From Candidatus Iainarchaeum sp. (GTDB lineage: Archaea > Iainarchaeota > Iainarchaeia > Iainarchaeales > 0-14-0-20-34-12): a stretch of DNA of 64,000 bases. How positions within the stretch are numbered: position 1 is the first letter of the stretch; every line of letters begins with the position of its first letter. Positions 1 through 64,000 of the stretch are shown here, piece by piece. The notes under the pieces are model-generated. The model had not been told where the DNA came from and searched no databases. It saw only the letters and a list, made by a program, of their open reading frames with translations. The stretch lies in NCBI GenBank assembly GCA_030649345.1, contig JAUSKK010000038.1, positions 15,192 through 79,191 on the forward strand, written 5' to 3'. A program made the translations under genes and the position numbers.

Positions 1-34
1 TGGATTTCGTTCATTAATTCAGGCAAAAGTTCCA

Positions 35-1000
35 TTGAATTCAACAAATATTAGTCAAAATCATGCTGCTTTGTATGTTAAAGCCAGAAGATATTCTGGA
101 ACATATCAAAGATTTGTAGAAGAAGTTCTAGGGTTGAAATACGAGGCCATTCAAATTTCTAAAGAAAAACAAGGACAACGCAGAGAACAGCATCGCGTAA
201 AAGTTGGAAAAAATTTGAAAAAAGAATTTCGAAAACTTTTGGCTGGAGATAATTCTAAACTAATTATGCATGTATTGAATCCGGCATATATGCGGGATCA
301 TTACAGAAATTTGTATCAAGCTGCGTTAAGATATTCTGGAACGTACCAAAAATTTATTGAACAAGAGCTTGGCTTAAAGTACTCAGAGGTTTTATTGTCT
401 CCGGAAGAAGCTAAACGAAGAATCTCTCAAGGCGGAAAAAATCGCTGGGCTAATGTTTCTTCGGATGAAAAACGTATATCTCAACGTACACTAAATCGCA
501 AGCGTAGATTTTCGCTGAAGAAAAAATACAGAAACAATCTTGCTCTTGCAGTGAGTTATCGTTTGCAAGGGCATAGTACAAATCGCATATCGCGGCGTTT
601 AGGCAAAAAAGATGAAACCATTCGAAGATATTTGCTGGAAGCTAAAAAATATTTAGAACCTTCCGTCATTGAACAATTGGATGACATTCAATTCGAACTT
701 CGAAATTCTTCTGTAGCCAGTGCAATTTCTTCTGAAAAAGCACGAACAATTGCTGTTCAAGTACGCAAAAAAATGCAGCAAGAATTAAATCAACAAATTC
801 GTGCTGTTGGTGAGTTAGGTTTGCAAGGATTATTCCCTGAAAAAATTGCTGAACGTATGAATCTTCCCTTTGATGAGGTTAAAACTTTGCTGGGTCTGCA
901 GTCGGAAAGTATGCATAAACGCATTTTAAGAGCTTGTTTTACTTTAGTTAAAGCTCGTGTTCAAGCTCAAAGACAATCAATTTTGCCTGCAACTACATAG
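35..1000 (+). CDS. Hypothetical basic protein with repeated LuxR/sigma70-region-4-like HTH motifs. The frame is open to the window start (TTG at 35, no in-frame upstream stop), so the gene may be 5'-partial.
   Basis: Long ORF. Internal repeat RYSGTYQ[RK]F[VI]E[EQ][VE]LGLKY occurs twice. The motif LQGHSTNRISRRLGKKDETIRRYL resembles LuxR/sigma-70 r4 HTH. Very basic composition. Confidence 0.45.
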   Translation: MNSTNISQNHAALYVKARRYSGTYQRFVEEVLGLKYEAIQISKEKQGQRREQHRVKVGKNLKKEFRKLLAGDNSKLIMHVLNPAYMRDHYRNLYQAALRYSGTYQKFIEQELGLKYSEVLLSPEEAKRRISQGGKNRWANVSSDEKRISQRTLNRKRRFSLKKKYRNNLALAVSYRLQGHSTNRISRRLGKKDETIRRYLLEAKKYLEPSVIEQLDDIQFELRNSSVASAISSEKARTIAVQVRKKMQQELNQQIRAVGELGLQGLFPEKIAERMNLPFDEVKTLLGLQSESMHKRILRACFTLVKARVQAQRQSILPATT

Positions 1001-1053
1001 CCTATGCATTAAATATTTTTGGTTAACTAATTAATTAGATTTTAGGTAATTTC

Positions 1054-2295
1054 ATGTCTTTGAAAGCAAATTTTATTCAAGCTAAAAAAGCAAGCCAAAT
1101 TTTAGCTCAAGCTAGCACAAAACAAAAAAACTTGGTTTTAAAAATTTTAGCTCAAGAACTCAAAAAACAAACAAAAGAAATTTTGAAAGCCAACCAACAA
1201 GATTTACTTGCTGGAAAAAAAATTGGACTGAATGAAGCTTTTTTAGATCGACTTGAATTAAACAAAAATCGAATTAATGGAATCATTGAATCTGTGCAGC
1301 AAGTTCAAAAATTATCTGATCCAGTTAATCAAGTTTTGGAAAAAAGAATTTTATACAATGGCTTAAAATTGAAAAAAGTTTCTGTTCCCTTTGGAGTGAT
1401 TGGAGTAATTTATGAATCTAGGCCGAATGTTACAATTGATGTTGCCATTTTGTGTTTGAAGTCAGGTAATGCTTGCTTATTGAAAGGCGGGCCGGAAGCA
1501 AACTATTCCAATCAAGCTTTAACCAAAATTATTCAAACTGCTTTACGTAAAGCAAAATTGCCTGTGCCTGCAGTTCAGTCTTTGAATCCTGAAAAGAAAA
1601 CTGTTGCAGAATTACTGCAAGCAAAACAATTTGTGGATTTAATTATTCCAAGAGGCGGGCCTGGCTTAATTAAATTTGTGGAAGAAAATTCTAAAATTCC
1701 TTTTTTGGCTGCAGGTGCAGGAATTTGTCATATATTTGTAGATGATTCTGCAGATTTAAAGAATGCTGTTGAAATTGTATTCAATGCCAAATGTCAAAGG
1801 CCATCAGTATGCAATGCTATTGAATGTGTAATTGTGCATGAAAAAATTGCTGGCAAATTTTTGCCTTTAATGGAACAAAAATTATTGGAAAAAACAACTG
1901 AATTGCTTGCAGATAAAAAATCTTTAAAATTTTTGAAAACAGGGGCCCTTGCTCAAGCAAAAGATTTTGATACTGAATTTTTGGATTACAAAATGGCAGT
2001 CAAAACAGTTCAAGATTATCAAGAAGCCATTGAGTTCATTAACCAACATGGCACCAAGCATTCGGAAAGTATTTTGTCCAAAAATAAAAAACATATTCAA
2101 GCATTTTTACGGCAAGTAGATTCTGCGGCAGTGTATGCTAATTCCAGTACTCGTTTTACGGATGGTTTTGAATTTGGCTTGGGTGCAGAAATTGGAATTT
2201 CTACTTCTAAGTTTCATGCCCGGGGTCCAATGGCTTTGAAAGAATTAACTACGTACAAATATGTGATTGAAGGAAAAGGGCAAATTCGAAATTGA
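1054..2295 (+). CDS. proA: Gamma-glutamyl phosphate reductase (glutamate-5-semialdehyde dehydrogenase)
   Basis: 413 aa. Aldehyde-dehydrogenase-fold motifs typical of ProA (VIGVIYESRPNVTIDVAILCLKSGNACLLKGG; catalytic Cys region NAIECVIVHE). proB lies 2.4 kb downstream. Confidence 0.85.
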   Translation: MSLKANFIQAKKASQILAQASTKQKNLVLKILAQELKKQTKEILKANQQDLLAGKKIGLNEAFLDRLELNKNRINGIIESVQQVQKLSDPVNQVLEKRILYNGLKLKKVSVPFGVIGVIYESRPNVTIDVAILCLKSGNACLLKGGPEANYSNQALTKIIQTALRKAKLPVPAVQSLNPEKKTVAELLQAKQFVDLIIPRGGPGLIKFVEENSKIPFLAAGAGICHIFVDDSADLKNAVEIVFNAKCQRPSVCNAIECVIVHEKIAGKFLPLMEQKLLEKTTELLADKKSLKFLKTGALAQAKDFDTEFLDYKMAVKTVQDYQEAIEFINQHGTKHSESILSKNKKHIQAFLRQVDSAAVYANSSTRFTDGFEFGLGAEIGISTSKFHARGPMALKELTTYKYVIEGKGQIRN

Positions 2296-2301
2296 TTCTA
2301 A

Positions 2302-2796
2302 ATGCCGGCACGTGTTTCCAAAGTCTATGTTTTCTGGGAACCATACTTAATGATGAAAGTCCGTGATTTACTTTTGTTGCAAAGAACACCGCGTGAAATT
2401 GCACAAGCTTTAAAGCGTTCCAATTCTCATTTGACTGAAATTGGAATTACTGGAATGATCGGGCGAGTATTTGGCAGAACTCGAGAATTATCTAACGGCC
2501 AAATTAATAAAGCGTACGATCGTTGGTTTTTGTTTTATAAAGATCAAGCAGCACGAAAAAAAATTTTAGCCCAACGCGGTCGTGCAGGCCAAAAAGTCAG
2601 AGCACAAAAATATCCCCAAAAAGAACTAGACGCAATGTTTAAACCTTTTTTTAGTTTAGGTCCAAAAGCTTTGTGGACTCGCTTGAATGCAAATCCTGAG
2701 CAAAGAAGACGTTTTTTAGAAGAACGAAATGCTGCGATTTCTAAAGCCAAGCAAAGAAAAAAGCTTGGTAAGAAAACAGCGTTCCGCAAACCTTAA
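2302..2796 (+). CDS. Hypothetical small basic protein
   Basis: 164-aa ORF, Lys/Arg-rich. Overlaps the next ORF by 68 nt in another frame. Confidence 0.4.
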   Translation: MPARVSKVYVFWEPYLMMKVRDLLLLQRTPREIAQALKRSNSHLTEIGITGMIGRVFGRTRELSNGQINKAYDRWFLFYKDQAARKKILAQRGRAGQKVRAQKYPQKELDAMFKPFFSLGPKALWTRLNANPEQRRRFLEERNAAISKAKQRKKLGKKTAFRKP

Positions 2797-2824
2797 AAAG
2801 TTCAAATTGTATTTTAACCTAAGT

Positions 2825-3928
2825 ATGCTAAGATCAAGAAAAGCTATTCATCCATCTACTCAGAGAGCTGTTCAAAATAGATTAATTGCTGGATGGACAG
2901 ATAAACAAGTTAGGGCTGAAGGTCATTCAGTTAGCACAGTAGATCGAACATTAAAAACTTTGACTCCCAAAGAAAGAGAAACTCGTACTTTGAATATGTT
3001 GTTACGCAAGCATGGTTCTCCTTTGTCTGTGGATGCAGCTAGGAAAAAATTATTGGCCAGTGTAGATAAGCCTGTTATTGAACGTGCAAAAGAATTGGGT
3101 GTTGAACCGCAAAGCTTGGCTTGGTATTTAAGATATCTGCCGGAAAAATTTCGTGCATCCAATCAAGAAAGAGTTATTCGTTTATTGAAAGCCAGAAGAA
3201 AAGCCGGAAAGCCAATTTCTTTAAAAGCTTTGGAAGCAGATAGTCCTGCATTGTATCGTGCAGCCAGACGTGCTTTTGGTTCTTATCGAAAAGCAGTGGA
3301 CGCTGCAGGCTATACTTATGAAACTGTTTCCAGAAAAGGTACCACCTCTGCTAATTTGAAGAATTATTATTCCGGACCGCAAGAAAATCGCAGAAGAAAA
3401 GAAAGTGCAATGCGAATGCGGGAAACAGTTACACGAAATAATTTGAGACTTGTTTCTCGAGTGCTTGAATTAAGACTGCAAGGTTATGCCAAAGGATTTA
3501 TTCAAAAAAGAATCCGGCAAAATAAGTCTTCGGTTCAAAGGCATTTAAGGTTTCTTTACCGGAATGCTTCGCCTGAATTGAACGCAAGACTGCAGAAAAT
3601 TACAGCTGATTTAGAACAAGCTCATGTAGCAAAACTTTCCAATGGTGCTACTATTTCTGAATCCGAAGCTAAAATAATAGTTAAACAATTTCAAGTGCAT
3701 TACAAAAATTATTTGAATCAATTAAAAAGTCAAGTATTGGATTTGCAAATGAAAGGCAAATCTTTAGAGCAAATTGCCAAAGAATTGAATGCAGAACTTT
3801 TTGATGTGACTTTGGTTCGCGGCAGGTTTTCTAGAAAAGAACAATTGGCTGTTTTAAAAGCAGCTAATGAAAGAGCGCGGCAAAATCCCAGGCCTTTAAT
3901 TCAGACTGTTGTAAGCCCTGCTGCTTAA
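2825..3928 (+). CDS. Hypothetical basic multi-HTH protein. Start moved to the internal ATG at 2825 to avoid the overlap with the upstream ORF.
   Basis: Several LuxR/sigma70-r4-like HTH-type segments (LELRLQGYAKGFIQKRIRQNKSSVQRHLRFL; KGKSLEQIAKELNAELFDVTLVRGRF). The motif SYRKAVDAAGYTYETV is shared with other basic ORFs in the window. Confidence 0.45.
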   Translation: MLRSRKAIHPSTQRAVQNRLIAGWTDKQVRAEGHSVSTVDRTLKTLTPKERETRTLNMLLRKHGSPLSVDAARKKLLASVDKPVIERAKELGVEPQSLAWYLRYLPEKFRASNQERVIRLLKARRKAGKPISLKALEADSPALYRAARRAFGSYRKAVDAAGYTYETVSRKGTTSANLKNYYSGPQENRRRKESAMRMRETVTRNNLRLVSRVLELRLQGYAKGFIQKRIRQNKSSVQRHLRFLYRNASPELNARLQKITADLEQAHVAKLSNGATISESEAKIIVKQFQVHYKNYLNQLKSQVLDLQMKGKSLEQIAKELNAELFDVTLVRGRFSRKEQLAVLKAANERARQNPRPLIQTVVSPAA

Positions 3929-3953
3929 AAATTAATTTGAACTATTTTCTAAT

Positions 3954-4700
3954 ATGGATTTTTTTGCCTTAGTTTTAATTTTTTTTGTTTCAATTTTTGC
4001 TTCTTTTATTAGTTCCATGGTGGGCAGCGGCGGTTTGATTACTATTCCTTTTTTGATTTTTTTAGGTTTGCCGGCTCCTACCGCCATTGCTTCGCATCGT
4101 GTTGGTTCTCTAGGCTTGCAGTTGGGTTCGCTTTCTCGTTTTTGGAATGAGAATAAAATTAACTGGAAATATATTTTACCGTTTACAATTATTGATGTGG
4201 TTAGTGCTTTTGTGGGCGCCCATTTATTGGTTTCAGCAGATTCCAATTTGTTGTCGAAATCTTTGGGTTTTATTTTATTGTTGTTATTGCCTTTGAGTTT
4301 TTTTAAAAAAGATTTTGGAACAGTTTCCAAAAATGTTTCCAATCAACGAAAATTTTTAGGAGTTGTTTGTTATTTTTTGGCTGGAATCTGGGGCGGTTTT
4401 TTTGGAGGAGGCGCAGGTACTTTGGTGTATGCGATTTATGTTTCTTTTTTTGGTTTTACTTTAATTGAAGCCATTGCCACAGATAAAATCCCAGGCTTTC
4501 TTTCAGGTTTACTGGCTGTAGTATTGTTTTCAGCCTATGGTTTGATTGATTATTCTGTAGGTTTTACCATGTTTTTTGCCATGATTATTGGAAGTTTTTT
4601 GGGCGCGCATATGGCTTTACAGAAAGGAAATGTTTGGCTGAAAGCCTTATTTGGCTTGATTGTTTTGATTTTAGCCTTAAAGCTGATATTTTTTAACTGA
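3954..4700 (+). CDS. TSUP/TauE-SafE family (DUF81) membrane permease
   Basis: 248 aa, about 8 hydrophobic helices. Two Gly-rich repeats (GSGGLITIPFLIFLGLP and GGFFGGGAGTLVY) characteristic of TSUP transporters. Confidence 0.7.
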   Translation: MDFFALVLIFFVSIFASFISSMVGSGGLITIPFLIFLGLPAPTAIASHRVGSLGLQLGSLSRFWNENKINWKYILPFTIIDVVSAFVGAHLLVSADSNLLSKSLGFILLLLLPLSFFKKDFGTVSKNVSNQRKFLGVVCYFLAGIWGGFFGGGAGTLVYAIYVSFFGFTLIEAIATDKIPGFLSGLLAVVLFSAYGLIDYSVGFTMFFAMIIGSFLGAHMALQKGNVWLKALFGLIVLILALKLIFFN

Positions 4701-4723
4701 TTGCTTCTTCATTTTTTAATCAT

Positions 4724-5842
4724 ATGATTCGAAACGAATTATTTAAATCAATTCAGCGGGTGGTTGTCAAAATTGGCACCAGCAGTATTTCGAATGACCA
4801 AGGAATTAATTTAGTTTTTTTGACTTCTTTAGCCAATCAAGTTAAAGAATTGCAGTCCAAAGGAGTTCAAGTCATTATTGTTTCTTCGGGTGCTATTGGT
4901 TCGGGCGCAAAAGTTTTGGGCTTAAAAGCTCCCATTCGTGTGATTGAATTACAGCAAGTAAGTGCTGCAGTAGGTCAGCCTAGATTAATGCAAGCCTATG
5001 AAAATGTTTTTTCTGGTTTGGATTTAAAAGTTGCCCAAATTTTGCTGACTTATGATGTGTTTGAAAATCGAAGAAAATATTTAAATTTACGAAATGCATT
5101 GAATGAATTATTGAAACTAAACGTGGTTCCCATTATTAACGAAAACGATGTTGTGGCTGTAGATGAAATTGGCCCAACTTTTACGGACAATGACAAACTC
5201 AGTGCTTTGGTTGCTGCGAAATTAAATGCTCAATTGTTGGTGAATTTAACCAGTACGGAAGGAGTGTATTCTCAAAATCCAAATCTTTCCAAAAATAAAA
5301 ATTTTGAAGTTATAAAAGTGGTTGACAAAATTACTCCTGAACTGGAAAAAATTGCAGGCAAACCATCCATGCATGGCACTGGCGGAATGTATTCTAAAGT
5401 TCAAGCAGCCAAAATTTGCATGAAGGCCGGAATTTTTTTAGTAATTGCCAGTTCCAAGCAGCCCAATGTTTTAAATCGAATTGTTTCCGGTGAAGAATTG
5501 GGCACATTATTTTTGCCGAAAGAAATTTTATCCAATAAACAACGATGGATTGCGTTTGGTCAGCCGAAAGGAATTTTGTTAGTGGATAATGGAGCTATGC
5601 TGGCAGTTCAAAAAGACAAAAGCTTATTGGCCATTGGTGTGCGGGAAATTATTGGTTCGTTTGAAAAAAACGAAATTGTTTCTTTGGTTTGCTCTGGAAA
5701 AGAATTTGCCCGAGGTTTAACTAATTTTTCTTCATCTGAATTAAAAAAAATCAAAGGATTGAATTCAGATCAAGCCGCAATGCAATTAGGAAAAAAGGTT
5801 AAATCTGTGGTTTTAGCCGAAAATCTTATTAAAATGAATTAA
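4724..5842 (+). CDS. proB: Glutamate 5-kinase with C-terminal PUA domain
   Basis: 372 aa. Amino-acid-kinase-fold N-terminus (VVKIGTSSIS; VIIVSSGAIGSG) and a C-terminal PUA-like segment. Same strand as proA. Confidence 0.85.
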   Translation: MIRNELFKSIQRVVVKIGTSSISNDQGINLVFLTSLANQVKELQSKGVQVIIVSSGAIGSGAKVLGLKAPIRVIELQQVSAAVGQPRLMQAYENVFSGLDLKVAQILLTYDVFENRRKYLNLRNALNELLKLNVVPIINENDVVAVDEIGPTFTDNDKLSALVAAKLNAQLLVNLTSTEGVYSQNPNLSKNKNFEVIKVVDKITPELEKIAGKPSMHGTGGMYSKVQAAKICMKAGIFLVIASSKQPNVLNRIVSGEELGTLFLPKEILSNKQRWIAFGQPKGILLVDNGAMLAVQKDKSLLAIGVREIIGSFEKNEIVSLVCSGKEFARGLTNFSSSELKKIKGLNSDQAAMQLGKKVKSVVLAENLIKMN

Positions 5843-5855
5843 GTACTGTATTTTT

Positions 5856-7334
5856 ATGTCTGAAAAAGTAAATCCAAAAACTGAAAAGATTACCTTTAAT
5901 ATTGACAAAGAAAAAAACTTTAGTGACTGGTTTACTGAAATTATTAAAACAGCTGAACTGGCGGATATTCGATACAATGTAAAAGGTTTTTTGGTTTTCC
6001 AGCCTTGGTCTGTTTTATCCATGGAATCCATTTACTTTTTTTTAGAACGAGTACTCCAAAAAAAAGGACACAAGCCTTATTGGTATCCTGCCGTGATTCC
6101 AGAGAAAAATTTTTATTTAGAACAAGAACATGTGCAAGGTTTTACTCCAGAAGTATTCTGGGTTACCGAACATGGAGCTGGAGAAAAATTAGAAGAAAAA
6201 TTAGCTTTACGTCCAACCAGTGAAACTGCTTTTTATCAAATGTTTTCAATCTGGATTCGTTCCTATAATGATTTGCCGTTTAAGACTTATCAAAGAGCGC
6301 AAGTTTGGAGATATGAAACCAAAGCCACAAGGCCTTTTTTGAGAGCAAGAGAATTTCATTGGATTGAGACTCATTGTGCTTTTGAAACCGAAGAAGATGC
6401 CAGAGCTCAAGTTCAAGAAGATATGGAAACTACAGAAGAAGTATTGCACACTATTTTAGGAGTTCCATTTATTTTTTTCAAACGACCTCAATGGGATAAA
6501 TTTGCAGGAGCTGTAAATACTTTTGGTGCAGATACTTTAATGCCGGACGGCCGAGTTCTCCAATTGCCAAGTACTCATTTATTGGGGCAAAACTTTTCCA
6601 AGCCCTTTAATGTAAAATTTACGGATTCCGAAGGTCAAGAAAAGTTTACGTTTTTGACTTGCTATGGTCCTGCGGTTGGAAGAATTTTTGCAGCCGTTTG
6701 TGCAGTTCACGGAGACAACAAAGGATTAAGATTTCCTTGGGCGATTGCTCCAGTTCAAATTGTAATTGTTCCCATTGGAATGAATAAAGATAAAAATGTT
6801 TTAACCAAAGCGCATACATTGAAAGAAAAATTACAAAATGCATTTTATCGGGTTGAAGTAGATGTTTCTGAAAAAATGCCGGGTGAAAAATTTTATTTTT
6901 GGGAAATGAAAGGAGTTCCTGTGCGTTTAGAATTAGGTCCTAAAGAAATACTGGAAGGAAAGTTAACTGTTTTCAGACGTGACACGAATTCAAAGACTCA
7001 AATTTTGGAAAAAGATTTGCTTTCATTTATTGAAAAAACTGGAAAAGAAATTACTGAAAATTTGAAAACTCAAGCAGACCAAAAATTTAAAGATGTTTTG
7101 GTTTCCGTTAAAACCAAAGCAGAAATTGAGCCAGTAATTGTTGCCGGAAAGATTGCACGTACTCCTTTTTGTTCAACCAATATGGAAGGAAATGCCTGCG
7201 CTGAATTGATTGAAAAAGAAATTCATGCCCGAGTTCGAGGTACAAGAATTGATGTTCCGCAAACTGTTTCCGGTAATTGTGTGGTGTGCAATAAGCCTGC
7301 AAAAGAAACAGTGTATATTGCCCGCGAATACTGA
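5856..7334 (+). CDS. proS: Prolyl-tRNA synthetase, archaeal/eukaryal type
   Basis: 492 aa class II aaRS. Motif 2 FKTYQRAQVWRYETKATRPFLRAREFHWIE. C-terminal Zn-binding CxxC and a terminal Tyr, typical of archaeal-type ProRS. Follows proA/proB. Confidence 0.88.
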   Translation: MSEKVNPKTEKITFNIDKEKNFSDWFTEIIKTAELADIRYNVKGFLVFQPWSVLSMESIYFFLERVLQKKGHKPYWYPAVIPEKNFYLEQEHVQGFTPEVFWVTEHGAGEKLEEKLALRPTSETAFYQMFSIWIRSYNDLPFKTYQRAQVWRYETKATRPFLRAREFHWIETHCAFETEEDARAQVQEDMETTEEVLHTILGVPFIFFKRPQWDKFAGAVNTFGADTLMPDGRVLQLPSTHLLGQNFSKPFNVKFTDSEGQEKFTFLTCYGPAVGRIFAAVCAVHGDNKGLRFPWAIAPVQIVIVPIGMNKDKNVLTKAHTLKEKLQNAFYRVEVDVSEKMPGEKFYFWEMKGVPVRLELGPKEILEGKLTVFRRDTNSKTQILEKDLLSFIEKTGKEITENLKTQADQKFKDVLVSVKTKAEIEPVIVAGKIARTPFCSTNMEGNACAELIEKEIHARVRGTRIDVPQTVSGNCVVCNKPAKETVYIAREY

Positions 7335-7348
7335 TTGTTTGAATTAAA

Positions 7349-8032
7349 CTATTTAGGTCGGTTTCTCATTCGATTAAATCGTCCAGCAATTTTTCCAAAC
7401 TTTTTTAATTGTTGTCTGCTGGCTTGAACCAGTTTTAGGTGGATATCTTTTTTTGGGTGTATTTTTTTTCTATCGGGATTGCGAAATACTTGTAGCCATA
7501 AACTTTCTCGGGCAGTTCCATGTAAATTATAAATTGAAAAAGGAGATTGTGTAGATCCTACAAAGTCAAGTTTATGCCATGCACCTTGAGTGTATGTCCA
7601 TCCTGGTTTTTGGCTGTGATTGTTAAAACTAAATGCCCCGCTAAATATGCGGGCTTTTCCTACTGTTTGAAAATATTGTTTTAGTTTTGTTATGCCCAAT
7701 CCTGTTTCACTGTATTCATCTAAAAATAATATTCTATTTTTTGGGTTTTGAAATTCAGCATATGTTTTAGGTCGTTTTTCTCGAATAGCTTGTTCTAAAG
7801 CTTCTATATTTTCAGAATCGTGAGTAATGTTTCGGGTTTTTCCCAATGCAATTATTTTTGGCATTTCTTCTATTGGATAACCACTGGCTTTCCAAGCATT
7901 TGCAATCAAATGTCTTAGAGGAACAGCAGCTGTTCCTTTTAGTGCAATTACATTAATTTTGTTTTCCTGAATCCAATTAATTAATCGAATGGATGTTAAA
8001 ATAATTTCTCGTTCAGAAGCAGATCTCGGCAT
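7349..8032 (-). CDS. Phosphoribosyltransferase (PRTase type I)-like protein
   Basis: 227 aa. PRPP-binding-like motif NRILFLDEYSETGLGI and an upstream VIALKGTAAVPLRHLIA segment. Basic C-terminal tail. Confidence 0.5.
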   Translation of the reverse strand: MPRSASEREIILTSIRLINWIQENKINVIALKGTAAVPLRHLIANAWKASGYPIEEMPKIIALGKTRNITHDSENIEALEQAIREKRPKTYAEFQNPKNRILFLDEYSETGLGITKLKQYFQTVGKARIFSGAFSFNNHSQKPGWTYTQGAWHKLDFVGSTQSPFSIYNLHGTARESLWLQVFRNPDRKKIHPKKDIHLKLVQASRQQLKKFGKIAGRFNRMRNRPK

Positions 8033-8035
8033 AAG

Positions 8036-8716
8036 TTATTTTTGTTTTCTTAAATAGTTTTCAATTTCTTCTTCGCTGACTGCGCATCCTGCGTATTTGA
8101 CTGCATACAATGCTGCTCGTGCAGCCTTGATGGTGTTGGTAATGGTTTCATTCAGTAAACCTTCTTCGTAGGCTAAAGCAATTAATTCAGTTGAACGAAT
8201 AATAATGGGCTTGGGAATAATTTGATTTAATTCATTTAAAATAGTAGAGTTTACTTGGATATTGATTCCTTGTCTTCGTTGAATTAATTCACGTAATTCA
8301 TTGGGTGTTTCAATTAACATTCTGGTAGTTTTTTCATCCATGCATAAAATTCTGGAATTGACTTGCTGCATTAATGCTAAAGATTCTGCTTCTCCTTTGT
8401 GCAAGATTTGAATAAATTTTCCATTGCTGTGAAATAATTTTCCACATAAAGAAACCATTCGTTCTTCCAGTGCTTTGGATTCAGAATTCATTTGAGCTAC
8501 TTGAATCCATTTTTCATTTAATCCTTTTTGAATTCTTTCTGAACTTAACTGAAATCGTTTAATGGTGCTGGGAGTTTCAATGCTTTCTTCGGCAACTCCT
8601 TGGCTCATTATAAATTGAATTCCTAATTTTTTGTTGAGTGCACGAAACACATCAAATAAGCAGGTTTCGCTTAAAGAAATTAAAGCGCTTGAATCCAATA
8701 CAATAATAGTGTTCAT
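8036..8716 (-). CDS. PIN-domain protein (putative nuclease)
   Basis: 226 aa. N-terminal IIVLDSSALISL with downstream acidic residues (EAESLAL, CMDEKT), consistent with a PIN fold. 3-nt gap to the downstream gene. Confidence 0.55.
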   Translation of the reverse strand: MNTIIVLDSSALISLSETCLFDVFRALNKKLGIQFIMSQGVAEESIETPSTIKRFQLSSERIQKGLNEKWIQVAQMNSESKALEERMVSLCGKLFHSNGKFIQILHKGEAESLALMQQVNSRILCMDEKTTRMLIETPNELRELIQRRQGINIQVNSTILNELNQIIPKPIIIRSTELIALAYEEGLLNETITNTIKAARAALYAVKYAGCAVSEEEIENYLRKQK

Positions 8717-8721
8717 GTGCT

Positions 8722-9399
8722 TTACCTTTTAATGATTGTTTTTGATTTTTTATATTTTTTTCGTTCTTTATACCATTGCCGTGCATTTTCCAGTTTTTGA
8801 TTTCGAATTTTATGACTTTCTTGTCTTGCATAGGCTCTTGGGTATTTTTGCTGAAAAGGATTTGTGACAGAATGTCCTTTGGCTGTAAGCGCTTTAACTA
8901 CTTCGGGTGCATGATTTTCTCCTATGACTGCATAGTCTAAATTTAGTTTTGGAATTCGTTCAATCATGGCTTTTTCTTGGGTTCCGACTGAAAATAACTC
9001 TCTTTCTCCGAAAACTGTTTGTTCAACATCTTCGCGTGATTTTGCTTTTTTGATTCTAGCCTTCAAAAATTGTGATTCTCGTTCAAAAATATTTTTTGGC
9101 AAAATAGGAACAATTTCTATGCCTCCTTGTTTGAGTTCCACGGCCAATTGATGCCAGTAGCTGGCAATAGTTGGGTGTATTCCGAATTCAAGTTTTCCAT
9201 GTTCTGTGTTCAATGCTTTTGCAGCAGGCACTTTTCCTTTCATTATTTGTTCAAATTCTTTTTCTGCTAATTCAATTCCTACTCTTGTTCCAGGTTTTAG
9301 TCTTCCTTGCGTTATTTCTTTTTGAAAAAAAGCAAACAATTGCGGTAAGGTTTGCGGGTGATGAATAACGCCAAGAATTCGCGTTGGCTTTGAAGTCAT
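8722..9399 (-). CDS. Hypothetical protein
   Basis: 225-aa ORF tightly packed with its neighbours (5-nt gap to the PIN gene, 4-nt overlap with the upstream ORF). Basic C-terminus. Confidence 0.45.
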   Translation of the reverse strand: MTSKPTRILGVIHHPQTLPQLFAFFQKEITQGRLKPGTRVGIELAEKEFEQIMKGKVPAAKALNTEHGKLEFGIHPTIASYWHQLAVELKQGGIEIVPILPKNIFERESQFLKARIKKAKSREDVEQTVFGERELFSVGTQEKAMIERIPKLNLDYAVIGENHAPEVVKALTAKGHSVTNPFQQKYPRAYARQESHKIRNQKLENARQWYKERKKYKKSKTIIKR

Positions 9400-9953
9400 T
9401 CCAGTACACTCCGCAATGCTTCCAATCGTCCAGTGATTCCTTTTTTGTCTACTTCTAAATCATGCTGTTTGGTGTACCCAATGTATTTTTGCAAGTCTTC
9501 TTTGGGCACGTCCAATAATTCTGCGGCTTGTGCCAAGGATATTCCATAGTAGTGGGCGTCAGCTGCATATTTTACGCGTGCTTTATCATACGCGCTTTGA
9601 ACATAGACTCCCAATTCTTTATCCACTGCTCTTAGATTGACTGTAACTGAATTGAGTTCGCGTTCGAATTTTTTCAAGTTTTTTTCTTTAAGTTCATGTT
9701 CTGCTTTTTCAATGGTTTCAGATATGGCCAATTTTTGTTCCAGCCAGAAATGGTTTTCGACTACATGTTCTTTGGTTAATAGTTTATGCAATGCATACGC
9801 CAATACTGCTATTTTGGCTAATAATGCACTGTTTTGTAAGGCTGCGTCTTTAATGGTTTCATTGGCTAGTTTTCGCAAGCCCATAATGTTTTCTTTTTGA
9901 AGTTCTTTGCGCATTCGCAGTGTATAGTTTTCTAGAGCTTGCTGGTATTCCAT
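9396..9953 (-). CDS. Hypothetical protein with C-terminal HTH
   Basis: 185 aa. HTH-like segment YGISLAQAAELLDVPKEDLQKYIG. First gene of a four-gene minus-strand operon. Confidence 0.45.
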   Translation of the reverse strand: MEYQQALENYTLRMRKELQKENIMGLRKLANETIKDAALQNSALLAKIAVLAYALHKLLTKEHVVENHFWLEQKLAISETIEKAEHELKEKNLKKFERELNSVTVNLRAVDKELGVYVQSAYDKARVKYAADAHYYGISLAQAAELLDVPKEDLQKYIGYTKQHDLEVDKKGITGRLEALRSVLE

Positions 9954-10003
9954 GCATATTTTTAATTCGAAAGGAATTAATTAATGTAACGGATGGTGGT
10001 ATT

Positions 10004-10321
10004 TTGGAAAAAGTGTACAAAAAATTGGTTCGGGACAAAATGCCTGAAATTTTAAAGGCTAAAGGAGAAACTCCAGTAACCTATGTGGCGGATAGTGTTG
10101 AATATGCGGAAAAATTGAACCGAAAATTAATTGAAGAATGCAATGAATTTGTGCACAAACCAGAACTTGAAGAATTAGCAGATATTTTGGAAGTCATTCA
10201 TTGTTTGGCGGAATTGCATGATTCTTCGTTTTCTGAAATTGAAAAATTGCGTATCCAAAAAGAAAAAGAACGCGGATCATTTCGTAAAAAAATTATTTTA
10301 GAAAAAAGTATTGTAAAATAA
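10004..10321 (+). CDS. MazG-like / all-alpha NTP pyrophosphohydrolase. Start uncertain: TTG 10004, GTG 10013 or ATG 10040. The longer 9920 start would overlap the divergent gene.
   Basis: LEKVYKKLVRDKMPEIL N-terminus and ELADILEVIHCLAEL core, typical of the MazG/HisE-like NTP-PPase superfamily. Confidence 0.5.
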   Translation: MEKVYKKLVRDKMPEILKAKGETPVTYVADSVEYAEKLNRKLIEECNEFVHKPELEELADILEVIHCLAELHDSSFSEIEKLRIQKEKERGSFRKKIILEKSIVK

Positions 10322-10388
10322 TGAGTATTGGCAGTAGGGTCGAATGAAATGAGACCCTACAACAGCCTACTCTCGCGGCTAGGCGAGA

Positions 10389-10404
10389 TTGGGGACGCCG
10401 AGAT
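10389..10404. repeat. 16-nt direct repeat (TTGGGGACGCCGAGAT) of the tRNA candidate's 3' end (second copy at 10621–10636)
   Basis: Exact 16-nt match read directly from the sequence, 232 bp from the tRNA 3' end. The two copies are in direct orientation. Confidence 0.6.
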
Positions 10405-10621
10405 CCAAACCGCGGGAACCAAGGTTCCAGCAGAAAACTGTGGTTTTCTGTGGCCCATAAAACCTGTTGGTTTTATTTGGCCCTCAGTTTTAGGTTAATC
10501 CTGATCCCTCCTTATTTCGAGGTTAAATCGGCGGACCAATTTTTGATAACAACATAAAATCAATGATTTTATGTGTCCCGCAAAATCTTTGATTTTGCTT
10601 GGAAACTTTTTTTAAAAGTTT

Positions 10622-10893
10622 TGGGGACGCCGAGATTTGAACTCGGACCAAAAGGTAACTTCTCAGATCAATTTTTTGTTTTGTTTGCCTTTTTTTATAT
10701 CATCGTTCTTTTCAGAACTCATCACGCAACAGTTTTTTTCAGTACTGTGCTGCTGTAGTGAAACGAAAGCACAATTAAAACGAACACGTTTTAATGTGCA
10801 TTAAACCATTATGGTTTAATTGCAGCACGTTCGACCAACCGGAACCCCGGTTGAGCTGGAGCCTATTGCGCTGCCAGGTTACGCCACGTCCCC
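10622..10893 (-). tRNA. Candidate intron-containing tRNA with anticodon CCA (Trp). 5' exon 10856–10893, 199-nt intron 10657–10855, 3' exon 10622–10656. CCA is not encoded.
   Basis: On the minus strand: 7-bp acceptor stem GGGGACG/CGTCCCC, U8, D-stem GCGU/GCGC, D-loop AACCUGGCA, anticodon-stem 5' strand AUAGG, loop CUCCAG, T-arm CCGAG-UUCAAAU-CUCGG and discriminator A. The anticodon-stem 3' strand CCUUU lies 199 nt away and leaves one U·U mismatch. No BHB splice motif was verified. Confidence 0.35.
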
Positions 10894-11010
10894 ATATCAT
10901 ACCCTTCGGGTACGATACCTCCTGTTGTAGAATCTTCGCTATTGCTCGATTCTACGTTAGGATACCTCCTTTGTTGAGATAATTATGTGTGTTAGAATTT
11001 GTTTTAAATC

Positions 11011-11751
11011 CTATTGGATAATGGTTGCCTGGTTTAAGCAGTTAAAGTTTAACTGATTTTGAGTTATGTTTTCTTGAATATTTAAAAGTTTTAAGGATGA
11101 AGTTATGTTTTGGTCTAAGGCAATTTTTTCTAAATCCAATTGAACCAATCTGTGGTTTTGGTGGTCAAATAATGCTGTGCCAGTCCATTCTTCAGTTTCT
11201 GTTTTTTTTGCAAGCATAATTTTTAAAACAGGAATTTGTGCTCCATTAAAGTCAGCTAAAATTTCTTCTTTTAATGCATAGTTGACTGAATTAAATTTCC
11301 AAGTTTCTTCAATTTTAACTGAGTAAGCGGGTAAATATATTTCAACAGATTGAATGTTTTCTTTGCGGATTTCTCCATTGGGGTAAAATTGAATTAAATA
11401 GTCTTTTGTTTGAGGTGTTAAACTTCCGCAAATATTAAGTATATTTGTTTCTAAATACTCTGCTTCGCTTCCAATCAGCAATCGATTTGCGTCTGTGGTT
11501 AAAATTTCTAAGGTATTTGGATTTCCAATCAATTTAGGAATTCGGTTGAATTTTTTGATAATGGTTTCCGGATCATTTTCAGGCGTTTGTATAGTTGTTT
11601 GAATTGTGTACTCCAATACTTGATTGGGTGAAAAAGAATAATATAAAAGATATCCTTCATTTTTTGGAGATTCTATGTATTCGGTTTTAATGCAGCCGCT
11701 GCTAATTAAAAGAATTCCAATAATTAAAATCCATTGAAATTGGTTCTTCAT
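11011..11751 (-). CDS. Secreted or lipoprotein-like hypothetical protein
   Basis: 246 aa. N-terminal hydrophobic signal with a lipobox-like LLISSGC. Confidence 0.5.
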   Translation of the reverse strand: MKNQFQWILIIGILLISSGCIKTEYIESPKNEGYLLYYSFSPNQVLEYTIQTTIQTPENDPETIIKKFNRIPKLIGNPNTLEILTTDANRLLIGSEAEYLETNILNICGSLTPQTKDYLIQFYPNGEIRKENIQSVEIYLPAYSVKIEETWKFNSVNYALKEEILADFNGAQIPVLKIMLAKKTETEEWTGTALFDHQNHRLVQLDLEKIALDQNITSSLKLLNIQENITQNQLNFNCLNQATIIQ

Positions 11752-11775
11752 AATTTATTTGTTTCCGATGTTTTT

Positions 11776-12459
11776 TTATTTGTTTTTCATTTGTTTGGCT
11801 ATAGTGTACAATGAATTGAGTTCTTTTTCAGTTAAAGGAACCCGATTCAGTAAAGCTTTAAGTGTTTCCAGTACTCCTTGAGGGTTATCAATTTGTTTTG
11901 CTTTTTTTATTTTTTCAACAAATTGATTGAATACATTTTTTCGATTTTGGGATGTAGCTGTCTTTAAAACAGTTTTTTTGGGTTCTGCAAAAAATGCATA
12001 CAAGGTTACAGCCACGGCATGGCTGATGTTTAAAGAAGCATATTTGTGTGAAGTTGGAATGGTCATAATTAAATCGCATTGTTCGACTTCGGAGTTGGTT
12101 AATCCAGAGCTTTCTCTTCCAAACACCAATCCTAGTTTTAGGTTTTTGGAATTAAATTTTTTTACAATTTGTTTTAACGGCAAAGCTGTTCGGGTAAATT
12201 TTTTTTCAGAAGTAATTCGAGCAGTAGCTGCAATTGAATAATCCAATCCCTGCAATGCTTTTTTGAGATTTTGGGTTGTTTTGCTTTTTTTTAATACGTC
12301 TTGTGCATGCATGGCTCGGCTAATGGCTTTGATATTATTTTTATTGGCTTTGGGTTTGACTAAAAATAATTCAGTGACTCCAAAATTTTTGCAAACCCGG
12401 GCAATGAGTCCTAAATTTTCTTCGTATTCTGGTTCAACCAATATAATCCGCAAGCTCAT
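11776..12459 (-). CDS. SpoU-class (TrmH/TrmJ-like) RNA 2'-O-methyltransferase
   Basis: 227 aa. N-terminus ILVEPEYEENLGLIARVCKNFGVTELFLVKP matches the SPOUT methyltransferase signature. Confidence 0.7.
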   Translation of the reverse strand: MSLRIILVEPEYEENLGLIARVCKNFGVTELFLVKPKANKNNIKAISRAMHAQDVLKKSKTTQNLKKALQGLDYSIAATARITSEKKFTRTALPLKQIVKKFNSKNLKLGLVFGRESSGLTNSEVEQCDLIMTIPTSHKYASLNISHAVAVTLYAFFAEPKKTVLKTATSQNRKNVFNQFVEKIKKAKQIDNPQGVLETLKALLNRVPLTEKELNSLYTIAKQMKNK

Positions 12460-12480
12460 ACTGTTTCCATGTGAGTTAGT

Positions 12481-12969
12481 TTACATTAATCGTACAATGT
12501 CGCCGTTGTTTTCAACAACTCCAATGTCTACCAGTCGGGTTAAGGCGCGTTTTAAGTCTTCCGATGTTTTGATAATGCTGCGATCGGTTAAGTTTTTGCT
12601 AAGCTGAAAGAATTCAACTTTATGGCCAGCAATGTTTTCTAAGAATTCAACTATTTTTTCTTCAACGCCCATTTGTTTTTGGTCATCAATTCCTTCCAAG
12701 AAAGTGTCGTGAATTCGTTTTTTCATTTCTTGCAAGTGTTTGGTTTCTATTTTTTTTCCAAGACTTTCAAGAGGCTTAGTAGATTGGCTTGGAAATGGTT
12801 TGTTTTCAAAGCGTTGCGGTCTAAATTTTCCAAAAGGCTTTCTTGAACTGTTTTTGGATCTAAAAGGTCCGTTAAACTTGTTTGGTTTCTTGTTTTTTTC
12901 TTTGTTTTCTCCGAACATATGTTTTTTCCTTATTTTACCTAAATTTGGGCCAGTCAAGGTGCTGAACAA
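12481..12969 (-). CDS. Hypothetical Lys-rich protein
   Basis: 162-aa ORF with a highly basic N-terminal half and a more structured C-terminal half. Confidence 0.4.
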   Translation of the reverse strand: MFSTLTGPNLGKIRKKHMFGENKEKNKKPNKFNGPFRSKNSSRKPFGKFRPQRFENKPFPSQSTKPLESLGKKIETKHLQEMKKRIHDTFLEGIDDQKQMGVEEKIVEFLENIAGHKVEFFQLSKNLTDRSIIKTSEDLKRALTRLVDIGVVENNGDIVRLM

Positions 12970-13093
12970 ATAAATGGCCTATTTGACTTCTGTTTACTCC
13001 ATTGGCTAGTATTCAACATCTTGGCCAAGGTGTTGAACAAATAACGTTAATTGGACTTCTTTTTACTCCATTGGCTAGTATTCAACATCTTGG
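12958..13093. repeat. Tandem duplication of a ~67-bp unit in the divergent promoter region (copy A 12958–13024, copy B 13029–13093)
   Basis: Read directly. The motif ggtg[c/t]tgaacaaataa...ttactccattggctagtattcaacatcttgg occurs twice in tandem. The 31-nt core ttactccattggctagtattcaacatcttgg is identical in both copies. Confidence 0.6.
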
Positions 13094-13134
13094 TAAAGCT
13101 TTTTATTTTGCAAATTAATAATACATACGATTGT

Positions 13135-14463
13135 ATGAATTATAATAGTATTCTTTTGCATCGAAAATTGCTTGCAGTTTTGCTTTGTTTTCTTTTTTTG
13201 CCGTTTTCGGTCGCTGCCTACGAGCCTTTGTTGTATTTGCAGTCTAGGCCTTCTTTAGTGAATTCCGGAGAACAATTCGGGCAATATGCGGTTATTGCCT
13301 TAAGTGCATCTTCGTATTATGTAGTTCAAGTTCATTCAGGTTTAACTTTGAGCGGTTTAATTGCTTTAAAGACCAATAAAGAAGAATTAGAACAAGGCGA
13401 AGTTTCTTTGCGTAAATTATTTCGTACTTCTGTTTTTATTTTAGAATATTCTTCGTTTAAAGAAAAATTAAAAACATCGAATCCACAAGCTTGGTTTATG
13501 AGTGAATTTCGGATTGCTGGAAATTTGGCCGATTTTTTAGAAAATGAAAAAACTGAGTTAAATATTATTTCCAGTACTTTGAATTCAAATCAAGTTTCAG
13601 TGATTGTTGCTGGACTAAAACTGCAGTTAGATCAATTGATTTCTGAAACGCAGTCTTTGAGTTCATTCATGCAAACCGCAAATCAAAACGAAGCAGAATT
13701 TTTGCAAAATTTAGAAGCTGAAAAAGAAAGCATGCTTTTATCTGATTTGGATTCTGTGTTTGAAGCTGTATTGCAATTGGATGATTCTGCGCGGGAATAT
13801 TCTTCGCAATTATCTCAATTAAAAGCATTGATTGCTACTGCGGACACGGATGTAGATACCAAGCGTTCTTTGTCGGGTGCTGCAGATTTGCCTAGAGATT
13901 TTACTCAAAATATTGGTGCTTGGGCCAGTGTGGTTCCAAGTTTGCAGTCTTCTTTAGACCAAGTTCAAAGCAAAGCCAATACCCAAGCCGATGTATTTGT
14001 TCAAGGAATGGCTGTAAGACTAAAGCGCGAAAAAGCATTCAATGATCAGTTTGCAGAAGATATGCAATTGAAAAATAAAGCTGGAGAAAATTTTGCTTCT
14101 TTAAAGCAAGCCGTAGATGTTATTTTGTCTTCCAGCAATCGAAGTTTATGGAAAGAACAAGTACGTGTAAATCAATTGGCGGACAATTGGGCTAAGGCAC
14201 AGTCTTTTTTTTCCACAGCTGATTATCTCAAAGCATCGGAGTATGCTGTGAAAGGAAAACAAGATGTTGTATTTATTGTTCAATCTGGTTTTATGGATTC
14301 TGCTAATTCCAAAGATGCCATTAATTATGGTTTATTGATTTCCGGCGCAGTGGTTATTTTGGTTATGTTAATTTTGGTAATATTTTTTAGAAATCGAAAA
14401 AAATTATCCGGATTAATTCAAGGCAATGGAAATGAATCGGAGTTGAATATTTATGACCGTTAA
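13135..14463 (+). CDS. Cell-surface protein (signal peptide plus C-terminal transmembrane anchor). Start set at the internal ATG 13135.
   Basis: N-terminal signal LLAVLLCFLFLPFSVAA and C-terminal TM LLISGAVVILVMLILVIFF followed by a basic tail. The ORF-track start at 13051 is TTG and lies inside the tandem repeat. Confidence 0.5.
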   Translation: MNYNSILLHRKLLAVLLCFLFLPFSVAAYEPLLYLQSRPSLVNSGEQFGQYAVIALSASSYYVVQVHSGLTLSGLIALKTNKEELEQGEVSLRKLFRTSVFILEYSSFKEKLKTSNPQAWFMSEFRIAGNLADFLENEKTELNIISSTLNSNQVSVIVAGLKLQLDQLISETQSLSSFMQTANQNEAEFLQNLEAEKESMLLSDLDSVFEAVLQLDDSAREYSSQLSQLKALIATADTDVDTKRSLSGAADLPRDFTQNIGAWASVVPSLQSSLDQVQSKANTQADVFVQGMAVRLKREKAFNDQFAEDMQLKNKAGENFASLKQAVDVILSSSNRSLWKEQVRVNQLADNWAKAQSFFSTADYLKASEYAVKGKQDVVFIVQSGFMDSANSKDAINYGLLISGAVVILVMLILVIFFRNRKKLSGLIQGNGNESELNIYDR

Positions 14464-15316
14464 GTTTTTTGGAGTTTTATTTTGTTTAATTCTTTTTTCT
14501 TTTTCTGCATTTTCGCTTTCTGTTTCAGTTCAACCGCAATTGCCGGTGTCTGTTCTTGAATTGTATCCAGACGAATTGGGCTATTTGGTTTTAACAGTAT
14601 TCAATGATCAGAGTGTTTCTGTGGAAAATTTGACTTTAAATGTTTCTGCTGATCCTGGTTTAGTTTTGGTTGAAGGTTTTGAAGAAAAATTAAATCAAAC
14701 GTTTCGCATTGCAGTTCTTGCTTCGGATGAAACGAAAACTTTTTTAGTGAAAGTAAAAAATGTGTTGACTTCGGTAGACTCGTTGCCTGAAAAATTATTG
14801 GTTAATGTATCGTATGGTGTGGATCAATTCACTAATTTTTCAGGAACTTTTATTAAACCCAGTTTGCCAGTGCTTTCAGTTAATTATGTTGTTTCAGAAG
14901 AACTGGTTGTAGGTCAGGATAATTTATTGGAATTAAAGTTTCAAAATTTATCCGATCAATATTTGGCGAATTTAGACTTTCAATTGGTTTCATTTAAAGA
15001 AGTGGATTTGAATGTAAATTCTGGTTTTTTGACAACTGTGCTGCCTTTGAGTACAAACAGTGTGCATGTTTCTGTGAATCCAGCGCCTTCGATTGAACGA
15101 GGCTTGCATACTTTGTTGGCTCGTGTTTCGTTTTCAGACAGCTTAGGTTTGCATGTTTTGGAAAAAACCATTTCATTTACTGTAAAAGACAAACTCACGA
15201 ATTGGATTTATTTGCCGGCCATTGGTTTGATTTTAGTTTTGATTGCTTTTGTTTTAAAGAAAAAGTTTTCTAAAAAAGAAACACTTTCTGAAGCAAGTTC
15301 TAACCAGCATGAATAA
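14453..15316 (+). CDS. Cell-surface protein (signal peptide plus C-terminal TM anchor)
   Basis: 287 aa. N-terminal hydrophobic signal, Ser/Val-rich beta-type body, and a C-terminal TM helix followed by KKKFSKKE. Overlaps the upstream gene by 11 nt. Confidence 0.5.
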   Translation: MTVKFFGVLFCLILFSFSAFSLSVSVQPQLPVSVLELYPDELGYLVLTVFNDQSVSVENLTLNVSADPGLVLVEGFEEKLNQTFRIAVLASDETKTFLVKVKNVLTSVDSLPEKLLVNVSYGVDQFTNFSGTFIKPSLPVLSVNYVVSEELVVGQDNLLELKFQNLSDQYLANLDFQLVSFKEVDLNVNSGFLTTVLPLSTNSVHVSVNPAPSIERGLHTLLARVSFSDSLGLHVLEKTISFTVKDKLTNWIYLPAIGLILVLIAFVLKKKFSKKETLSEASSNQHE

Positions 15317-15331
15317 GGTTCTGAATGGATA

Positions 15332-16474
15332 TTAAAAGTATAGTTCAATAATGTCTTTATTTTGCAAAACATATTCTTTTCCAACTTTTTGTCCTTCGAA
15401 TTTAGCACTGCCCCAGACTTTGGCAAATTTTAAGTTTTGTGCAATTTCTTTGTGGACAACTTTGGCCGCATATTCGACTGTACTTCCAATAGGCACTGCC
15501 AATGGAAGTTTGGCTGCATCGTCCCCTGGTCTTTTGGTGTAAATTAATATTTTTTCCAGTAATTCAAATAATTGATCTCCGAGTTTTATTTTGGTTTCAG
15601 AATCAAATTGAGTTAATTCAATAACTTGTGTTTTTTTCCGCAATTTTTGTAATTCTTCCAGATTGGTTGTTTTATGCGTTAAAACAAAAATGCCTGCTTT
15701 TTTGTAAACAAGTTTTTCATTCAAGACTTCCAATACTTGTTCTTTTCCAATTTTTTCTTCAATTATGACTGTACAGTTTTGATACCCGTTTTGTTTAAGC
15801 AATACTTGGAATTCTTCTAAAGGCAAGCGCAAGTTTTCTTTTCCGGAAATAACCATTCCTTTAAATTCTGATTTTTGGAGTTTAAGTTTTGGTTTTATGG
15901 AATTAATTTTAATGTCAGAGTTTTCTAGTTCACTTTTTAATAATTCATATTCTCGCAATGGGCTTTCTGAATTTAGAATTATGGCCAAGGCGTCTGAGTT
16001 TCGTACAATGCTTAACAATTCATTTCCTTGAAATTTTCCAGTACTGCTGCCTTTGACTATGGGCGGAACTTCTACCAATTGAATTAATGCTTCATGGTAG
16101 TTTAACATTCCAATTTCAGGCTTAGTGGTTGTGTAAGGATAGCTGGCAATTTCTACATTGGCATTGGTTAATTCTTTTAAGAAAGTGCTTTTTCCTGAAT
16201 TCGGCAAGCCAATAATGGTGATTTGTCCGGAGCCTTCTTTTTTGACAGATAATGACTGAGAACTTGTTTTTTTGTTTTGTTCTTGCCGTTTGTCAATTTC
16301 TTCTTTGGTTTTTTTAATTCTTTTATTGAGTTCTGAAGTTAGTGTTTCAGTTCCTTTGTGTTTAGGCACAGCTTTCAGCATTTCATACAATGCAGCTAAA
16401 CGTTCGTCTGCGCTTTTGGCTATGCCGAATTTTCTTTCTGCTTCAAAATATTCGTGTCCTGCATTAACTGGCAT
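15332..16474 (-). CDS. Drg/Obg-family GTPase with C-terminal TGS domain
   Basis: 380 aa. P-loop GLPNSGKSTFLKELT, a YPYTT switch motif and a C-terminal TGS-like segment (AKVWGSAKFEGQKVGKEYVLQNKDIIELYF). Confidence 0.7.
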   Translation of the reverse strand: MPVNAGHEYFEAERKFGIAKSADERLAALYEMLKAVPKHKGTETLTSELNKRIKKTKEEIDKRQEQNKKTSSQSLSVKKEGSGQITIIGLPNSGKSTFLKELTNANVEIASYPYTTTKPEIGMLNYHEALIQLVEVPPIVKGSSTGKFQGNELLSIVRNSDALAIILNSESPLREYELLKSELENSDIKINSIKPKLKLQKSEFKGMVISGKENLRLPLEEFQVLLKQNGYQNCTVIIEEKIGKEQVLEVLNEKLVYKKAGIFVLTHKTTNLEELQKLRKKTQVIELTQFDSETKIKLGDQLFELLEKILIYTKRPGDDAAKLPLAVPIGSTVEYAAKVVHKEIAQNLKFAKVWGSAKFEGQKVGKEYVLQNKDIIELYF

Positions 16475-16505
16475 ACTCTAGAATTAGAATGAAAACAATT
16501 TTAAA

Positions 16506-17249
16506 CTAGATTTTTCCGTTTTTTATTTTTTCCTGGGTTTCTGTGCTGGTTAATATTTCGTCTAATTCTTGTGCTAAACTGGCTCCGCCAAAAAGTACAT
16601 ATGGGTCTTTGCTGAGTTCTTGGATTTGGCGGCGGGCATTTTCTCGAAATTGAGCAATGGCTGTTTTGGATAATTGAGTTGAAGAAAGCAAACTAAGCAC
16701 TGCATAGGTTTTTCCTAAATTGTATCTTGTGTGCACGCTTACTTCAAATGCTGGGCCCTTGGTTAATCCGGATCGTTCGGCTGCTTGAATTTGTGTTTTT
16801 TGTTCATTTAGCCAGGGTTGCATGCCTTGAATTAATTTTGCTACTGTTTTAGGGTGTTCTGATTGAATTGCCAATGCAGCTCGTGCTAAAAATAATCCCC
16901 GTTTTCCAGCGATAATAGGTTCTGGAACTTTTGAAATATATTGTGTTCCAATTAGTTCGTTTGCAAATCGTAAAATTTCAGAAACATCGCCTTGCTTGCC
17001 TAACCAATGTCCTGCTAAATCTGCATTTCCTTGGGTTAACAAACTCATAGCTCGTACTGTAAAGCCCCGCATGCTTCGAACAGTGCCAGTAGATTTTCGT
17101 GCAGGCAAACCGTGTTTGGGAGTTTTTCCTTTTTGTCCTCCGCCTTCAGGTCCAAATTTTGTTTTTTTAAAATGTTTTAACAATCTTCGTTTTCGTCCAG
17201 TGGCCAGTGCTGCGCGAATTCTTCTAGCCATTCTTAACTTGAACACCAT
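16506..17249 (-). CDS. Hypothetical basic protein
   Basis: 247-aa ORF. Its Arg/Lys/Pro-rich N-terminus resembles those of ORFs 21141–21833 and 35044–35724. Confidence 0.45.
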   Translation of the reverse strand: MVFKLRMARRIRAALATGRKRRLLKHFKKTKFGPEGGGQKGKTPKHGLPARKSTGTVRSMRGFTVRAMSLLTQGNADLAGHWLGKQGDVSEILRFANELIGTQYISKVPEPIIAGKRGLFLARAALAIQSEHPKTVAKLIQGMQPWLNEQKTQIQAAERSGLTKGPAFEVSVHTRYNLGKTYAVLSLLSSTQLSKTAIAQFRENARRQIQELSKDPYVLFGGASLAQELDEILTSTETQEKIKNGKI

Positions 17250-17323
17250 ACACTAGAAGGTATTCAATCAACTATATTAGCTTTGCGTTAAACTATTTTA
17301 AAATTAGTTTTTTTATGAATTTA

Positions 17324-17914
17324 TTATTTGTTTGCTGAAATTTTCCATACTTGTAATTCCTCAAACCAAATTTTTTCTTTGGCAATAATTTGAAACGAAA
17401 AATTCAGTTGAGCTAATTTTTTTTCAGTTTCTTTAACTCCATTTAAATTGGATTGCAAAAAATAGCACGATCCTTTTGGGTTTAAATAATTCGGTACTTG
17501 TTTTAAGAATTTGTCTAAAATTTGTCTTCCTTTTTTTCCGCCGTCAATTTCCGGGATGGCTAAAGAATGACTTTCTACGTAAGGCGGGTTGAATACAATA
17601 GTGTCAAATTTTTCTGTGATTGAAATTTTTTCAAATAAATTCGAATGAATCAATTTTAGGTTTTTTTTAAACCCTAAAGCATAAGCACATAATTCTGTAT
17701 TTTTTAATGCAACTTCATTTACGTCTGCAGCTGTAGCTTGAGCTCCTTGCAGTAAAACATTGATGGTTTGAATGCCTGAACCACAGCCCATGTCTAAGGT
17801 TGTTTCTCCTTTTTGAATTTTTACTGTCTTGGCTAGCAAATATGAGTCTTCTCTGGGTTCGTATAAGGAATCCAGTAAAGGTAATTGTTTGTCTTTGAAA
17901 AAATAGTATTTCAT
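17324..17914 (-). CDS. HemK/Mtq2-like N5-glutamine (release factor) methyltransferase
   Basis: 196 aa. SAM-binding LDMGCGSGIQ and catalytic NPPY motif (TIVFNPPYV). Confidence 0.7.
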   Translation of the reverse strand: MKYYFFKDKQLPLLDSLYEPREDSYLLAKTVKIQKGETTLDMGCGSGIQTINVLLQGAQATAADVNEVALKNTELCAYALGFKKNLKLIHSNLFEKISITEKFDTIVFNPPYVESHSLAIPEIDGGKKGRQILDKFLKQVPNYLNPKGSCYFLQSNLNGVKETEKKLAQLNFSFQIIAKEKIWFEELQVWKISANK

Positions 17915-18017
17915 ATATTCACTGTTTAATTAATTGTTAATAAAAAACAAATTTAAATATGTGTTTTTTCAAAGCTATTTAATTTAGTTTTTGAAACTGC
18001 CAATCATGTTGTAGAAA

Positions 18018-18950
18018 TTAAATTCGAAATGCAGAACGAACCAACTCAGGCAGGATATTGCGCATTCTATTCATTAATTCTTCAGTTTCAGGTACTGTCT
18101 TTCCAATGATTCCAGCTGTTTGTATTGCGGTTCTTTTTTTAAGCACACATCGCAGTATTAGAGTGCCAGTAGATCCTAACTTTTTTGGAATTAATGCGTT
18201 TACTTGTTTAAAGGTTTTTTCTGTTAATGGTACAGGCCGTCGTTTTTTAGCCCAATATTTTTTGGCACGCGAAAGCAATCGTGCATATTCGCCGGTCTTT
18301 AATACTTCCGAGTAATCAAAACCCAGTGAAGTTAATGCTGTTTTATAATTAGGGTATCTTAATTTCAATCGAGCCCATAATTGCGGGTGAAATTTTTGTA
18401 TGCGCTGGCCATAAATTGTTCCTTCTTGTTCGCGGATATGCTGAAGTAAAGTTCGATCTCGTTCATCCCTGTTTTTTTTGGCTTGTGTGCGGATTTCAGA
18501 ATACGCGCGTTCCAATTCTAAATTACGTGCCAGTCGTTTTAAGGGTGCGCGTGCATCCACTCTGTTTTTTTTATATTTTTCGGGAAAAATTGCATGTGCA
18601 ATAATGCTCCAGCCATCTTCTTTGGTTATATTTTCTTGTATTAATTTTTCCAATGACTCTGCAGAGACGGCTAACTTGTGTGTTCGAATAAATCGGTTAA
18701 GAAAATATTGCCGTTTTTGATCTGCAGTTAAATGAGTTCGGAATATTTTACGCAGTGTTTCCGGCCGCAGTCCTTTAGAAATTCGAGTGCTGATTTCATG
18801 TTCTGTTAATCCTTGAGCACGCAATTCACAAGCTTCTGCAGCTGCTTGTTGAATGCGCTTCAGTCGTGCCTGCAGATTGGCTTGAAATCCAGCAGGAATT
18901 GTTCCTTTTTTACTGACAATCCAGGTTGCACGGTTTCCGAATTTTCGCAT
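18018..18950 (-). CDS. Hypothetical basic protein with HTH-like segments
   Basis: 310 aa. CELRAQGLTEHEISTRISKGL segment and the motif NYKTALTSLGFDYSEV shared with other basic ORFs. Confidence 0.45.
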   Translation of the reverse strand: MRKFGNRATWIVSKKGTIPAGFQANLQARLKRIQQAAAEACELRAQGLTEHEISTRISKGLRPETLRKIFRTHLTADQKRQYFLNRFIRTHKLAVSAESLEKLIQENITKEDGWSIIAHAIFPEKYKKNRVDARAPLKRLARNLELERAYSEIRTQAKKNRDERDRTLLQHIREQEGTIYGQRIQKFHPQLWARLKLRYPNYKTALTSLGFDYSEVLKTGEYARLLSRAKKYWAKKRRPVPLTEKTFKQVNALIPKKLGSTGTLILRCVLKKRTAIQTAGIIGKTVPETEELMNRMRNILPELVRSAFRI

Positions 18951-19006
18951 AGGTATGCTAATTTTACGAACGAATGTATATAAATTATTTGGAGTTCAAT
19001 TTTTGC

Positions 19007-20269
19007 ATGTCTTCTAAATTATATGAAACTCATTTGAATGCCATTCAATCTTTTGATCCTGTATTGTCTGATTTGTTGGTGAAAGAAAAACAACGTCAAA
19101 TGAATGGCTTGGAATTAATTCCTTCCGAAAATTTAGTTTCACAGGCAGTATTGGAAGCCATGGGTTCTGTTGCAACCAACAAATATGCAGAAGGTTATCC
19201 TGGTAAACGTTATTATGGTGGCAATGAATTTATTGATCAAATTGAACAATTAGCTATTGATCGAGCCAAGCAATTGTTTGGTGCAGAGCATGTAAATGTA
19301 CAGCCCAATTCAGGTAGTCCAGCCAATATGGCGGTATATTTTGCTTTAATGCAGCCTGGCGATACTTTTATGGGAATGCGTTTAGACATGGGCGGCCATT
19401 TAACGCATGGACATCCAGTTAATTTTTCTGGAAAATTATACAAATGCATTCAATATCCTGTAGATCCAAAAACAGAATTATTGGATTATGACTTAATTCG
19501 AAAAATGGCTTTAGAACATAAACCTAAAATTTTACTTTCTGGTTTTACTGCTTATCCCCGTGTCATTGATTTTAAAATTTTTCGTGAAATTGCAGACGAA
19601 GTTGGTGCAATTTGTATGGCGGATATTGCACATATTGCTGGCTTGTGTGCTGTAAATGTTCATGAAAATCCTGTGCCTTATTTTGATGTAGTTACCACCA
19701 CAACGCATAAAACATTAAGAGGCCCGAGAAGTGCCATTATTATGTGCAAAGAAAAATTTGGGGCAGCAATTGACAAGGCAATTTTTCCAGGATTGCAAGG
19801 CGGACCACATGAACACATTATTGCAGGAAAAGCAGTTGCTTTCAAAGAAGCATTGCAGCCTGAATTCAAAAATTATGCTCAGCAAATTGTAAAAAATGCC
19901 AAAACTTTAGCCGATGAATTAACCAGTTTAGGTTTGCGTTTAGTTACTGGCGGAACAGACAATCATTTATTGTTGGTTGATTTAACTTCGAAAGGAATTT
20001 CTGGAAAAGAAGCAGAACATGCTTTGGATTCGATTGGAATTTATGTTAATAAAAATGCAATTCCTTATGATTCCAGAAAACCATTTGATCCTTCCGGTAT
20101 TCGTTTAGGCACTCCAGTTTTAACCACTCGAGGCATGAAAGAATCAGAAATGAAAGAAGTTGCACGCTTGATTGTAAAAGCATTGGATTTGCATAAAGAT
20201 TCTGAAAAATTAAAAACTGTTCAATCTGAAGTTTTAGAATTATGCCAGCAATTTCCATTCTATAAATAA
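19007..20269 (+). CDS. glyA: Serine hydroxymethyltransferase
   Basis: SHMT signature including the PLP-lysine region [15 protein letters not shown]. Start set at ATG 19007. Confidence 0.9.
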
Positions 20270-20279
20270 TTAATTTTTT

Positions 20280-21137
20280 TTATTCTATTACGCTGGCCAC
20301 AATTTTTTTGAATACTTCCCAAGGTCTTTTGTCTGGGCCTAAATAGGTTGCTCGTTTTAATTCAGTTTCTGCTTGCAGGACTGCACTTAATGCATGGGCA
20401 TGCATTTCACGGTATCTATACAATGTTCGTGCATTGTGTTCTGTTTCCGGTAAACTGGCATTAATTAATGCTCGGGTTGTTTTGTAAATTTCTGCATGAA
20501 TAATTCCAGCGCCTTGCATGATTCGCATTCGATCTAGTCTATCTGGGCCTAAATTTACGACTGAAACAAACATGGCTTTGTCGGCAACAGCTTTGGCTTT
20601 CTGCAATAATTTTTCAGTAATTTCATTGGCATGTTGTCGATCTAAAAAATGATTTTGAATGGTTCCTCTGGCTGCGTCATTGAATAAAACTCCTAAATGA
20701 ATTACATGTGAACCTGTAAATGTTTCCCGTGTTTTTTCAGTTTGTTCTCGTAAAATTCGTTTAATCTCTTTCCATTCTCCGGCTTTTGCAAAATGAAAAA
20801 TAGCATCTCTGGGTTGTCCTGTGTGTTCAGCTTTTTTGGCTTCTGTGATGGCAGTTCGAATTTGGTCTTTTTTTTCTTTTTGCTTTCTTTGTTCGGTTTC
20901 ATTTAATTTTTCTTTTCCTAGCAATCCAACTTCACTGGTTTCTACGCGTGTGAACTGTTTTCGTAGTTCTGGAGGTGTTCGTTCCCAGGATCCAATGGCT
21001 CCTAAAATTGTTTCTCGAATTTCTCTGCGTTCTCCTGGCTTAGGTGTAGGAGTTCGAAATAATCCAGTGGTTTTTCGAACTCGTTCAAATGTTTTTGCCA
21101 ACAAACGAGTTTTTGCAGGTCTGGGTGTTTTGGGCAT
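20280..21137 (-). CDS. Hypothetical basic protein
   Basis: 285-aa ORF with an Arg/Lys/Pro-rich N-terminus. Confidence 0.45.
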   Translation of the reverse strand: MPKTPRPAKTRLLAKTFERVRKTTGLFRTPTPKPGERREIRETILGAIGSWERTPPELRKQFTRVETSEVGLLGKEKLNETEQRKQKEKKDQIRTAITEAKKAEHTGQPRDAIFHFAKAGEWKEIKRILREQTEKTRETFTGSHVIHLGVLFNDAARGTIQNHFLDRQHANEITEKLLQKAKAVADKAMFVSVVNLGPDRLDRMRIMQGAGIIHAEIYKTTRALINASLPETEHNARTLYRYREMHAHALSAVLQAETELKRATYLGPDKRPWEVFKKIVASVIE

Positions 21138-21140
21138 TTT

Positions 21141-21833
21141 TTATTCTCCGTGAAATCTTTGCAATGCTTCATCTACAGCATCGGCTAAATTGTCTGCGCG
21201 CAAAATTATTGAAATTGCTCTTCCTTCTTCCATTCCTGCAATTTTAATTAGTTCTCGATTTATGGTTAAGGCTGTTTGTTCATAGGATTTTATTTCCGGA
21301 AATGCTCTGGCTAAAGTTGCATACATAATAGCAGTTCCATAAATTTCATTGGTTGTTGCTTGCCGTGCTCTGACTTTTCTGTACAAAGTTCCTGCAATGG
21401 TTCCAGCTGTGTCTTGGAGTCTTCGAATTTTTTCTAGTTTAGTTGCAGCAGCTGCTTCGTTTTCTGGAAACCATTCTTTTAATCCGATTGCAGCTACTGC
21501 AGTAAAGCAGCCACGCATAATATTCAAGCCTTCTGGTTTAGCGTGCGGAAAAATAGTTTGAAGATGATGGTCTTTGAGTCTTTCTTCAATTAAATCTGGT
21601 TCTCCTAAACTGCCCATTAATCGCATGGCTTTTCCTACTTTTCTTTGTCGAATGTGAATTTCAGCACTGTCAATAATATTGCCTAAAGTTCTTGTTCCAA
21701 TTCCTATTCCAGCTGCCCGCATAGTAGTTGTTCCAGTTCCTGGCTTGTAAGCAGGTTCAATTGGTTTTCCAGCTGGTTTTCTTTTGGGTAAAAATCTTTC
21801 CAGAAATCCTGGTCTTCTAGGCGGTTTAAGCAT
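21141..21833 (-). CDS. Hypothetical protein
   Basis: 230-aa ORF. Basic Pro-rich N-terminus similar to the 16506 and 35044 ORFs. 3-nt gap to the downstream gene. Confidence 0.45.
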   Translation of the reverse strand: MLKPPRRPGFLERFLPKRKPAGKPIEPAYKPGTGTTTMRAAGIGIGTRTLGNIIDSAEIHIRQRKVGKAMRLMGSLGEPDLIEERLKDHHLQTIFPHAKPEGLNIMRGCFTAVAAIGLKEWFPENEAAAATKLEKIRRLQDTAGTIAGTLYRKVRARQATTNEIYGTAIMYATLARAFPEIKSYEQTALTINRELIKIAGMEEGRAISIILRADNLADAVDEALQRFHGE

Positions 21834-21911
21834 AGTTTCACGTGTTTTTTTGTACTATATATAGTTTACTGCATTCCTTGTTTAAAATTAACTCTTTACA
21901 GGTAATTATAT

Positions 21912-22646
21912 ATGACTCATTTTTCTGCTTTTATTTTAACTGTATTGAACATACTTAGTTCTCTTTTTTTAGTAGTTGGATTTTTGTATCTTCGCCAAGT
22001 TTTTGCTAAAGCATATCAAGTAACCAAGCAAAAATCGCATGCCAACTGGCTGTATTTGTTTATGGTTTTGTTTTTGATTCGTCCTTTGGCTGATTTATAC
22101 TTTCTAATCACTGTAGATACTACTGTAACTGGCTCTATAGATATTTTCACTCGTTTTACAACCATTGCAGCTGCAGGTATTTTGGCTTTGATTTGTTTAG
22201 AGTTTAAAGATTTAATTCAATTAAAATTAGCTAACTTGCAGTCCATTAAATTAACTGTTTTCTTTTTTGTTTTGATTTATTTGTCGGTTGGTTTTTTGTT
22301 TTTGCCAGTAGACATTTTTTTCACTGAATTGTTATTTTTGGTTTTGTATGGTTTGTTCTTTTTTTCAGCTTGGGTTGTGGCATCGTATGCTTCTTTGTTT
22401 GCCAGTGTCTTTCCTTTAAGCCAGACTTTGTATGGAATTGCAGTGATTTTATTGCTGGCTCCCATTATTCGAATGATTTTATTTTTAACCCATCCTTTGG
22501 ATTCGTTTGCTACTTTTTCTTTTTTAGAATTCACCCGCTTGATTAGTTTGTTATTGACTTTAGCGATCTCTTTTTTATTGGTTGTATCCATGTATGTATT
22601 TAAGAAAGTCGTAATCGAACGAAGGCTTTCAAGTTCTTCTCAGTGA
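21912..22646 (+). CDS. Polytopic membrane protein, unknown function
   Basis: 244 aa with about 7 hydrophobic helices. Confidence 0.5.
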   Translation: MTHFSAFILTVLNILSSLFLVVGFLYLRQVFAKAYQVTKQKSHANWLYLFMVLFLIRPLADLYFLITVDTTVTGSIDIFTRFTTIAAAGILALICLEFKDLIQLKLANLQSIKLTVFFFVLIYLSVGFLFLPVDIFFTELLFLVLYGLFFFSAWVVASYASLFASVFPLSQTLYGIAVILLLAPIIRMILFLTHPLDSFATFSFLEFTRLISLLLTLAISFLLVVSMYVFKKVVIERRLSSSSQ

Positions 22647-22651
22647 ATTGA

Positions 22652-23500
22652 ATGACTGCACATATTTTGGATGGAAAAAAACTTGCTTTAGAAATTGAAC
22701 AACAAATTGCTTGTGAAGTTAATGAATCGAATTTTTCAATTAAACCTAAACTAGCCGTTATTTTGGTTGGAGAAAATTCAGCCAGCCAATTGTATGTTGA
22801 AAAAAAACAATTGGCTTGTGTTCGTGTTGGTTTTGAAACCCAAAAGTTTGAATTGCCTTCAAGTATTTCAGAGCAAGAAGTTCTTGTTTTAATTCAAAAA
22901 TTAAACCAAGATTCAAGTATTCATGGAATTTTGGTTCAATTGCCTTTGCCGGCTCAATTAAGCACAGAGCATGTCATGAATGCAATTTTGCCGATTAAAG
23001 ATGTGGATGGTTTTAGTTCACACAATATTGGTCTGTTGGCGCATGGAAACGAATTTTTATTATCCGCAACAGCTCGTTCTGTTTTGCGTTTATTGGAAAC
23101 CATTCCTTTGGATTTTAAAGGAAAACATTTTGTTATCGTAGGCCATACTTTGGTTGTTGCACGTCCTTTGGGTTTTGCTTTGGTGGCTAGAGATGCTACT
23201 GTAACGATTACCAATAAGTTTACTCAAAATCTTTCAGACTTAACTCAAAAAGCAGATGTAATTGTTTCGGCTGTAGGAAAACCAAGTTTGATTACAAACG
23301 AAATGGTTAAAGAAAATGTAATTGCTGTAGATGTAGGCATTTCGAGAGTGAATAATAAAGTAGTGGGCGATTTAGATTTTGAAAATTTGAAAGAAAAAGC
23401 TTCGTATATTACTCCAGTTCCAGGCGGTGTTGGGCCAGTGACTGTTTCGTGTTTATTGGAAAATACCTGGAATTCATTTAAAGTTCAAATGCAATTATAA
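22652..23500 (+). CDS. folD: Methylene-THF dehydrogenase / methenyl-THF cyclohydrolase
   Basis: 282 aa. FolD motifs: IHGILVQLPLP, DVDGF, VVGHTLVVARPL and VPGGVGPVT. Confidence 0.85.
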   Translation: MTAHILDGKKLALEIEQQIACEVNESNFSIKPKLAVILVGENSASQLYVEKKQLACVRVGFETQKFELPSSISEQEVLVLIQKLNQDSSIHGILVQLPLPAQLSTEHVMNAILPIKDVDGFSSHNIGLLAHGNEFLLSATARSVLRLLETIPLDFKGKHFVIVGHTLVVARPLGFALVARDATVTITNKFTQNLSDLTQKADVIVSAVGKPSLITNEMVKENVIAVDVGISRVNNKVVGDLDFENLKEKASYITPVPGGVGPVTVSCLLENTWNSFKVQMQL

Positions 23501-23510
23501 AAATAATTTT

Positions 23511-24248
23511 TTATTTAACTCTTGTATGTCTTCTGCTAATGGGGATCACAGGCGCATAGGCTCTAGGTTTGAGTTCTTGCCGGTTTGCTCGTCCTATTAA
23601 TTCTTGGGAGGATACACCCAGCAATGTTGCAATTTCAATGGCTTCAATTCCTTTGTTTGCTTGATTTAATTCAATTGCGATTTCTTTGGCTCGTGCAAAA
23701 TATTTGCTTTCGGATCTCCCTTTTCCCAATTCAGCATAGGTTACGGCCAGTTCTTTTTTCAAAATTGTTTTGTATTCAGTTTCAGGCATTGCATCAATGG
23801 CTTTTCTTAAACGTTTAGTCATTAATCCGAATTCGTTTATTAATTCCCGGTAAGCTGTGTGTTGTTCAAGAGAATGAACTTCAGCAATTCGTTCCAATCC
23901 TTTAATGGCTTTCATTTGAATTCGAGCAAAACTCAATATTGTTTTAGCTGAAGCAGTTTTGTCTATTTTTTGAATTTCTTGTTTTTTTAAAAAATTTTCA
24001 AAAACGCGTTTTATTTTGTCTAAGGACCCTGCTTCACCGAAATGTTCTGCGGCTTTTTCAAAATTTTTGCCAGCCAATTGCCGTTCTCCTAATTGAATCA
24101 ATTCAAGTGAACGTTGTTTGTGTTTGCGTACTTTTTTTGCCTTGGCCAAACGTTCTTTTGCATTAGTCCATTTAGTTTGAACTTGTTTCCATTTTTCTTT
24201 AGTCCAAACTTTTACGATTCGTGAAGTAGGAATTCGATAGGATTTCAT
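23511..24248 (-). CDS. Hypothetical basic protein
   Basis: 245-aa helical, Lys/Arg-rich ORF. Confidence 0.45.
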   Translation of the reverse strand: MKSYRIPTSRIVKVWTKEKWKQVQTKWTNAKERLAKAKKVRKHKQRSLELIQLGERQLAGKNFEKAAEHFGEAGSLDKIKRVFENFLKKQEIQKIDKTASAKTILSFARIQMKAIKGLERIAEVHSLEQHTAYRELINEFGLMTKRLRKAIDAMPETEYKTILKKELAVTYAELGKGRSESKYFARAKEIAIELNQANKGIEAIEIATLLGVSSQELIGRANRQELKPRAYAPVIPISRRHTRVK

Positions 24249-24299
24249 ATAGTAAACCTTGTTTTTGTATTTAAAAATACTTTCTTTTTTAGTTAGTTT

Positions 24300-24932
24300 A
24301 TGAAATTGCCTGTTTTACGTTTAGCTGTTTTGGGAAGCACAAAAGGCACAGATTTAGACGCAGTTATTCAAGCAATTAAATCTAACCAATTAAATGCAAG
24401 TATTGAATTTGTTTTATCCGATAAATCGGATGCGTTTATTTTAACTCGAGCTAAAAATCATGGATTGAAAACTATTTTTTTGGATTTTAAAAATAAAACC
24501 AGAGAACAATTTTGTCAAGAATTAATGGACTTATTGGATTCAAGCAAAATTGATTTGATTGTATTGATTGGGTTTATGCGAATTTTAACTTCAGATTATG
24601 TTGAAAAATTTGGTTTGAAAACTATGAATATTCATCCTTCGCTGCTGCCTGCATTTGCCGGTGGAATGGACAAAAATGTGCATCAAGCAGTCTTGGATTC
24701 AGGAATAAAAGAAACTGGCTGTACTTTGCATTTTGTTTCCGAGCAAGCAGATCAAGGTCCGATTATTTTGCAAAAAAAAGTTTCAGTGAGTGCAGGAGAA
24801 ACTGTTGATAGTTTAAAAGAAAAAGTTCAGCAAGCAGAACAAGTAATTATTGTGCAAGGAATTCGATTGTTTTCTGAAAGAAAGATAAAGCTTGTGAATA
24901 CTAAAGTAGTTATCGAGGAATACTTGTGTTGA
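24300..24932 (+). CDS. purN: Phosphoribosylglycinamide formyltransferase
   Basis: 210 aa. Formyltransferase fold with LIVLIGFMRIL and the NIHPSLLP catalytic region. Confidence 0.8.
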   Translation: MKLPVLRLAVLGSTKGTDLDAVIQAIKSNQLNASIEFVLSDKSDAFILTRAKNHGLKTIFLDFKNKTREQFCQELMDLLDSSKIDLIVLIGFMRILTSDYVEKFGLKTMNIHPSLLPAFAGGMDKNVHQAVLDSGIKETGCTLHFVSEQADQGPIILQKKVSVSAGETVDSLKEKVQQAEQVIIVQGIRLFSERKIKLVNTKVVIEEYLC

Positions 24933-25483
24933 AACGAAAATTGTTTAAAGTTAGACCAATCGCAGTTCAGTCTGCGCGGCATAATACTCGCAGGCTTGGT
25001 TTAAATCCAAAATTGCGAGGCAACAGCCGGGGTACTTTAAGTTTTGATGAAGCTATTTTACGAGATATTTCATTGCGCCGCTTGGCTACTGCTGGTCAGC
25101 ATTCTCTTTCTGGTTTAGTGAATCAATTTGGTTTAACTGCCGGCGGAGTATTATCTCGAATAGAATTAAGCCAGCGAACTGAACTATTGCGTGCTACTGC
25201 TAGACTTGAAAAAATAAGTGTTCCTAAATTAGCCAAATTATTTCGATTATCGCCTAAACATGTACGAGAACTTCTGAATCCAAGTACTGCTAAAAAAAAT
25301 AGTAAAAAGAAATCTGCTAACCTTAATGGGCGTCATAATTTTAAAGGCCGGATTGTCCGAGCATTTTTGAATGATTTGCATTCAGGAAATTTTTCAGATG
25401 CTGAGTTGATGACAAAATACGAAAATGCAGGCTTGACTTCCAATAAATTTGAAGAACTAACTGGGAGGCGTGTTAATTTATGA
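24926..25483 (+). CDS. Hypothetical basic protein; paralog of 33519–33965
   Basis: The C-terminus FSDAELMTKYENAGLTSNKFEELTGRRVNL closely matches FTDTQLMKTYGISFAKFQELTGRLPRN of ORF 33519–33965. Confidence 0.45.
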   Translation: MLKRKLFKVRPIAVQSARHNTRRLGLNPKLRGNSRGTLSFDEAILRDISLRRLATAGQHSLSGLVNQFGLTAGGVLSRIELSQRTELLRATARLEKISVPKLAKLFRLSPKHVRELLNPSTAKKNSKKKSANLNGRHNFKGRIVRAFLNDLHSGNFSDAELMTKYENAGLTSNKFEELTGRRVNL

Positions 25484-26970
25484 CTCAAAAATTAGCCTTA
25501 ATTTCAGTTACTGATAAAACCGGTTTGCCTGAATTATGCCAAGCTTTGCAAAAACAAAATTTTTCTTTTATCGGAACTACAGGCACTCAAAAATTTTTAG
25601 AAGAGAATAAACTTGTATGTAACGCTTTAGATTCATTAACTGGTTTTCCTGAATTATTGGATGGCCGGGTTAAAACTTTGAATGAAAAAATTCATGCAGG
25701 AATTTTAGCCAATCGTTCAAATCCAAAACATTTAGAGCAGTTAAAAAAAATGAATATTTTGCCCATTGATTGTGTGATTGTAAATTTATACGACTTCAAA
25801 AACAATCCAGATATTGAGCATATTGATATTGGCGGAATTACTTTAATGCGGGCTGCGGCTAAAAATTTTGAACACGTGCTTGTATTGGTAGACCCTCAAG
25901 ATTATTCTAAAGTTATTCAAGAATTAACTGAAAAAAAAGAAGTTTCATTTGAAATTCGAAAAAATCTTGCTTGGAAAGCATTTGCTTTAGCAACAGAATA
26001 CGATTCTTTGATTGCAGGCCATTTTTCAAATCAATTATTTCCTGAAAAACTTTCAATTACTTTGTCTAAAAAAATGGATTTACGTTACGGAGAAAATGCA
26101 CATCAAAAAGCTGCCTTTTATTCTTGGAATGAACAAGTGTTTCCAGCAATTGAAGTCTTGGGCGGAAAACCATTATCTTTCAATAATATTTCGGATATGA
26201 GTGCTGCTATTTTGTTAGCGTGTGAATTTTCTGAGCCAACAGCTGTTATTGTCAAGCATGAAAATCCATGCGGTGTGTCTTCTCATATAAATTTAGCTCA
26301 GGCCTTTCAGCAAGCATTGGATTGTGATTCTTTAAGTGCTTTTGGCGGAGTAATTGCATTAAATCAAAAATGTGATTTTGAAACAGCTCAAAAAATTGCT
26401 GGTTTTTTTAATGAAGTAGTGATTGCTCCAGAATTTGAAGAAAAAGCAATTCAAGAATTGAAAAAAAATCCAAACAGACGAATTGTTTGCTTGAAATCTA
26501 AACCAGTTTATCCTGTAAGAAGTTTTAAACCAGTGTTTAATGGCTTGTTGGTTCAAGAACCAGATTCAGTACAAGAACTTGAACAAGATTTTTCAGTAGC
26601 CAGTGAAATTCAACCCAGTAAAGCGCAACTGATTGATTTAATGTTTGCTTGGAAGATTGCCAAACATTGCAAAAGCAATGCGATTGTGATTGCTAAAAAC
26701 AAAACTGCTTTTGGAATTGGCTGCGGCCAGCAATCACGGGTTCATTCAACTCAAATTGCTATTCAAAAAGCAGGCAATCATGTTCAAGATTCTGTTTTGG
26801 CTGGAGATGCATTTTTTCCTTTTCCGGATTCAGTTGAACTTGCAATAACTGCTGGCGTACAAGCAATCATTGCTCCGAAAGGCAGTGTGAATGATTCCAA
26901 AGTTATAAATACTTGCAATGAACATAAGATTTCTTTAGTGTTTGCTCAGAATAGGCATTTTAAACACTAA
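25480..26970 (+). CDS. purH: Bifunctional AICAR transformylase / IMP cyclohydrolase
   Basis: 496 aa. N-terminal MGS-like domain (ALISVTDKTGL) and a C-terminal AICARFT domain. Overlaps the upstream ORF by 4 nt. Confidence 0.85.
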   Translation: MTQKLALISVTDKTGLPELCQALQKQNFSFIGTTGTQKFLEENKLVCNALDSLTGFPELLDGRVKTLNEKIHAGILANRSNPKHLEQLKKMNILPIDCVIVNLYDFKNNPDIEHIDIGGITLMRAAAKNFEHVLVLVDPQDYSKVIQELTEKKEVSFEIRKNLAWKAFALATEYDSLIAGHFSNQLFPEKLSITLSKKMDLRYGENAHQKAAFYSWNEQVFPAIEVLGGKPLSFNNISDMSAAILLACEFSEPTAVIVKHENPCGVSSHINLAQAFQQALDCDSLSAFGGVIALNQKCDFETAQKIAGFFNEVVIAPEFEEKAIQELKKNPNRRIVCLKSKPVYPVRSFKPVFNGLLVQEPDSVQELEQDFSVASEIQPSKAQLIDLMFAWKIAKHCKSNAIVIAKNKTAFGIGCGQQSRVHSTQIAIQKAGNHVQDSVLAGDAFFPFPDSVELAITAGVQAIIAPKGSVNDSKVINTCNEHKISLVFAQNRHFKH

Positions 26971-26982
26971 GAGTTTATATGT

Positions 26983-27852
26983 ATGCAGCGAAGACAGGTT
27001 CCTTTTAGAACACGAAGATTTATTGTGCGTGCGCTTCGAGCAGCTAAAAATACGCCCATGTGGAAAATTGCAGATCACGCTCAAGTCTCTGAATCTTTGG
27101 TTGGAAAAATTCGGGCACAAACTCATGCAAGGCCTACACGAGTTCGATTATTGCGAAATCGGAGAACTGTTTTAGAACAAAAAATTAGAGCTGTTATTGC
27201 AAAAAATGGTCCTCAGACAGCTCATGGTTTAGTTAAACAATTTCGTTCAGCCAATCCTGCAATTTCGTATAAGGTTGTGAACGATATTTTGTTAAAATTG
27301 GAACAAGAACAAGTGCAAGTTCCTCCAAGGCAAAGAAAACGTGAATTGAGTAAACGGAATAAAAATCCCAATACTTGGGCTAGACGAAAAGCATTAATTA
27401 TTGGTTTGCGTCAAGGAAAAACTTTTCAAGAACTAGCGCGTGACTTGAGGGTGAACATAAAATATTTGTACCGTGATTTGTATGATATGCATGCACATGG
27501 ATTATCCATTCCTTCAACTGTTCCTTTGACTGCAAGAAGACAACGTATGATTGAAATTGATGCTTTGCTGGATTTGAATCCCAATATTTCTGCAAAATCT
27601 CTTGCTGACTTATATGGTGTCAAAAAAAGAACTGCTCAATCGTATTTGAATGAAGCTTTACGTTTTCAAAAAGAGCTCAAAAAATTACGAAAACCTGCTA
27701 AAAGTAATTATACTCGGGCTGAAATCGAACAACAAAACATTGATCTCTTGAATTTATTTAAGGAAAAGTTTACTATTGAAGAAGCTGCTTTTTTGGTTGG
27801 CATTCCGGTTTCAACTGCGCGTTCTCGCTCTCGAGTGATTCGAAAAAAATAA
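26983..27852 (+). CDS. Hypothetical basic multi-HTH protein
   Basis: 289 aa. LuxR/sigma70-r4-like segments (IIGLRQGKTFQELARDLRVNIKYLYRDL; FTIEEAAFLVGIPVSTARSRSRVI). Confidence 0.45.
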   Translation: MQRRQVPFRTRRFIVRALRAAKNTPMWKIADHAQVSESLVGKIRAQTHARPTRVRLLRNRRTVLEQKIRAVIAKNGPQTAHGLVKQFRSANPAISYKVVNDILLKLEQEQVQVPPRQRKRELSKRNKNPNTWARRKALIIGLRQGKTFQELARDLRVNIKYLYRDLYDMHAHGLSIPSTVPLTARRQRMIEIDALLDLNPNISAKSLADLYGVKKRTAQSYLNEALRFQKELKKLRKPAKSNYTRAEIEQQNIDLLNLFKEKFTIEEAAFLVGIPVSTARSRSRVIRKK

Positions 27853-27865
27853 TTAACAGCTTAAT

Positions 27866-28429
27866 TTATTCAATCATTCTTTTTTCAGTGATAATTTTTT
27901 GAACTTTTTGGTCGTGTTTTTCTTTCGGAAGTTTTTGCACAATTTGAAAATCAAAACACAAGCCAATGGTTTTCGTTTTTTTGTTCAATTTTTTTAGAGT
28001 GCGGTCATAGAAGCCTTTTCCAAAGCCTAATCTTTGTTTGAATACATCAAATCCAAGCCCTGGAATAATTAATAGATCTATTTTGTTCAAACGAACTTTC
28101 CGTATAAATTCTTTTTTGGGTTCCATTAATTGAAATTGTTTTTCTTCCAGTTCTTTAAAATTTTTAATTGTACTGAACTGAAGTGTTTTTGTTTTAAAGT
28201 TAGTAATAGGAATGCATACTGTTTTTCCAAGCTTTAGTGTTTTTTCAATCCCTTTTTTGGTTTCAACTTCGTTGGTTCGTCCCACAAAAAATGCAATGAT
28301 TTTGGCTTGTTGAAATTCATGTGTTTTGAAAAGTTTTTCCATAATTTTTGTGCTTTTTTTGAGTTTTTGTTTTTCGTGCTCAATTTTTTGTTTCATTTTT
28401 TTCCGAATTGTTGGTTTGGATTCTTTCAC
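27866..28429 (-). CDS. 5-formyltetrahydrofolate cyclo-ligase (MTHFS family)
   Basis: 187 aa. Typical ending IPGLGFDVFKQRLGFGKGFYDRTL, matching the family's GxGxGYYD motif. Confidence 0.7.
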   Translation of the reverse strand: MKESKPTIRKKMKQKIEHEKQKLKKSTKIMEKLFKTHEFQQAKIIAFFVGRTNEVETKKGIEKTLKLGKTVCIPITNFKTKTLQFSTIKNFKELEEKQFQLMEPKKEFIRKVRLNKIDLLIIPGLGFDVFKQRLGFGKGFYDRTLKKLNKKTKTIGLCFDFQIVQKLPKEKHDQKVQKIITEKRMIE

Positions 28430-28482
28430 AATATTCTTTTGGGTTAGAAAACCTTAAATACTTCTTTGAATTCATTTGATTT

Positions 28483-28827
28483 ATGCATCCTGTGAAACCC
28501 AAGCCTGCTCGCAGAGTTAGATTGCCTCGAAAAGTTTTAAGGCCTAAACCAGTTGCATTAACTCCTGAATTGCGTTCAAGTGTTTTGGCTGGACTTGAAC
28601 AAGCAGTTGATTTGCATGGATTGCTTCAAAGAACTCGTTTGCCTTCGAATGTTGTTCGCGTTGTGATTGCTGAACAGATTTCTAGTTTAACTGCTGAAAA
28701 ACAAAAATTAAATGACGCTTTGGGTAAAGTTTCTTTAGGTTCTGTTGAATTGCATGGAATTATTCGAAAAATGGGTGACTTGAATTCTAGATTAATGCAT
28801 TTAGAGCGATTGCTGGATTCACAGTAA
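28483..28827 (+). CDS. Hypothetical protein
   Basis: 114-aa ORF with no recognisable motif. Confidence 0.35.
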   Translation: MHPVKPKPARRVRLPRKVLRPKPVALTPELRSSVLAGLEQAVDLHGLLQRTRLPSNVVRVVIAEQISSLTAEKQKLNDALGKVSLGSVELHGIIRKMGDLNSRLMHLERLLDSQ

Positions 28828-28849
28828 TCCAAGCGAAAGAATTTAATAA

Positions 28850-31459
28850 TTGAATTCTCTTAATCAGTACATGAAGTTTTTTCGATTGCTGGGCTTTTTC
28901 TTAATTCTATTTACTATTTTTGCAGTGAATGGATTTGCTGCAAATTGTTCAGCTATGCCTGCATCCATTGATGGTGTTCCTACTCCGCCTGCAGTTACTT
29001 TTTCGGATAACTATCATTTAACTCGTGCTGGTCCAGGAATTATTTTCAAACTTACAGACCATTGTACTGGTGCAGATCCAGCCAACGATGGTTTTTTGCA
29101 AGTTTTAGGCCAAGATAATGTCACTTTAGATTGTGATGGACATACTTTAAAAATTACAGGAACTTCTGGAACCGCTGTTCAAATTTCTGATTCTGCCAAT
29201 AAACCTTCTCAAAATATTACCGTGATTGGATGCACTATTTTTGCCCCCAGCAATGCAATTTCCATTAAAGGTTCCAATAAAATTTTTGTGGAAGGAAATG
29301 ATAAATTAGTTGGCGGTATTGTTGGTGTAAAAATCTTGGATTCCTCAGAAGTTAGTGTAAGTGAAAATACACAGATTAATAGTACTGAAGCTGAATATTA
29401 TTTTGAATATCCTACGTTTCCAGATCCGCATATTATTCCAAAGACTGGAATTCAATCTACGGGTACCAGTGATTTGAATGTTAAACAAAATACTATTATT
29501 TTTGCCGGAGAATATGGAATTGATGTGGTAAGCGGAGACCGGATTAATATTCGTTCCAATTCAAGAATTGAAGGGCAATATGCAAACAATGCTTCCAATC
29601 GAACTTTGTTTGGAATACACGTAAATGATTCTGCAAGCTCAGAGATTTTTAATAATCGTGTTTTAAAATTCAAGAATGCTGGAATGTATTTGCAAAATCT
29701 TTCAGATAGTTTAATTGCAAAAAATAGAATTTCAGACATTGGTGTTTCTGGACAACCCAACGGTCATGGTATTGAAATTAGTTATTCTGGTTTTTTGGAT
29801 TTGAATGAAAATACTATTGAACTTTCTTTGCTGGATGGAATTCGCTTGATTGAATCGGATGGTGTGCTTATTCAAAATAATTTAATTAAATTAAATAATG
29901 GTTCTGGAATTCGAAGTTTGGGTTTATCGGATGGAATTACTGTTTTACGAAATCAACTATTGGACAATCAAGACGGAGCAGTTTTGAGTACAACCAAAAA
30001 CAATGCTATTTTTACTTTTTCTGAAAATACAGTTTCAAATAATATTTCAGGTTTGTCTGTAAATGCTTTAGCGCCTTTAACTCCAACCAGTTCAGTGGAT
30101 GCAGTTATTCAAAATAATGTATTTACTTCCACTAGTGGAATTATGCAAATTGCAACCAATTTAGTAAATGCCGGAAATATTACAGTCCAAGGAAATACGT
30201 ATAAGAATTCAACTACTGTTGCATTGCAGGCTTGGGGTGTAAATAATTTGCAAGTCATTTCAGACAATATTTTTGAAGATAATGCTATTGGAATTGTTGC
30301 TAAGCCTAGTTCAGCTCCAGGCGGGCGAAATTGCGGAATAGTTGAAATTGGTTCTCCTGTGGATATACCTATGCAAGATATTGGAACCATTGCTAATACG
30401 TTTAGAGGAAATACTCAAATTGGAATTTCACTTACTCGCTGTTCCAATGTTGACCTGTTTCATTCATTGATTGATTTGTCTGCTGTGGGAATTTATGCAA
30501 ACGGAAATTCTGCAATTGAAATTGCAGGCAATCAAATTCAAAATGGAATGTTTGGAATTATATTATCTGGTCAAGGAAAAGGAAATTATAATGGAGCAAA
30601 TTTGAATGCACCGTTTTCAATTTATACTAATAAAATTTTGCAAAACCAAGTCGGGTTAGTTTTATTGAATAGTTTGCCTTTAGCTCAAGCCAATGGCTTT
30701 GAAGATGCTGTGTTCAATAATGAATTTCAAAGCACTGTAAAGGATTTAAATTTTTTAACCGATGCTCCGGTGAATATTCTATGGAAAATGAGTCCAGGAA
30801 TTCAATGCGGTATGGGTCCCAATTTAGTGGGCGGGCGTTGTGTGGGTGGAAATTATTGGAAAAATTATTCTGGAACAGACTCCGATAGTCCTGCAGATGG
30901 AATTGGAGACCAAGGAATAGGTGTCAAAGATCCGTATACTGCTTCTACTATTACTGCTGGCGGAATTACTCAAACTGCTATGGATGAATATCCTTTGACT
31001 TCAATTGCAAGACCTGAGCCAGTGTTTGAATGCAGGCTTGATTTAGATTGTGTAAATGTTCCTGACGCATGTACTTTAGGAAGGTGTAATATTCAACCAG
31101 GTGATGCTGGCGGTTCATGTGTTTACGATCAACCAATAGTTTGTCCTGCTGGAACTGGTGTATGCAATCCAGTCAATGGGCAATGTGAATTAGCTCAAAT
31201 TCAAGTGCAAGCTTGCACCAATGATTTAGAGTGCTTGAATGCAGATGGATTAACATGTACTTTAGAAACATGTGATCTAGGCGCAGGTCAATGTGTTTCT
31301 GCTGTAAAAGTTTGTGATCAAGGCTTGGTTTGTGCTGAACCTTCCGGTGAATGTAAACCTCTTGCAGCTGGTCCGCCGATTGGAGTGAATGAAAGCAATC
31401 CAATTATTGTTTTATTAATTTTAGGAATTGTTTTAGTTTTAGTATTTAAGAAAAAGTAA
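28850..31459 (+). CDS. Large surface protein with a right-handed parallel beta-helix (PbH1-like) repeat region, C-terminal Cys-rich modules and a C-terminal TM anchor
   Basis: 869 aa. N-terminal signal peptide. Repeated NxxxxN[GS]xxGI / IxxSxNxxI beta-helix-like repeats. Cys-rich C-terminal third (CxLGxCN…GxC). Terminal IIVLLILGIVLVLVFKKK. Confidence 0.6.
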   Translation: MNSLNQYMKFFRLLGFFLILFTIFAVNGFAANCSAMPASIDGVPTPPAVTFSDNYHLTRAGPGIIFKLTDHCTGADPANDGFLQVLGQDNVTLDCDGHTLKITGTSGTAVQISDSANKPSQNITVIGCTIFAPSNAISIKGSNKIFVEGNDKLVGGIVGVKILDSSEVSVSENTQINSTEAEYYFEYPTFPDPHIIPKTGIQSTGTSDLNVKQNTIIFAGEYGIDVVSGDRINIRSNSRIEGQYANNASNRTLFGIHVNDSASSEIFNNRVLKFKNAGMYLQNLSDSLIAKNRISDIGVSGQPNGHGIEISYSGFLDLNENTIELSLLDGIRLIESDGVLIQNNLIKLNNGSGIRSLGLSDGITVLRNQLLDNQDGAVLSTTKNNAIFTFSENTVSNNISGLSVNALAPLTPTSSVDAVIQNNVFTSTSGIMQIATNLVNAGNITVQGNTYKNSTTVALQAWGVNNLQVISDNIFEDNAIGIVAKPSSAPGGRNCGIVEIGSPVDIPMQDIGTIANTFRGNTQIGISLTRCSNVDLFHSLIDLSAVGIYANGNSAIEIAGNQIQNGMFGIILSGQGKGNYNGANLNAPFSIYTNKILQNQVGLVLLNSLPLAQANGFEDAVFNNEFQSTVKDLNFLTDAPVNILWKMSPGIQCGMGPNLVGGRCVGGNYWKNYSGTDSDSPADGIGDQGIGVKDPYTASTITAGGITQTAMDEYPLTSIARPEPVFECRLDLDCVNVPDACTLGRCNIQPGDAGGSCVYDQPIVCPAGTGVCNPVNGQCELAQIQVQACTNDLECLNADGLTCTLETCDLGAGQCVSAVKVCDQGLVCAEPSGECKPLAAGPPIGVNESNPIIVLLILGIVLVLVFKKK

Positions 31460-31472
31460 TTAAATCAATTTT

Positions 31473-32213
31473 TTAGAAACTAATTGTAGAATAAACGTTT
31501 CCTACAAAGCTCATTATGAATAAGACCAGCACTAGCAAAACTAAATTTCCAATGATTCCAAATTTTCCTGCTTGGCTGATTATTTTGTAGGGAATTAAAA
31601 GCAATGCAAAAAATATTCCAAGCAATAGTTGTAATAGTGAAAGAATGCTTAACAAATATCCATTAATCACTGGCTGATTTTGGTTCACAATGTCTTCCAA
31701 TACTTGTCTGGATTCAGTGGTTAACAAATTGTCTGAAATAAATTGCTGAAGTTTAACTGAATTTTTTTGTTCTAAAATTAACAATAAATCGGCTGTTTGA
31801 AATTCAGATAATTTTTCATTCAAACTAACTTTCATTACACTCAAATAAGCAGGCGGTGTAAAAAACATTGTTGAAATAATTAAAATTAAAGAAAATAAAG
31901 AAAAATAAACAAATGAAATAGAAACAGCTGAAGCAATCGACGAAAAGCCTTTGGGCATTCCTGTTTTTCCTTTTAGTAAAAGAATAGCAAAATATAAAAT
32001 AGCACTTGCGATTAACCAGCCGATAATTCCTTTTAATAATCCAAATCCAATATTGGTTGGATTTAATGAAATGCCAACTTGAACTGCATAAATTAATCCC
32101 AAGATGCTGGAAATGATTATGAAAAAAATTCCCAAACCTAGATTGGGTGTTTCTAAAGCAGACTTTACATTTTCTCCTGGTTTAAATAAAAGTGATTTAA
32201 AATGAACAAACAT
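31473..32213 (-). CDS. Polytopic membrane protein, unknown function
   Basis: Multiple hydrophobic helices. Start trimmed to an internal ATG to avoid a 53-nt overlap with the upstream ORF. Confidence 0.45.
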   Translation of the reverse strand: MFVHFKSLLFKPGENVKSALETPNLGLGIFFIIISSILGLIYAVQVGISLNPTNIGFGLLKGIIGWLIASAILYFAILLLKGKTGMPKGFSSIASAVSISFVYFSLFSLILIISTMFFTPPAYLSVMKVSLNEKLSEFQTADLLLILEQKNSVKLQQFISDNLLTTESRQVLEDIVNQNQPVINGYLLSILSLLQLLLGIFFALLLIPYKIISQAGKFGIIGNLVLLVLVLFIMSFVGNVYSTISF

Positions 32214-32247
32214 CAAGAAAATATAGGTGTTTAAGTTATTTAAATGT

Positions 32248-32646
32248 TTACTCTGAAATTGTTTCAAGCCTAAATTCCAATTTAGCTGGATTTTCTGCAA
32301 TATACTCTTGTACGCCGACAGAAGAATACTCTTGGTTTACGTAAAAAGCCCAATATTCTTTCGAAGAATCTGCCTGCAGGCCATTAATGCTGGTAATGAA
32401 TTTTCCAAATGAAAAATCTTGAAATTCAATAACTGTATTTTCTTGCATTATTTGAAATGCAGTCTTTCCTTTTTGAATTTGAATATTTTTGTCTAAAACC
32501 AGCTCATTTTCGGAATTGTATGCCTGCAATTCAATGGAAACAGTTCCAATTTGTGCTGAAACAAACTGTTCCTTAACTTGAGTTTGAACAAAAATACTTG
32601 CAGAAATTAAAGCCAATACAAATGCAATAAAAATAAAACGATTCAT
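32248..32646 (-). CDS. Small secreted protein
   Basis: 132 aa with an N-terminal signal peptide (MNRFIFIAFVLALISASIFV). Confidence 0.4.
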   Translation of the reverse strand: MNRFIFIAFVLALISASIFVQTQVKEQFVSAQIGTVSIELQAYNSENELVLDKNIQIQKGKTAFQIMQENTVIEFQDFSFGKFITSINGLQADSSKEYWAFYVNQEYSSVGVQEYIAENPAKLEFRLETISE

Positions 32647-32656
32647 TTTTTCTCCT

Positions 32657-33202
32657 TTATTTTATGAAAAAATTAAACACATTAGATTGTACGTGCATTC
32701 GTGCTGAATAAATTTGTTCAGCTAATTGTTTGCCTAGAACTGGGTCCAGTATTGGGGCCAATATCCAAGTGTAAGTCAAACCACTGGAGATATGCATTAA
32801 AGTAAATGGAATTTGACCCATGAATGCAAGCTGGAATGAAATTTTGAAAACAACAGAGCTCATAATAGGGCCTGTAACTAAATCAAATAAAAGAATTCCA
32901 AAAATGGCTGTAAAAGTATATGTGCGCAAACTACTTTTTTTGTTTTTTAAATATTTAGAAAATCCAATGGCAATCAATCCATATACAACTGCTGTAATCC
33001 AAGTCCAAATTCCTATTTTATTGGTAATGAAATCAAATGCAACCATTGTGCTGAAAGCAAACAATCCGACTTTCCAGGCCTTGTCTTGTTTTCCGTAAGG
33101 TAAAATGAATCCCATAATGGGATCGTTGTTGGGGAAAAGTTTTAATAATCTGTAAAAATTGCAGGCCATTAAGCTGAACGAATATTTGAGAAAAGAATTC
33201 AT
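32657..33202 (-). CDS. Membrane protein, unknown function
   Basis: 181 aa with about 5 hydrophobic helices. Confidence 0.45.
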   Translation of the reverse strand: MNSFLKYSFSLMACNFYRLLKLFPNNDPIMGFILPYGKQDKAWKVGLFAFSTMVAFDFITNKIGIWTWITAVVYGLIAIGFSKYLKNKKSSLRTYTFTAIFGILLFDLVTGPIMSSVVFKISFQLAFMGQIPFTLMHISSGLTYTWILAPILDPVLGKQLAEQIYSARMHVQSNVFNFFIK

Positions 33203-33330
33203 GCAAAACTAAAAGAACTTTCAAATTAAAAAGCTGTGCTTTTTTCTAAAAATCGAAACGCAAAAAGTTGGACAAACGGAATGTTTTTATTAAAAAGAAT
33301 AGTATTGAATTAACGGAGTGTGAATAAATT

Positions 33331-33498
33331 ATGGCTTCAAGAGATTCAAGTGAAGGTGTAGGTATTCGAACAAAGCGTGGAAGAATTATTGTAGCTCCTG
33401 TAAAAGGTCCATCCAAGCAAGGAGTATTTCGTTTGGCTCAAGCGCCTAAAACAGTTAGTCGCAGAAAACGAACAGCTATGCGTCATGCATTAAGATAA
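33331..33498 (+). CDS. Small (55 aa) very basic protein, possibly a ribosomal- or nucleic-acid-binding-type small protein. Not in the supplied ORF track because it is under 60 aa.
   Basis: ATG 33331 to TAA 33496–33498. Hand translation: MASRDSSEGVGIRTKRGRIIVAPVKGPSKQGVFRLAQAPKTVSRRKRTAMRHALR. Preceded by an AT-rich, TATA-like sequence (tttttattaaaaag). Confidence 0.35.
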   Translation: MASRDSSEGVGIRTKRGRIIVAPVKGPSKQGVFRLAQAPKTVSRRKRTAMRHALR

Positions 33499-33518
33499 TT
33501 TGATTTTATGGGCTAAAT

Positions 33519-33965
33519 ATGGTGAGTCGTTTTTCAAAATTTTCAAGAAAACCTAGGTCGCATGCATTTACTAAAAACTTTGCTCCAACTTTGGTTGCAA
33601 TGGATGCTGTAGTTTCTGCTCGAATTCGTGCCAATATTTTCAAATTTGCCGGCAATCCAAGAGTAAGCAAAAGTCAATTGTATGCGCGATTTCCCAGTTA
33701 TTCAACACACTTTTTGGATAGGGTTACAAAAAGTATTGATTGGCGGGCGAGAACGAAAAGCATTTTTGGACTTAAGAAAAAGCCTGCATATAAAAAAAGA
33801 AAACCGAAAAAGAAAAAAGTAAATTCATCTTTTCATAGAAATCAGGCAGGTTTATTTATGGCAGACTTTCAATCTAGAAAATTTACAGATACGCAATTAA
33901 TGAAAACGTATGGAATTTCTTTTGCAAAATTTCAAGAATTAACCGGTCGCTTACCTAGAAATTAG
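33519..33965 (+). CDS. Hypothetical basic protein; paralog of 24926–25483
   Basis: Shares the C-terminal motif with the 24926 ORF. Lys-rich linker KKKPAYKKRKPKKKK. Confidence 0.45.
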   Translation: MVSRFSKFSRKPRSHAFTKNFAPTLVAMDAVVSARIRANIFKFAGNPRVSKSQLYARFPSYSTHFLDRVTKSIDWRARTKSIFGLKKKPAYKKRKPKKKKVNSSFHRNQAGLFMADFQSRKFTDTQLMKTYGISFAKFQELTGRLPRN

Positions 33966-33966
33966 T

Positions 33967-35034
33967 TTATCGTGTAACTTTGGCTTGCAAAAGTTTTTCG
34001 TATAATTCTTTTGCTTTTTTATTTTTTTCAAAATGTTCCCGAATGGGTTGAATTAATTCATTTAAATAAAATCCTGTGCTTTTCTTTAAATCCATGGGGT
34101 GCAGTTTTCCTTCTCGGAACAAGATTTCTAACTCTAAATAAGACTGAATTTCTAAATTTCCTCCGAATTTTTCAGGTCTTTGAATTTTCATTTCAGAAAA
34201 TTTTTCAAACACCATATGTTTGCAGTAATCTAAAACTGGATTGTTTTCGGTTATTTTTTCTGGGCAATATGCTTTGTTGATTTTTTGCTGAATGACTTCA
34301 ACTGAATCGTGTACAAAGATTGCACTTTCGGGTTTGCTTTTGCTCATTTTGCTTTCAAGGGGATCAGCTTCTTTGACTCCCTGCAAACTATGCAGCATAT
34401 GGTGGTGGACTGCCACTGGTTTTTTCCAGCCTGTTTTGTCTGCAACTTCTCTGGCCAATATGTTGGCTCTTCTTTGATCCAATCCAAGCTGGCATATGTC
34501 TACATCTAATTCAAAAATATCTGCAACTTGCATGCATGGATAATACAATTGGGCTGCGTGCAAGTTTTCGGATTCTTTTCGTCCCATAATACTTAGAGCT
34601 CGAGTTAATCTAGGCAAAGTAATATTTCTTCCTACTTCTAATACACGGTGCCAATAATCTAAGGAATCCATTTTTTGAGAAGCCCATTCTATTTGAATTT
34701 TCTTTTTGTCTTCTACTGGCACTCCTGCAGCTTTCCATACTTCAATAAAATAATTTCCACAAGTCTGAATCATTTCCAGATTTCCTTCAAATTTATTGTT
34801 GGCCATGGCATGATAATCAGCAATCCATAATTTGAATACTGCTCCAGCTTCCACCATTTTTTGAATATTGATGGCTCGATAAATAGCAAACGGCAAATGT
34901 GCAAAGCCGGATGGTTCGAATCCATCGTAGGCAATAAAAGATTTTTTTTGATTCAATAATTGAATTAATTCTTCTTCTGTGACAATTTCTTCTCCGACTT
35001 GTTTTATTAATTCCAATCTTTTTTGTGTATCCAT
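33967..35034 (-). CDS. tyrS: Tyrosyl-tRNA synthetase, archaeal type
   Basis: 355-aa class I aaRS. AYDGFEPSGFAHL (HIGH-region analogue, GFEPSG as in archaeal TyrRS) and KMSKS motif (SKMSKSKPESAIFVHDS). Confidence 0.8.
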   Translation of the reverse strand: MDTQKRLELIKQVGEEIVTEEELIQLLNQKKSFIAYDGFEPSGFAHLPFAIYRAINIQKMVEAGAVFKLWIADYHAMANNKFEGNLEMIQTCGNYFIEVWKAAGVPVEDKKKIQIEWASQKMDSLDYWHRVLEVGRNITLPRLTRALSIMGRKESENLHAAQLYYPCMQVADIFELDVDICQLGLDQRRANILAREVADKTGWKKPVAVHHHMLHSLQGVKEADPLESKMSKSKPESAIFVHDSVEVIQQKINKAYCPEKITENNPVLDYCKHMVFEKFSEMKIQRPEKFGGNLEIQSYLELEILFREGKLHPMDLKKSTGFYLNELIQPIREHFEKNKKAKELYEKLLQAKVTR

Positions 35035-35043
35035 GGCAATCCC

Positions 35044-35724
35044 TTATTTTTCAAATCTAGTTAATAATTCTTTTTCTCCAATTAAGCTAAAAACAAATAC
35101 ATTGTCTTTTTCAGGTTCAAATTGATGTCGTCCGCGTACTGGTTTTGGTTTTAAGCTGACCATGATGTGGTCTGCAATGTGTTTGTTGACTTCTACTGCA
35201 AAAGCATCAATGCCGATTGAATGATTAATGGACGAAATTAATTCTGTTTTTTCTAAGTTTGTTCGCAATTCGCGTACTGCCTGTATTAATTGGGCATGAA
35301 ATGCTCTTTGATCTTTTATTTTGTTTTTGGCTAAAAATTGTTCAATCAATGCTTTTCTTTTTTTAGGTAAATTGATTCCGCTTAAATGGATTTCAAGTTC
35401 TTGTAAAGTAGGATTTTTGGAAAAAACATAAATTCTTTGTCTCGGAGTTTCTTGGGTAATTCGCAAAGAACGTAGTTCGTATCTTTTGGGTTTAATGACT
35501 CCTTCTTGAATTAATTGACTGTGCGCATTTGTTAAAGGCTGCCTTCTTTGAATGTTTTGAGTTTGTTCATGTTCTGAGATAGTTTGAACAATTCTGCGTG
35601 TTCTTCTAGCTTTAACAATTTGTTTGTTGGAAACAACAAGACCTGCAGTTCCTTCAATATTGGTTGCATATTTTGGAAACATTTTTGCGCGCGTTCTAGG
35701 CCTTCTTGAAAAAACAGGTTTCAT
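35044..35724 (-). CDS. Hypothetical basic protein
   Basis: 226-aa ORF with a basic Pro/Arg-rich N-terminus. Confidence 0.45.
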   Translation of the reverse strand: MKPVFSRRPRTRAKMFPKYATNIEGTAGLVVSNKQIVKARRTRRIVQTISEHEQTQNIQRRQPLTNAHSQLIQEGVIKPKRYELRSLRITQETPRQRIYVFSKNPTLQELEIHLSGINLPKKRKALIEQFLAKNKIKDQRAFHAQLIQAVRELRTNLEKTELISSINHSIGIDAFAVEVNKHIADHIMVSLKPKPVRGRHQFEPEKDNVFVFSLIGEKELLTRFEK

Positions 35725-35762
35725 ATAGTATATATTTTTTAAAAGTTTTTAATTCTGTCGTT

Positions 35763-36323
35763 TTATTTGAAAATGCAATCCTGCCATTTTTGGCCTTCTG
35801 ATTTCAGCCATTCTTCATACAATTGCCTGTAATTTTTTGTACTGCTTTCCGACCAAGCTAAATTTAGCAATTCGGCTGTTTTTTGGATGTTTTTTTCAGT
35901 TCCTTCGATTTCCAATACTTGAATAAATGGCAAAGTATCTAAATCCAACAAACAACCATTGAGTTTCCATGTCTCAAATTTGATTTCGTACTTCCAGTAT
36001 TTTTGAAAGCCTAATTCTGGCAAAATTTTTTCCAGTTTGTGTACGTGTTTTTCGTTTAATTCAAATTCGATTTCTTGTTCTTGTTTAAATTCTTGATTTC
36101 CTTGAATTTTTTTCTTGTATCCAATAATAAATTTTTTTCCATGTTTTCGAATTCTCAATAGTTTTTTTTCATTTCTTAGTTTTTGATCTATTGTATCATA
36201 CAATTGTGTGTATTCAAATCCTTTTTCCAAAAGTTTTCCTTTGAGTTTTTTTAGTTTTTTCCGAATTGAATTAAAGTCGTTTACAATGAATTTGATTTCG
36301 GTTTCAATTTCAGAAGAATGCAT
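35763..36323 (-). CDS. CYTH-domain protein (triphosphate tunnel metalloenzyme)
   Basis: 186 aa. N-terminal ExExKF-type motif (ETEIKFIV) and alternating acidic residues typical of CYTH. Confidence 0.6.
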   Translation of the reverse strand: MHSSEIETEIKFIVNDFNSIRKKLKKLKGKLLEKGFEYTQLYDTIDQKLRNEKKLLRIRKHGKKFIIGYKKKIQGNQEFKQEQEIEFELNEKHVHKLEKILPELGFQKYWKYEIKFETWKLNGCLLDLDTLPFIQVLEIEGTEKNIQKTAELLNLAWSESSTKNYRQLYEEWLKSEGQKWQDCIFK

Positions 36324-36375
36324 TTTGGATTTTTGTATAAAACCATTTATTAATATATTGAATCCAGTTAAGCAT

Positions 36376-36801
36376 ATGGATTTGCGTGTTTTGGTTTTTG
36401 GTACATTTGATGGTTTGCATGCTGGTCATTTGGTATTTTTAATGCAAGCCAAGAAATTGGGAAACAAACTAATTGTGGTTTTGGCGCGGGATTTAACTGT
36501 GGTTAAATTAAAAAAAATGAAGCCTTTGCGTTCAGAAAAAGTGCGTGCTTTGTTTTTGAAAAACTTGCCTTTTGTGGACCAAGTTGTTTTAGGCAAAGAT
36601 TTTTTTAAAGACAAACTTAAAATTGTTAAAGAAATTAATCCTTCCATAATTGCTTTAGGGTATGATCAAAACGTAAATATGTCTGACCTGAAAAAAGAAT
36701 TGAATTTGCGCAGTATGTTTCCTAAACTGGTCCGGTTGAAACCGTTTAAGAACAAAATTTTTAAAACCAGAAAACTCAGAAAAATTTTATTTCAAAATTA
36801 G
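36376..36801 (+). CDS. Cytidylyltransferase-fold nucleotidyltransferase (RibL FAD synthetase / PPAT-like). Start at ATG 36376.
   Basis: VLVFGTFDGLHAGHLVFLMQAKKLG matches the (T/H)xGH nucleotidyltransferase signature. The upstream part of the ORF-track frame overlaps the divergent CYTH gene. Confidence 0.65.
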   Translation: MDLRVLVFGTFDGLHAGHLVFLMQAKKLGNKLIVVLARDLTVVKLKKMKPLRSEKVRALFLKNLPFVDQVVLGKDFFKDKLKIVKEINPSIIALGYDQNVNMSDLKKELNLRSMFPKLVRLKPFKNKIFKTRKLRKILFQN

Positions 36802-36803
36802 TT

Positions 36804-37223
36804 TTATTTTTTGCGTTTTCTCATTTCTTTGGGTTTGTGTTTTGCGTGTGTTTGTTGTAAGTCAATTACAAATGCATGTTGTAAAGCTTCTCGTCCTAAA
36901 AGTACGGGGTATCTAAACTTGCTTCGGTCACTGACTGTCATTTCTACTGCTTCTTTTTTGCCTTTGATTTCCAGCCAGCCTTGGACTACAATTCGTTTAA
37001 GTCTTTTGTAAGCGCCCTCACTTTTTTTGACATGAATTACTTTTACAATTGGCCCCAATCCTGCTTTGGCGGCAATTTCCATATCTACAGTTGTTCGCGA
37101 GCTTCCAGTATCTACTAAAGCATAGGTTTTAATGGTTTTAATTTGTCCAGTGATTTTTACGGGTTCAATTAATCCAATCACTGGCTTGTTTAAAATTTGT
37201 TTAGACTGTGTTTTCTTGGACAT
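36804..37223 (-). CDS. Retropepsin-like aspartic protease (RimK-associated protease type)
   Basis: 139 aa. Catalytic-type motif ALVDTGSSRTTV (D-T-G-S). Divergent from the RimK-type genes. Confidence 0.55.
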   Translation of the reverse strand: MSKKTQSKQILNKPVIGLIEPVKITGQIKTIKTYALVDTGSSRTTVDMEIAAKAGLGPIVKVIHVKKSEGAYKRLKRIVVQGWLEIKGKKEAVEMTVSDRSKFRYPVLLGREALQHAFVIDLQQTHAKHKPKEMRKRKK

Positions 37224-37313
37224 ATCCTAGTTTTTAAGCTATCAAACTGTTTTTAAACTAGTTATTGGAAATTAGAAGTATACTTATTTGGGTAATTTTT
37301 TGAGGTTTTATTT

Positions 37314-38174
37314 TTGAAAGTTTTAATTTTAATGACTGAAAAAGACTTCCATTTCAAAGCATTCAAGCAAGCTTTTCATGAACAAGGATTCAAAGTAGGT
37401 TATGCCAATATTAAACGTGTCAGTTTGTTTTCGAAAACTGGAAAGACAGAAATTCGGCATCCAGTCATTCATTTTGATTCCTACGATGCCGTGTATTTAA
37501 CTCCGGCTTTGCAGTTAAAACAATTTATTGAACCTTTGCTTTTAGAACTGCAGGATTTAGGTATTTATGCACAATTTAATCCAAATTCTTTTTACATTAA
37601 TGACAATGAAGCTTTGCAGGCTGTATTATTAAATTCGTTTAATGTTAAATTGGGAAAAACTATTTTGGTAGGCCAGCCAACCAAAATTATTCCAGCCACC
37701 CGTCATATGTCGTATCCTGTTTTGTTGAAATTGTTTAAGAATCAAAAAAAGAATTTTAGTTTATTGGTTGAATCTCAGCGTTCCCTGCAGTCCTTAAGCA
37801 AAAGTTTAGATCCTGATTTGGATGCTGTTTTTGTAAAAGAATTTATTGAAGGTGACATTGATCATTGTTTAGTAATTGGCGAAAAAGTATACGCCATTCG
37901 CCGAAAATGGGACGGCGAGCAAGTGGTTCATTTAAACAAAGGACAAATGACCAAACTTTCCAAAATTGATTCCGATACAGCCATTCAAGCAGCCCAAATT
38001 TGCGGATGCGATATTGCTACTGTAAAATTATGCAAAGGGTATGTGATTAAAGTAGACTCGCACGTGGATATTCAGGCATTTAATAAAAAAATTGGATTAA
38101 ATTTTTACGCTGAAGTTGCTAAATTGTATTTTGAAAAAATTAAAAATCAAAAACCCAGAGGGAAAAAAGAATGA
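37314..38174 (+). CDS. RimK-like ATP-grasp paralog with degenerate catalytic motifs
   Basis: 286 aa. Aligns with the central region of the downstream RimK-like protein (EFIEGDIDHCLVIGEKVYAIRRKWDG vs DVRCYVIGEKVIAVARQGKASDW). It lacks the Gly-rich ATP loop and the R..GG / EVN..PG catalytic motifs. Confidence 0.5.
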   Translation: MKVLILMTEKDFHFKAFKQAFHEQGFKVGYANIKRVSLFSKTGKTEIRHPVIHFDSYDAVYLTPALQLKQFIEPLLLELQDLGIYAQFNPNSFYINDNEALQAVLLNSFNVKLGKTILVGQPTKIIPATRHMSYPVLLKLFKNQKKNFSLLVESQRSLQSLSKSLDPDLDAVFVKEFIEGDIDHCLVIGEKVYAIRRKWDGEQVVHLNKGQMTKLSKIDSDTAIQAAQICGCDIATVKLCKGYVIKVDSHVDIQAFNKKIGLNFYAEVAKLYFEKIKNQKPRGKKE

Positions 38175-39109
38175 ATTCTGCGGATATTTTGAAAAAGCCT
38201 GTGAAAAAAACCAAGCTATTGATTATTGGTTCTCGGAGATACAAAAAATCTACTGTAAAGTCTTTGATTGAAGAAGGGAAAAAAGTATTTGATGCAGTGT
38301 TGTTTGTTCCAGTTCATAAAATTAAATTAATTATTGAAAAAAATGAAGTCAAACTTTTTTATAAAGAAAAAAATTTACTGGAATTTGCTGCCTGCTATCC
38401 TCGATTGAGTTCCAAAGATTATTATTCTGCTTTGCCGGTGCTGAAAGTCTTGGAAAATTCTAAAGTATATTGCCCAGTGAATATGCAAAACTTCATTGTT
38501 TCCAATCACAAATATTTTACCATTCGCGAACTGGCTAAAGCCAATATTCCGGTAGTGGAAAGTTCTTTGTTTATTTCTCCAGACTCCGTGAAAGAAGCTG
38601 TAGATGTTTTAGGTTATCCTGTGGTCATTAAATTGATCAGCGGATTTGCCGGAAAAGGAGTTATGTTAATTAAAGATCAAAAACAACTGGAATCTATTTT
38701 GGATACTGTTCATTTGTTTGAAGATTATGTGTCTGCCCAAAAATTTATTGCAGACAAACAAGGCGATGTTCGTTGTTATGTGATTGGAGAAAAAGTAATT
38801 GCTGTTGCACGGCAAGGAAAAGCTTCGGATTGGAGAGCTAATGTCAGCAGAGGCGGAACTGCGCATATCATTGAACCTTCGCTGGAATTAACTGAAATGG
38901 TTTTAACGGCAGCCAAGCTTTTTGCATTCGATATTTGTTCTGTAGACGTTATTGAAGATCCGTCTTCGCCAACCCATTATTCTGTTTTGGAAGTCAATTT
39001 TATGCCTGGCCCATTTACTTTGTTTTTAGGAAATATTATTCCCAAAGAAGTGGTTCAGTTTATGTATTCAAAAACCAGTGCTGGGAAACAAAAACTAAAA
39101 CAGACATAA
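38171..39109 (+). CDS. RimK-type ATP-grasp alpha-L-glutamate ligase family protein
   Basis: 312 aa. GYPVVIKLISGFAGKGVMLIK, DVRCYVIG, WRANVSRGG and SVLEVNFMPG, all canonical RimK/ATP-grasp motifs. Overlaps the upstream paralog by 4 nt. Confidence 0.75.
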   Translation: MNSADILKKPVKKTKLLIIGSRRYKKSTVKSLIEEGKKVFDAVLFVPVHKIKLIIEKNEVKLFYKEKNLLEFAACYPRLSSKDYYSALPVLKVLENSKVYCPVNMQNFIVSNHKYFTIRELAKANIPVVESSLFISPDSVKEAVDVLGYPVVIKLISGFAGKGVMLIKDQKQLESILDTVHLFEDYVSAQKFIADKQGDVRCYVIGEKVIAVARQGKASDWRANVSRGGTAHIIEPSLELTEMVLTAAKLFAFDICSVDVIEDPSSPTHYSVLEVNFMPGPFTLFLGNIIPKEVVQFMYSKTSAGKQKLKQT

Positions 39110-39220
39110 CTTGGTTTTTTTTGCAAAAATAAAAACAAACCTGAAATAGGCTTTTTCTTGCATTTGCATAGTTTTTTAAATTAATTTAGTATCAATTAAC
39201 TAATCATTTGGAGGCTTTAT

Positions 39221-39919
39221 ATGAATAAATCTTTTTTAACCGTTGGCTTATTGTTGGTCATAGCTTTGTTGGTATTTGGTTGCACGAATTCAACTACTTC
39301 AACTACTGGTTCTACTGGAACTGGTGTAAGCAATCCTTTGACTGCGTTTGCTCAAACATTTAGTAATCAAGCACCGGCTGGTTTTTCAATTACGTATAAT
39401 ATGAATTTAACTGGAACTCAAACAAGCAATTCTGTGTATGTTAGTCAAAATAAATTCAGAACAGACAGTACCTTTAATGGTGTTCAAACTCGAGTCATTG
39501 TCACGGATGCTATTGCTGCTGTATGCAATCAAGAAAATAGTGTATGGCAATGTGTTGAAACTCCTGCTACTCCAGAAGAAAAACTGCAAGTCTATAATTC
39601 AACTTCTTTAAATCAAGCACAATTGGATGAATTGAATAAATTCCAAATTACGGAAGCTCCTTCTAGAACTGTTTTAGGAATTGCTGCAAAATGTTTCAAT
39701 ATGTCTAGGACAGACGACAATGATACACCGGAAACAACCGATGACGAAACTGTTACAGGTTTAACGTGTTATCATCCGAATGCATTTGTAACCTTGTATT
39801 CTGAATTGAATACTTCACAAGGCAATTTAGTTCAGGAAGCAACTGCTGTAAGCTTAACTGCTCCAGCAGATTCAGAATTTGCTTTGCCAGCTGCATTAAC
39901 CAGCCAGCCAACGGAATAG
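39221..39919 (+). CDS. Secreted Thr/Ser-rich lipoprotein-like protein
   Basis: 232 aa. Signal peptide with a lipobox-like LVFGC. The C-terminal part is paralogous to the 41493 ORF (AAKCF…LTCYHP vs QAKCY…EFCFHP). Confidence 0.5.
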   Translation: MNKSFLTVGLLLVIALLVFGCTNSTTSTTGSTGTGVSNPLTAFAQTFSNQAPAGFSITYNMNLTGTQTSNSVYVSQNKFRTDSTFNGVQTRVIVTDAIAAVCNQENSVWQCVETPATPEEKLQVYNSTSLNQAQLDELNKFQITEAPSRTVLGIAAKCFNMSRTDDNDTPETTDDETVTGLTCYHPNAFVTLYSELNTSQGNLVQEATAVSLTAPADSEFALPAALTSQPTE

Positions 39920-40101
39920 AATTAACTATTCAATAGAATTATTTGCAGTGGAACAGAATAAACTGTTCCTAGTTTTCTTTTTTTATTTTTTTAATTAATT
40001 TTTTGTTTTTTTAAAATTAGATTTTTGTTAATTGGAATTTGTTTTTATTTTTTAAGTTCTATTTTAAAAATTAGTTTTTTGAATTTTTAGTTTTTTGCGA
40101 A

Positions 40102-41373
40102 TTAAACTTTTTTAATTAATTGCATTCGTTCTGCTCCAATTCCAATTAATTTAATGGGAACATTTAATTCGTGTTCAATGAATTCAACATATTTGCGTGC
40201 ACTTTGCGGTAATTCGTAATAGTTTTTGATTTCATTTGCATTAAAGTCAAATCCAGGCAAAGTCAAATAATCGGGTTCGCATTTTCCTAATTCTTGAATG
40301 GTTGCAGGCAAATCATGCAGACAAGTTTCTCCTTTATGATAACCTGTGCAAATTTTAATTTCCTTTAATCCAGACAATACATCTAATTTGGTTAAAGCAA
40401 TTTCGCTGACATTGTTTAATCTTCTGGCAGTTCTTAATTGCACTAAATCTAACCATCCCACTCGTCTAGGTCTTCCAGTGGTTGTTCCAAATTCGTTTCC
40501 TTTGGTTCTAAGTTCTTCTTCTAAAGATCCGTTCATTTCTGTAATAAATGGTCCAGAACCAACTCGGGTTGTATAGGCTTTAGCTATTCCAATTACTTTA
40601 TCAATTACATTCGGGCCTAAACCTACTCCGACCAATGCATGCGCTGCCAAAGGATGAGAACTGGTCACAAACGGATAAGTTCCAAAGTCATTGTCTAAAA
40701 AAGTTCCTTGAGCGCCTTCAAATAAAATTTTTTTATTATTTCGCAAAGCATTATCTAACAATAAAGAAACATCTCCCATAAAAGGCTTGATTTTTTTTCC
40801 ATATTCGACATATTCTTTGAGTAAATCTTCTAATTTGAGTGTATCTTGGACACCATATACTTTTTCTAAAATTGCTTTTTTGGTTGGCAGAATTTCTTTT
40901 AATTTTTCTTCCAATCTTTTTTCGTCAATAATATCTTCAATTCGAATTCCTGTACGAGAAGCTTTGTCTGCATAACAAGGGCCAATGCCTCGTTTGGTGG
41001 TTCCAATATTTCCAACACCGCTTTTGGTTTCCACAACTTCATCTAAAAGAATATGGTACGGCATGATGACTTGCGCGCGAGGATCAATGACTGCATTGAT
41101 TGAATCGAAATTTTTTTGAGCAGTTTCAATTTCTTGAATTAGTCCTTGCGGATTAATGACCATGCCGGCTCCCAGCATGACTTGTTTTTTTTGAAGAATT
41201 CCAGAAGGAAGTAAATGAAACTTGTATACTTTGTCTCCAACCACTACAGTATGCCCTGCATTGTTTCCGCCTTGATAGCGTACCACAATATCGGCATCTT
41301 TAGCAATATGGTCGGCAATTTTTCCTTTGCCTTCATCGCCCCATTGCAGGCCTACAATAATCCAAGCTGACAA
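40102..41373 (-). CDS. purA: Adenylosuccinate synthetase
   Basis: 423 aa. N-terminal QWGDEGKGKI and GNNAGHTV motifs. Confidence 0.9.
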   Translation of the reverse strand: MSAWIIVGLQWGDEGKGKIADHIAKDADIVVRYQGGNNAGHTVVVGDKVYKFHLLPSGILQKKQVMLGAGMVINPQGLIQEIETAQKNFDSINAVIDPRAQVIMPYHILLDEVVETKSGVGNIGTTKRGIGPCYADKASRTGIRIEDIIDEKRLEEKLKEILPTKKAILEKVYGVQDTLKLEDLLKEYVEYGKKIKPFMGDVSLLLDNALRNNKKILFEGAQGTFLDNDFGTYPFVTSSHPLAAHALVGVGLGPNVIDKVIGIAKAYTTRVGSGPFITEMNGSLEEELRTKGNEFGTTTGRPRRVGWLDLVQLRTARRLNNVSEIALTKLDVLSGLKEIKICTGYHKGETCLHDLPATIQELGKCEPDYLTLPGFDFNANEIKNYYELPQSARKYVEFIEHELNVPIKLIGIGAERMQLIKKV

Positions 41374-41492
41374 ACAGGTTCCCTTCAGAATTTTAGTTCC
41401 AACTGGCTTTTAAAGCAAAGCGTTTTTTGTAAAGAAATCTTTTTAAAGAACAAATTCCTATATTTTGTATACTTTTTAATGGAGGTAATTCA

Positions 41493-42269
41493 ATGAATTT
41501 TAAATCAATTCTAATCATGGCTTTTGTTGCCTTGATTATTGCAGGATGTACTCAACCGCCTGCCAATGGTGGAACTGGAGCTAATGCAGGAACTGCAGGC
41601 AATGGTGCTGGTGCAGCCGGCGGAGCTAATGGAAATGGAGTAGCTCAAGAAATTAGTCAATTGGGAAGTGCTCCAACAGATTATTGTATAACGTATACTA
41701 CTGGAACAAATACTGAAGCCTATGGTGGCGGATCATTTGATGCAGTTGTTGAATATTGTTTAAAAGGAACTGACAAAGTTACCAATATAAGCTTTGGCGG
41801 CGGAACTCCTGGAACACCCGGTGCAGCTCCTGAAATTGTAATGACAAATTATTGTTTGCAAAATGGAACTGTAGCTAAGACTTGCGGTTCAGGTTATTGT
41901 TCGGATGATTCAAGCGGTTGTAGTGGAATGGAAGAACCTTTTGCTACTGCAAACTGGAATGAATCTGACTTAATGTATTACAAGAAAACAGCAGACCGAA
42001 CTGTTGCAGGTGTTCAAGCTAAATGTTATTCTGTGAATTTGAATGAATTAGCTCAACAAGCAGGAGCCAATATTGGCGGAGAAACATTGCCTGCTGGATC
42101 GGATCGAGTGGAATTTTGTTTCCATCCGCAATACAAACAATTTTTGTATTATGCTTTTGGTCCAACAACAGTACAAGTTACTAATTATGTAACTCCTGCG
42201 CCGGCCAGCAAATTTGTTTTGCCTGCAGATACTGGTGCAGTTGATCCGTACGGAACTCAAACAGGTTAA
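41493..42269 (+). CDS. Secreted Gly/Ala/Thr-rich lipoprotein-like protein; paralog of 39221–39919
   Basis: 258 aa. Signal peptide with IIAGC. Shared Cys-containing C-terminal motifs with the 39221 ORF. Confidence 0.5.
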   Translation: MNFKSILIMAFVALIIAGCTQPPANGGTGANAGTAGNGAGAAGGANGNGVAQEISQLGSAPTDYCITYTTGTNTEAYGGGSFDAVVEYCLKGTDKVTNISFGGGTPGTPGAAPEIVMTNYCLQNGTVAKTCGSGYCSDDSSGCSGMEEPFATANWNESDLMYYKKTADRTVAGVQAKCYSVNLNELAQQAGANIGGETLPAGSDRVEFCFHPQYKQFLYYAFGPTTVQVTNYVTPAPASKFVLPADTGAVDPYGTQTG

Positions 42270-42277
42270 ATAGTTTA

Positions 42278-42320
42278 GAGAAAAGAGCTTTGGCTCTTTT
42301 CTTTCTCTTTTATTTTTTTA
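42278..42320 (+). terminator. Hairpin followed by a T-rich tract downstream of the 41493–42269 gene
   Basis: gagaaaagagc-tttg-gctcttttctc stem-loop (about 10 bp), then ttttatttttttt. Confidence 0.45.
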
Positions 42321-42356
42321 AATACTCTTTTAAATTCTTCTATTCCCTAAGGTTTT

Positions 42357-43784
42357 ATGTTGCGTGCCTTAACTTTTGATGATGTTCTTCTTCTGCCGCA
42401 AAAATCTGATATTTTACCCAAAGATGTTTCTTTGCGCACTAAATTAACGAATAATCTTGAACTCAATATTCCATTAATTACTGCTGCCATGGATACTGTG
42501 ACTGAAGCCAAGACTGCGATTGCGATCGCCAAGCAAGGTGGAATTGGAATTATTCACAAAAATATGAGCATTGAAGCTCAAGCTGAACAAGTGGCTAAAG
42601 TAAAAAGGTCCGAAGCATTGATTGTAGAAAATCCAGTGACTGTTGCTCCCAATCAAACTTTGGCTGATTTATGGTTTATTAAAAAATCTCAAGGAATTTC
42701 TAGTTTTCCGGTAGTTCAAAATGGAAAATTAGTTGGCTTGGTTACCAATCGAGATATTCGTTTTGAAAGCAATGGTTTGAAAAAAGTTTCTGAAATGATG
42801 ACTAAAGATTTAGTTACTGTAAATAAAAAAGTTGGAGCCAGTGAAGCGATTGAAATTTTACGCAAAAATAAAGTAGAAAAATTGCCCATTGTAGACAAGC
42901 AAGGAAAATTGCAGGGATTAATTACCAGTACAGATATTTTAAAGAAACAAAAATATCCAAATACTTTGACAGACCATCAAGGAAAATTACGCGTTGGAGC
43001 TGCCATTGGTCCAAAGGATTTTGACAGAATTGAAAAACTAATTTCTGCTGGAGTAGATGTAATTGTTTTAGACACTGCGCATGGTCATTCTTTGAATGTG
43101 ATTAATGGAATTAAAAAAATTAAAAAAGAATTTCAAATTGAATTAATTGCAGGAAATGTTGGAACTGCTCAAGGGGCTAAAGATTTATTGAATGCTGGCG
43201 CGGATGCTATTAAGGTAGGAATTGGCCCGGGCGTAATTTGCACTACTAGAATTATTACTGGCTGTGGTGTTCCGCAGTTAAGTGCAGTGCAGGCTTGTGT
43301 GAAAGCTGTAGGTGAAGATATTCCTGTTATTTCAGACGGTGGAATTCGTTATTCGGGTGATATTGTAAAAGCTTTGGCTGCTGGTGCTTCGAGTGTAATG
43401 ATTGGTTCTTTGTTTGCTGGCTGTGATGAAACTCCAGGTAAACTAATTTATTTAAACAATCGAAAATTCAAACAATACAGGGGCATGGGTTCCCTGGGGG
43501 CAATGATCGAAGGTTCCAAGGATAGGTATATGCAAGCTGATGTTATGGATAAAGACAAATTAGTTCCAGAAGGAGTAGAAGGAATTGTTCCATTTAAGGG
43601 AACTGTGGCTGAAGTATGTTTTCAGTTATTGGGCGGCTTAAAAGCCGGAATGGGAATGCAGGGTGCCAAAAATATTGCAGTATTGCAAAAAAATGCAGAA
43701 TTTATAGAATTAACTTTTGCCGGATTAAAAGAAAGCCATCCGCATGATATCAAAATCACAGAAGAAGCACCGAATTACTCGTAA
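42357..43784 (+). CDS. guaB: IMP dehydrogenase (with a CBS pair)
   Basis: 475 aa. Motifs [21 protein letters not shown] and [20 protein letters not shown]-domain insert present. Confidence 0.9.
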
Positions 43785-43792
43785 ATTTTTTA

Positions 43793-44992
43793 ATGTTTAT
43801 GTCTTTTTCAAAAATTGAGTCTGCAGTCAAAGATTTGAAAGTTGGAAAAATTATTATTGTTGTAGACGACAAAAATAGAGAAAACGAAGGAGACTTTGTT
43901 TGCTCGGGCCAGAAAATTTCTCATCAAAAAATTAATTTCATGATCCAGCATGGCCGCGGTTTGGTGTGTGCTCCAGTTTCTGAACAAATTGCTTCTCAGT
44001 TTAATTTATTTTTAATGACCAATCCAAGAGATTCCATGCATACCCGTTTTACAGTTTCCATTGATTTAAAACAAGGCACCAGTACAGGAATTTCTGCAGA
44101 TGATAGATCTAAAACCATTCAAGCTTTATGCAATACTTCCTTAAATGAGCAGGCTTTTTCTAAACCAGGCCATGTGTTTCCTTTAATCGCACGACCTGGA
44201 GGAGTACTTCAACGAGCCGGTCATACTGAAGCTTCGATTGATTTATTAAAATTAGCTGGCTTGAAAGAGGTTGGAGTTATTTGTGAAATTATTAAAGATG
44301 ACGGAAAGATGGCCCGCTTGCCTTTTTTGAAAAAATTTGCATTAAAACATAAACTGAAAATTATTTCCATTGAAGACTTAATTCAATACAGGCTGTCTCA
44401 AGAACGTTTAGTGGAAAAAGTGATTACGACTACTTTGCCAACTGAATTCGGCGAATTTCGAGCCATTGGTTTTCGAGACACTGTCATGAACGGACAATAT
44501 TTGGTTTTAGCTAAAGGCAGTCCAGAAAATAAAAAAAATGTATTGGTTCGCGTTCATTCAGGCTGCATGACTGGTGATGTTTTTTTTTCCAAGAAATGCG
44601 ATTGCCGGGAACAATTAACTGAAGCCATGAAACGAATTCAAAAAGAAGGTCAAGGAATTATTTTATATATTGCTCAACACGAAGGCCGAGGAATTGGTTT
44701 ATTGAATAAATTAAAAGCCTATTCTTTGCAAGAACAAGGCTATGATACTGTGGAAGCCAATCAAGAATTGGGATTCAAAGCAGATATGCGGGAATATGGA
44801 ATTGGAGCCCAGATTTTACGTGAGCTAGGCTTAACGTCCATTCGTTTGCTTTCGAATAATCCGAAGAAAATCATTGGCTTGAATGCCTATGGTTTAAAGA
44901 TTGTAAAACAAATTCCATTAACCATTAAGCCCAATAAATACAATGCCAATTATTTGAAAACCAAGAAAACCAAATTAGGGCATTTGATGTAA
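43793..44992 (+). CDS. ribBA: Bifunctional DHBP synthase / GTP cyclohydrolase II
   Basis: 399 aa. The RibB N-terminus (DDKNRENEGDFV) and the RibA C-terminus (CDCREQL, GRGIGLLNKL) are both present. Confidence 0.85.
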   Translation: MFMSFSKIESAVKDLKVGKIIIVVDDKNRENEGDFVCSGQKISHQKINFMIQHGRGLVCAPVSEQIASQFNLFLMTNPRDSMHTRFTVSIDLKQGTSTGISADDRSKTIQALCNTSLNEQAFSKPGHVFPLIARPGGVLQRAGHTEASIDLLKLAGLKEVGVICEIIKDDGKMARLPFLKKFALKHKLKIISIEDLIQYRLSQERLVEKVITTTLPTEFGEFRAIGFRDTVMNGQYLVLAKGSPENKKNVLVRVHSGCMTGDVFFSKKCDCREQLTEAMKRIQKEGQGIILYIAQHEGRGIGLLNKLKAYSLQEQGYDTVEANQELGFKADMREYGIGAQILRELGLTSIRLLSNNPKKIIGLNAYGLKIVKQIPLTIKPNKYNANYLKTKKTKLGHLM

Positions 44993-45078
44993 TGCTTTTT
45001 TTTTAAATAACCTAATTTTAGATATATTTATATATTTAGGTGACGTAAATATGTAATTAAGTGGTGTAAGGTGGTTTT

Positions 45079-45324
45079 ATGAAAGGCAGTGTGATTACTA
45101 TTGCAATTAGCAAAGAGAGTGAGAAATTGTTGAGAACATTGGCCAGTGAAGAATTTGGCCATGAAAAAGGTGCATTGGGTAAAACAGTAAGTATGGCTAT
45201 TCATTCTTTGATGGAAAAGAAAAAAAGAAAAATTGCTTCGGATGCACTTTTGGCTGATATGGCAAAAGGTTTTCATGGCGGTGGATTTAATGGGTGGAAA
45301 AATCGAAATGAAATTTACGACTAA
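45079..45324 (+). CDS. Putative antitoxin (VapB-like) of the downstream PIN toxin
   Basis: 81-aa ORF overlapping the PIN gene start by 17 nt. Preceded by a TATA-like tttatatat. Confidence 0.45.
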   Translation: MKGSVITIAISKESEKLLRTLASEEFGHEKGALGKTVSMAIHSLMEKKKRKIASDALLADMAKGFHGGGFNGWKNRNEIYD

Positions 45325-45742
45325 AGTTTTGTTAGATACCAATATTTTGATATATGCTTACGAACAAGATAACCTGGTAAAATGTTCAATTGCCCGCAAG
45401 TGTATTGAAGAAATATCCAGCACAAATGAAATGATTTTATCTATTCAAAATTTGGCTGAGTTTTCCCGGGTTGCTAAAGAAAAACTTAAAAGTCCTCTTT
45501 CTTCTTCTGAAATAAAGTCTCATTTAAAGATCTTTGAAAAAAGTTTTACAATTATTTATTATTCGTCCAGTTCTATTGAAGTTGCGCTTGAACTCGTGGA
45601 CAAGTACGGAATCCATTTTTTTGATGCTTTATTAACTGCAACGATGAAAGAAAATGGAATTAACACAATCTTAACTGAAAATGAAAAAGATTTTAACAAA
45701 ATTCCTTGGCTGAACGTAGTTAATCCGTTTAAGCGTGCATAG
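45308..45742 (+). CDS. vapC: VapC-like PIN-domain toxin
   Basis: N-terminus MKFTTKVLLDTNILIYAYEQD and downstream acidic residues (FFDALL). Start at ATG 45308. Confidence 0.65.
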   Translation: MKFTTKVLLDTNILIYAYEQDNLVKCSIARKCIEEISSTNEMILSIQNLAEFSRVAKEKLKSPLSSSEIKSHLKIFEKSFTIIYYSSSSIEVALELVDKYGIHFFDALLTATMKENGINTILTENEKDFNKIPWLNVVNPFKRA

Positions 45743-46379
45743 TCTTTTTATAGTTCAAATTCATTCTTTTATTATGCCTATTCCATCTAAGCGAATTCAA
45801 ATATTGCTAGCTACTCCAGATTCTAAGCTTTCTGAATTTGAATTAAAAGTAAAAAAAGCGCAATTGGATGCTTTAACTCGTTTGGCCGAACATCGCATTC
45901 ATAAACGGCCTTTTTTTCAAGGAAAGTCTCTTGCAGATTTTTCAGTAATGCATACGCCTGAATTTGAGAAAGATTCTTTACTATTTTTTTCTGCCCAAAT
46001 AGCTATGGTTCATGCAATGCATTGGTATTCGGATAACGGAAAAAAGCTTTTGACTATGGATCATTTTCGCGATTTATTTGCTTTTGCAGCTCACGCCTAT
46101 CATCCTGCTTTGGTGGAAGTTTTTCCGCGAAGATTTTTACGGTATGCTGAAGAGAATAATTTAAAGGTTCTTCCGTTGAAGCGTTTGCAAATCATGGCTG
46201 CGCGAGGTTTAACGCGAGAACTTTCCGGACTATTAGCTCATGCTGCTGGATTAAATCCACGAGATGTTTTATTTAGGTTTACTGGGTTTCCTTCAATTAT
46301 TCATTCTCCGGGCACGCGTAAGTCTAGAGTAAAACTTAAACCTAGAATAAATTTACGGAAAAAGCCTAAGCCAAAATAA
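45735..46379 (+). CDS. Hypothetical protein with a Lys/Pro-rich C-terminal tail; tandem paralog of 46420–47028
   Basis: WYSDNGKKLLTMDHFRDLFAFAAHAY aligns with WRTNNGRKVLETRVAQDLILFAKSKY in the next ORF. The C-terminus is KLKPRINLRKKPKPK. Confidence 0.45.
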   Translation: MHSLFIVQIHSFIMPIPSKRIQILLATPDSKLSEFELKVKKAQLDALTRLAEHRIHKRPFFQGKSLADFSVMHTPEFEKDSLLFFSAQIAMVHAMHWYSDNGKKLLTMDHFRDLFAFAAHAYHPALVEVFPRRFLRYAEENNLKVLPLKRLQIMAARGLTRELSGLLAHAAGLNPRDVLFRFTGFPSIIHSPGTRKSRVKLKPRINLRKKPKPK

Positions 46380-46419
46380 TTTCAGAAGATTTAAATTGAA
46401 GTTTGATGTATTCTTTTAA

Positions 46420-47028
46420 ATGCCGGATTCTTTTATTCCTTTAGCTCAGTTGTTGAAAACGCCTGATCGTGATTTGGAGCCTTTGGCTGTTGTAGCCAAG
46501 CATTCTCAATTTCAATTATTCACTGCTTTGAAGTTATTTCGCACAGGTAACTTGAACGGAAGTATTGGAAAAGGAAAGCAAAGAATTCCTTCCAATGCTG
46601 AATTATTTGTTTTAGAAAGCAGATTAAACATAATTGCTGAAGATGCTTTGGCTTCTGTTTTATTGTGGCGAACCAATAATGGAAGAAAAGTTTTGGAAAC
46701 ACGAGTAGCTCAAGATTTAATTTTGTTTGCAAAATCCAAATATCCTTTGGGTTTTGTTCAAAAACTAGCCAGGCATTTTGAGCATGCAATTGAAAAACAC
46801 GAAATTGCTGTTCGCGAACCTGACTTTGTAGACGCATTGTTAAGGGATCCTAGAGAGCGCGCAATTCGAATTGGGCAAGCGCATTCTGATCGATTTGTTG
46901 CTCGTGAGATTGCACAACGTTCTAAGCCTAGACCTAAACCTAAGCCAAGAATTCCAAAAAAACCAAAAAAGACAAATGCGTGGTCTGTTGTAAGAAATAA
47001 GTTTCGTTTTAAGTCTAGGCCTAAATAA
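46420..47028 (+). CDS. Hypothetical protein with a Lys/Pro-rich C-terminal tail; tandem paralog of 45735–46379
   Basis: See the paralog above. C-terminus SKPRPKPKPRIPKKPKK. Confidence 0.45.
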   Translation: MPDSFIPLAQLLKTPDRDLEPLAVVAKHSQFQLFTALKLFRTGNLNGSIGKGKQRIPSNAELFVLESRLNIIAEDALASVLLWRTNNGRKVLETRVAQDLILFAKSKYPLGFVQKLARHFEHAIEKHEIAVREPDFVDALLRDPRERAIRIGQAHSDRFVAREIAQRSKPRPKPKPRIPKKPKKTNAWSVVRNKFRFKSRPK

Positions 47029-47065
47029 TTCTTTAAAAAACCTTAAATACTAGTTTTGGTCTTGT

Positions 47066-47647
47066 TTGTTGGATCTTATGGTTTTGAATAAATTTTATGA
47101 CCGCTATGTAATGACTAACAATCTCAACTACAAGAACAATAATTTTTATTTATTAAAAACTCCGTTTGTAATGCTGCCAGTTGAATTATTGGGCGCCATG
47201 CTTAGAAACGAAGAAGCTCCGTACGTTCAGTCTTTGTATTATTGGGTGAAACATTCTACGTTTAATAATTTAACCAAAGAATTTTTGACTGGAAGTGATT
47301 TGAATTCTAAAAAGGTTTTGGATTTTTTTGAAACTTATTTTTCGGCTTCTGGTTTTGGTTTATTGCAGAATGTGGATTTAGATTTAGAACACAAGCATGC
47401 CATTGTTGTTTTAGTCAATAATCCCTTGCAAGGCAGATTAAATTTTGTTTCCCAGCTGCCTTTGGATCATTTTATGCGCGGAGTCTTAGCTGGATTATTT
47501 TCTAAATCTTTGAATTCAAATGTAGACTGTTTAGAAACTCAATGTTCTGTGTTTAACAAATTTAATGCCTGCAGGTTTGTAATTAAGCCTTTGAATGAAT
47601 TTGATTTTCAAAATCCTGAAGTTCGAAGACAAATATTTATTCAGTAA
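47066..47647 (+). CDS. Hypothetical protein
   Basis: 193-aa ORF with no recognisable motif. Confidence 0.4.
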   Translation: MLDLMVLNKFYDRYVMTNNLNYKNNNFYLLKTPFVMLPVELLGAMLRNEEAPYVQSLYYWVKHSTFNNLTKEFLTGSDLNSKKVLDFFETYFSASGFGLLQNVDLDLEHKHAIVVLVNNPLQGRLNFVSQLPLDHFMRGVLAGLFSKSLNSNVDCLETQCSVFNKFNACRFVIKPLNEFDFQNPEVRRQIFIQ

Positions 47648-47814
47648 TTCAAGTTTTACTTGGTTTATTGATTCCTAGGCTAAAGTAATGCGTTCGGTTT
47701 TCTTCTTTTTACTTCATTTTTTTCGGCATTTGTCCAATTACCGGTGCCCTTTTTATATTCTTTAGTGAAGAATACAATATAGTATTTTGGGTTAGTTTTA
47801 GTGGGGGCAATTGT

Positions 47815-48330
47815 GTGAATTTGCGGATAGTGTTAGCACTTTTTGTAGCTTTTATTGTTGCTGCCGGAATTTATCTTTATTCACCTAATTTTACTGGTTT
47901 GGTTGGATTAAGTGCTGTGAATTCAAGTGTTTCAATTCCAGAAGATCAGCCTTTAACAAATGCGCAAGTTCAAACTGTTGTGCAGCAATATCTTGCTGAA
48001 AATCCAATGCGTGCAAGTTATTTAAATTCTAAAGCACAAAGTAAATTGAATTCTGTTTTGCAAGAAAATCCTGGAATGACTAAAGAAGCTGTAACTGAAT
48101 TAATGAATACTTTTACTCGTTCACCGGAAGAAGAACAGCAAATGCTGCAAGAAATTGAACGCAATATGGCTGGAGTTGAAACTGTTGCAACCGGCGGGTA
48201 TGAAGAAAATTTTATTTTTGGCGGAAGAACTTTTACTGAAACTGAATTAAAGAATATGACTCCAGAACAACAACAAGCATTTATTGAAGAATATGGTTTG
48301 CCAAATGGTTCGGAGGCGTATTCGAAATGA
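47815..48330 (+). CDS. Small secreted or membrane-anchored protein; first gene of the giant-protein operon
   Basis: 171 aa with an N-terminal TM/signal (IVLALFVAFIVAAGIYLY). Overlaps the next gene by 4 nt. Confidence 0.45.
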   Translation: MNLRIVLALFVAFIVAAGIYLYSPNFTGLVGLSAVNSSVSIPEDQPLTNAQVQTVVQQYLAENPMRASYLNSKAQSKLNSVLQENPGMTKEAVTELMNTFTRSPEEEQQMLQEIERNMAGVETVATGGYEENFIFGGRTFTETELKNMTPEQQQAFIEEYGLPNGSEAYSK

Positions 48331-49775
48331 AATTGCCGGCATTATTTTTTGCAGCAATTTTTTTCTTAACAATTTTTTCAATAAATGTATTTGCTATTTG
48401 GCCTTGGGATGAATGTGCTAATCCATCGGGCGGAACATTTACTGCGCCAGGTTCTGCAACTCAAAATGTTCACTGGTTTTATGATTCAGATGATTGGGCA
48501 AGTGCCTATATTCCTTCTTCAGGGAATTATGTGTTTTATTTGAGCGGGCCTAGCGGGCAAGACTTTGATTTGCAGCTATATTATTCCTGTGGTGGATCTC
48601 CGTTTCGGAGTTCCGCAGGCAGTACGGCAACAGAATCTATTACTAACTACATATCTGGTGGTACAACTGTTCATATGCGTGTAATTGCATTTGGGAGCAG
48701 CAGCGGTAATTGGACTATGGGTGCCTATAAATCGTGTACTGCCAATACCAATTGGTGGTGTTCAAGCGGAGATGTGTATTGGTATGATTCTTGTGGAACC
48801 CGTGGATCTCTGAAACAAGATTGTACTGCCAGTCAAACTTGTTCTGTGGATGTTTGTGTGAATACTTGTACTTCTCATACTTCGTCTAGTTGTTCCAACG
48901 GTGATGTGTATTGGTATAATTCTTGCGGTACTCGAGAAGATTTAAGGCAAGATTGTTCGAGTTCTCAAATTTGTTCTGGCAATACTTGCCAAAATGTTGC
49001 CTGCTTTAATGATTCACAGTGTCCAAGTGATACTTTTGTTTCGAATACGCAAAGATGTTCTGCGTCCAGTGATGTAGAAGCTGTTTGGAGAAATTACTCG
49101 TGTGTCAATCCTGGAACAACTAGTTCGTCTTGTTCGTATGGTGAAGCCTATCAATTGTATGATAATTGCACATCTACTGAATATTGTAATTCCAGTACTA
49201 AAACTTGTCAATCATTTGCCTGTACTTCTAATTCAAGCTGCGGAACCAATGCATATACTGGAAGCACGTTTTGTTCCAATAATGATGTTTACAAAAATAA
49301 TGTAACCTATACTTGCAGTAATCCAAATACTTCGAGTTCTTCGTGTTCAAATTCAACCCAAGCAATTTTACAGCAAGACTGCGGTAATAATTCTACTACA
49401 ACTTCCAATCGCAGATGTTCTGGTTCAGAAATTTTAGTAGACCAAACTGCAACTTTGCGCGGCTGTTCAACTGGAGCCTGTTATTCTTCAACTGGTTCAA
49501 TTACTACTACAACAGAAACTGATTGCAGTAATTTGAATTATTATGGAAGCACTGAATATTATTGTTCCAGTGATAATACGCAGAAAAGAAGCCGGCAATT
49601 GTATACTGGATTTTATTGCAATTCCAGTACAATTAGTTGTGCTCAAGGCAGTTCCTCGTATGTAAATGACCAATTGCTTGAAACCTGTGTATATGGTTGT
49701 TCAAGTGGATCATGCATTACTGCCAGACCCAATTTAGTGATTAGCAGTTCAGATATAACAATTGAGAAAACCTAA
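48327..49775 (+). CDS. Secreted Cys-rich repeat protein
   Basis: 482 aa with a signal peptide. Repeated modules CSxGDVYWY[DN]SCGTRxxL[KR]QDCxxSQxCS, with at least two near-identical copies and several degenerate ones. Ends 10 nt before the giant gene. Confidence 0.55.
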   Translation: MKLPALFFAAIFFLTIFSINVFAIWPWDECANPSGGTFTAPGSATQNVHWFYDSDDWASAYIPSSGNYVFYLSGPSGQDFDLQLYYSCGGSPFRSSAGSTATESITNYISGGTTVHMRVIAFGSSSGNWTMGAYKSCTANTNWWCSSGDVYWYDSCGTRGSLKQDCTASQTCSVDVCVNTCTSHTSSSCSNGDVYWYNSCGTREDLRQDCSSSQICSGNTCQNVACFNDSQCPSDTFVSNTQRCSASSDVEAVWRNYSCVNPGTTSSSCSYGEAYQLYDNCTSTEYCNSSTKTCQSFACTSNSSCGTNAYTGSTFCSNNDVYKNNVTYTCSNPNTSSSSCSNSTQAILQQDCGNNSTTTSNRRCSGSEILVDQTATLRGCSTGACYSSTGSITTTTETDCSNLNYYGSTEYYCSSDNTQKRSRQLYTGFYCNSSTISCAQGSSSYVNDQLLETCVYGCSSGSCITARPNLVISSSDITIEKT

Positions 49776-49785
49776 GGTGTAAAAA

Positions 49786-52700
49786 ATGTTGAATGAAAAA
49801 GCTAGAACACAATTGACTTTGGCATTGCTTTTGTTAGTTGTAACTGGCGTTTCGTATTCTGTGTATGCTCCGCCGGGTGACAATGGAAATGCTCAGGATA
49901 ATTTAAAAGATACTGATTTAATTTTTTCAACTGAAGAATTAAGTTCTTTGGAATTAAAACAGCAAGCTTTGCCTTATTTGAATTCTTTACTGAACACTGC
50001 AATTGAAGACGATCGCGCAAAATTACTGGAAGCCAGAGATGCTGTTGAAGCTAGTTTGAATTCAAATTACTGGAAACGTTCCGGTGTTTTAGTTGTAGAC
50101 AATCAAGTTTTTGAATTAAGTCAAACTGCAGCCAATCGAATTAAGACTTTATATAATCGTGAAAGTTCTGATTTGAATTCTGAACAATTATTGCTGGCAA
50201 TATCGCGCATAGTTCAAGCAGATCAGCAAGCAGCTGAATATACTTTGTTTTCTTTGCAGGAAATTTTTCCTCAATTAACAGATGAAAATTTGATTGCAAC
50301 TATTCAGCCCATGCTTTCCAGTGCAGAAAATGCCTACGATCAAGCATTGCATCAGTTAAGTATTGGAAATTCGCCGAATGCAATTGTACACTTTCAAGAA
50401 TCTTGGGATAATAGTTATCGTGCTGTTTTGTTGACTGATGAATTTACTATTCCGGAAGTAATCATTACAGAACCTTTGGCTGGCTGGTATACTCGTTTGG
50501 CCAGTATTTTGGTTTCAGGTACTCTTTGGGATGTTCAATTGGAAACCATTCCAAGTGTTGTGGTTGCAGTGAATGATTTGAATTATGTTTTCCCGCAATC
50601 CAATGGATTGTTTTCTGGAATTATTTCTTTAACTGAAGGAAGCAATGCAATTGTAGTTTACGGAATTGACCAATATCAAAATATTGGAACTGCAGAAACT
50701 CAGGTAACTTTGGATACTATAGCTCCAGAAATTTTTGTAGCCGGTGTAGAAAATAATTCATTTAATCCAGTTTCTGTTACTCCGGTAATTGAGTTTTCAG
50801 ATTTGCATTTAAATGAAACCAGAATTGAATTAAACAATCAAATATTTATTTCAGGAACTGAAGTCTTAGAAGAAAAAGAATATTCTTTGGTTGTTTATGC
50901 TAATGATTTGGCTGGAAATGAACAAACTCAGACTGTAAACTTTGTAATTGATCGCACAGTTCCAGAAATTGCTTTAATCAATCCCTACAATGGTCAGTTT
51001 GTGCACAATACACTAAATGTTCAAGGTACTGTGAGCGATACTTATTTAGATTACTATATATGGAAGATTGACGGAGTTGAAGTTGCACGCAATCAATCAA
51101 ATTATTCTTGGAATACTCAAAATTTTGAAGACGGAGAGCATACAGTAACTTTATTTGCAATTGATAATGCAGGAAACTCCAGTGAAACAACTGCTGCTGT
51201 TACAGTCGATAATACTTTGCCTGTGATTGAAGTTTCCGGCGTTTCAGACAATGAATTTTATAACTCTAACATTACTCCAGTAATTTTAGTTACTGAATTG
51301 AATTTAGAAATTCAGTTGTTTACTTTGAATGATTTAGAATTTGTTTCAGGCACAGAAGTCAGTGCAGAAAATGAATACGATTTGAATGTAACTGTAATTG
51401 ATAAAGCAGGAAATCGTGCTGACCAAATAGTTTCATTTACGATTGACAAGACTGCTCCATTTGCTCAAATTGTAAATCCTTTGGAAAATTCCTTTGTGCA
51501 TGAAATTGTTTCAATTCAAACTTTTGCAAGTGATTTGTATTTGGATACTCAAACTTTATTTTTGGATGGAACAGAAGTTTCTTCGAACAATTCTTTTGAA
51601 TGGAATACTTTAGATTATTCTGACGGCGAACATAGTATTGATTGGGTTGTAATAGATCAAGCAGGGAATTCTACAACAAGCAGTGTTTTGGTTACTGTAG
51701 ACAATACACTTCCTGTTGTTTTGGTTTCAGGAATTCAAGAAAATGTTTTTTATAATTCAGATCGTGTTCCCTTGGTTGAAGTTCAAGATGTAAATCCAGA
51801 TCAATTGAATGTATTTTTGAATACTCAGCCTTTTGAATTAAGTAATTCCATTTCTTCAGATAACGAATATTCTTTTACTGCAATTGCTGTGGATCGTGCT
51901 GGAAATATTGGGCAGACTACTGTAAACTTTGTTTTGGATAAAACTGTTCCAGTAGTGGAAATTGTTTCTCCTGTAGAAAATTCTTTTTTGCGCCAAACTG
52001 TTGGAATCGAAGGACTTACAGAAGACAAGTATTTGAGTACAGTTGAATTATTGGTGGATGGAACTCTAGTTTCAAATAATTCTTTTTTTGAATGGAATAC
52101 TTTGAACTATTCAGAAGGCTTGCATTCCATTGAATTAATTGCTTTAGATTTAGCTGGCAATCAATCTAGTCAAACAATTCAAGTGACTGTAGATAATGTT
52201 TTGCCGGAATTGTTGGTTCAAAATTTAACTGAAAATGGTTTGTATTTGAATTCTGATTTTACTCCCAAATTTGAATTAACTGAAACTAACCCTAGTGTAA
52301 CCAGTTCTTTGTTGAATGATTTAGAATACAATTTGGAAACTGTAAGTGTAGATGGAGATTATGTTTTGGAAATTACTCACACAGACTTAGCTGGAAACTC
52401 CAATTCTTTGACTCGTACATTTGTAATGGATCAAACTTATCCAGTAACTTCAATTGATTCTCCAACTTCTGGTTCGTTTGTTCGCGGTATTGTTTTAGTT
52501 CAAGCTCAAGCCAGTGACTTGCATTTGAGCCTAACTCAACTATTGATTGACAATGTTTTGGTTTCTTCTGAAAATGAATTCGAATGGAATACTTTAAATT
52601 ACGCTGAGGGTGCTCATAAAGTTGAATGGATTGCTTTAGATTTAGCTGGAAATCAAACCAACAGTGTTTCGTATATTGTAGTAGATAATACTGTTCCAGT

Positions 52701-55700
52701 GATTGCTATTGTTGGAGTAACTGAAGGAACTTTTTATAATTCGAATCAAACTCCATTGGTTGTAGTTCATGAAACCAATCCTAAATTAACTCAAGCATTT
52801 TTGAATAACGAGCTCTTTGAATTAGATTCAACTATTGTTGAAGAAGGCGAATATACTTTAGAAGTTCAAACAGAAGACTTAGCTGGAAATACTGCTGTTC
52901 AATCTGTTTCGTTTGTAATTGACAAAACTGCGCCTGTAACTTCCATTGATTCTCCAAGTTCTGGTTCGTTTGTTTCAGGCAATGTTTCAATTACTGCCAG
53001 TGCCAGTGACTTGTATTCTTTAACTCATACTTTGTCTATAGATGGCCAAGTTTTGACTGAAAATAATTTTATGACTTGGAATACTTTGAATTATTCTGAT
53101 GGCTTTCATGCAATTGAATGGCATGTGCAAGATTTAGCAGGAAATGAAACCAATTTGACCTATGCTGTTACTGTTGACAACACAGTTCCAGTAATTGAAT
53201 TTTTGAATTTAGAAGAAGGAACTTATTACAATCAGTTTTTGGTTCCAGAAGTTAAAATTACTGAAACTAATTTAGATTCAGTGCAGTATTTCTTAAACAA
53301 TCAATCTTATATTCCTGGAACTGTAATTCAAGAAAATAAAGAATATGTTTTAGAAGTTCAAGCTTTGGATTTAGCCGGCAATCAATCGATTGAAAGTGTT
53401 TCATTTATTGTAGATACTTTAGCTCCAGTTGTGGAATTAAGTGTTCCGAGTGCCAGTAGTTTTGTTCGCGGGGTAGTGGAAATTTCGGGTTCAGTTTCTG
53501 ATTTGTATTTGGATTCAACCAATTTATTAATTGACAATTCTTGGGTTACTTCTGATTTACCATTTAACTGGAATACTTTAGATTATTCAGATGGAAATCA
53601 TGTAGTTACTTTTACTGGAACTGATTTGGCTGGAAACTCAACTACAGTTTCTGAAATCTTTACTGTAGATAATACTGTTCCAGTGTTTGTTTATGTTTTG
53701 CCGAATCAACCGTATACTCGCTGGGATGTATTGGTTGATTTTGTTTTAACTGAAATCAATAAAGGTGTTACTGAAGCTTTTTTGAATAATGAATCTTTTG
53801 ATTGGCGTTCAGTAATTTCAGCTGAAGGAGATTACAATTTAGTTTTACGTCATACAGATAAAGCTGGAAATATTGCAGAAGTTTTGCGTACATTTACAAT
53901 TGATAAAACCAAGCCTTGGGCTGAAATTTTAAGTCCAGAAAATAATTCGTTTGTTAAAGGAATTGTTCGCGTTTCTGCAGATGCGAATGACTTGCATGGT
54001 ATTGTGTACCGTTTGGATGTAGATCAACGTGTTTTAACTACTGGCAAATCCATTGACTGGAATACTTTTGTTGAAGGCGATGGCTTGCATGTTTTGAAAT
54101 GGTTTGTAATTGATGTCGCAGCCAATGATATTTTAGTTGAACATACTGTTACTGTAGACAATACTTTGCCTGAAATTCGTTTCACCAATATTCAAAACGG
54201 AATACACTACAATTCTTCAATTATTCCTGAAATTGAAATTGTGGAATTAAATTTGCAGAGCGTACATTATTTTTTGAACAATCAACCGTATGTTTTAGGT
54301 ACTCCAATTTCTCAAGATAATGACTATGTTTTGGAAATTCAGGTTACAGATAATGCTGGAAATTATGTTACGCGATTTATTAATTTTGTGATTGACACTA
54401 CTGCGCCTGAAACAGTGTTAACTGTTCCAAACACAAATGATTTTGTAAAAGGCATGGTTTCAGTTACTGGTGAAACTTCAGATTTGTATTTAGACACCAC
54501 TACTTTGTATATTGACAGTTTGCCAGTTGCGTATAGTTTTCCGTTTGAATGGAATACTGTAAATTATTCAGACGGAACACATACTGTAAGTTATACGGCT
54601 GTAGATTTGGCTGGCAATTCAACTACTGTAAGTACAACAGTTAATGTGGACAATACTTTGCCGGCTGTAACCTATGTTACTCCAATTGTAAATTCGTATG
54701 TTCGCCAAACAGTTGAAATTAATGCAACAATTGTTGAAACAAATTTGGAATTATTGGAATTATTAATTGACACTGAATTGATTAGTAATTCTTTGCCGTT
54801 TGAATTAAATACTTTAAATTATTCAGATGGAGAACATCAATTGTCTGTAACTTTAACAGACCAAGCTGGCAATTATTATAGAACGGATTGGACTGTATTT
54901 GTAGACAATACTGTTCCTGAATCGACTGTTTCTGAATTAATCGAGAATCCTACTTTGGTTGAACCTTTTTATTCTTTAACTGGAACTATTTTAGACTCAA
55001 GTAGTATTGAATATGTTCTAGTAAATGATCAAATGGTTTCTGTATTGGATGGAGATTTTTCATTTGATTTTAATGTAATCGAAGGTCGAAATACAATTAC
55101 TGTAACTGCAGTTGATTTAGCTGGCAATCAAGTTGTTTTCTTGAAAGAAAGATTGGTAGACAAAGATTTGTTGCCTGATTTTTATGAATTATCTGTCTTG
55201 CAGTCTGATCCGTTGAATTCAGATTCTGATTTTGGAACAACTGAAGCTGATGAATCAAATAACGAAATTTTGGATGATGCTGAAGATTTAGACCAAGATG
55301 GTTTGCCTACATTTGCAGAATATTTTTATGGCTCTAATCCATTTTCAGATAATTCGGACGCAGATTCTTTGGATGATTTCTTTGAGTTAACTATGTCAGG
55401 CACTGATCCAGGAATTGCTGACTCAGATGAAGATGGCGTCTTAGATTCTGATGAAGACTTTGATGGAGATAGTTTAACGAATGCACAAGAAGAACAACTG
55501 CATGCCAATCCATACTTATTGGATACTGATTCAGATGGCTTAGATGATTCTGTTGAATCTAGTTTAGGCACAAATCCAATTGAAGTGGATTCAGATCATG
55601 ATGGTTTATTGGATGAAAGTGAAATTTATTTGGAAAGCAATCCTTTGGTGTCAGATTCAGATAATGATGGTGTCTTAGATTCGTTGGAATATTATTCACA

Positions 55701-58464
55701 GACTTTTTCAGACTTGAATGGAATTTTGCAAGTTACTATTGAAGGTCAAGGAGACTTGCGATACACTACTCAAGTTGTAGAAACACCTGAACCACATGCA
55801 GCATTGTTGGAATTACCGGATATTGTTACAGGCTACTATGATATCTCTACGGATTCAAATTTTTTATCTGCTGTAGTGCGTTTGCATTATGCTGAAAGTG
55901 ACTTGAATGGTTTGTTGGAATCTGAAATTCGATTATTTTACTACGATGAAGACTTGAATATTCTTGTAGAAGAATCCGTGCAAGGAGTGAATGAATCTGA
56001 AAATTATGTTTGGGCTCAAACTACCCACTTTAGTTATCGTGCTGCTGGTTCCAGTAAAAATTGGAAAAGTCCAACCAGTTATCCTTGGAATCGCGATCCA
56101 ATTGTTTATTCTTCTGGAGAAACTTTGCGTTTGAAAGCCCGCGTTTATAATATTGGAATTGCTCCAGCTTCAAATGTTCCTGTGAGTTTTTATTCTGGAG
56201 ATCCAAGTTCTGGTGGTGTTTTACTTGGAACAGTTACTGTAAATAATATTCCTTCTGGTGGAAATGCTGAAGCAATTTTGACTTGGGTTGCCAGTTTGGA
56301 TGTAGATTTCTTGTATGTTGTAGTGGATGCAGGCAATGTTATTGCAGAAGAATCTGAAACCGATAATAAAGCATTCCGTCAGTTTATCACAGAATTTAAC
56401 GGCGATTCTGATGGTGATGGTTTAAGTGATTATGAAGAAATTAATGGAATGCGAACACAATTCAGTAATTTATTTATTAAGACAGATCCTTACGAAGAAG
56501 ATACTGATGGCGATGGCTTAACTGATAATGTTGAAATGAATTTGGGTGGAGGAACTAATGCAAATCAACAGTATCTTACTAAAAGTAATCCATCTAAATT
56601 GGATTCGGATAATGATGGTTTAACGGATTACGAAGAACTTGCTGGCCGGCAATTACGAATTACAAACAATCACTCAGATGCAGTTGCTTTATTGTCTGAT
56701 TTGGAATTTGGAAATAGTTTAAGTGATAATGTGGACACTGGCACAGTTTATTCTGATGCATACATGGTTGACACCGATGCAGATGGGTTAACAGATTATC
56801 GCGAATTTGAATGGGGTTCAAACCCCCGCTGGGTTGACTCAGATAGTGATGGACTAAAAGATGGTGTTGACGATGACCCTTCAATGTATGATGTTACTCC
56901 TCCAAGCGTGCAAATTGTTTCAGTTTATCAAGATGAATGGTTTGGATACAAAATTAAATATGTTGTGACTGCTACAGATTCATCTGGAATAATTGCTCAT
57001 TGGATAATTCATGATGGCATACAAGTTGATTTTGCAACTTATGCTAATCGAAAAAATCCTGTGACTATTTCAGGTACCTTGGATGTCAGCTGGTTAAGTG
57101 AAAGTTTTACTGGCACTGTGGCTAACGTAAAAGTGGAGGATTATTCCGGTAACCAATTGATTAAAGACTTGTATTCTCAAGATGGTGTTGTCACTTCAGC
57201 CGCTGTTGCTGCTGTGAAAGAAATTAATCGATTGTATTCTCAAGTGGATCCTTTTAGTGGGGGAATACAATCTGGAATTGCAATTAGTTTAATCCATCAA
57301 GGAGAAGATATTGTAGGCATAGTTAAAAATCCAGGCAGTATTTTGGATGGTATTCGTGGTTTAGGCACTGCAGTAGATGAGCAAGGTATTGGTGTGGTTT
57401 CTACTTTATATAATTCATTTAAGCAACGCATTGATGAATCGCATAATTCTTTGAATCCATTTAAATCCAGTGACTGGAGATATTCTTCTTATCAAGGTGG
57501 TTTTTACACTGGTTATGTGGGTGGCTTAATTATTACTTCCGTGGTAGGCGCTGGTGTTGTATCCAAAGGATTGAGTGTCATTAAAGCTGGAAGTTTAGTT
57601 TCTAAAATTTCAAAAATTAGCATTGTAAAGAGCGCGCTGAGTATTGTAAAACAAACTCCACGAATGAAACTGTTATTGGGCGCAGCCGGAACTGTAGCTG
57701 CTACCTATTGGTTGAAAGAACAGTTCCCTGATATTGATGCATTGCAAACTTTGTCCGATTACCAAATAGGTTTTGCCACCATGGCATTAACTGCTGAAGC
57801 AGGTCCTGCCTTGGGTCGCATTGCAGGAGTTACAGCAGCTCAACAAAAACGCTTAGTTGTATTTCTTTCCCGAAATTCTAAATTTACTGTAGAAAATCGT
57901 GTGGCTTTCTTAAAGCCAGCATCAATTGACAACGGCGTAGCTAAAATATTCAGTGACTTGTCTGATGACTTACAGGATAATATTTTTATAGCATCTCACG
58001 GACAAGGCATTCCTTCATTGGAACGTAGTGTAATTGTTTCTCGCACAAATCGATTGAAAAATGTCCCCGGAGTTGACGATGTTGTAAGGAATCTTAATAA
58101 ACGTAATTGGCATGGTCATTATTTTGAATTAGATGCCGCGGATACTTTGCGAACGCGGGGTCATAATTTAATTGAATTATCTAAAAAATACCCTTTTGGT
58201 GACGGTGAACTGGATGTGTATTTCCAGCACTTAAATGGAAAGAAAATTGTTGCTGAAATAAAATCTATTCCGGCTGATAAATGGCTTACAAATAAAGGAA
58301 ACTTAGATCCGCGTATTGATCGACAATTGGATAGATATGCGCGACTTGTACAAACTGGCGATGCTCAAGAAGCATGGGTTATTTCAGAAAACACTATTTC
58401 TCCTGCTGCCAGAACGCTTATTGAAAACAAAGGAATTATTATAAAATATATTGGAGAGATTTAA
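49786..58464 (+). CDS. Giant (2892 aa) secreted surface protein. Tandem Ig-like repeat units and Ca-binding DxDxDG (thrombospondin-type-3-like) repeats precede a C-terminal PD-(D/E)xK nuclease-like domain. Candidate polymorphic toxin / contact-dependent effector.
   Basis: N-terminal signal/TM. About nine ~163-aa repeats starting VTVDNT[LV]PV and containing WNTL[ND]YSDGxH. Two blocks of D-S-D-x-D-G-[LV]-x-D repeats. C-terminal ~190 aa carry HGHYFELDAAD…GDGELDVYFQ…GKKIVAEIKS (D…ExK). A hydrophobic stretch precedes the C-terminal domain. Confidence 0.7.
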   Translation: MLNEKARTQLTLALLLLVVTGVSYSVYAPPGDNGNAQDNLKDTDLIFSTEELSSLELKQQALPYLNSLLNTAIEDDRAKLLEARDAVEASLNSNYWKRSGVLVVDNQVFELSQTAANRIKTLYNRESSDLNSEQLLLAISRIVQADQQAAEYTLFSLQEIFPQLTDENLIATIQPMLSSAENAYDQALHQLSIGNSPNAIVHFQESWDNSYRAVLLTDEFTIPEVIITEPLAGWYTRLASILVSGTLWDVQLETIPSVVVAVNDLNYVFPQSNGLFSGIISLTEGSNAIVVYGIDQYQNIGTAETQVTLDTIAPEIFVAGVENNSFNPVSVTPVIEFSDLHLNETRIELNNQIFISGTEVLEEKEYSLVVYANDLAGNEQTQTVNFVIDRTVPEIALINPYNGQFVHNTLNVQGTVSDTYLDYYIWKIDGVEVARNQSNYSWNTQNFEDGEHTVTLFAIDNAGNSSETTAAVTVDNTLPVIEVSGVSDNEFYNSNITPVILVTELNLEIQLFTLNDLEFVSGTEVSAENEYDLNVTVIDKAGNRADQIVSFTIDKTAPFAQIVNPLENSFVHEIVSIQTFASDLYLDTQTLFLDGTEVSSNNSFEWNTLDYSDGEHSIDWVVIDQAGNSTTSSVLVTVDNTLPVVLVSGIQENVFYNSDRVPLVEVQDVNPDQLNVFLNTQPFELSNSISSDNEYSFTAIAVDRAGNIGQTTVNFVLDKTVPVVEIVSPVENSFLRQTVGIEGLTEDKYLSTVELLVDGTLVSNNSFFEWNTLNYSEGLHSIELIALDLAGNQSSQTIQVTVDNVLPELLVQNLTENGLYLNSDFTPKFELTETNPSVTSSLLNDLEYNLETVSVDGDYVLEITHTDLAGNSNSLTRTFVMDQTYPVTSIDSPTSGSFVRGIVLVQAQASDLHLSLTQLLIDNVLVSSENEFEWNTLNYAEGAHKVEWIALDLAGNQTNSVSYIVVDNTVPVIAIVGVTEGTFYNSNQTPLVVVHETNPKLTQAFLNNELFELDSTIVEEGEYTLEVQTEDLAGNTAVQSVSFVIDKTAPVTSIDSPSSGSFVSGNVSITASASDLYSLTHTLSIDGQVLTENNFMTWNTLNYSDGFHAIEWHVQDLAGNETNLTYAVTVDNTVPVIEFLNLEEGTYYNQFLVPEVKITETNLDSVQYFLNNQSYIPGTVIQENKEYVLEVQALDLAGNQSIESVSFIVDTLAPVVELSVPSASSFVRGVVEISGSVSDLYLDSTNLLIDNSWVTSDLPFNWNTLDYSDGNHVVTFTGTDLAGNSTTVSEIFTVDNTVPVFVYVLPNQPYTRWDVLVDFVLTEINKGVTEAFLNNESFDWRSVISAEGDYNLVLRHTDKAGNIAEVLRTFTIDKTKPWAEILSPENNSFVKGIVRVSADANDLHGIVYRLDVDQRVLTTGKSIDWNTFVEGDGLHVLKWFVIDVAANDILVEHTVTVDNTLPEIRFTNIQNGIHYNSSIIPEIEIVELNLQSVHYFLNNQPYVLGTPISQDNDYVLEIQVTDNAGNYVTRFINFVIDTTAPETVLTVPNTNDFVKGMVSVTGETSDLYLDTTTLYIDSLPVAYSFPFEWNTVNYSDGTHTVSYTAVDLAGNSTTVSTTVNVDNTLPAVTYVTPIVNSYVRQTVEINATIVETNLELLELLIDTELISNSLPFELNTLNYSDGEHQLSVTLTDQAGNYYRTDWTVFVDNTVPESTVSELIENPTLVEPFYSLTGTILDSSSIEYVLVNDQMVSVLDGDFSFDFNVIEGRNTITVTAVDLAGNQVVFLKERLVDKDLLPDFYELSVLQSDPLNSDSDFGTTEADESNNEILDDAEDLDQDGLPTFAEYFYGSNPFSDNSDADSLDDFFELTMSGTDPGIADSDEDGVLDSDEDFDGDSLTNAQEEQLHANPYLLDTDSDGLDDSVESSLGTNPIEVDSDHDGLLDESEIYLESNPLVSDSDNDGVLDSLEYYSQTFSDLNGILQVTIEGQGDLRYTTQVVETPEPHAALLELPDIVTGYYDISTDSNFLSAVVRLHYAESDLNGLLESEIRLFYYDEDLNILVEESVQGVNESENYVWAQTTHFSYRAAGSSKNWKSPTSYPWNRDPIVYSSGETLRLKARVYNIGIAPASNVPVSFYSGDPSSGGVLLGTVTVNNIPSGGNAEAILTWVASLDVDFLYVVVDAGNVIAEESETDNKAFRQFITEFNGDSDGDGLSDYEEINGMRTQFSNLFIKTDPYEEDTDGDGLTDNVEMNLGGGTNANQQYLTKSNPSKLDSDNDGLTDYEELAGRQLRITNNHSDAVALLSDLEFGNSLSDNVDTGTVYSDAYMVDTDADGLTDYREFEWGSNPRWVDSDSDGLKDGVDDDPSMYDVTPPSVQIVSVYQDEWFGYKIKYVVTATDSSGIIAHWIIHDGIQVDFATYANRKNPVTISGTLDVSWLSESFTGTVANVKVEDYSGNQLIKDLYSQDGVVTSAAVAAVKEINRLYSQVDPFSGGIQSGIAISLIHQGEDIVGIVKNPGSILDGIRGLGTAVDEQGIGVVSTLYNSFKQRIDESHNSLNPFKSSDWRYSSYQGGFYTGYVGGLIITSVVGAGVVSKGLSVIKAGSLVSKISKISIVKSALSIVKQTPRMKLLLGAAGTVAATYWLKEQFPDIDALQTLSDYQIGFATMALTAEAGPALGRIAGVTAAQQKRLVVFLSRNSKFTVENRVAFLKPASIDNGVAKIFSDLSDDLQDNIFIASHGQGIPSLERSVIVSRTNRLKNVPGVDDVVRNLNKRNWHGHYFELDAADTLRTRGHNLIELSKKYPFGDGELDVYFQHLNGKKIVAEIKSIPADKWLTNKGNLDPRIDRQLDRYARLVQTGDAQEAWVISENTISPAARTLIENKGIIIKYIGEI
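50700..54950 (+). repeat. Nucleotide-level tandem repeats (about 490-bp period, about 9 copies) encoding the Ig-like repeat units of the giant gene
   Basis: The periodic recurrence of gtagacaatac[tg]… / tggaatact… segments mirrors the protein repeats. Confidence 0.55.
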
Positions 58465-58466
58465 TT

Positions 58467-59099
58467 GTGTCTTCTGGTTTTGTTGCACAGTTTTATGTCT
58501 CTGGAAATTTATCTTCTGAAATTATTTCCACTAAATTATTAAAAGTAGCACAAGTCCTACAAGAAAGTGGATTTACGCTTGAAAAAGAAAAATCTTTAGA
58601 ATATACTTTTTACTGTAAAGAAAACAGTTATTTTATGGAATTGTTTTTGTTTCAAGCTAATTCAGTGGATTCATTTAAGGTAATTGAATTATCAGCTACT
58701 TTAAGTTCACATCTTTCCCTGCAATTTTGGAATAAACTTATTGATGTAGTTATCAAAGTATATAGTGTTATTCAACCAGAATTTGGATTGGGTGACGCGG
58801 AAGAGTTTTTTAATGATTTTAGACATCCTAAAACTGAATTAGGCTGGCTTACTTTCTTTAACTCAAAACAAGTTCATTCACTGGGTGAACAAAAGTTTTC
58901 TCAAATTCCGGTGTGGAAATCAGGAGAATACGAATTGAAATTCGGAGAATACTTTGACAAAGTGTCTGCCGGCAAAATGCAGTTGTTACCTGTCTGGAAA
59001 TGCGAAAAATTATCCGATGGAAGTTATCTTTTGGTATTGACTGAACAATTTGAAGGCTATCCTTCTCTAAAAGAGCTGAAACAACATTTAGGGTTGTGA
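58467..59099 (+). CDS. Candidate immunity protein for the upstream C-terminal toxin domain
   Basis: 210-aa ORF starting with GTG 2 nt after the giant gene's stop. No signal peptide. The call rests on position only. Confidence 0.4.
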   Translation: MSSGFVAQFYVSGNLSSEIISTKLLKVAQVLQESGFTLEKEKSLEYTFYCKENSYFMELFLFQANSVDSFKVIELSATLSSHLSLQFWNKLIDVVIKVYSVIQPEFGLGDAEEFFNDFRHPKTELGWLTFFNSKQVHSLGEQKFSQIPVWKSGEYELKFGEYFDKVSAGKMQLLPVWKCEKLSDGSYLLVLTEQFEGYPSLKELKQHLGL

Positions 59100-59101
59100 A
59101 C

Positions 59102-59362
59102 TTATTTGTAGCTTTTGTACCAGCGTTCGTATTCTTTGTGCGTTTCAAAGCAATGCAGTATGTAAATGATTTCTTTTTCGATATAGTAAATAATTCTTGC
59201 TTGTTTTGTGACATTTTCTGTGAAATAAGGCAAGCCATGATTCAAGTGTTTGCTAACTGGATTGTCGGCAATTTTTTCAATATGTTTTCCAAATTGTTTG
59301 TTTAAAGGATTGGGTATTTTTTCAAGTTCTTTTTCAGCAGTTTCAAGAATTTGTATTTCCAT
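59102..59362 (-). CDS. RelE/ParE-family toxin
   Basis: MEIQILETAEKELEKIP…ARIIYYIEKEIIYILHCFETHKEYE resembles the RelE/ParE fold signature (RIIY…I.IL…H). Start set at the internal Met. Overlaps the antitoxin gene by a few nt. Confidence 0.55.
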   Translation of the reverse strand: MEIQILETAEKELEKIPNPLNKQFGKHIEKIADNPVSKHLNHGLPYFTENVTKQARIIYYIEKEIIYILHCFETHKEYERWYKSYK

Positions 59363-59363
59363 T

Positions 59364-59600
59364 TTACCACTTGAACTTTTTCTTGATTTCATTAAAAGAC
59401 TTTGTTTTGATATTGCCTGCTTTCACTTCATCCATTTCTATTCGGATGCCTTTGGCAACCAGTTCTTTTTCTTCTTCATCCAGTATGCGTTCGTAAGCCA
59501 ATAATGCCTGCCGAATTACTTCGGTTTGACTTCCAGCATATCCTTTTTCAATTGCTTTTTTTACAATAGTTTCATAAGGAATTCCCAAATTTACGTTCAT
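59364..59600 (-). CDS. ParD/RHH-type antitoxin
   Basis: 78 aa. GYAGSQTEVIRQALLAYERILDEEE is typical of ParD/CopG-like antitoxins. Directly upstream of the RelE/ParE-like gene. Confidence 0.55.
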   Translation of the reverse strand: MNVNLGIPYETIVKKAIEKGYAGSQTEVIRQALLAYERILDEEEKELVAKGIRIEMDEVKAGNIKTKSFNEIKKKFKW

Positions 59601-59772
59601 TTCAGTTCCTCCAGTTCGATTTAATGCATATATTTAATGTTCATTAAACTATATAAATAGTGCCTATTGAATGTGCATTAGATGATCATTTAATAACTAT
59701 TTTTTAAATCAGGAAATCGTTTTTGTTGCCATTTTTTAGAAAAGGTTTTAAAGTACTTTTGCCAATAGTTTA

Positions 59773-59994
59773 TTGATTGTTATGAACTTTAAGGTAATTT
59801 TAGAGAAAGGTGAAGATGGTTTTTTTGTAGTGACTGTTCCTGCTTTGCCTGGTTGTATTTCTCAAGGTGAAACTGAAAAAGAAGCTTTGGATAATATTAA
59901 GGAAGCCATTGAATTGCATGTTTCTTCTTTGGCTGAAGATGGAATTCCGATTTCTCAGAAACAAGTTGTGAAGGAAGTTGCTGTAAGGTTATAG
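59773..59994 (+). CDS. hicB: HicB-family antitoxin
   Basis: 73 aa. FKVILEKGEDGFFVVTVPALPGCISQGETEKEALDNIKEAIELH is the UPF0150/HicB RNase-H-like fold signature. Confidence 0.6.
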   Translation: MIVMNFKVILEKGEDGFFVVTVPALPGCISQGETEKEALDNIKEAIELHVSSLAEDGIPISQKQVVKEVAVRL

Positions 59995-60032
59995 AATGTC
60001 TAAGCTTCCGATTATTTCCGCAAACGAAACGC

Positions 60033-60257
60033 TTGTTTCGTTGCGCATTAAAACGTGTTCGTTTTAATTGCGGAAAAGATTTATTGAAAATTTTATTAAA
60101 AAAAGGTTATTATATTCGAAACCAGAAAGGAAGTCATGTTCATTTGCGTCATTCTTTTTTGTTGCCTGTGACTGTTCCCAATCATAAAGTAATTGCACTA
60201 GGTACACTTAAAGCTATAATGAAAACTACTGGTTTAACTGAAAAAGATTTTGAGTAA
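60033..60257 (+). CDS. hicA: HicA-family mRNA-interferase toxin (start uncertain: TTG 60033 or TTG 60084)
   Basis: LLKILLKKGYYIRNQKGSHVHLRH…VTVPNHKVIALGTLKAIMKTTGL matches the HicA/YcfA signature (KGSH…H…VP.H). Confidence 0.55.
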   Translation: MFRCALKRVRFNCGKDLLKILLKKGYYIRNQKGSHVHLRHSFLLPVTVPNHKVIALGTLKAIMKTTGLTEKDFE

Positions 60258-60581
60258 TTTGCTATTTTTTAAACCAAGAAATTGTTTCTTGTTTGATTTG
60301 TTCAGCGAGTGTTGAATTTTTGGTTATGGTAATTGGTATTTTTGTTTTTTGTTCGAATACGTTTTCAAAGAATTCGTTTAAATTCATTTGATTGAATGTT
60401 TTGGTTTTTTGATAGAATTCATTGATTTCTTTTCGGAGTTCTGGCGGATGAAATGATTTTTCATTTCATCATTTCAGCATAACTGTATTGTTATGTTGGA
60501 GTGATAGTTCATAGTTTATGATTTATTTTAGAGTCATTTTTTTATAATTTGAATGTATTTGAGTACTTTCAACCTCAATTG

Positions 60582-60625
60582 GTGTGCATTAGCAATATAT
60601 AATAGTTTGCATTACTAATGCACAC
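60582..60625. promoter_or_regulatory. Perfect 11-bp inverted repeat GTGTGCATTAG…CTAATGCACAC with a 22-nt AT-rich, TATA-containing spacer, about 85 bp upstream of the KaiC-like gene; candidate operator
   Basis: Read directly from the sequence. A related half-site, aaTGTGCATTAG, occurs at 59669–59682 between parD and hicB. Confidence 0.4.
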
Positions 60626-60707
60626 TTAAGGTTTCGGTCTAATCTGGGCAATTTGTGGGTTAGCAAGTTTTATATACTTCTTTTACCTTACTAATTCGAG
60701 TTAAGAG

Positions 60708-61481
60708 ATGTATTTTATGGCTAGTGACCGAACACAAACAGGTATTGAAGGCTTGGATAAAGCATTAAATGGAGGCATTCCTTCAGGAAATTTAGTCTTA
60801 TTGTCGGGTGGAGCTGGAACTGGTAAGAGTACCTTATGCTTGCAGTACTGCATTAATGGTTGTGTAAAATTTAATGAGAAAGCTTTGTTTATTTCAACAG
60901 AGCAAACGCCCACTGAATTACTAAGACAGGCTGCTCAATACAATTGGCCTTTGACTGATTTGATTAACAAAGGCAAACTCAAGATAGAATACTTTGATGT
61001 TACCAAAGGCGACGAGTTCTTGAAACGAATCGATGAAAGCATTGATCACTTTAAACCCAACAGAATTGCTTTAGATTCTTTAACCACATTAGCCGATGCT
61101 TTATTAATTTCAGACATGTCAGAAGAAACTGCTTTTAGTATGGTTCAAATTGCCGAAAGCGTAAACCCTATTCCAAGAACTGAACAAATAATTACAAAAA
61201 CACTATTATACAGATTAATTGGAGCACTCAAAAAATATCATGTTACAACTTTACTCACAAGCGAATTGCCGGAAGAAGGAAAAACACTAAGCGCAGATGG
61301 AGTAAGTGAGTTTATTACGGATGGAGTAATTTTATTAAGTTATTTGAGTGTTGGTGCAACTGAATTAAGAGTTCTTAAAATAAGAAAAATGAGATATTCT
61401 GTTCACACTAAAGAATATCTGACTTATGATTTTTCATCCAAAGGGCTTGAATGCAAACTTGAAGAACAGTTAAGTATTTAG
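60708..61481 (+). CDS. KaiC/RadA-like single-domain RecA-superfamily ATPase
   Basis: 257 aa. Walker A GGAGTGKSTLCLQY preceded by GLDKALNGGIPSGNLVLLSG, and a Walker B-like region (RIALDSLT). Confidence 0.7.
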   Translation: MYFMASDRTQTGIEGLDKALNGGIPSGNLVLLSGGAGTGKSTLCLQYCINGCVKFNEKALFISTEQTPTELLRQAAQYNWPLTDLINKGKLKIEYFDVTKGDEFLKRIDESIDHFKPNRIALDSLTTLADALLISDMSEETAFSMVQIAESVNPIPRTEQIITKTLLYRLIGALKKYHVTTLLTSELPEEGKTLSADGVSEFITDGVILLSYLSVGATELRVLKIRKMRYSVHTKEYLTYDFSSKGLECKLEEQLSI

Positions 61482-61494
61482 TTATTGATTTCTA

Positions 61495-62064
61495 ATGTGG
61501 GATACTGTTGCCAAACTTTTAATGCACAAACAAATTTCCTTTGAAAAAGGTAAAATAGAAATATTTGGTCGGCTTTCATCACTGTTGCCATCAGATTCGT
61601 TTGTGACTCTACAAATGGAACTTGAGACACGTGGACTTCAAAACTTAATATATTTTAAAGCAAAAGAATCAGGCGCAAAATGGTTTGTTGAAATGAATAA
61701 ATATTATCATTTGAAAGGAATGGATGTAATTAAATGGGGGTCTGAAATAGTTACATTTGCCGGTTGGGGTGAAGCAATAATTGTAAGACGAGATGATTCA
61801 AAAAAAGAAATTGTATTTAATTTAAAAAATTCAATAACTGCAAAATTACACCCAGCCTCAGTAGTGCCAGTTGATCATTTATTTCGAGGCTTACTTTGTG
61901 GTGCAATGGCCACAATTTATGATATTGAATTATCTAAAATTGACGCAGTTGAAACTAAGTGTATTGCGATGGGTAGTCCAATCTGTGAATTTATTGTCAA
62001 ACAAACTAGCGAATTTGATGTTAATAATGATTTAGTTAAAGCTCAGCTAACTCCGGTAATGTAA
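61495..62064 (+). CDS. V4R (4-vinyl reductase)-domain protein
   Basis: 189 aa. The C-terminal CGAMATIYD…CIAMGSPICEF matches the V4R Cys-containing signature. Confidence 0.5.
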   Translation: MWDTVAKLLMHKQISFEKGKIEIFGRLSSLLPSDSFVTLQMELETRGLQNLIYFKAKESGAKWFVEMNKYYHLKGMDVIKWGSEIVTFAGWGEAIIVRRDDSKKEIVFNLKNSITAKLHPASVVPVDHLFRGLLCGAMATIYDIELSKIDAVETKCIAMGSPICEFIVKQTSEFDVNNDLVKAQLTPVM

Positions 62065-62915
62065 AAAGCTGTTATTGTAATCCCAATTTCGACAAGTAAT
62101 ACGTACCAAATATATGTACTGACATTTTTTGAGTGAATAATTAAATTTTCATTTGAATTGATTATTTTTACCTTTTTATTTAATGCCCAAAATAACATCA
62201 AAGATAAAATTACTGGTAATAAAAAAAGTTTATTTAAATTACTAAAAATAATAGCCACTGTTAATCCAACGAAAAGTAAATACACTGAATTCATAATCCA
62301 TTTTAAAGTGCTCTTTTCGCCAATTAATAGTGGAATGGTTTTGAAACCAAATTTTTTCTCACCTTGTTGATCTTCAATATCTTTTATTGGTGCAATAATT
62401 CCAATGAGTAAACTAAAAAAAACAAAAAATATGATTGAAAATGGATTATTGCTGATTAAAAATCCACAAATAAAAGGAATTATTGAATAAAACATTGCTC
62501 CAAAAATAGGAGTTGCAAATATTTTCCTTTTTAGGTAAAACGGCCTTGCAGTATATGCGATTGTAAGAATTGCAAGTAAAATAATTGTAAAAAAAATGTT
62601 GGCACTAACAAAGTATGCTAAACTAAGACTAATTATATAAAAGGCAATTGCTAAAAACAGTATAACTTTTTTATCAACTTTTTTGTTTGGGATTGGTCTA
62701 TTGGGTTTGTTTATCTTATCCAGGGTTTCATCTTCAACCATATTAAGAAAATTGAATCCACTTATTGTAAAAATAAGTGCAAAAAGTGTTAGTACCAATT
62801 TAGAACCAATTGGGAATATTCCTGCGTGAATGGCTAATGAACTAAATAGTCCAATTGCCACTAAGATAATGTATTGGGGGGCCAAAAGTGAGCTGATTTC
62901 TTTCAATGTAAGCAT
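62043..62915 (-). CDS. UbiA-family prenyltransferase (DGGGP synthase-like)
   Basis: 290 aa, about 8 TM helices. Asp-rich motif NMVEDETLDKINKPNRPIP (the UbiA family's NDxxDxxxD…RP.P motif). Confidence 0.7.
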   Translation of the reverse strand: MLTLKEISSLLAPQYIILVAIGLFSSLAIHAGIFPIGSKLVLTLFALIFTISGFNFLNMVEDETLDKINKPNRPIPNKKVDKKVILFLAIAFYIISLSLAYFVSANIFFTIILLAILTIAYTARPFYLKRKIFATPIFGAMFYSIIPFICGFLISNNPFSIIFFVFFSLLIGIIAPIKDIEDQQGEKKFGFKTIPLLIGEKSTLKWIMNSVYLLFVGLTVAIIFSNLNKLFLLPVILSLMLFWALNKKVKIINSNENLIIHSKNVSTYIWYVLLVEIGITITAFYITGVS

Positions 62916-62962
62916 ATTTATTAATACGTCTTAATCTATTAAAATATTCGCATGGTGCTATT

Positions 62963-64000
62963 GTGGATTTAAATATCATCGGAGGAGGAATTGCTGGGCT
63001 TACTTGTGCCATAAAGTTAGCAGAAGCTGGAAAAACAGTGGAAGTCTTTGAAAAACAAGATTTTATTGGAAAAAGCGAAGGTGAAAATCTTAAAGCAATC
63101 CGTAATTATGATGTTAAAATCGATCTTATTGAATATCTTAAAAAAAATAATATTGATTTGAAAAATGTTAAACCAATTGATAAAATTACCAAATATTCTC
63201 CAACTGGAAAAAAGATGACTGTTACTTCTGACAATGGTCCACTATTTTATATATTAAAAAAAGGCCATGATGAAAAGTCTGTCGATTATGAACTTTATGA
63301 GCATGCATTGAATCATGATGTAAAAATTCGCTTTGGTCAAAATAAAATTATAACTGATGGTGACGTAATTTCAGTAAATACTATTTATCGAAATATTTGG
63401 GCTCATGGGGCAATGTATTCTGATGTCGATGTTGACGAGTCTGAAATACTTTTTTTTATGGACAATAATTATGCGCCTCAAGGATACATCTATGGTATGC
63501 CTTTTGGGAAGCACCAATTTTGTTTAGGTTCTGTAAGTTTTGATTTGAATTGTGCTCTTCCCATTTTATTTAGACGTTTTATTACGGAAAATAGTGTAAT
63601 CTCTAAAATTCTTGAAAATGCAACACTAACAAATCACTATGGTGGCTTTGCGTACTCTAATATTCCTGAAACTGCAGTGATTAATAAAAAATTATTTATA
63701 GGTTCTGCCGCTGGTTTTATAGATCCAGCCCGTGGTTTTGGTGTTAAATATGCCTTCCAATCAGCGATATTGGCTGCAAATGCACTGACCAATAATCTAA
63801 ATTATGATACACTTTGGAAAACTGAATTTAGAGCTGAATTAATAGATGGTTACAAGCGCCGACTTTTACTTGAAAAAATGAGTAATGCTGATTATGAAAA
63901 ATTAATTATTGATGAAAAGGTTTCCATTAAAAATTATGAAAAGATACCATTTGGACTACAAAATCTATTTAAAAAAATTGAGTTATCTGTTGAGCTTAAT
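62963..64000 (+). CDS. Geranylgeranyl reductase family FAD-dependent oxidoreductase (3'-partial; runs off the window)
   Basis: Hand translation from GTG 62963: VDLNIIGGGIAGLTCAIKLAEAGKTVEVFEK… (FAD-binding GxGxxG). Later FIGSAAGFIDPARGFG resembles the GGR motif. No stop before the window end. Confidence 0.6.
   Translation, partial: MDLNIIGGGIAGLTCAIKLAEAGKTVEVFEKQDFIGKSEGENLKAIRNYDVKIDLIEYLKKNNIDLKNVKPIDKITKYSPTGKKMTVTSDNGPLFYILKKGHDEKSVDYELYEHALNHDVKIRFGQNKIITDGDVISVNTIYRNIWAHGAMYSDVDVDESEILFFMDNNYAPQGYIYGMPFGKHQFCLGSVSFDLNCALPILFRRFITENSVISKILENATLTNHYGGFAYSNIPETAVINKKLFIGSAAGFIDPARGFGVKYAFQSAILAANALTNNLNYDTLWKTEFRAELIDGYKRRLLLEKMSNADYEKLIIDEKVSIKNYEKIPFGLQNLFKKIELSVELN

What the first reader, a model, noticed from the sequence alone, without database searches (positions are those of the whole stretch)
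10622..10893. tRNA-like gene (anticodon CCA) split by a ~199-nt intron that contains box C/D-like motifs
Seen in sequence (minus strand): a clean acceptor stem, U8, D-arm and T-arm (CCGAG-UUCAAAU-CUCGG). However, the anticodon-stem 3' strand (CCUUU) is 199 nt downstream of CUCCAG, implying an intron after position 37. Within the putative intron are GTGATGA (C-box-like, RUGAUGA) and two CTGA (D/D'-like) motifs. Established knowledge: archaeal tRNA-Trp genes frequently carry introns, and in some lineages the intron encodes a box C/D guide RNA that methylates the tRNA itself. Long introns are also common in small-genome archaea. Caveats: one U·U mismatch in the anticodon stem, no bulge-helix-bulge splice motif verified by eye, and the short C/D motifs could occur by chance.
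Basis: partly seen in the sequence, partly recalled or inferred. Interest (0 to 1): 0.5.

Follow-up and report, generated by a model that had tools for sequence, protein, structure and literature searches.

The report
Tryptophan tRNA gene with giant intron
This is a real tryptophan tRNA gene of a tiny DPANN archaeon, interrupted by a 199-base intron that is about three times the usual size for this tRNA, and related archaea share the oversized intron, which standard tRNA finders miss.

Summary
Minus strand 10893..10622 encodes a 73-nt tRNA-Trp(CCA) split after G37 by a 199-nt intron. Removing the intron in silico gives a clean cloverleaf. The splice junctions form an archaeal bulge-helix-bulge motif (CUCC/GAAG helix, AG^C and UU^A bulges), and the same motif occurs in other DPANN tRNA-Trp introns. 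The host is a 'Candidatus Diapherotrites' MAG. Six syntenic orthologues were recovered. One has an identical 5' exon and the same first intron hairpin. Three complete ones have introns of 160, 187 and 194 nt. The long intron is therefore a clade trait, beyond the published 11-129 nt range.

The box C/D reading is only partly right. The intron has no terminal C/D pair and no canonical spacing. In relatives the adjacent guide places C34 at the fifth-nucleotide position. Here that complementarity is lost. The guide instead matches G22-G30 (9 bp, P about 0.01-0.02).

The extra length includes a two-hairpin module that also interrupts a hicA gene 49 kb away. tmRNA, group I intron and tRNA-Lys readings are rejected.

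The parts
10856..10893 (-). tRNA-Trp 5' exon (positions 1-37): acceptor 5' strand, D arm, anticodon stem 5' strand, loop CUCCAG
   Evidence: Sequence. ARAGORN cloverleaf after in-silico splicing. 38/38 identical in orthologue L124.
10657..10855 (-). 199-nt intron at canonical position 37/38
   Evidence: Orthologous introns of 160, 187 and 194 nt in L139, L129 and L137.
10622..10656 (-). tRNA-Trp 3' exon (A38 to A73): anticodon stem 3' strand CCUUU, 4-nt variable loop, T arm, acceptor 3' strand, discriminator A. CCA is not encoded.
   Evidence: All 14 complete tRNA-Trp genes tabulated have a 4-nt variable loop and end in A73.
10657..10662 (-). 3' strand of the bulge-helix-bulge motif: GAAG pairs with C32-C35 (one C34.A mismatch), followed by UU of the 3' bulge UU^A38
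   Evidence: The same CUCC/GAAG helix occurs in L035, L040, L058, L095, L101 and L137. L122, L129 and L139 have CUCC/GGAG.
10835..10854 (-). Intron hairpin P1 (UCAACCGG-GGUU-CCGGUUGG), immediately after the 5' splice site
   Evidence: Fold z = -2.9. The stem is conserved and the loop changed (GGAA) in L124. Its lowest base pairs compete with the 3-bp h' helix of the BHB.
10747..10828 (-). Three-way-junction domain: closing stem GUGCUGC/GCAGCAC around two hairpins
   Evidence: Fold -33 kcal/mol, z = -4.6, 0 of 200 shuffles as stable.
10770..10825 (-). Two-hairpin module shared with the insert in hicA at 60024..60075 (25-nt identical core at 10772..10796)
   Evidence: BLAST 25/25, E = 4e-8. Alignment A1. 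Both copies fold the same way, and the base of hairpin 2 shows an A-U to G-C compensatory change.
10723..10734 (-). Guide-like 12-mer AACUGUUGCGUG upstream of the AUGA box. It is homologous in position to the Cm34 guide of relatives but complementary to G22-G30 of this tRNA.
   Evidence: 9-bp duplex (7 Watson-Crick, 2 G.U) in the same register as relatives, with C25 opposite the fifth nucleotide. P = 0.009 (random 12-mers) to 0.024 (shuffled guide).
10700..10722 (-).
   Evidence: Same module with covarying hairpins in L129, L137, L139, L128 and L013. A covariance model built from those relatives alone puts its best hit of the whole window at 10682..10736. The motif occurs in 7.5% of shuffled introns.
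10688..10693 (-). AAAAGG, a weak complement to C39-U44, at the place where relatives carry an 8-9-nt complement to the 3' anticodon-stem strand
   Evidence: Only 6 nt in an A-rich context and not followed by a D-like box, so this is weak.
10663..10666 (-). CUGA directly 5' of the BHB strand. It has no C-box partner at the intron's 5' end.
   Evidence: Micrarchaeota introns have a C-like box AUGAUUA at the 5' splice site. This intron starts CUCAACC.
10389..10435 (-). Decayed second copy of the intron's 3' end plus the 3' exon (16/16 identical core AUCUCGGCGUCCCCAA), about 232 nt downstream of the real 3' end
   Evidence: Local alignment score 43 against shuffles of 18.6 +/- 3.3, maximum 33.
10894..11010 (-). 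117-nt spacer or leader. It keeps the conserved GATTTAAAACAAATTC (a candidate TATA box) next to the upstream gene, and carries about 78 nt that L124 (40-nt spacer) lacks.
   Evidence: The promoter assignment is an inference from the conserved TTTAAAA motif.

Best explanation
The locus is the functional tRNA-Trp(CCA) gene of a DPANN ('Candidatus Diapherotrites') archaeon.

How it most likely works: the gene is transcribed as a precursor of about 270 nt or more. C32-C35 pair with GAAG at the 3' end of the intron. Together with the anticodon stem and a short intron-intron helix, this forms a bulge-helix-bulge motif whose two 3-nt bulges (AG^C and UU^A) hold the splice sites. The archaeal splicing endonuclease cuts there, a ligase joins the exons into a 73-nt tRNA, and CCA is added afterwards.

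The 199-nt intron descends from the box C/D-bearing intron typical of archaeal tRNA-Trp. In this clade only one internal K-turn-like module is kept (NNGA - hairpin - RAU-GA). In relatives a guide next to that module places C34 at the methylation position. In this gene the guide no longer matches C34, and the Watson-Crick pair next to the K-turn is an A.A mismatch. The module is therefore most likely vestigial, or possibly retargeted.

The extra length comes from lineage-specific structured insertions: hairpin P1, a three-way junction containing a two-hairpin repeat, and A-rich spacers.

Shown: the exons, the intron position, the BHB motif, the orthologues, the conserved module and the repeat. 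Inferred: splicing by EndA, L7Ae/fibrillarin binding, loss of Cm34 guidance, and origin of the extra length by insertion.
For: - tRNA identity: after in-silico splicing ARAGORN calls a 73-nt Trp(CCA) with a 7-bp acceptor stem and A73.
- Host: archaeal gene content (type-I ProRS, archaeal TyrRS, DRG-like GTPase, TrmJ) and an identical neighbouring protein named by NCBI as from a Candidatus Diapherotrites MAG.
- BHB at 37/38: central helix 3/4 pairs, outer helix 3 bp plus A27-U43 beyond the U.U mismatch, inner helix 3 bp. Only 2 of 480 neighbouring site/length combinations score as well.
- The same CUCC/GAAG or CUCC/GGAG helix and the same bulges occur in 14 of 14 tRNA-Trp genes tabulated.
- Orthology: L124 has a 38/38 identical 5' exon, but only 66% identity over the first 50 nt of the intron, with hairpin P1 kept. 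L129, L137 and L139 have the same gene order and are called Trp(CCA), with introns of 187, 194 and 160 nt. L128 and L140 are truncated by contig ends.
- Selection on exons: exon identity is 0.74-0.93 against 0.25-0.68 for introns.
- Module: covarying hairpins, for example GCUCU/AGAGC versus GUUCU/AGAAC. A model built from relatives only ranks 10682..10736 first in 128 kb searched.
- Guide register: five relatives place C34 opposite the fifth nucleotide upstream of the box. The window does not.
- An independent Logan assembly reproduces the 5' exon-intron junction.
- Literature: tRNA-Trp introns nest box C/D RNAs that guide Cm34 and Um39 (PMC4090602, PMC7714728, PMC11408192).
Against: - There are no expression data, so splicing is inferred.
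- The central BHB helix has a C34.A mismatch. The inner helix is only 3 bp and competes with hairpin P1, so the motif is relaxed, not strict.
- The anticodon stem has a U28.U42 mismatch.
- The covariance-model hit is not significant for the whole window (E = 0.39). The generic GA-hairpin-NNNGA pattern occurs in 7.5% of shuffled introns.
- No EndA, RtcB, L7Ae, Nop5 or fibrillarin gene was seen in the parts of the window that were scanned. This is uninformative for the whole genome.
- The guide's 9-bp match to G22-G30 (P about 0.01-0.02) argues against a purely decayed module.
Confidence: 0.8

Rival explanations
1. The intron carries an active, retargeted half-mer box C/D guide. L7Ae binds the AUGA-hairpin-GAUGA K-turn, Nop5-fibrillarin assembles on it, and the guide CUGUUGCGU pairs with G22-G30 of the same tRNA. 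This would direct 2'-O-methylation of C25 instead of C34, or act as a folding chaperone for the D and anticodon arms.
For: The guide's best duplex with the mature tRNA is 9 bp (7 Watson-Crick). It starts at position 2 from the box, exactly as in five relatives, and puts C25 opposite the fifth nucleotide. P = 0.009 for random 12-mers and 0.024 for shuffled guides. The target sequence GCGCAAUAG is specific to this lineage's exon, so guide and target would have changed together. The module position is conserved.
Against: The probability is modest, and several registers and targets were examined. The pair next to the K-turn is A.A here, where relatives have C-G or A-U. I know of no 2'-O-methylation at position 25 of archaeal tRNAs (from memory, not searched). 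The closest orthologue, L124, lacks this part of the intron, so conservation of the match could not be tested.
Confidence: 0.12
2. The gene is a decaying pseudogene, and a different tRNA-Trp gene serves the cell.
For: U28.U42 mismatch in the anticodon stem. C.A mismatch in the BHB helix. A locus full of small insertions and a decayed duplicate of the 3' exon. Only 64 kb of the genome was seen.
Against: The 5' exon is 38/38 identical, including U28, in a lineage whose flanking protein is 64% identical and whose intron start is 66% identical. The acceptor, D and T arms are perfect. The C.A mismatch is the common state in other DPANN tRNA-Trp genes. Gene order is conserved across the clade.
Confidence: 0.04
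3. The 275-nt RNA is a tmRNA: tRNA-like ends enclosing a tag-coding region.
For: Rfam RF00023 aligns end to end over 10619..10893, at 12.7 bits and E = 0.006 in a 701-nt search.
Against: The score is far below the gathering score of 47. ARAGORN's tmRNA mode finds nothing. Pair 3-70 is G-C, not the G.U alanine identity pair, and complete D and anticodon stems are present. The host is an archaeon, and tmRNA is bacterial (established knowledge). Relative L137's tRNA-Trp gives the same weak tmRNA hit at 14.7 bits.
Confidence: 0.01
4. The insert is a self-splicing group I intron of the kind found in bacterial tRNA anticodon loops.
For: The size (about 200 nt) and the anticodon-loop location resemble small group I introns. 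Such introns were recently reported in tRNA genes of ultrasmall Patescibacteria (PMC13011429).
Against: No Rfam group I intron match at E up to 10. The host is archaeal. A BHB motif is present and conserved, and relatives' introns grade down to 57-67-nt BHB introns with the same ends.
Confidence: 0.01
5. ARAGORN's own call is right: tRNA-Lys(CUU) with an 8-bp acceptor stem and a 200-nt intron inside the anticodon.
For: This is the direct output of ARAGORN with introns allowed.
Against: Those splice sites have no BHB: central helix 1/4 pairs and outer helix 0 bp. The reading needs an 8-bp acceptor stem and a weaker anticodon stem. The 37/38 solution gives the loop CUCCAGA shared by all comparators. 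ARAGORN itself calls Trp for orthologues L129, L137 and L139.
Confidence: 0.01

Closest known systems
Box C/D-containing intron of euryarchaeal pre-tRNA-Trp (Haloferax volcanii, 103 nt; guides Cm34 and Um39)
   Same: Same tRNA, same 37/38 position and the same BHB-dependent splicing logic. A K-turn-forming GA/GA box pair lies inside the intron. Relatives of this gene (L123, L128, L129, L137, L139) keep a guide that puts C34 at the fifth-nucleotide position.
   Different: The intron is about twice as long. It has no terminal C/D pair and no 12-nt box spacing. Only one internal module is kept, with non-consensus boxes (AUGA, cGAUGA). The C34 complementarity is lost and the N39 complement is reduced to 6 nt. 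About 125 nt of unrelated structured RNA sits upstream of the module.
tRNA-Trp introns of Micrarchaeota and other DPANN (L035, L058, L095, L101, L040; 40-67 nt)
   Same: Nearly the same D arm. The same CUCC/GAAG central BHB helix with the C34.A mismatch. A GCG-(A)UGAUGA box is present.
   Different: Those introns are compact. They start with a C-like box at the splice site and have an AUCUGGAA guide to C34 directly after the internal box. Rfam's tRNA model tolerates introns of this size: it found L122 (57 nt) and L013 (67 nt), the two short-intron genes scanned. It misses the long ones.
Mobile or repeated BHB introns of Thermoproteales tRNA genes, and BHB introns in archaeal mRNAs (cbf5; the 5' UTR of HVO_1309)
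   Same: A sequence module inside this intron recurs elsewhere in the genome, inside a protein-coding gene (hicA). There its ends can be drawn as a BHB-like motif, and removing it restores the reading frame.
   Different: Here the shared module is only part of the tRNA intron, not the whole intron. In hicA a bulge-free 9-bp helix competes with the BHB drawing. Mobility and splicing are not shown.

Membership tests
Archaeal tRNA-Trp | Cloverleaf with 7-bp acceptor stem, D and T arms, and anticodon CCA in a 7-nt loop | tested here: met
   ARAGORN on the spliced sequence gives a 73-nt tRNA-Trp(CCA). There is one U28.U42 mismatch in the anticodon stem.
Archaeal tRNA-Trp | Archaeal-type identity features: discriminator A73, G1-C72, G2-C71, loop CUCCAGA | tested here: met
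   Read directly. All 14 complete tRNA-Trp genes tabulated share the loop and A73. That these are TrpRS identity elements is established knowledge and was not tested.
Archaeal tRNA-Trp | Conservation of the exons in orthologues | tested here: met
   38/38 with L124. Exon identity 0.74-0.81 to L129, L137 and L139, against 0.50-0.59 for introns.
Archaeal BHB (splicing-endonuclease) tRNA intron | Two 3-nt bulges carrying the splice sites, separated by a 4-bp helix and flanked by helices (hBHBh') | tested here: met
   CUCC/GAAG (3/4 pairs, C34.A mismatch), bulges AG^C and UU^A, outer helix formed by the anticodon stem, inner helix 3 bp. It is relaxed, not strict. The same variant occurs in six other tRNA-Trp genes tabulated, including syntenic L137.
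Archaeal BHB (splicing-endonuclease) tRNA intron | Canonical position between nucleotides 37 and 38 | tested here: met
Archaeal BHB (splicing-endonuclease) tRNA intron | Actual cleavage by EndA and exon ligation | not testable with these tools
   Needs RNA-seq or an in-vitro assay.
Box C/D guide sRNA (as in the tRNA-Trp intron of Euryarchaeota) | Terminal box C (RUGAUGA) near the 5' end and box D (CUGA) near the 3' end, forming a K-turn closed by a terminal stem | tested here: not met
   The intron starts CUCAACC. The only RUGAUGA is at intron positions 131-137. The 3' CUGA (190-193) has no partner or closing stem.
Box C/D guide sRNA (as in the tRNA-Trp intron of Euryarchaeota) | Internal D'/C' pair forming a K-loop or K-turn | tested here: met
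   AUGA - GUUCU GAAA AGAAC - GAU-GA. Homologous modules with covarying stems occur in five relatives and are supported by model R1. Caveat: the adjacent pair is A.A.
Box C/D guide sRNA (as in the tRNA-Trp intron of Euryarchaeota) | Guide of about 9 nt or more upstream of D or D', with the target nucleotide (C34 or N39) opposite the fifth nucleotide | tested here: not met
   For C34 only 4 of 7 positions pair, and they are discontinuous. For N39 there is a 6-nt match with no D-like box. Relatives meet the C34 rule. The alternative 9-bp match to G22-G30 is inconclusive.
Box C/D guide sRNA (as in the tRNA-Trp intron of Euryarchaeota) | About 12-nt spacing between boxes | tested here: not met
   3 nt between GUGAUGA and the next CUGA. 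33 nt between GAUGA and the last CUGA.
Box C/D guide sRNA (as in the tRNA-Trp intron of Euryarchaeota) | Binding of L7Ae, Nop5 and fibrillarin | not testable with these tools
   None of these genes was found in the ORFs scanned. The rest of the genome was not available.
tmRNA (RF00023) | Score above the family threshold, G3.U70 pair, no anticodon stem, tag reading frame, bacterial host | tested here: not met
   12.7 bits against a gathering score of 47. G3-C70, with full D and anticodon arms. No tmRNA by ARAGORN. Archaeal host. The same pseudo-hit appears in L137.
Group I intron (RF00028) | Match to the conserved catalytic core | tested here: not met
   No hit at E up to 10 in the sensitive local Rfam scan.

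The most novel reading that the evidence does not exclude
The long intron is a platform, not junk.

(a) Its K-turn module may be a working half-mer guide that has been retargeted within the same tRNA, from C34 to the D-stem/26 region (C25).

(b) The two-hairpin module it shares with the 52-nt insert in hicA may be a small mobile element that the splicing endonuclease removes. In that case the hicA toxin mRNA would be interrupted by a BHB intron and would only be translatable after splicing.

Either reading would extend archaeal endonuclease/guide-RNA biology in DPANN beyond tRNA-Trp Cm34/Um39.
Probability: 0.12. Interest if true: 0.7.

Novelty: new variant of a known kind. Interest (0 to 1): 0.42.

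Why it matters
Three reasons.

1. Annotation. Default ARAGORN and the Rfam tRNA model miss this gene and all four complete orthologues whose introns are 107 nt or longer, while the Rfam model finds the 57-nt and 67-nt versions. The only tRNA for the single Trp codon can therefore look 'missing' from DPANN genomes. This fits the published remark that incomplete tRNA sets in DPANN point to undetected disrupted genes (PMC5829648).

2. Size range. It extends the documented range of archaeal endonuclease-spliced tRNA introns (11-129 nt; tRNA-Trp median 65 nt; PMC4090602) to 160-199 nt, as a conserved trait of one clade.

3. Evolution of the guide. The set gives a natural series: compact double-guide C/D introns, then single-module long introns with an intact Cm34 guide, then this gene, where the guide no longer matches C34. 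That series bears on why tRNA-Trp keeps its intron although the guide function is dispensable in Haloferax.

Tried and rejected
- Exact 28-nt 3'-exon scan of the genome collection: 0 hits, so the source species is not represented.
Most were tRNA-Pro, and they were useful only as a source of comparator tRNA-Trp introns.
- Metagenome scan with the 5' exon: only two genes, with shorter introns.
- Attempt to recover the 3' half of the closest orthologue (L124 lineage) through the downstream MazG-like gene: the homologues were not syntenic.
- Scan of viral contigs for the shared hairpin: 0 hits.
- No Rfam C/D, H/ACA or other family matched the window's intron or the relatives' introns. The weak H/ACA, Chlorobi-RRM and similar hits are chance-level (E of 0.2 or more, far below gathering scores).
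- The CUGA at 10715..10712 lies in the hairpin's stem and loop and is not a box.
- A simple BHB scorer does not rank the true tRNA site first, because many 4/4 helices arise by chance. The BHB argument therefore rests on position and comparison, not on that score alone.
- The original Clouet d'Orval 2001 paper was not available. The canonical box order and the fifth-nucleotide rule are cited from reviews and from established knowledge.
Full report
**1. The observation**

On the minus strand, 10893..10622 reads GGGGACG-U-G-GCGU-AACCUGGCA-GCGC-A-AUAGG-CUCCAG, then 199 nt, then A-CCUUU-UGGU-CCGAG-UUCAAAU-CUCGG-CGUCCCC-A. Default ARAGORN finds no tRNA or tmRNA in the 64-kb window, and Rfam at gathering thresholds finds nothing at all.

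With introns allowed, ARAGORN reports a tRNA at c[10621,10894]. After in-silico removal of the 199 nt between G37 and A38, it draws a clean 73-nt tRNA-Trp(CCA). Its only flaw is a U28.U42 mismatch.

ARAGORN's own intron placement gives Lys(CUU), with an 8-bp acceptor stem and the intron inside the anticodon. That placement has no splice-motif support: the central helix has 1 of 4 pairs and the outer helix 0 bp.

GTGATGA is present, and CTGA occurs three times, not twice. These counts are mildly enriched over dinucleotide shuffles: at least 3 CTGA in 2% of shuffles, at least 1 TGATGA in 5%, and at least 2 GATGA in 0.7%.

**2. The organism**

The flanking genes are archaeal housekeeping genes. 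They include type-I ProRS with the archaeal/eukaryotic C-terminal domain, archaeal TyrRS (PRK08560), a DRG-like GTPase, TrmJ, and purine and folate enzymes. G+C is about 35%.

The protein directly upstream of the tRNA is identical to an NCBI entry named 'MAG: hypothetical protein Q7S92_04810 [Candidatus Diapherotrites archaeon]', on an 86-kb contig. The lineage is thinly sampled:
- That protein has only one other homologue among 5.8 billion sequences.
- The nearest TrmJ is 52% identical.

An independent Logan assembly (L001) reproduces the upstream gene, the spacer, the 5' exon and the first 30 nt of the intron exactly.

**3. Splice motif**

With the 37/38 placement:
- C32-C35 (CUCC) pair with GAAG at intron positions N-5..N-2, with a C34.A mismatch.
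- The bulges are A36 G37^C and U U^A38.
- The anticodon stem supplies the outer helix.
- Intron positions 2-4 (UCA) pair with UGA to give a 3-bp inner helix.

Only 2 of 480 neighbouring combinations of site and length do as well.

The comparative evidence is stronger. All 14 complete tRNA-Trp genes tabulated share AG^N and NN^A bulges, a 4-nt variable loop, and a CUCC helix partner of GGAG, GAAG, AGAG, GGUG or GAGG. The exact GAAG variant recurs in L035, L040, L058, L095 and L101 and in the syntenic L137.

The motif is relaxed, not strict, and its inner helix competes with hairpin P1. DPANN splicing endonucleases are reported to carry inserts associated with broad substrate specificity (PMC5829648).

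**4. Orthologues**

| Locus | Source | Link to the window | tRNA-Trp intron |
|---|---|---|---|
| L124 | groundwater, 991 bp | upstream protein 64% identical | 5' exon 38/38 identical; broken after CUCCAG; contig ends 50 nt into the intron |
| L129 | JGI metagenome | TrmJ 47% identical, same gene order | 187 nt, Trp(CCA) |
| L137 | JGI metagenome | TrmJ 46% identical, same gene order | 194 nt, Trp(CCA) |
| L139 | JGI metagenome | TrmJ 43% identical, same gene order | 160 nt, Trp(CCA) |
| L128 | Logan | TrmJ 44% identical, same gene order | at least 180 nt; contig ends |
| L140 | Logan | TrmJ 43% identical, same gene order | interrupted 5' exon; contig ends |

The shared gene order is DRG GTPase - two ORFs - TrmJ - one ORF - tRNA - genes of about 187 and 225 aa.

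In L124 the intron opens with the same hairpin as the window, with identical stems and the loop changed from GGUU to GGAA. Identity over the first 50 nt of the intron is 66%.

Exons are much better conserved than introns: 0.74-0.93 against 0.25-0.68.

Two metagenomic genes with the same D arm have introns of 57 nt (L122) and 107 nt (L123). Comparators from the genome scan have introns of 40-67 nt.

Published values are 11-129 nt for archaeal tRNA introns, a median of 65 nt for tRNA-Trp, and 103 nt in Haloferax volcanii (PMC4090602, PMC7714728). The long intron is therefore a clade trait outside the documented range. I found no description of it in the literature available to me.

**5. What is inside the intron**

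From 5' to 3':
- (a) Hairpin P1, 10854..10835 (z = -2.9).
- (b) A three-way junction, 10828..10747: closing stem GUGCUGC/GCAGCAC around two hairpins (-33 kcal/mol, z = -4.6).
- (c) An A-rich linker.
- (d) AACUGUUGCGUG-AUGA-[GUUCU GAAA AGAAC]-GAU-GA, 10734..10700.
- (e) An A-rich stretch containing AAAAGG.
- (f) UUGAU-CUGA-GAAG-UU, which ends the intron.

The 3' 89 nt have no thermodynamic signal of their own (z = +0.1).

Relatives explain element (d). L129, L137, L139, L128 and L013 all carry [guide]-NNGA-[hairpin]-RAU-GA. The hairpins differ in sequence but always pair:
- GCUCCC/GGGAGC (L129)
- GCUC/GAGC (L137, L128)
- GCUCU/AGAGC (L139)
- GGC/GCC (L013)
- GUUCU/AGAAC (the window)

This has the topology of a K-turn, in which a D'-like NNGA and a C'-like GAUGA are joined by a stem. 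In all five relatives examined (L129, L128, L013, L122, L123), the 12 nt upstream of the box form a 7-8-bp duplex with G31-G37/A38. The duplex starts at position 2 from the box, so C34 lies opposite the fifth nucleotide. By established knowledge of box C/D guides, that is the position that gets 2'-O-methylated. It matches the Cm34 function described for tRNA-Trp introns (PMC4090602, PMC11408192).

A covariance model built from L129, L137, L139, L128 and L013 only ranks 10682..10736 first in the whole window on both strands, aligned full length (11.5 bits, E = 0.39 for 128 kb). That is not significant genome-wide. It is the top hit at exactly the predicted place, and scaling the E-value to the 199-nt intron gives about 6e-4.

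**6. Where the box C/D reading fails**

- There is no C box at the intron's 5' end. Micrarchaeota introns have AUGAUUA there.
- There is no terminal stem.
- Box spacings are 3 nt and 33 nt instead of about 12.
- The guide has lost C34 complementarity: CUGGAG[C/U]G in relatives has become CUGUUGCGUG.
- The complement to the 3' anticodon-stem strand is 8-9 nt in relatives but only AAAAGG here, with no D-like box after it.
- The pair next to the tandem G.A pairs is A.A here, where relatives have C-G or A-U.

I therefore file the intron as a derivative of the C/D-bearing tRNA-Trp intron, not as a box C/D sRNA.

One observation argues against simple decay. The altered guide forms a 9-bp duplex (7 Watson-Crick, 2 G.U) with G22-G30 of this tRNA, in the same register, with C25 opposite the fifth nucleotide. 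P is 0.009 against random 12-mers and 0.024 against shuffled guides. This is suggestive but unproven, because several targets and registers were examined.

**7. Where the extra length comes from**

A module of about 56 nt inside the three-way junction (10825..10770) recurs at 60018..60078 on the plus strand. The two copies share a 25/25 identical core, and a second hairpin carries an A-U to G-C compensatory change at its base.

At 60 kb the module sits in a 52-nt insert (60024..60075) that frame-shifts a hicA gene. Removing the insert gives MSKLPIISAKDLLKILLKKGYYIRNQKGSH..., which matches the HicA_toxin profile over all 58 positions (E = 2e-15).

The insert's ends can be drawn as a BHB-like motif: helix CCGC/GCGG, AA^A bulges on both sides, and a 4-bp outer helix. 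A bulge-free 9-bp helix competes with that drawing. A MITE-like insertion or a pseudogene are equally possible.

In L129 the 5' part of the intron is repeated just after the tRNA. Compared with L124, the window's locus also has an extra 78 nt or so in the leader. It also has a decayed copy of the intron's 3' end plus the 3' exon at 10435..10389 (score 43 against shuffles of 18.6 +/- 3.3). The locus has evidently accumulated small insertions and duplications, and the intron tolerates them.

**8. Rivals**

- **tmRNA.** The Rfam hit (12.7 bits) reflects shared tRNA-like ends. Pair 3-70 is G-C, full D and anticodon arms are present, ARAGORN finds no tmRNA, the host is archaeal, and L137's tRNA-Trp gives the same pseudo-hit.
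- **Group I intron.** No Rfam match, and the BHB is conserved.
- **Pseudogene.** Contradicted by exon conservation.
- **tRNA-Lys(CUU).** No BHB at those sites.

**9. Detection control**

Rfam's tRNA model finds the tRNA-Trp genes with 57-nt and 67-nt introns (L122, L013). It misses L123, L129, L137 and L139, just as it misses the window's gene. Long-intron tRNA-Trp genes can therefore go unannotated. tRNAscan-SE was not available to test.

**10. Verdict**

This is a real, selected tRNA-Trp(CCA) gene with a canonical-position BHB intron of 199 nt, and the long intron is a trait of the clade. The box C/D idea is right in ancestry but wrong in detail: one K-turn-like module survives and its Cm34 guide is gone. 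I rate it a new variant of a known kind, of moderate interest.

Noticed in passing
window 59996..60257 (+), insert 60024..60075: A hicA toxin gene is frame-shifted by a 52-nt insert that shares a two-hairpin module with the tRNA-Trp intron. Removing the insert restores a full-length HicA (PF07927 positions 1-58 of 58, E = 2e-15). The insert's ends can be drawn as a BHB-like motif (CCGC/GCGG helix, AA^A bulges). It could be an mRNA intron, a MITE-like insertion or a pseudogene.
   Followed up: partly
window 10389..10435 (-): A decayed duplicate of the tRNA-Trp intron's 3' end plus the 3' exon (16/16 identical core AUCUCGGCGUCCCCAA) lies about 232 nt downstream of the real gene, in a 300-nt ORF-free stretch (10322..10621). 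It looks like an att-type remnant of an integration event or a partial tandem duplication.
   Followed up: partly
window 10894..11010 (-): The spacer between the upstream gene and the tRNA is 117 nt, against 40 nt in orthologue L124. The extra 78 nt or so contain two copies of AGGAGGTATC and two hairpins (GUAGAAUC...GAUUCUAC and UACCC-GAA-GGGUA). The conserved GATTTAAAACAAATTC next to the upstream stop codon may be the promoter TATA box, which would imply a leader of about 100 nt here.
   Followed up: partly
window 11776..12459 (-), and L128, L129, L137, L139, L140: The tRNA 2'-O-methyltransferase gene trmJ (which methylates position 32 in characterised homologues) keeps a fixed position one gene away from tRNA-Trp across this DPANN clade. 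The ORF between them varies from 246 to about 556 aa and has no Pfam match.
   Followed up: no
window 7349..9399 (-): Three tandem paralogous ORFs of 225-227 aa with no Pfam match. Relatives have a single syntenic copy of about 225 aa, with a faint DUF3368 hit.
   Followed up: no
L129 8438..8490 and 8660..8710: In the orthologue with the 187-nt intron, the hairpin-rich 5' part of the intron (GGCCUUUUCUUUUUGGAAAAAAGAAAAGCC CGGGGAAAAGAAAAACC) is repeated immediately after the tRNA's 3' end (28 nt at 93% identity). This is another sign that the intron expansions are repeat insertions.
   Followed up: partly
L123 (metagenome contig Ga0335070_10393405), intron of 107 nt: This tRNA-Trp intron looks like a complete double-guide C/D RNA in circularly permuted order: [N39 guide]-UUGA-stem-GAUGA-[C34 guide]-CUGA-loop-AUGAUG. 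That order would only be canonical in a circularised intron.
   Followed up: partly
window 49786..58464 (+): A single 2892-aa ORF, by far the largest in the window. It was not analysed.
   Followed up: no
L139 8930..9016 and L076 about 5193..5279: tRNA-Pro(GGG) genes of DPANN relatives carry 12-nt introns that ARAGORN places at non-canonical positions in or just 3' of the anticodon loop (i(42,12) and i(40,12)).
   Followed up: no

Follow-up and report, generated by a model that had tools for sequence, protein, structure and literature searches.

Three genes occupy positions 36804 to 39109 of the 64,000-nucleotide window (the whole stretch of DNA that was analysed), which comes from a Candidatus Diapherotrites/Iainarchaeota (DPANN) MAG. 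The minus strand at 36804..37223 encodes a RimB-like retropepsin-type aspartic protease of 139 aa with a match to PF05618, and this open reading frame carries the ALVDTGSS motif that a sequence-only reading of the DNA had reported. The same reading had described a divergent spacing of 90 bp, which we find as an AT-rich intergenic region (37224..37313) between the protease gene and a two-gene ligase operon on the plus strand. This spacer is presumed to contain a bidirectional promoter for both. The operon opens with a gene that we call pseudo-RimK (37314..38174; 286 aa, TTG start, weak PF08443 match), followed by an active RimK-family ATP-grasp ligase of 312 aa (38171..39109; TIGR00768 and PF08443). 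The stop codon of the first and the start codon of the second share an ATGA at 38171..38174 on the plus strand, the 4-nt overlap noticed earlier, and an overlap of 4 nt or a spacing of no more than 4 nt is also present in related loci. This arrangement indicates translational coupling of pseudo-RimK and RimK.

The protease scores 44.8 bits against PF05618 (RimB-like, formerly ‘Zn_protease’; cutoff 27) and is a member of that family. Its score of 28.0 bits against the RimB equivalog NF052261 does not reach the cutoff of 200, so that by its sequence it is a distant PF05618 member and not a RimB ortholog under the NCBI criterion. The top NCBIfam match is RloA3, a weak hit of 30.6 bits, and the top PDB matches (9g58 and 9g59) are RloA-type ‘zinc protease domain’ structures. 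The protein has a D-T-G-S active-site motif and an LLGRE flap/dimer motif and lacks a signal peptide; D38, G40, and G110-R111 are invariant across twelve orthologs. It is also strongly basic, with a computed pI of 10.3. Such a charge is compatible with an acidic substrate and gives indirect support to poly-glutamate as the polymer that this protease may cleave. RimB itself is a retropepsin that cuts poly-Glu and boosts RimK activity (PMC11957791).

The downstream ligase is a clear member of the RimK family, with 148.3 bits against TIGR00768 (cutoff 143.4) and 100.3 bits against PF08443 (E = 1.3e-28, cutoff 21). Every canonical RimK motif quoted in the sequence-only reading is found in it. Its signature, KGGGQKDRRRNSGGDEN, is the canonical RimK signature, with K114 invariant, and the catalytic set is complete: two ATP-site lysines, the Gly-rich loop, the catalytic Arg, the R.N..GG loop, and the D/E/N Mg ligands. 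A PDB sequence search returned the Pseudomonas and E. coli RimK proteins at the top (E = 2e-27). For the AF2 model (pLDDT 88.7), bacterial RimK structures are the closest solved structures (TM 0.81–0.88), and ArgX/LysX give TM 0.73–0.85. We placed the ligase within the family by combining curated HMM cutoffs with the structure ranking. The protein falls short of the cutoff for the S6--L-glutamate ligase equivalog NF007764 (104.8 bits, cutoff 331). The same holds for LysX/ArgX TIGR02144, which is its second-best NCBIfam match (115 bits, cutoff 275.6), for MptN NF040720, the third-best (107.3 bits, cutoff 350), and for CofF TIGR04443 (48.0 bits, cutoff 300). The gene at 38171–39109 encodes a predicted RimK-family alpha-L-amino-acid ligase, with glutamate as the probable added residue.

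Pseudo-RimK aligns to the active ligase with 25% identity (E = 2e-12) and matches PF08443 only weakly (E = 3e-10). We judged its degeneracy against Pseudomonas RimK and 120 active homologs. The Gly-rich loop SGFAGKGV has become KNQKKNFS, the Arg of DVRC is a His, the WRANVSRGG segment (the R.N..GG substrate loop) is missing, the Mg-ligand Asp of the VD motif is a Lys, the E.N motif is gone, and in the NHK motif a Glu replaces the invariant Lys. The second ATP-site Lys and the catalytic Arg are among the losses. Across a seventeen-position signature, pseudo-RimK reads KNKFKEDHRVHNGQKDH where RimK has its canonical residues, and most positions are lost. The sequence-only reading had called the first ligase catalytically degenerate; the losses of the Gly loop, R..GG, and E.N that it listed all stand, while a single ATP-site Lys (K139, within LLKL) and a single Arg (R197) turn out to be retained. 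It had also proposed that a catalytic Lys or Arg kept by this paralog would count against its interpretation, and given how much else has been lost, the two retained residues do not in substance have that effect. All representatives of the pseudo-RimK family lack most of the signature residues that are invariant in canonical RimKs. All three Mg-ligand positions are lost in the pseudo-RimK of this genome, and the two acidic ones are kept in most family members. Because one ATP-site Lys is kept here and two acidic Mg-ligand positions persist in most members, pseudo-RimK may bind nucleotide or have some residual or altered activity.

Despite these substitutions, the AF2 model of pseudo-RimK (pLDDT 93.7, pTM 0.89) shows a complete three-domain RimK fold, and Foldseek matches it to the RimK structures 7qyr, 5zk6, and 4iwx with TM 0.81–0.83 at 17–18% identity. 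The family is discrete, with seventy clusters scoring 249–442 bits and the next score at 56 bits. An exhaustive HMM search among 1.84e9 proteins identified forty-one representatives (E <= 1e-30), and the family has its own invariant motifs (F-x-E-P-L-L, S-N-E, and C-G-x-D-I-A). Across thirteen locus pairs, for most of which dS is saturated, dN/dS for pseudo-RimK is 0.05–0.3; in the least saturated pair it is 0.106, against 0.034 for RimK. Pseudo-RimK evolves at about 1–2.5 times the rate of its active paralog. It is a maintained pseudoenzyme under purifying selection and not a decaying gene. Two proteins were considered as fusions of a pseudo and an active ligase and were rejected: both halves of the tandem RimK-RimK protein P0310 look active, and P0324 joins a RimK to a different ATP-grasp domain.

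The arrangement of the three genes is conserved in relatives. Our linkage sample consisted of thirty-nine distinct pseudo-RimK genes, with denominators that vary by the gene looked for. A RimB-like gene lies upstream, divergent, and within 400 bp of pseudo-RimK in 38 of the 39 distinct loci, and an active RimK follows directly downstream in 35/36; since most of the loci come from one phylum, this linkage partly reflects shared ancestry. It holds in two unrelated surroundings, one with TyrRS and PurA and the other with CysRS. Accessory genes are frequent at these loci, including a GNAT acetyltransferase (33/37), a MATCAP-family carboxypeptidase (19/29), and an M29 aminopeptidase (7/25). The two peptidase genes come directly after RimK, and the GNAT gene comes after the protease. 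Searches with tblastn gave no match to GNAT, MATCAP, or M29 in the window, and the module genes were not found in about 3 kb of sequence beyond the window edge.

Following the suggestion that a small LysW-like protein with an acidic tail might lie nearby, we found one in a single clade of relatives (clade B) and none in this window. In the window, screens returned no protein with an acidic (E-tailed) C-terminus and no small ORF with a CxxC...CxxC pattern, and a profile HMM of the LysW-like proteins had no match. The LysW-like proteins of relatives are zinc ribbons whose top NCBIfam match is the LysW/ArgW carrier family NF041070 (E = 5e-7 to 9e-6), and their C-terminal tails read EDYDSD, DEFYEE, or DEFYSE; the tail of LysW is EDWGE. 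At locus L013 the LysW-like gene sits immediately upstream of a MATCAP gene. We infer that this zinc-ribbon protein is the best substrate candidate. We do not treat it as an established substrate, as the gene is accompanied by one for a Yip1 membrane protein and the two also occur together away from the module (L082 and L084). Its nearness to the module in clade B could be plain synteny.

On balance, we favour the reading that the three genes are the minimal form of a Candidatus Iainarchaeota (DPANN) module that makes poly-alpha-glutamate chains or acidic C-terminal tails and trims them. A tailing-and-trimming role had been proposed from the sequence, and it gains support from the conserved linkage and from the MATCAP, M29, and GNAT genes of relatives. 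The active ligase would be ATP-driven and would extend a terminal carboxylate stepwise by single amino acids, most likely L-glutamate. Both RimK and LysX are oligomers, and for this reason we propose that pseudo-RimK forms a mixed oligomer with its active paralog as a non-catalytic subunit. The ATGA overlap and the adjacency in 35/36 loci suggest such a partnership. Within it, pseudo-RimK might tune the activity of RimK or recruit the substrate, for which the LysW-like protein would be the candidate. The RimB-like retropepsin would then cleave the acidic product, much as RimB does in Pseudomonas. Where relatives have a fuller module, it would also draw on a MATCAP-type metallocarboxypeptidase, an M29 aminopeptidase, and a GNAT acetyltransferase.

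The nearest known system is the RimB-RimK(-RimA) glutamylation of S6 (RpsF) in Pseudomonas. There, too, a RimK-family ligase is linked to a cytosolic retropepsin-like protease of PF05618, bacterial RimKs are the closest structures and sequences to the archaeal active ligase, and the logic is probably the same, with an acidic tail added and then trimmed. The differences are considerable. In the archaeal host the protease gene is divergent and not co-transcribed with the ligase, the active RimK follows an obligatory, catalytically dead paralog, a RimA/EAL gene is lacking, and relatives add MATCAP, M29, and GNAT. The archaeal proteins also score far under the RimB and S6-ligase equivalog cutoffs, and archaea are not known to have bS6/RpsF. 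A second Pseudomonas system, RloABC (a secreted retropepsin, a 7TM inactive transglutaminase, and an ATP-grasp protein), likewise links a PF05618 retropepsin to a RimK-like ATP-grasp protein. In contrast to RloABC, the archaeal protease lacks a signal peptide, no transglutaminase/7TM gene of the RloB type accompanies it, and the ATP-grasp partner is a canonical RimK together with pseudo-RimK.

Another possibility is that no protein is modified and that the module both makes and recycles short acidic peptides or free poly-alpha-L-glutamate, which could serve, for instance, as an osmolyte or as a store of glutamate or charge, with the peptidases as the breakdown arm. RimK and RimB together do yield free poly-alpha-Glu both in vitro and in vivo (PMC11957791). 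The peptidases of relatives would suit this role well, with the RimB endopeptidase attacking the middle of a peptide and the MATCAP carboxypeptidase and M29 aminopeptidase its two ends; an aminopeptidase makes little sense on the C-terminal tail of a protein. The lack of a substrate gene in the window points the same way. Free poly-glutamate, however, leaves the universal retention of a dedicated pseudo-subunit unexplained. Characterised MATCAP-family enzymes work on protein tails (PMC10499314), in one clade a LysW-like protein with an acidic tail lies beside the module, and in L013 one adjoins MATCAP. That free poly-glutamate is the only product is possible, if rather doubtful. The two activities are compatible, as RimK does both.

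It is improbable that the locus is a carrier system of the LysW/LysX type, in which one amino acid is coupled by its amino group to a LysW-like protein, at the C-terminal carboxyl, for use in a biosynthetic pathway, and a peptidase later frees the product. Related loci do resemble the LysW/LysX (ArgW/ArgX) systems of Thermus and archaea in pairing a RimK-family ligase with an acidic-tailed zinc-ribbon protein, which clade B and L013 both have in the vicinity of the module. The archaeal LysX profile is the second-best NCBIfam match of the active ligase, and ArgX/LysX are close structural matches. The LysX score is nevertheless far under its cutoff, and genes of the LysZ, LysY, LysJ, and LysK types (amino-acid kinase, semialdehyde dehydrogenase, aminotransferase, and M20) are absent from the listed neighbourhoods. 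In their place are a pseudo-ligase, a retropepsin, and MATCAP, and a RimB-type endopeptidase would have no role in such a pathway. The zinc-ribbon tails differ from the LysW motif, the scores stay under the equivalog cutoffs, and the window contains no LysW-like carrier gene.

A glutamyl ligase like CofF or MptN, acting on F420- or methanopterin-type cofactors next to an unrelated protease, is very improbable. In its favour are the archaeal host and the third-best NCBIfam match, to MptN, yet both the MptN and CofF scores lie far under their cutoffs, the protease and peptidases show tight linkage with the ligase, and cofactor-biosynthesis genes are absent from the listed neighbourhoods. Synthesis of such cofactors is not known in DPANN archaea of this type. 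The sequence-only reading had held that its interpretation would fall if the ligase belonged to the CofF/MptN clade and the protease were unlinked in other genomes; with scores below both cutoffs and linkage in 38/39 loci, that situation does not apply here. Finally, while pseudo-RimK has lost its catalytic residues and changes somewhat faster than its active paralog, the notion that it is a functionless, decaying duplicate in an accidental position is effectively ruled out by an intact gene conserved across members that are only 30–45% identical, by the invariant motifs of its own family, by the high-confidence fold model, by dN/dS well under 1, and by the conserved translational coupling.

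Returning to a module that builds and trims acidic tails, we tentatively entertain a more specific and rather unlikely form of it, a reversible ‘tail code’ in Iainarchaeota. A hetero-oligomer of RimK and pseudo-RimK would be the writer that lengthens the acidic tail of the LysW-like zinc-ribbon protein, with the pseudo-ligase recruiting the substrate, and the RimB-type and MATCAP-type peptidases would be the erasers. Such a code would be an archaeal counterpart, and possibly a relative through MATCAP, of the tyrosination/glutamylation cycle of eukaryotic tubulin. The tubulin tail cycle (TTL/TTLL, MATCAP/TMCP, VASH, and CCP) resembles the loci of relatives in coupling an ATP-grasp ligase for acidic tails to a metallocarboxypeptidase of the MATCAP family (PF08014). 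Enzymes of the MATCAP/TMCP group shorten poly-Glu chains and trim back acidic tails at protein C-termini (PMC10499314). It differs in that the archaeal ligase belongs to the RimK clade and not to TTL, that there is no tubulin, and that the window has no MATCAP. The relation is one of analogy plus a common peptidase family, and not a demonstrated shared system.

Experimental work on RimK/RimB tailing is known only from bacteria, on ribosomal protein S6, and the published surveys consulted are bacterial as well. The archaeal loci extend the RimK/RimB pair to genome-reduced DPANN archaea without S6, where it is conserved together with a dedicated dead ligase paralog and often with a MATCAP-family carboxypeptidase. 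This pair points to a new target of C-terminal tailing in archaea or to an archaeal poly-glutamate metabolism. Pseudo-RimK with RimK is a clean natural case of an ATP-grasp pseudoenzyme beside its active paralog, and relatives carrying MATCAP offer a simple prokaryotic setting for testing a MATCAP-type peptidase and an ATP-grasp ligase as an opposing pair. The components of the module are small soluble proteins and are open to direct expression and assay.

The three genes of the module lie exactly where the sequence-only reading had placed them: a RimB-like protease gene at 36804-37223 on the minus strand (139 aa, including the ALVDTGSS motif), the pseudo-ligase gene pseudo-RimK at 37314-38174 on the plus strand (286 aa), and an active RimK-family ligase gene at 38171-39109, also on the plus strand (312 aa). 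The 90-bp gap between the divergent protease gene and pseudo-RimK is as that reading described it, as is the 4-nt overlap of the two ligase genes, which are translationally coupled and have an ATGA in common. The TTG start of pseudo-RimK is supported, since orthologs and the modelled first beta-strand agree with it. The protease is basic (pI 10.3) and scores above the Pfam cutoff for PF05618, at present named RimB-like, with weak matches to the RimB and RloA equivalogs. Assignment of the second ATP-grasp protein to the RimK family is borne out by its score above the family cutoff (TIGR00768, 148.3 vs 143.4).

The active site of pseudo-RimK is dead. Comparison with Pseudomonas RimK, and with 120 active homologs aligned to seventy family members, recovers the losses first noticed by eye (the Gly-rich loop, R..GG, and E.N). 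Catalytic Lys and Arg residues, whose retention had been named as a point against degeneracy, give a divided picture: in the window's protein a single ATP-site Lys (K139) and a single Arg (R197) remain, but the NHK motif has Glu in place of its invariant Lys (K114 in the active paralog, which we take to be E. coli K100), the Arg of D-x-R-C is His, and the Gly-rich loop is gone. The W-R-x-N-x-S-x-G-G loop and the E-x-N pair are also gone, and the Mg-ligand Asp is Lys. In most family members this Asp survives and the Glu position is still acidic, which puts the window's lineage among the more degenerate ones. Seventeen signature positions were read in the best 150 matches of an exhaustive profile search. 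In canonical RimKs they read K-G-G-G-Q-E-D-R-R-R-N-x-G-G-D-E-N with almost no exceptions, and the pseudo-ligase family makes up the top matches (about forty-five), each without most of these positions. Our database searches also returned a further tier of shorter degenerate RimK-like proteins (265-280 aa; P0215-P0232, P0234, P0238, P0240, P0242) in which the retained ATP-site Lys is itself E, Q, or R; they are possible pseudo-ligases of other lineages.

The pseudo-RimK family is small and discrete, with seventy clusters at 249-442 bits in an indexed search (next score 56 bits); an exhaustive search of 1.84 billion proteins yielded forty-one representatives (E<=1e-30). The complete three-domain RimK fold is retained in the model (pLDDT 93.7, pTM 0.89), which matches RimK crystal structures at TM 0.81-0.83 and 17-18% identity. 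The motifs F-x-E-P-L-L, S-N-E, and C-G-x-D-I-A are invariant in the family and specific to it. The protein is under purifying selection (dN/dS = 0.05-0.3; in the least saturated pair, 0.106 vs 0.062 for the protease and 0.034 for RimK) and, relative to its active partner, evolves about 1-2.5 times faster. The fold model, family-specific motifs, and dN/dS together argue for a functional protein, and pseudo-RimK is a maintained pseudoenzyme, predicted to be non-catalytic. Among P0245, P0277, P0329, and P0310 are RimB-RimK fusions in both domain orders and a tandem RimK-RimK fusion in which neither half looks catalytically impaired.

Related loci were collected via the pseudo-ligase, via the active ligase, and later via a zinc-ribbon protein. 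They come from Candidatus Iainarchaeum and Candidatus Forterrea (phylum Candidatus Iainarchaeota, kingdom Nanobdellati, the DPANN group) and from further archaeal MAGs; the window's pseudo-RimK is identical to a protein in a ‘Candidatus Diapherotrites archaeon’ MAG. In 35/36 pseudo-ligase loci with enough sequence, the next gene downstream, on the same strand, is active RimK, usually with a 4-nt overlap, and a divergent RimB-like gene lies within 400 bp upstream of thirty-eight of thirty-nine distinct pseudo-ligase genes, all loci being from one phylum. The sole exception is locus L007, where the RimB-like gene is 3.6 kb off. Clade A, which includes the window, has TyrRS, a cytidylyltransferase-like gene, an optional GNAT gene, RimB, pseudo-RimK with RimK, PurA, and IMPDH, in that order; in clade B the module is flanked by CysRS and, at its opposite end, by HAD hydrolases. 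The module is the only part common to both clades, and the linkage therefore exceeds local synteny. Clade-B pseudo-ligases (L006 and L008, both 4087-5004) are extended at the C-terminus by about 25 aa (e.g. YDFLGLRKIFGKTILGWLFK) that resemble an amphipathic helix and that the window's protein lacks.

In 33/37 loci the protease gene is followed, often with an overlap, by a GNAT acetyltransferase gene. The window has none, and the stops of its cytidylyltransferase-like gene (36801) and protease gene (36804) nearly abut, 2 nt apart. The former gene was listed as a 197-aa ORF with a GTG start (36208-36801, plus strand) that overlaps the CYTH gene (35763-36323, minus strand) by 116 nt. Because orthologs are 141-152 aa, translation probably begins instead with the ATG at 36376 (MDLRVLVFGTFDGLHAGH), which probably yields the cytidylyltransferase-like protein. 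Either side of purA are distant paralogs (39221-39919 and 41493-42269, both plus strand; 28% identity over about 100 aa, E=2e-4), each with a signal peptide ending G-C-T (lipobox-like), a Thr/Gly-rich linker, and no Pfam match. The window also holds a HicB-like antitoxin and HicA toxin pair (59773-60257, plus strand; precomputed Pfam matches, Logan contig L091) and a giant ORF of 2892 aa (49786-58464, plus strand).

In clade B, RimK is followed by a MATCAP-family gene (PF08014, E=1e-44 to 6e-51; the NCBIfam ‘QEGLA’ family matches the same protein) and often then by an M29 aminopeptidase gene. The two stand directly after active RimK in L006 (5993-8196), L008 (6107-8363), L018, L020, L021, L024, and L026. 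Two tandem MATCAP paralogs occur in each of L021, L036, L039, L043, L047, and L083, and in L013 a MATCAP-family gene follows RimK at a distance of 5 kb. The metallocarboxypeptidases of the MATCAP/TMCP type act on the acidic tails of tubulin, which they trim, and on poly-glutamate chains, which they shorten (PMC10499314); RimB is a retropepsin that cuts poly-Glu and stimulates RimK (PMC11957791). The aminopeptidase also fits turnover of free poly-glutamate, a reading compatible with the protein tailing and trimming module proposed from sequence.

For the nearby LysW-like carrier that the sequence-only reading had proposed to look for, a candidate was found near clade-B modules and in L013, but not in the window or in eleven of the twelve clade-A loci. 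The clade-B gene encodes a CxxC...CxxC zinc-ribbon protein of 65-75 aa, 1-2 kb past the GNAT gene, and is present in all eight clade-B loci with enough upstream sequence (unbiased set). Its tail is strongly acidic (pI about 4), ending EDYDSD, DEDYS, or DEDYDD; the homolog in L013, a clade-A locus, ends DEFYSE and lies immediately upstream of the MATCAP gene. These genes are at L006 2005-2226, L008 1457-1660, and L013 2817-3014 (minus strand in all three), with others in L018-L021, L023, and L025. For all three proteins tested, the top NCBIfam match was the LysW/ArgW carrier domain, below cutoff (E=5e-7 to 9e-6). The RimK-family ligases LysX and ArgX have LysW as their known partner. A Yip1-domain membrane-protein gene always adjoins the LysW-like gene, which in L082 and L084 is present with no module nearby. 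We regard the zinc-ribbon protein as the best lead to a substrate, not a finding. A LysW-type biosynthetic carrier system fails on family membership, the active ligase being far under the LysX cutoff (115 vs 275.6). Cofactor glutamylation fails likewise: the CofF/MptN placement weighed earlier meets scores far below cutoff (48 vs 300 and 107 vs 350).

The nearest known system to this putative tailing and trimming module is bacterial RimB-RimK, though the active ligase is far under the bacterial S6 ligase cutoff (105 vs 331). Here, in contrast, the host is an archaeon without bS6, the protease gene is divergent rather than operonic, a pseudo-ligase is obligatory, and relatives of the window locus have MATCAP, M29, and GNAT accessories. 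In the literature searched, no paper joined RimK with DPANN or Diapherotrites, and the published surveys in that set covered bacteria only. We suggest that pseudo-RimK and active RimK would assemble into a mixed oligomer (RimK itself is tetrameric), that the active ligase would add glutamate, and that the basic protease would cut the acidic product. The partner set is as expected for the surroundings of an enzyme building acidic C-terminal extensions.

Follow-up and report, generated by a model that had tools for sequence, protein, structure and literature searches.

A giant surface protein with a C-terminal nuclease-fold domain and an exclusively paired downstream gene: a candidate effector-immunity module of a DPANN archaeon

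Introduction

Does a very large adhesin-like gene, ending in a nuclease-like domain and followed at once by a small gene, specify a toxin and its immunity protein in an archaeon? The question is raised by a 64-kb stretch of DNA, referred to here as the window, in which a first-pass annotation had proposed such a pair. Bacterial polymorphic toxins have been studied extensively. Archaeal polymorphic toxin loci, PD-DExK nucleases included, are presented as computationally predicted and experimentally uncharacterised in the relevant passages of PMC8416519 (citing Makarova et al. 2019) and PMC6393860, and most immunity superfamilies have been reported absent from archaea (PMC3482391).

Organization of the locus and of the giant protein

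The two genes and the regions of the giant protein, in which CT denotes the C-terminal domain, are as follows.

49786..58464, + strand: gene of the giant secreted surface protein bearing the CT nuclease (ORF list and translation, Pfam, composition)
49786..49869, + strand: Sec-type signal peptide with a K/R n-region, a hydrophobic core and ...VYA/PP, where cleavage is predicted (translation, Kyte-Doolittle peak)
50461..55155, + strand: Ig-like domain array (Big_13/Big_7/Glucodextran_B) with a 164-aa period, about 8-9 units (Pfam Big_13, motif spacing)
55273..55680, + strand: first DxDxDG / TSP3-type Ca-binding block, 6 motifs (regex count, Pfam TSP3_bac)
56110..56370, + strand: CARDB (cell-adhesion-related) domain, residues 2109-2195 (Pfam, E=2.2e-9)
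56392..56871, + strand: second DxDxDG / TSP3-type block, 5 motifs (regex count, Pfam)
57181..57876, + strand: pre-CT region, residues 2466-2697, Gly-rich and partly hydrophobic, with ...Y..GF..GY.GG... (hydropathy, three-way alignment)
57877..58062, + strand: helical linker, residues 2698-2759 (AlphaFold2 secondary structure, pLDDT 53-69)
58063..58461, + strand: PD-(D/E)xK nuclease core, residues 2760-2892, the predicted toxin domain, with E2781 (alpha1), D2810 (beta2), E2824-x-K2826 (beta3) and E2862/W2864 (beta4)
58467..59099, + strand: partner gene, 210 aa from a GTG start, predicted to encode the cognate immunity protein or inhibitor

The larger ORF begins with ATG and encodes 2892 residues, and its TAA (58462-58464) is separated from the partner GTG by only 2 nt, exactly as first annotated. 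By composition the giant protein has no cysteines and a pI of about 4. An exact database look-up returned no record for it, and no relatives of its own N-terminal body were retrieved. In a word-index protein search, a hypothetical protein from the MAG of a 'Candidatus Diapherotrites archaeon' matched the 210-aa ORF with 100% identity, and the initial placement of the DNA in a DPANN-type archaeon was therefore correct.

The first-pass description of the adhesin body also held up on closer measurement, namely an N-terminal signal, about nine tandem Ig-like units and two Ca-binding repeat blocks. The N-terminus, MLNEKARTQLTLALLLLVVTGVSYSVYA, is strongly hydrophobic, with a Kyte-Doolittle peak of 1.96. 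Pfam matched the protein to Big_13 (11 stretches, E=2e-62), Big_7, Glucodextran_B, CARDB and TSP3_bac. Copies of the motif VDN[TV]xP are found at residues 474, 638, 802, 966, 1130, 1294, 1457 and 1621, a spacing that yields the 164-aa period and about 8 full units, with a further copy at residue 1706. Tandem Repeats Finder detected nothing in the DNA of the array, and thus the Ig-like repeats must have diverged. The two Ca-binding blocks were delimited by a regex for D.D.DG to residues 1834-1957 and 2207-2351, respectively.

Nuclease fold of the C-terminal domain

The first-pass annotation had read the C-terminal end as a restriction-endonuclease-fold nuclease, and structure prediction upheld this reading. 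The AlphaFold2 model of the CT (pLDDT 83.7, pTM 0.79) displays the canonical alpha-beta-beta-beta-alpha-beta core, in which HYFELD is located on helix alpha1, GELDVYF on strand beta2 and AEIKS on strand beta3, such that the putative catalytic residues occupy their canonical positions. The check for conserved residues in homologs that had been suggested gave the same picture, since E2781, D2810 and E2824 do not vary among the 8 family members (the window included) and 7 of the 8 retain K2826, the exception being P0004, from which the catalytic lysine is absent. Profile searches returned weak but independent matches that all belong to one clan, viz., Mrr_cat (1.5e-3), NA-iREase1 (2.8e-3) and NucS (0.064). 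Overall, the last ~135 residues can be confidently modeled as a PD-(D/E)xK nuclease-fold domain with conserved catalytic residues, and the CT would be expected to act as a DNase.

The domain nonetheless lies outside the curated families. Its best Pfam match, Mrr_cat, scored 19 bits against a gathering cut-off of 21, and the Tox-REase families gave no match at E<=1 for the eight members or at E<=10 for the consensus. Sequence searches of the PDB with the single CT, and with the CT and partner family profiles, produced only chance-level matches. PADLOC matched neither the CT nor the partner, one homologue giving a weak match with no stretch assigned. As both the CT and the partner fall below every Pfam threshold, the earlier suggestion that the two families may be new is a reasonable one.

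The CT family is also rare. An exhaustive HMMER search of 1.84 billion clusters recovered eight clusters at 50% identity, that of the window included; one additional candidate, P0008, was rejected as a spurious match to a low-complexity repeat protein. One locus of the family was assigned to another Diapherotrites genome, and a scan of a genome collection returned only the Iainarchaeum locus. Two scans of viral contigs found no match, and hence no link of the cassette to a virus. The CT alone found no match in the word-index protein search, a negative that is weak because the CT family profile recovered just 2 known members there.

Pairing and fold of the partner protein

The pairing between the CT and its partner is strict and exclusive. 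A partner homologue lies directly 3' of the CT gene, at -4 to +2 nt, in all six cassettes with readable downstream DNA, which represent five independent loci (the window, L002, L003/L007, L004 with two cassettes, and L006); the co-occurrence statistics comprise just 6 cassettes because about 8 family members are known. Locus L010, with a coverage of 1 and a frameshift, was set aside as uninformative; its 93-aa downstream fragment did not match the partner profile. A scan of metagenomes for the partner motif retrieved only the Hainich loci already in the set, always beside CT genes, and a word-index search of 5.8 billion clusters, a tool of weak sensitivity, retrieved only the partner itself. 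Thus the downstream ORF is a rare gene known only in the company of the CT, and not a housekeeping one. Its cytoplasmic character was likewise recognized correctly at the outset, since the protein is made without a signal peptide and has an acidic composition (pI 5.3). Members of the partner family are 210-240 aa long and share the motif GW(L/I)(T/N)FF.

The structure model of the partner is of moderate quality (pLDDT 65.7). When it was submitted to Foldseek, the top match was PA0821 (E=1.3e-3), and the best full-length structural matches were PA0821/TsiV and an Imm52 chain from PA3907-PA3908. Among known structures, that of PA0821 comes nearest to the DUF3396 immunity protein TsiV3, and the PD-(D/E)xK effector TseT is counteracted by TsiT (PMC9635880); Imm52, in turn, is paired with Tox-REase-5 (PMC3482391). 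At the sequence level, the partner consensus gave a match to PF11876 (TsiV) that spans the conserved motif but is far below threshold (E=0.14; 11.9 bits, where 25 are required), and the six partner members gave no match at E<=1 to PF11876 or PF15579 (Imm52). As modeled, then, the partner resembles the T6SS immunity proteins that act against PD-(D/E)xK effectors, and it would be expected to bind and inhibit the CT.

Modularity of the cassette

The N-terminal bodies across the CT family are either unrelated or short, and the CT also occurs on proteins of 210-413 aa. In particular, the body of the window protein is unrelated to that of P0009 from the Iainarchaeum locus, the two having only the CT and TSP3-like motifs in common. 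The presence of the same CT-partner cassette on unrelated bodies is, judging from these comparisons, modular shuffling. The first-pass annotation had advised a search for orphan CT/immunity cassettes; the 64-kb window contains none, but extra, tandem copies were found in related loci. Thus, locus L004 (L004/L005) carries two tandem cassettes, in which the CTs are 73% and the partners 66% identical, and in L006 another CT gene begins after the partner. The only pair of homologous bodies, those of P0009 and the L004 giant (47% identity), carry CTs of the same family with 39-40% identity. In this one available pair, replacement of the CT by another type of toxin was not seen, because every recovered relative of either body carries the same CT family. 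Among the features of polymorphic toxins described by Zhang et al. 2012, those present here are the secretion signal with a repeat body, the immunity-type gene downstream, and the cassette on different bodies.

The window locus and the Iainarchaeum locus both lie in variable regions rich in TA modules or integrase. The 171-aa and 482-aa ORFs upstream of the giant gene were considered as parts of the system and excluded, since they are not homologous to the ORFs upstream of P0009; they had no Pfam match. Scans of the window DNA for tRNA and Rfam families came back empty, and sigma-70 and terminator signals did not exceed the shuffle expectation, in models that do not apply to an archaeon.

Pre-CT region and topology

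The pre-CT region aligned weakly with the corresponding regions of two other giant proteins, F, G, Y and G being invariant in the three-way alignment, and it had no Pfam match. Its role may lie in interaction with the membrane or in translocation, or it may serve as a TM anchor. The hydrophobic segments that had been quoted ahead of the CT are indeed there, at residues 2575-2600, 2627-2643 and 2660-2685, but only the first comes near to a TM segment, and its Kyte-Doolittle value is borderline (1.88, residues 2581-2599), similar to that of a beta-strand segment in the Ig repeats (1.69). If residues 2581-2599 do form a TM helix, the CT would reside in the cytoplasm. However, all family members with a complete N-terminus have a strong signal or anchor (Kyte-Doolittle 1.96-2.55), and the short members P0003, P0005 and P0007 lack any further hydrophobic segment, so that their CT should be exported; in P0003 the CT and a PKD-like domain would share one side of the membrane. 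The topology evidence, read from hydropathy and alignment, leans toward an exported CT over a cytoplasmic one, and by extension the CT of the giant protein itself would probably be extracellular.

Proposed mechanism

We consider it probable, with some reservation, that the two genes of the locus form an effector-immunity module akin to those of polymorphic toxins. In such a module, the giant protein would be exported by the Sec route and extend from the cell surface as a long stalk of Ig repeats stiffened by Ca, and its far C-terminal end, past the Gly-rich, partly hydrophobic pre-toxin region, would be an Mg-dependent PD-(D/E)xK DNase. The coupled downstream gene would provide a cytoplasmic, acidic protein with a TsiV/Imm52-like fold that binds and blocks the nuclease domain, so that the producer and its kin would be safe from the toxin ahead of its export as well as from copies arriving from outside. 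The target of the nuclease would be the DNA of a contacted cell, either competitor or host, into which we infer the CT to be delivered; the analysis turned up neither a processing protease nor a release motif nor any delivery machinery. A more specific version can be offered only tentatively, namely an archaeal form of contact-dependent inhibition that operates without a specialised secretion machine, whereby the tip of the stalk bears a glycine-zipper translocation module and a DNase, which enters a competitor or the host on which the archaeon feeds, and kin are protected by a protein remotely related to TsiV/Imm52.

Comparison with known systems

The closest known parallels are the T6SS pairs TseT (Tox-REase-5)/TsiT (Imm52) of Pseudomonas aeruginosa and TseV (VRR-Nuc)/TsiV (DUF3396, PF11876) of Salmonella bongori, which likewise place a REase-fold toxin at the C-terminus of a delivery protein and, like the window locus, a gene for a cytoplasmic protein directly after the effector; the alpha+beta immunity type of that protein is, for the window partner, a predicted likeness. 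The window locus differs from them in that it belongs to an archaeon, lacks PAAR, VgrG and any T6SS context, and uses a Sec-exported Ig-repeat adhesin as the carrier; its sequences fall below every curated threshold. In addition, the structure of the CT resembles NucS and Mrr-like proteins more than it does TseT, and the partner is much shorter than PA0821 (361 aa).

CdiA-CT/CdiI and Rhs/MafB follow the same logic of a huge exported repeat protein, a C-terminal nuclease, an adjacent immunity gene and extra cassettes in related loci, although the likeness is by analogy only. Pfam analysis of the giant protein and its neighbors revealed no FHA/haemagglutinin repeats, VENN motif, YD/Rhs repeats or MafB N-domain, and no CdiB/TpsB partner; archaea have no outer membrane, and exchange of the CT for other toxin types was not observed in the window family. 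The first-pass toxin/immunity reading thus survives in its essentials (the nuclease fold, the exclusive partner, the immunity-like model and the modular cassettes), but without any of the domains that define the CDI, Rhs and MafB systems with which it had been aligned. With respect to the archaeal polymorphic toxins predicted so far, the window family is missed by the Pfam Tox-REase and Imm profiles, and the DUF4157 protease, named as a signature in PMC6393860, was not detected.

Alternative explanations

Another giant surface protein of DPANN archaea offers a different model. In the passages of PMC6642349 that describe them, the SPEARE proteins of Nanohaloarchaeota are mostly extracytoplasmic, carry adhesion domains and are proposed to mediate cell-cell interaction, while a restriction-enzyme region stays in the cytoplasm owing to a TM domain near the C-terminus. 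By this precedent, the window protein would be anchored at about residues 2575-2597, its REase-fold CT would degrade or process, in the cytoplasm of the producer, DNA taken up from a partner cell, and the 210-aa protein would be a cytoplasmic regulator. The borderline hydrophobic segment just upstream of the CT fits this scheme, as does a partner with no signal peptide, and the two proteins do share the order of adhesion domains, hydrophobic segment and restriction-enzyme-type region. We nevertheless find it unlikely. The position of the segment is not conserved, as it aligns to the charged GYTVGYVAEQAVLLGKIAEW in P0009, and the short members, with their N-terminal signal or anchor alone, point to export. 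The same passages characterize the SPEARE C-terminal region as type III restriction-enzyme-like, unlike the CT, and name serine protease, laminin-G and BC-toxin-like parts; Pfam detected no type III restriction domain and none of these parts in the giant protein. Nor do they mention a dedicated downstream partner of the kind present here, and tandem CT-partner duplicates are hard to square with a housekeeping uptake nuclease.

DPANN archaea generally depend on external nucleotides, and the exported nuclease could, in principle, be tethered to the surface to digest environmental or host DNA for salvage, with a barstar- or NuiA-type inhibitor guarding the producer before export and no antagonism involved. 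The export signals, the intact catalytic motif and the acidic cytoplasmic partner would suit this nutritional role equally well, and the failure to find a delivery apparatus is in its favor. However, we judge it improbable, since the CT family is much rarer than a core role in salvage would allow, the cassette is duplicated within loci and resides in the variable islands described above, a Gly-rich pre-CT module is common to the giant proteins, and the best structural matches of the partner are immunity proteins of contact-dependent effectors. Moreover, genes for adenylosuccinate synthetase and IMP dehydrogenase are present in the window, and hence the archaeon can make AMP and GMP from IMP. 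It could also be argued that the CT is a non-catalytic module for DNA binding or protein interaction and that the downstream ORF is unrelated and merely co-transcribed, considering that one of the weak Pfam matches, NA-iREase1, is an inactive REase family and that P0004 lacks the lysine; the near-complete conservation of the four catalytic residues at canonical structural positions and the exclusive pairing in 6 of 6 cassettes make this highly improbable.

Significance

Should the effector-immunity interpretation be true, DPANN archaea would have their first nuclease toxin-immunity pair amenable to experiment, the TsiV/Imm52-type immunity fold would extend to archaea, and a molecular approach would open to the interactions that ultra-small archaea bearing giant surface proteins have with other cells. 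The more specific reading as archaeal contact-dependent inhibition, if true, would mean that the toxin-immunity pair was either exchanged between domains or is of ancient origin. The pair is compact and clonable, consisting of an approximately 195-aa nuclease domain and the 210-aa partner, and it makes falsifiable predictions of toxicity, rescue and the effect of catalytic mutants, for which a small set of natural variants exists to compare cognate with non-cognate combinations.

The giant protein and its gene

Translation and the ORF list confirmed both reading frames of the first-pass annotation, namely 49786-58464 (+, 2892 aa) and 58467-59099 (+, 210 aa), the latter opening with a GTG located 2 nt past the TAA stop of the giant gene. 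The assignment to DPANN also held, the 210-aa ORF being 100% identical to a hypothetical protein of a 'Candidatus Diapherotrites archaeon' MAG. The N-terminal signal of the giant protein is indeed of the Sec type, a K/R n-region preceding a hydrophobic core (Kyte-Doolittle 1.96). Pfam recognized Big_13 (11 stretches, E=2e-62), Big_7, Glucodextran_B, CARDB and bacterial TSP3 repeats in it; the Ig-like repeats noticed earlier are marked by VDN[TV]xP every 164 aa from residue 474 to 1621, and the two Ca-binding blocks by the D.D.DG motif, found six times in 1834-1957 and five times in 2207-2351. A tandem-repeat scan detected nothing in the giant gene at the DNA level; the Ig-like units are ancient and have diverged. 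Cysteine is absent from the protein, whose pI is close to 4. Across the junction of the body and the C-terminal domain (CT, the last 195 residues), the G+C content does not change markedly. A second, independent assembly of this sample (Logan, SRR13727527) starts at window position 58399, its break falling 66 nt short of the 3' end of the giant gene, so that the junction is supported by the MAG contig alone.

The C-terminal domain is a predicted nuclease

When the CT was searched against Pfam by itself, only sub-threshold matches were obtained, all from one clan: Mrr_cat (E=1.5e-3), NA-iREase1 (2.8e-3) and NucS (0.064). None of the Pfam Tox-REase families, to which the first-pass annotation had pointed, was matched; in sequence, the CT family thus lies outside the curated ones. 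A word-index protein search found no homologue, although this does not denote orphan status, since it missed most of the family members that HMMER recovered when run exhaustively over 1.84 billion cluster representatives. The HMMER run returned eight proteins at E<=1e-3: the protein of the window itself, six genuine relatives, and a spurious repeat protein that was set aside; the eighth family member is the C-terminus of a giant protein encoded at a fetched locus, L004. Residues E2781, D2810, E2824, E2862 and W2864 are invariant in the alignment (n=8), and K2826 is present in 7/8. The AlphaFold2 model from this small alignment (pLDDT 83.7, pTM 0.79) has the element order alpha-beta-beta-beta-alpha-beta-alpha-beta, and places E2781 on helix 1, D2810 on the second strand, and E2824-x-K2826 on the third. 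With catalytic-type residues at these positions of the fold and conserved in homologues, the motif assignment proposed from sequence was correct, and the CT is predicted by the model to be a PD-(D/E)xK nuclease domain.

An exclusive partner gene

In a word-index search of 5.8 billion clusters, the sole match of the 210-aa ORF was itself. DNA was fetched around each CT homologue.

CT-bearing proteins and the partner encoded downstream
Ca. Iainarchaeum andersonii contig AQRS01000032: P0009, 1564 aa, secreted giant; partner of 210 aa
Hainich groundwater contigs L003/L007: P0003, 413 aa; partner of 209 aa
L004/L005, cassette 1: 1685-aa giant, body 47% identical to P0009; partner of 240 aa
L004/L005, cassette 2: P0005, 273 aa; partner of 234 aa
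L006: P0007, 210 aa; partner of 236 aa

All these downstream proteins belong to one family with the conserved motif GW(L/I)(T/N)FF; the AQRS01000032 partner and the window ORF share 35% identity across the conserved core (pairwise E=2e-10), and the GTG at 58467 is supported as the start codon by the partner alignment. From toxin stop to partner start, the distance is -4 to +2 nt across cassettes. Next to P0004, another relative, a gene encoding 216 aa or more begins at the CT stop codon, its downstream sequence not being readable; L010, a frameshifted contig of coverage 1, was left out of the count. A homologue lies directly 3' of the CT gene at every readable cassette, and the motif occurred in the metagenome scan only beside CT genes. 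The downstream ORF is, as suspected, a dedicated partner rather than a housekeeping protein, and the pairing is exclusive. The partner lacks a hydrophobic N-terminus and is acidic, its pI of 5.3 comparing with about 8 in the nuclease. Neither sequence family, CT or partner, is curated; both are very rare and are carried by DPANN surface giants.

Relation to known toxin and immunity families

In a structural comparison, the best full-length matches of the partner model, which is of moderate confidence (pLDDT 65.7), were PA0821 and an Imm52 chain from PA3907-PA3908; other matches of similar Z cover only a subdomain of ~85 residues. Foldseek, independently, also ranked PA0821 first (E=1.3e-3, TM 0.45), a protein named in PMC9635880 as the nearest structural neighbour of TsiV3, a DUF3396 immunity protein. 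One of two weak Pfam matches of the partner-family HMM consensus was PF11876, 'TsiV, type VI immunity for VRR-NUC' (E=0.14), which spans exactly the conserved motif. At Pfam thresholds, the partner sequence is a member of neither PF11876 nor Imm52. TsiT neutralises the PD-(D/E)xK effector TseT (PMC9635880), and Imm52 was paired with Tox-REase-5 by Zhang et al. (PMC3482391). Three lines, each weak alone, converge on the single immunity class known to inhibit REase-fold toxins, and homology of the partner to TsiV/Imm52-type proteins is likely but unproven.

The locus would work like a polymorphic-toxin or CDI-type module, its nearest known systems being the T6SS REase-effector/immunity pairs TseT-TsiT and TseV-TsiV. 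By Pfam, the defining domains of CDI, Rhs and MafB were not found, nor do the domains of the giant protein make it a SPEARE member; no PADLOC defence system was matched. Earlier work predicted archaeal polymorphic toxins with PD-DExK domains (PMC6393860), and such toxins are described as experimentally uncharacterised in PMC8416519.

Modularity of the cassette

The body of the window protein shares nothing with that of P0009 except TSP3-like motifs and the CT, which also occurs on short proteins with only a signal peptide or anchor. Between the homologous giants of P0009 and L004, identity is 47% in the body, 31% in the pre-CT (residues 2466-2697 of the window protein) and 39-40% in the CT. 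The two L004 cassettes (3057-6528, equal to L005 739-4210), carried on the 1685-aa giant and a 273-aa signal-peptide protein, are 73% (CT) and 66% (partner) identical to each other, indicating local duplication; in L006, the partner is followed at once by the start of another CT-type gene. Fusion to varied bodies and duplication are, by analogy, habits of toxin-immunity cassettes. The cassette occurs on unrelated bodies and in tandem copies, but the defining polymorphism, one body type with different toxin types, was not found in the single pair of homologous bodies available (P0009 and L004), and the extra cassettes lie at L004 and L006 but not within the 64-kb window. Two ORFs of 232 and 171 aa with no assigned function separate the L004 cassettes, the former having a weak homologue in L006 (E=1.6e-6).

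Topology and proposed mechanism

Topology of the nuclease domain is the main uncertainty of the toxin reading. Within the pre-CT, a single segment (2581-2599) is borderline hydrophobic (KD 1.88) and, if membrane-spanning, would leave the nuclease in the cytoplasm, an arrangement put forward for the SPEARE proteins of Nanohaloarchaeota (PMC6642349). Such an arrangement is nonetheless improbable here, as this segment aligns with a charged, non-TM stretch of P0009, while the hydrophobic patches of P0009 and L004 face a non-hydrophobic stretch of the window protein; moreover, in the short family members nothing hydrophobic follows the N-terminal signal, so that their nuclease domain must be exported. 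Together, these features favour an exported CT. The three giants share, with weak conservation, a glycine-rich module in the pre-CT that might interact with the membrane or act in translocation. An exported enzyme could also be a nutritional surface nuclease with a barstar-type inhibitor, which we consider equally improbable, and a non-catalytic CT is less probable still, a check for loss of the D/E/K residues in homologues having found them conserved.

In the favoured toxin-immunity reading, the giant protein would be exported by Sec and displayed as a long Ca-binding Ig-repeat stalk, from which the predicted Mg-dependent DNase would be delivered to the DNA of another cell, free DNA being a less probable target; a cytoplasmic TsiV/Imm52-like inhibitor from the tightly coupled gene would bind the CT. 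The analysis itself established the fold, the catalytic residues, the export signals and the exclusive pairing; inhibitor binding, nuclease activity, delivery and target belong to the proposal. The toxin-immunity reading is substantially supported by sequence comparison and modelling, while the polymorphic and contact-dependent character are hypotheses. The locus is not categorically new but is unusually testable.

Genomic neighbourhood

The surroundings fit an accessory or defence island.

Genes flanking the locus in the window
45233-45742: PIN-domain gene, upstream of the giant gene
47066-47647: V4R protein, upstream of the locus
47815-48330 (+): 171-aa N-terminally anchored protein, 4-nt overlap with the 482-aa gene
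48327-49775 (+): 482-aa signal-peptide protein, 10 nt upstream of the giant gene
59102-59600 (-): ParE-like (96 aa, Pfam E=8.6e-4) and ParD-like (78 aa, TIGR02606 E=1.2e-5)
59773-60257 (+): HicB (E=1.2e-13) and HicA (E=1.6e-15)
60708-62064: KaiC-like ATPase (257 aa), then another V4R-domain protein (189 aa)

The partner gene is immediately followed by the ParDE-like and HicAB pairs, and an integrase and a PIN_2/RHH pair adjoin the Iainarchaeum locus (L002). Neither the 482-aa nor the 171-aa protein is homologous to genes upstream of P0009; the former has no Pfam match and is extremely Cys/Ser/Thr-rich, with repeated ...CS.GDVYWY.SCGTR... units, in contrast to the cysteine-free giant. Homologous RDD-domain membrane proteins (33% identity, E=6e-13) are encoded downstream of the cassette in L002 (11338-12729) and upstream in L006 (2310-2786), and are absent from the window; their presence may be coincidental or may reflect an accessory membrane component. 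After the cassette and RDD gene, L002 encodes a second giant (12722-16695, 2260 aa) with Peptidase_S8 and faint CARDB, and this subtilase, close to a giant that carries the predicted toxin, might act as a processing protease.
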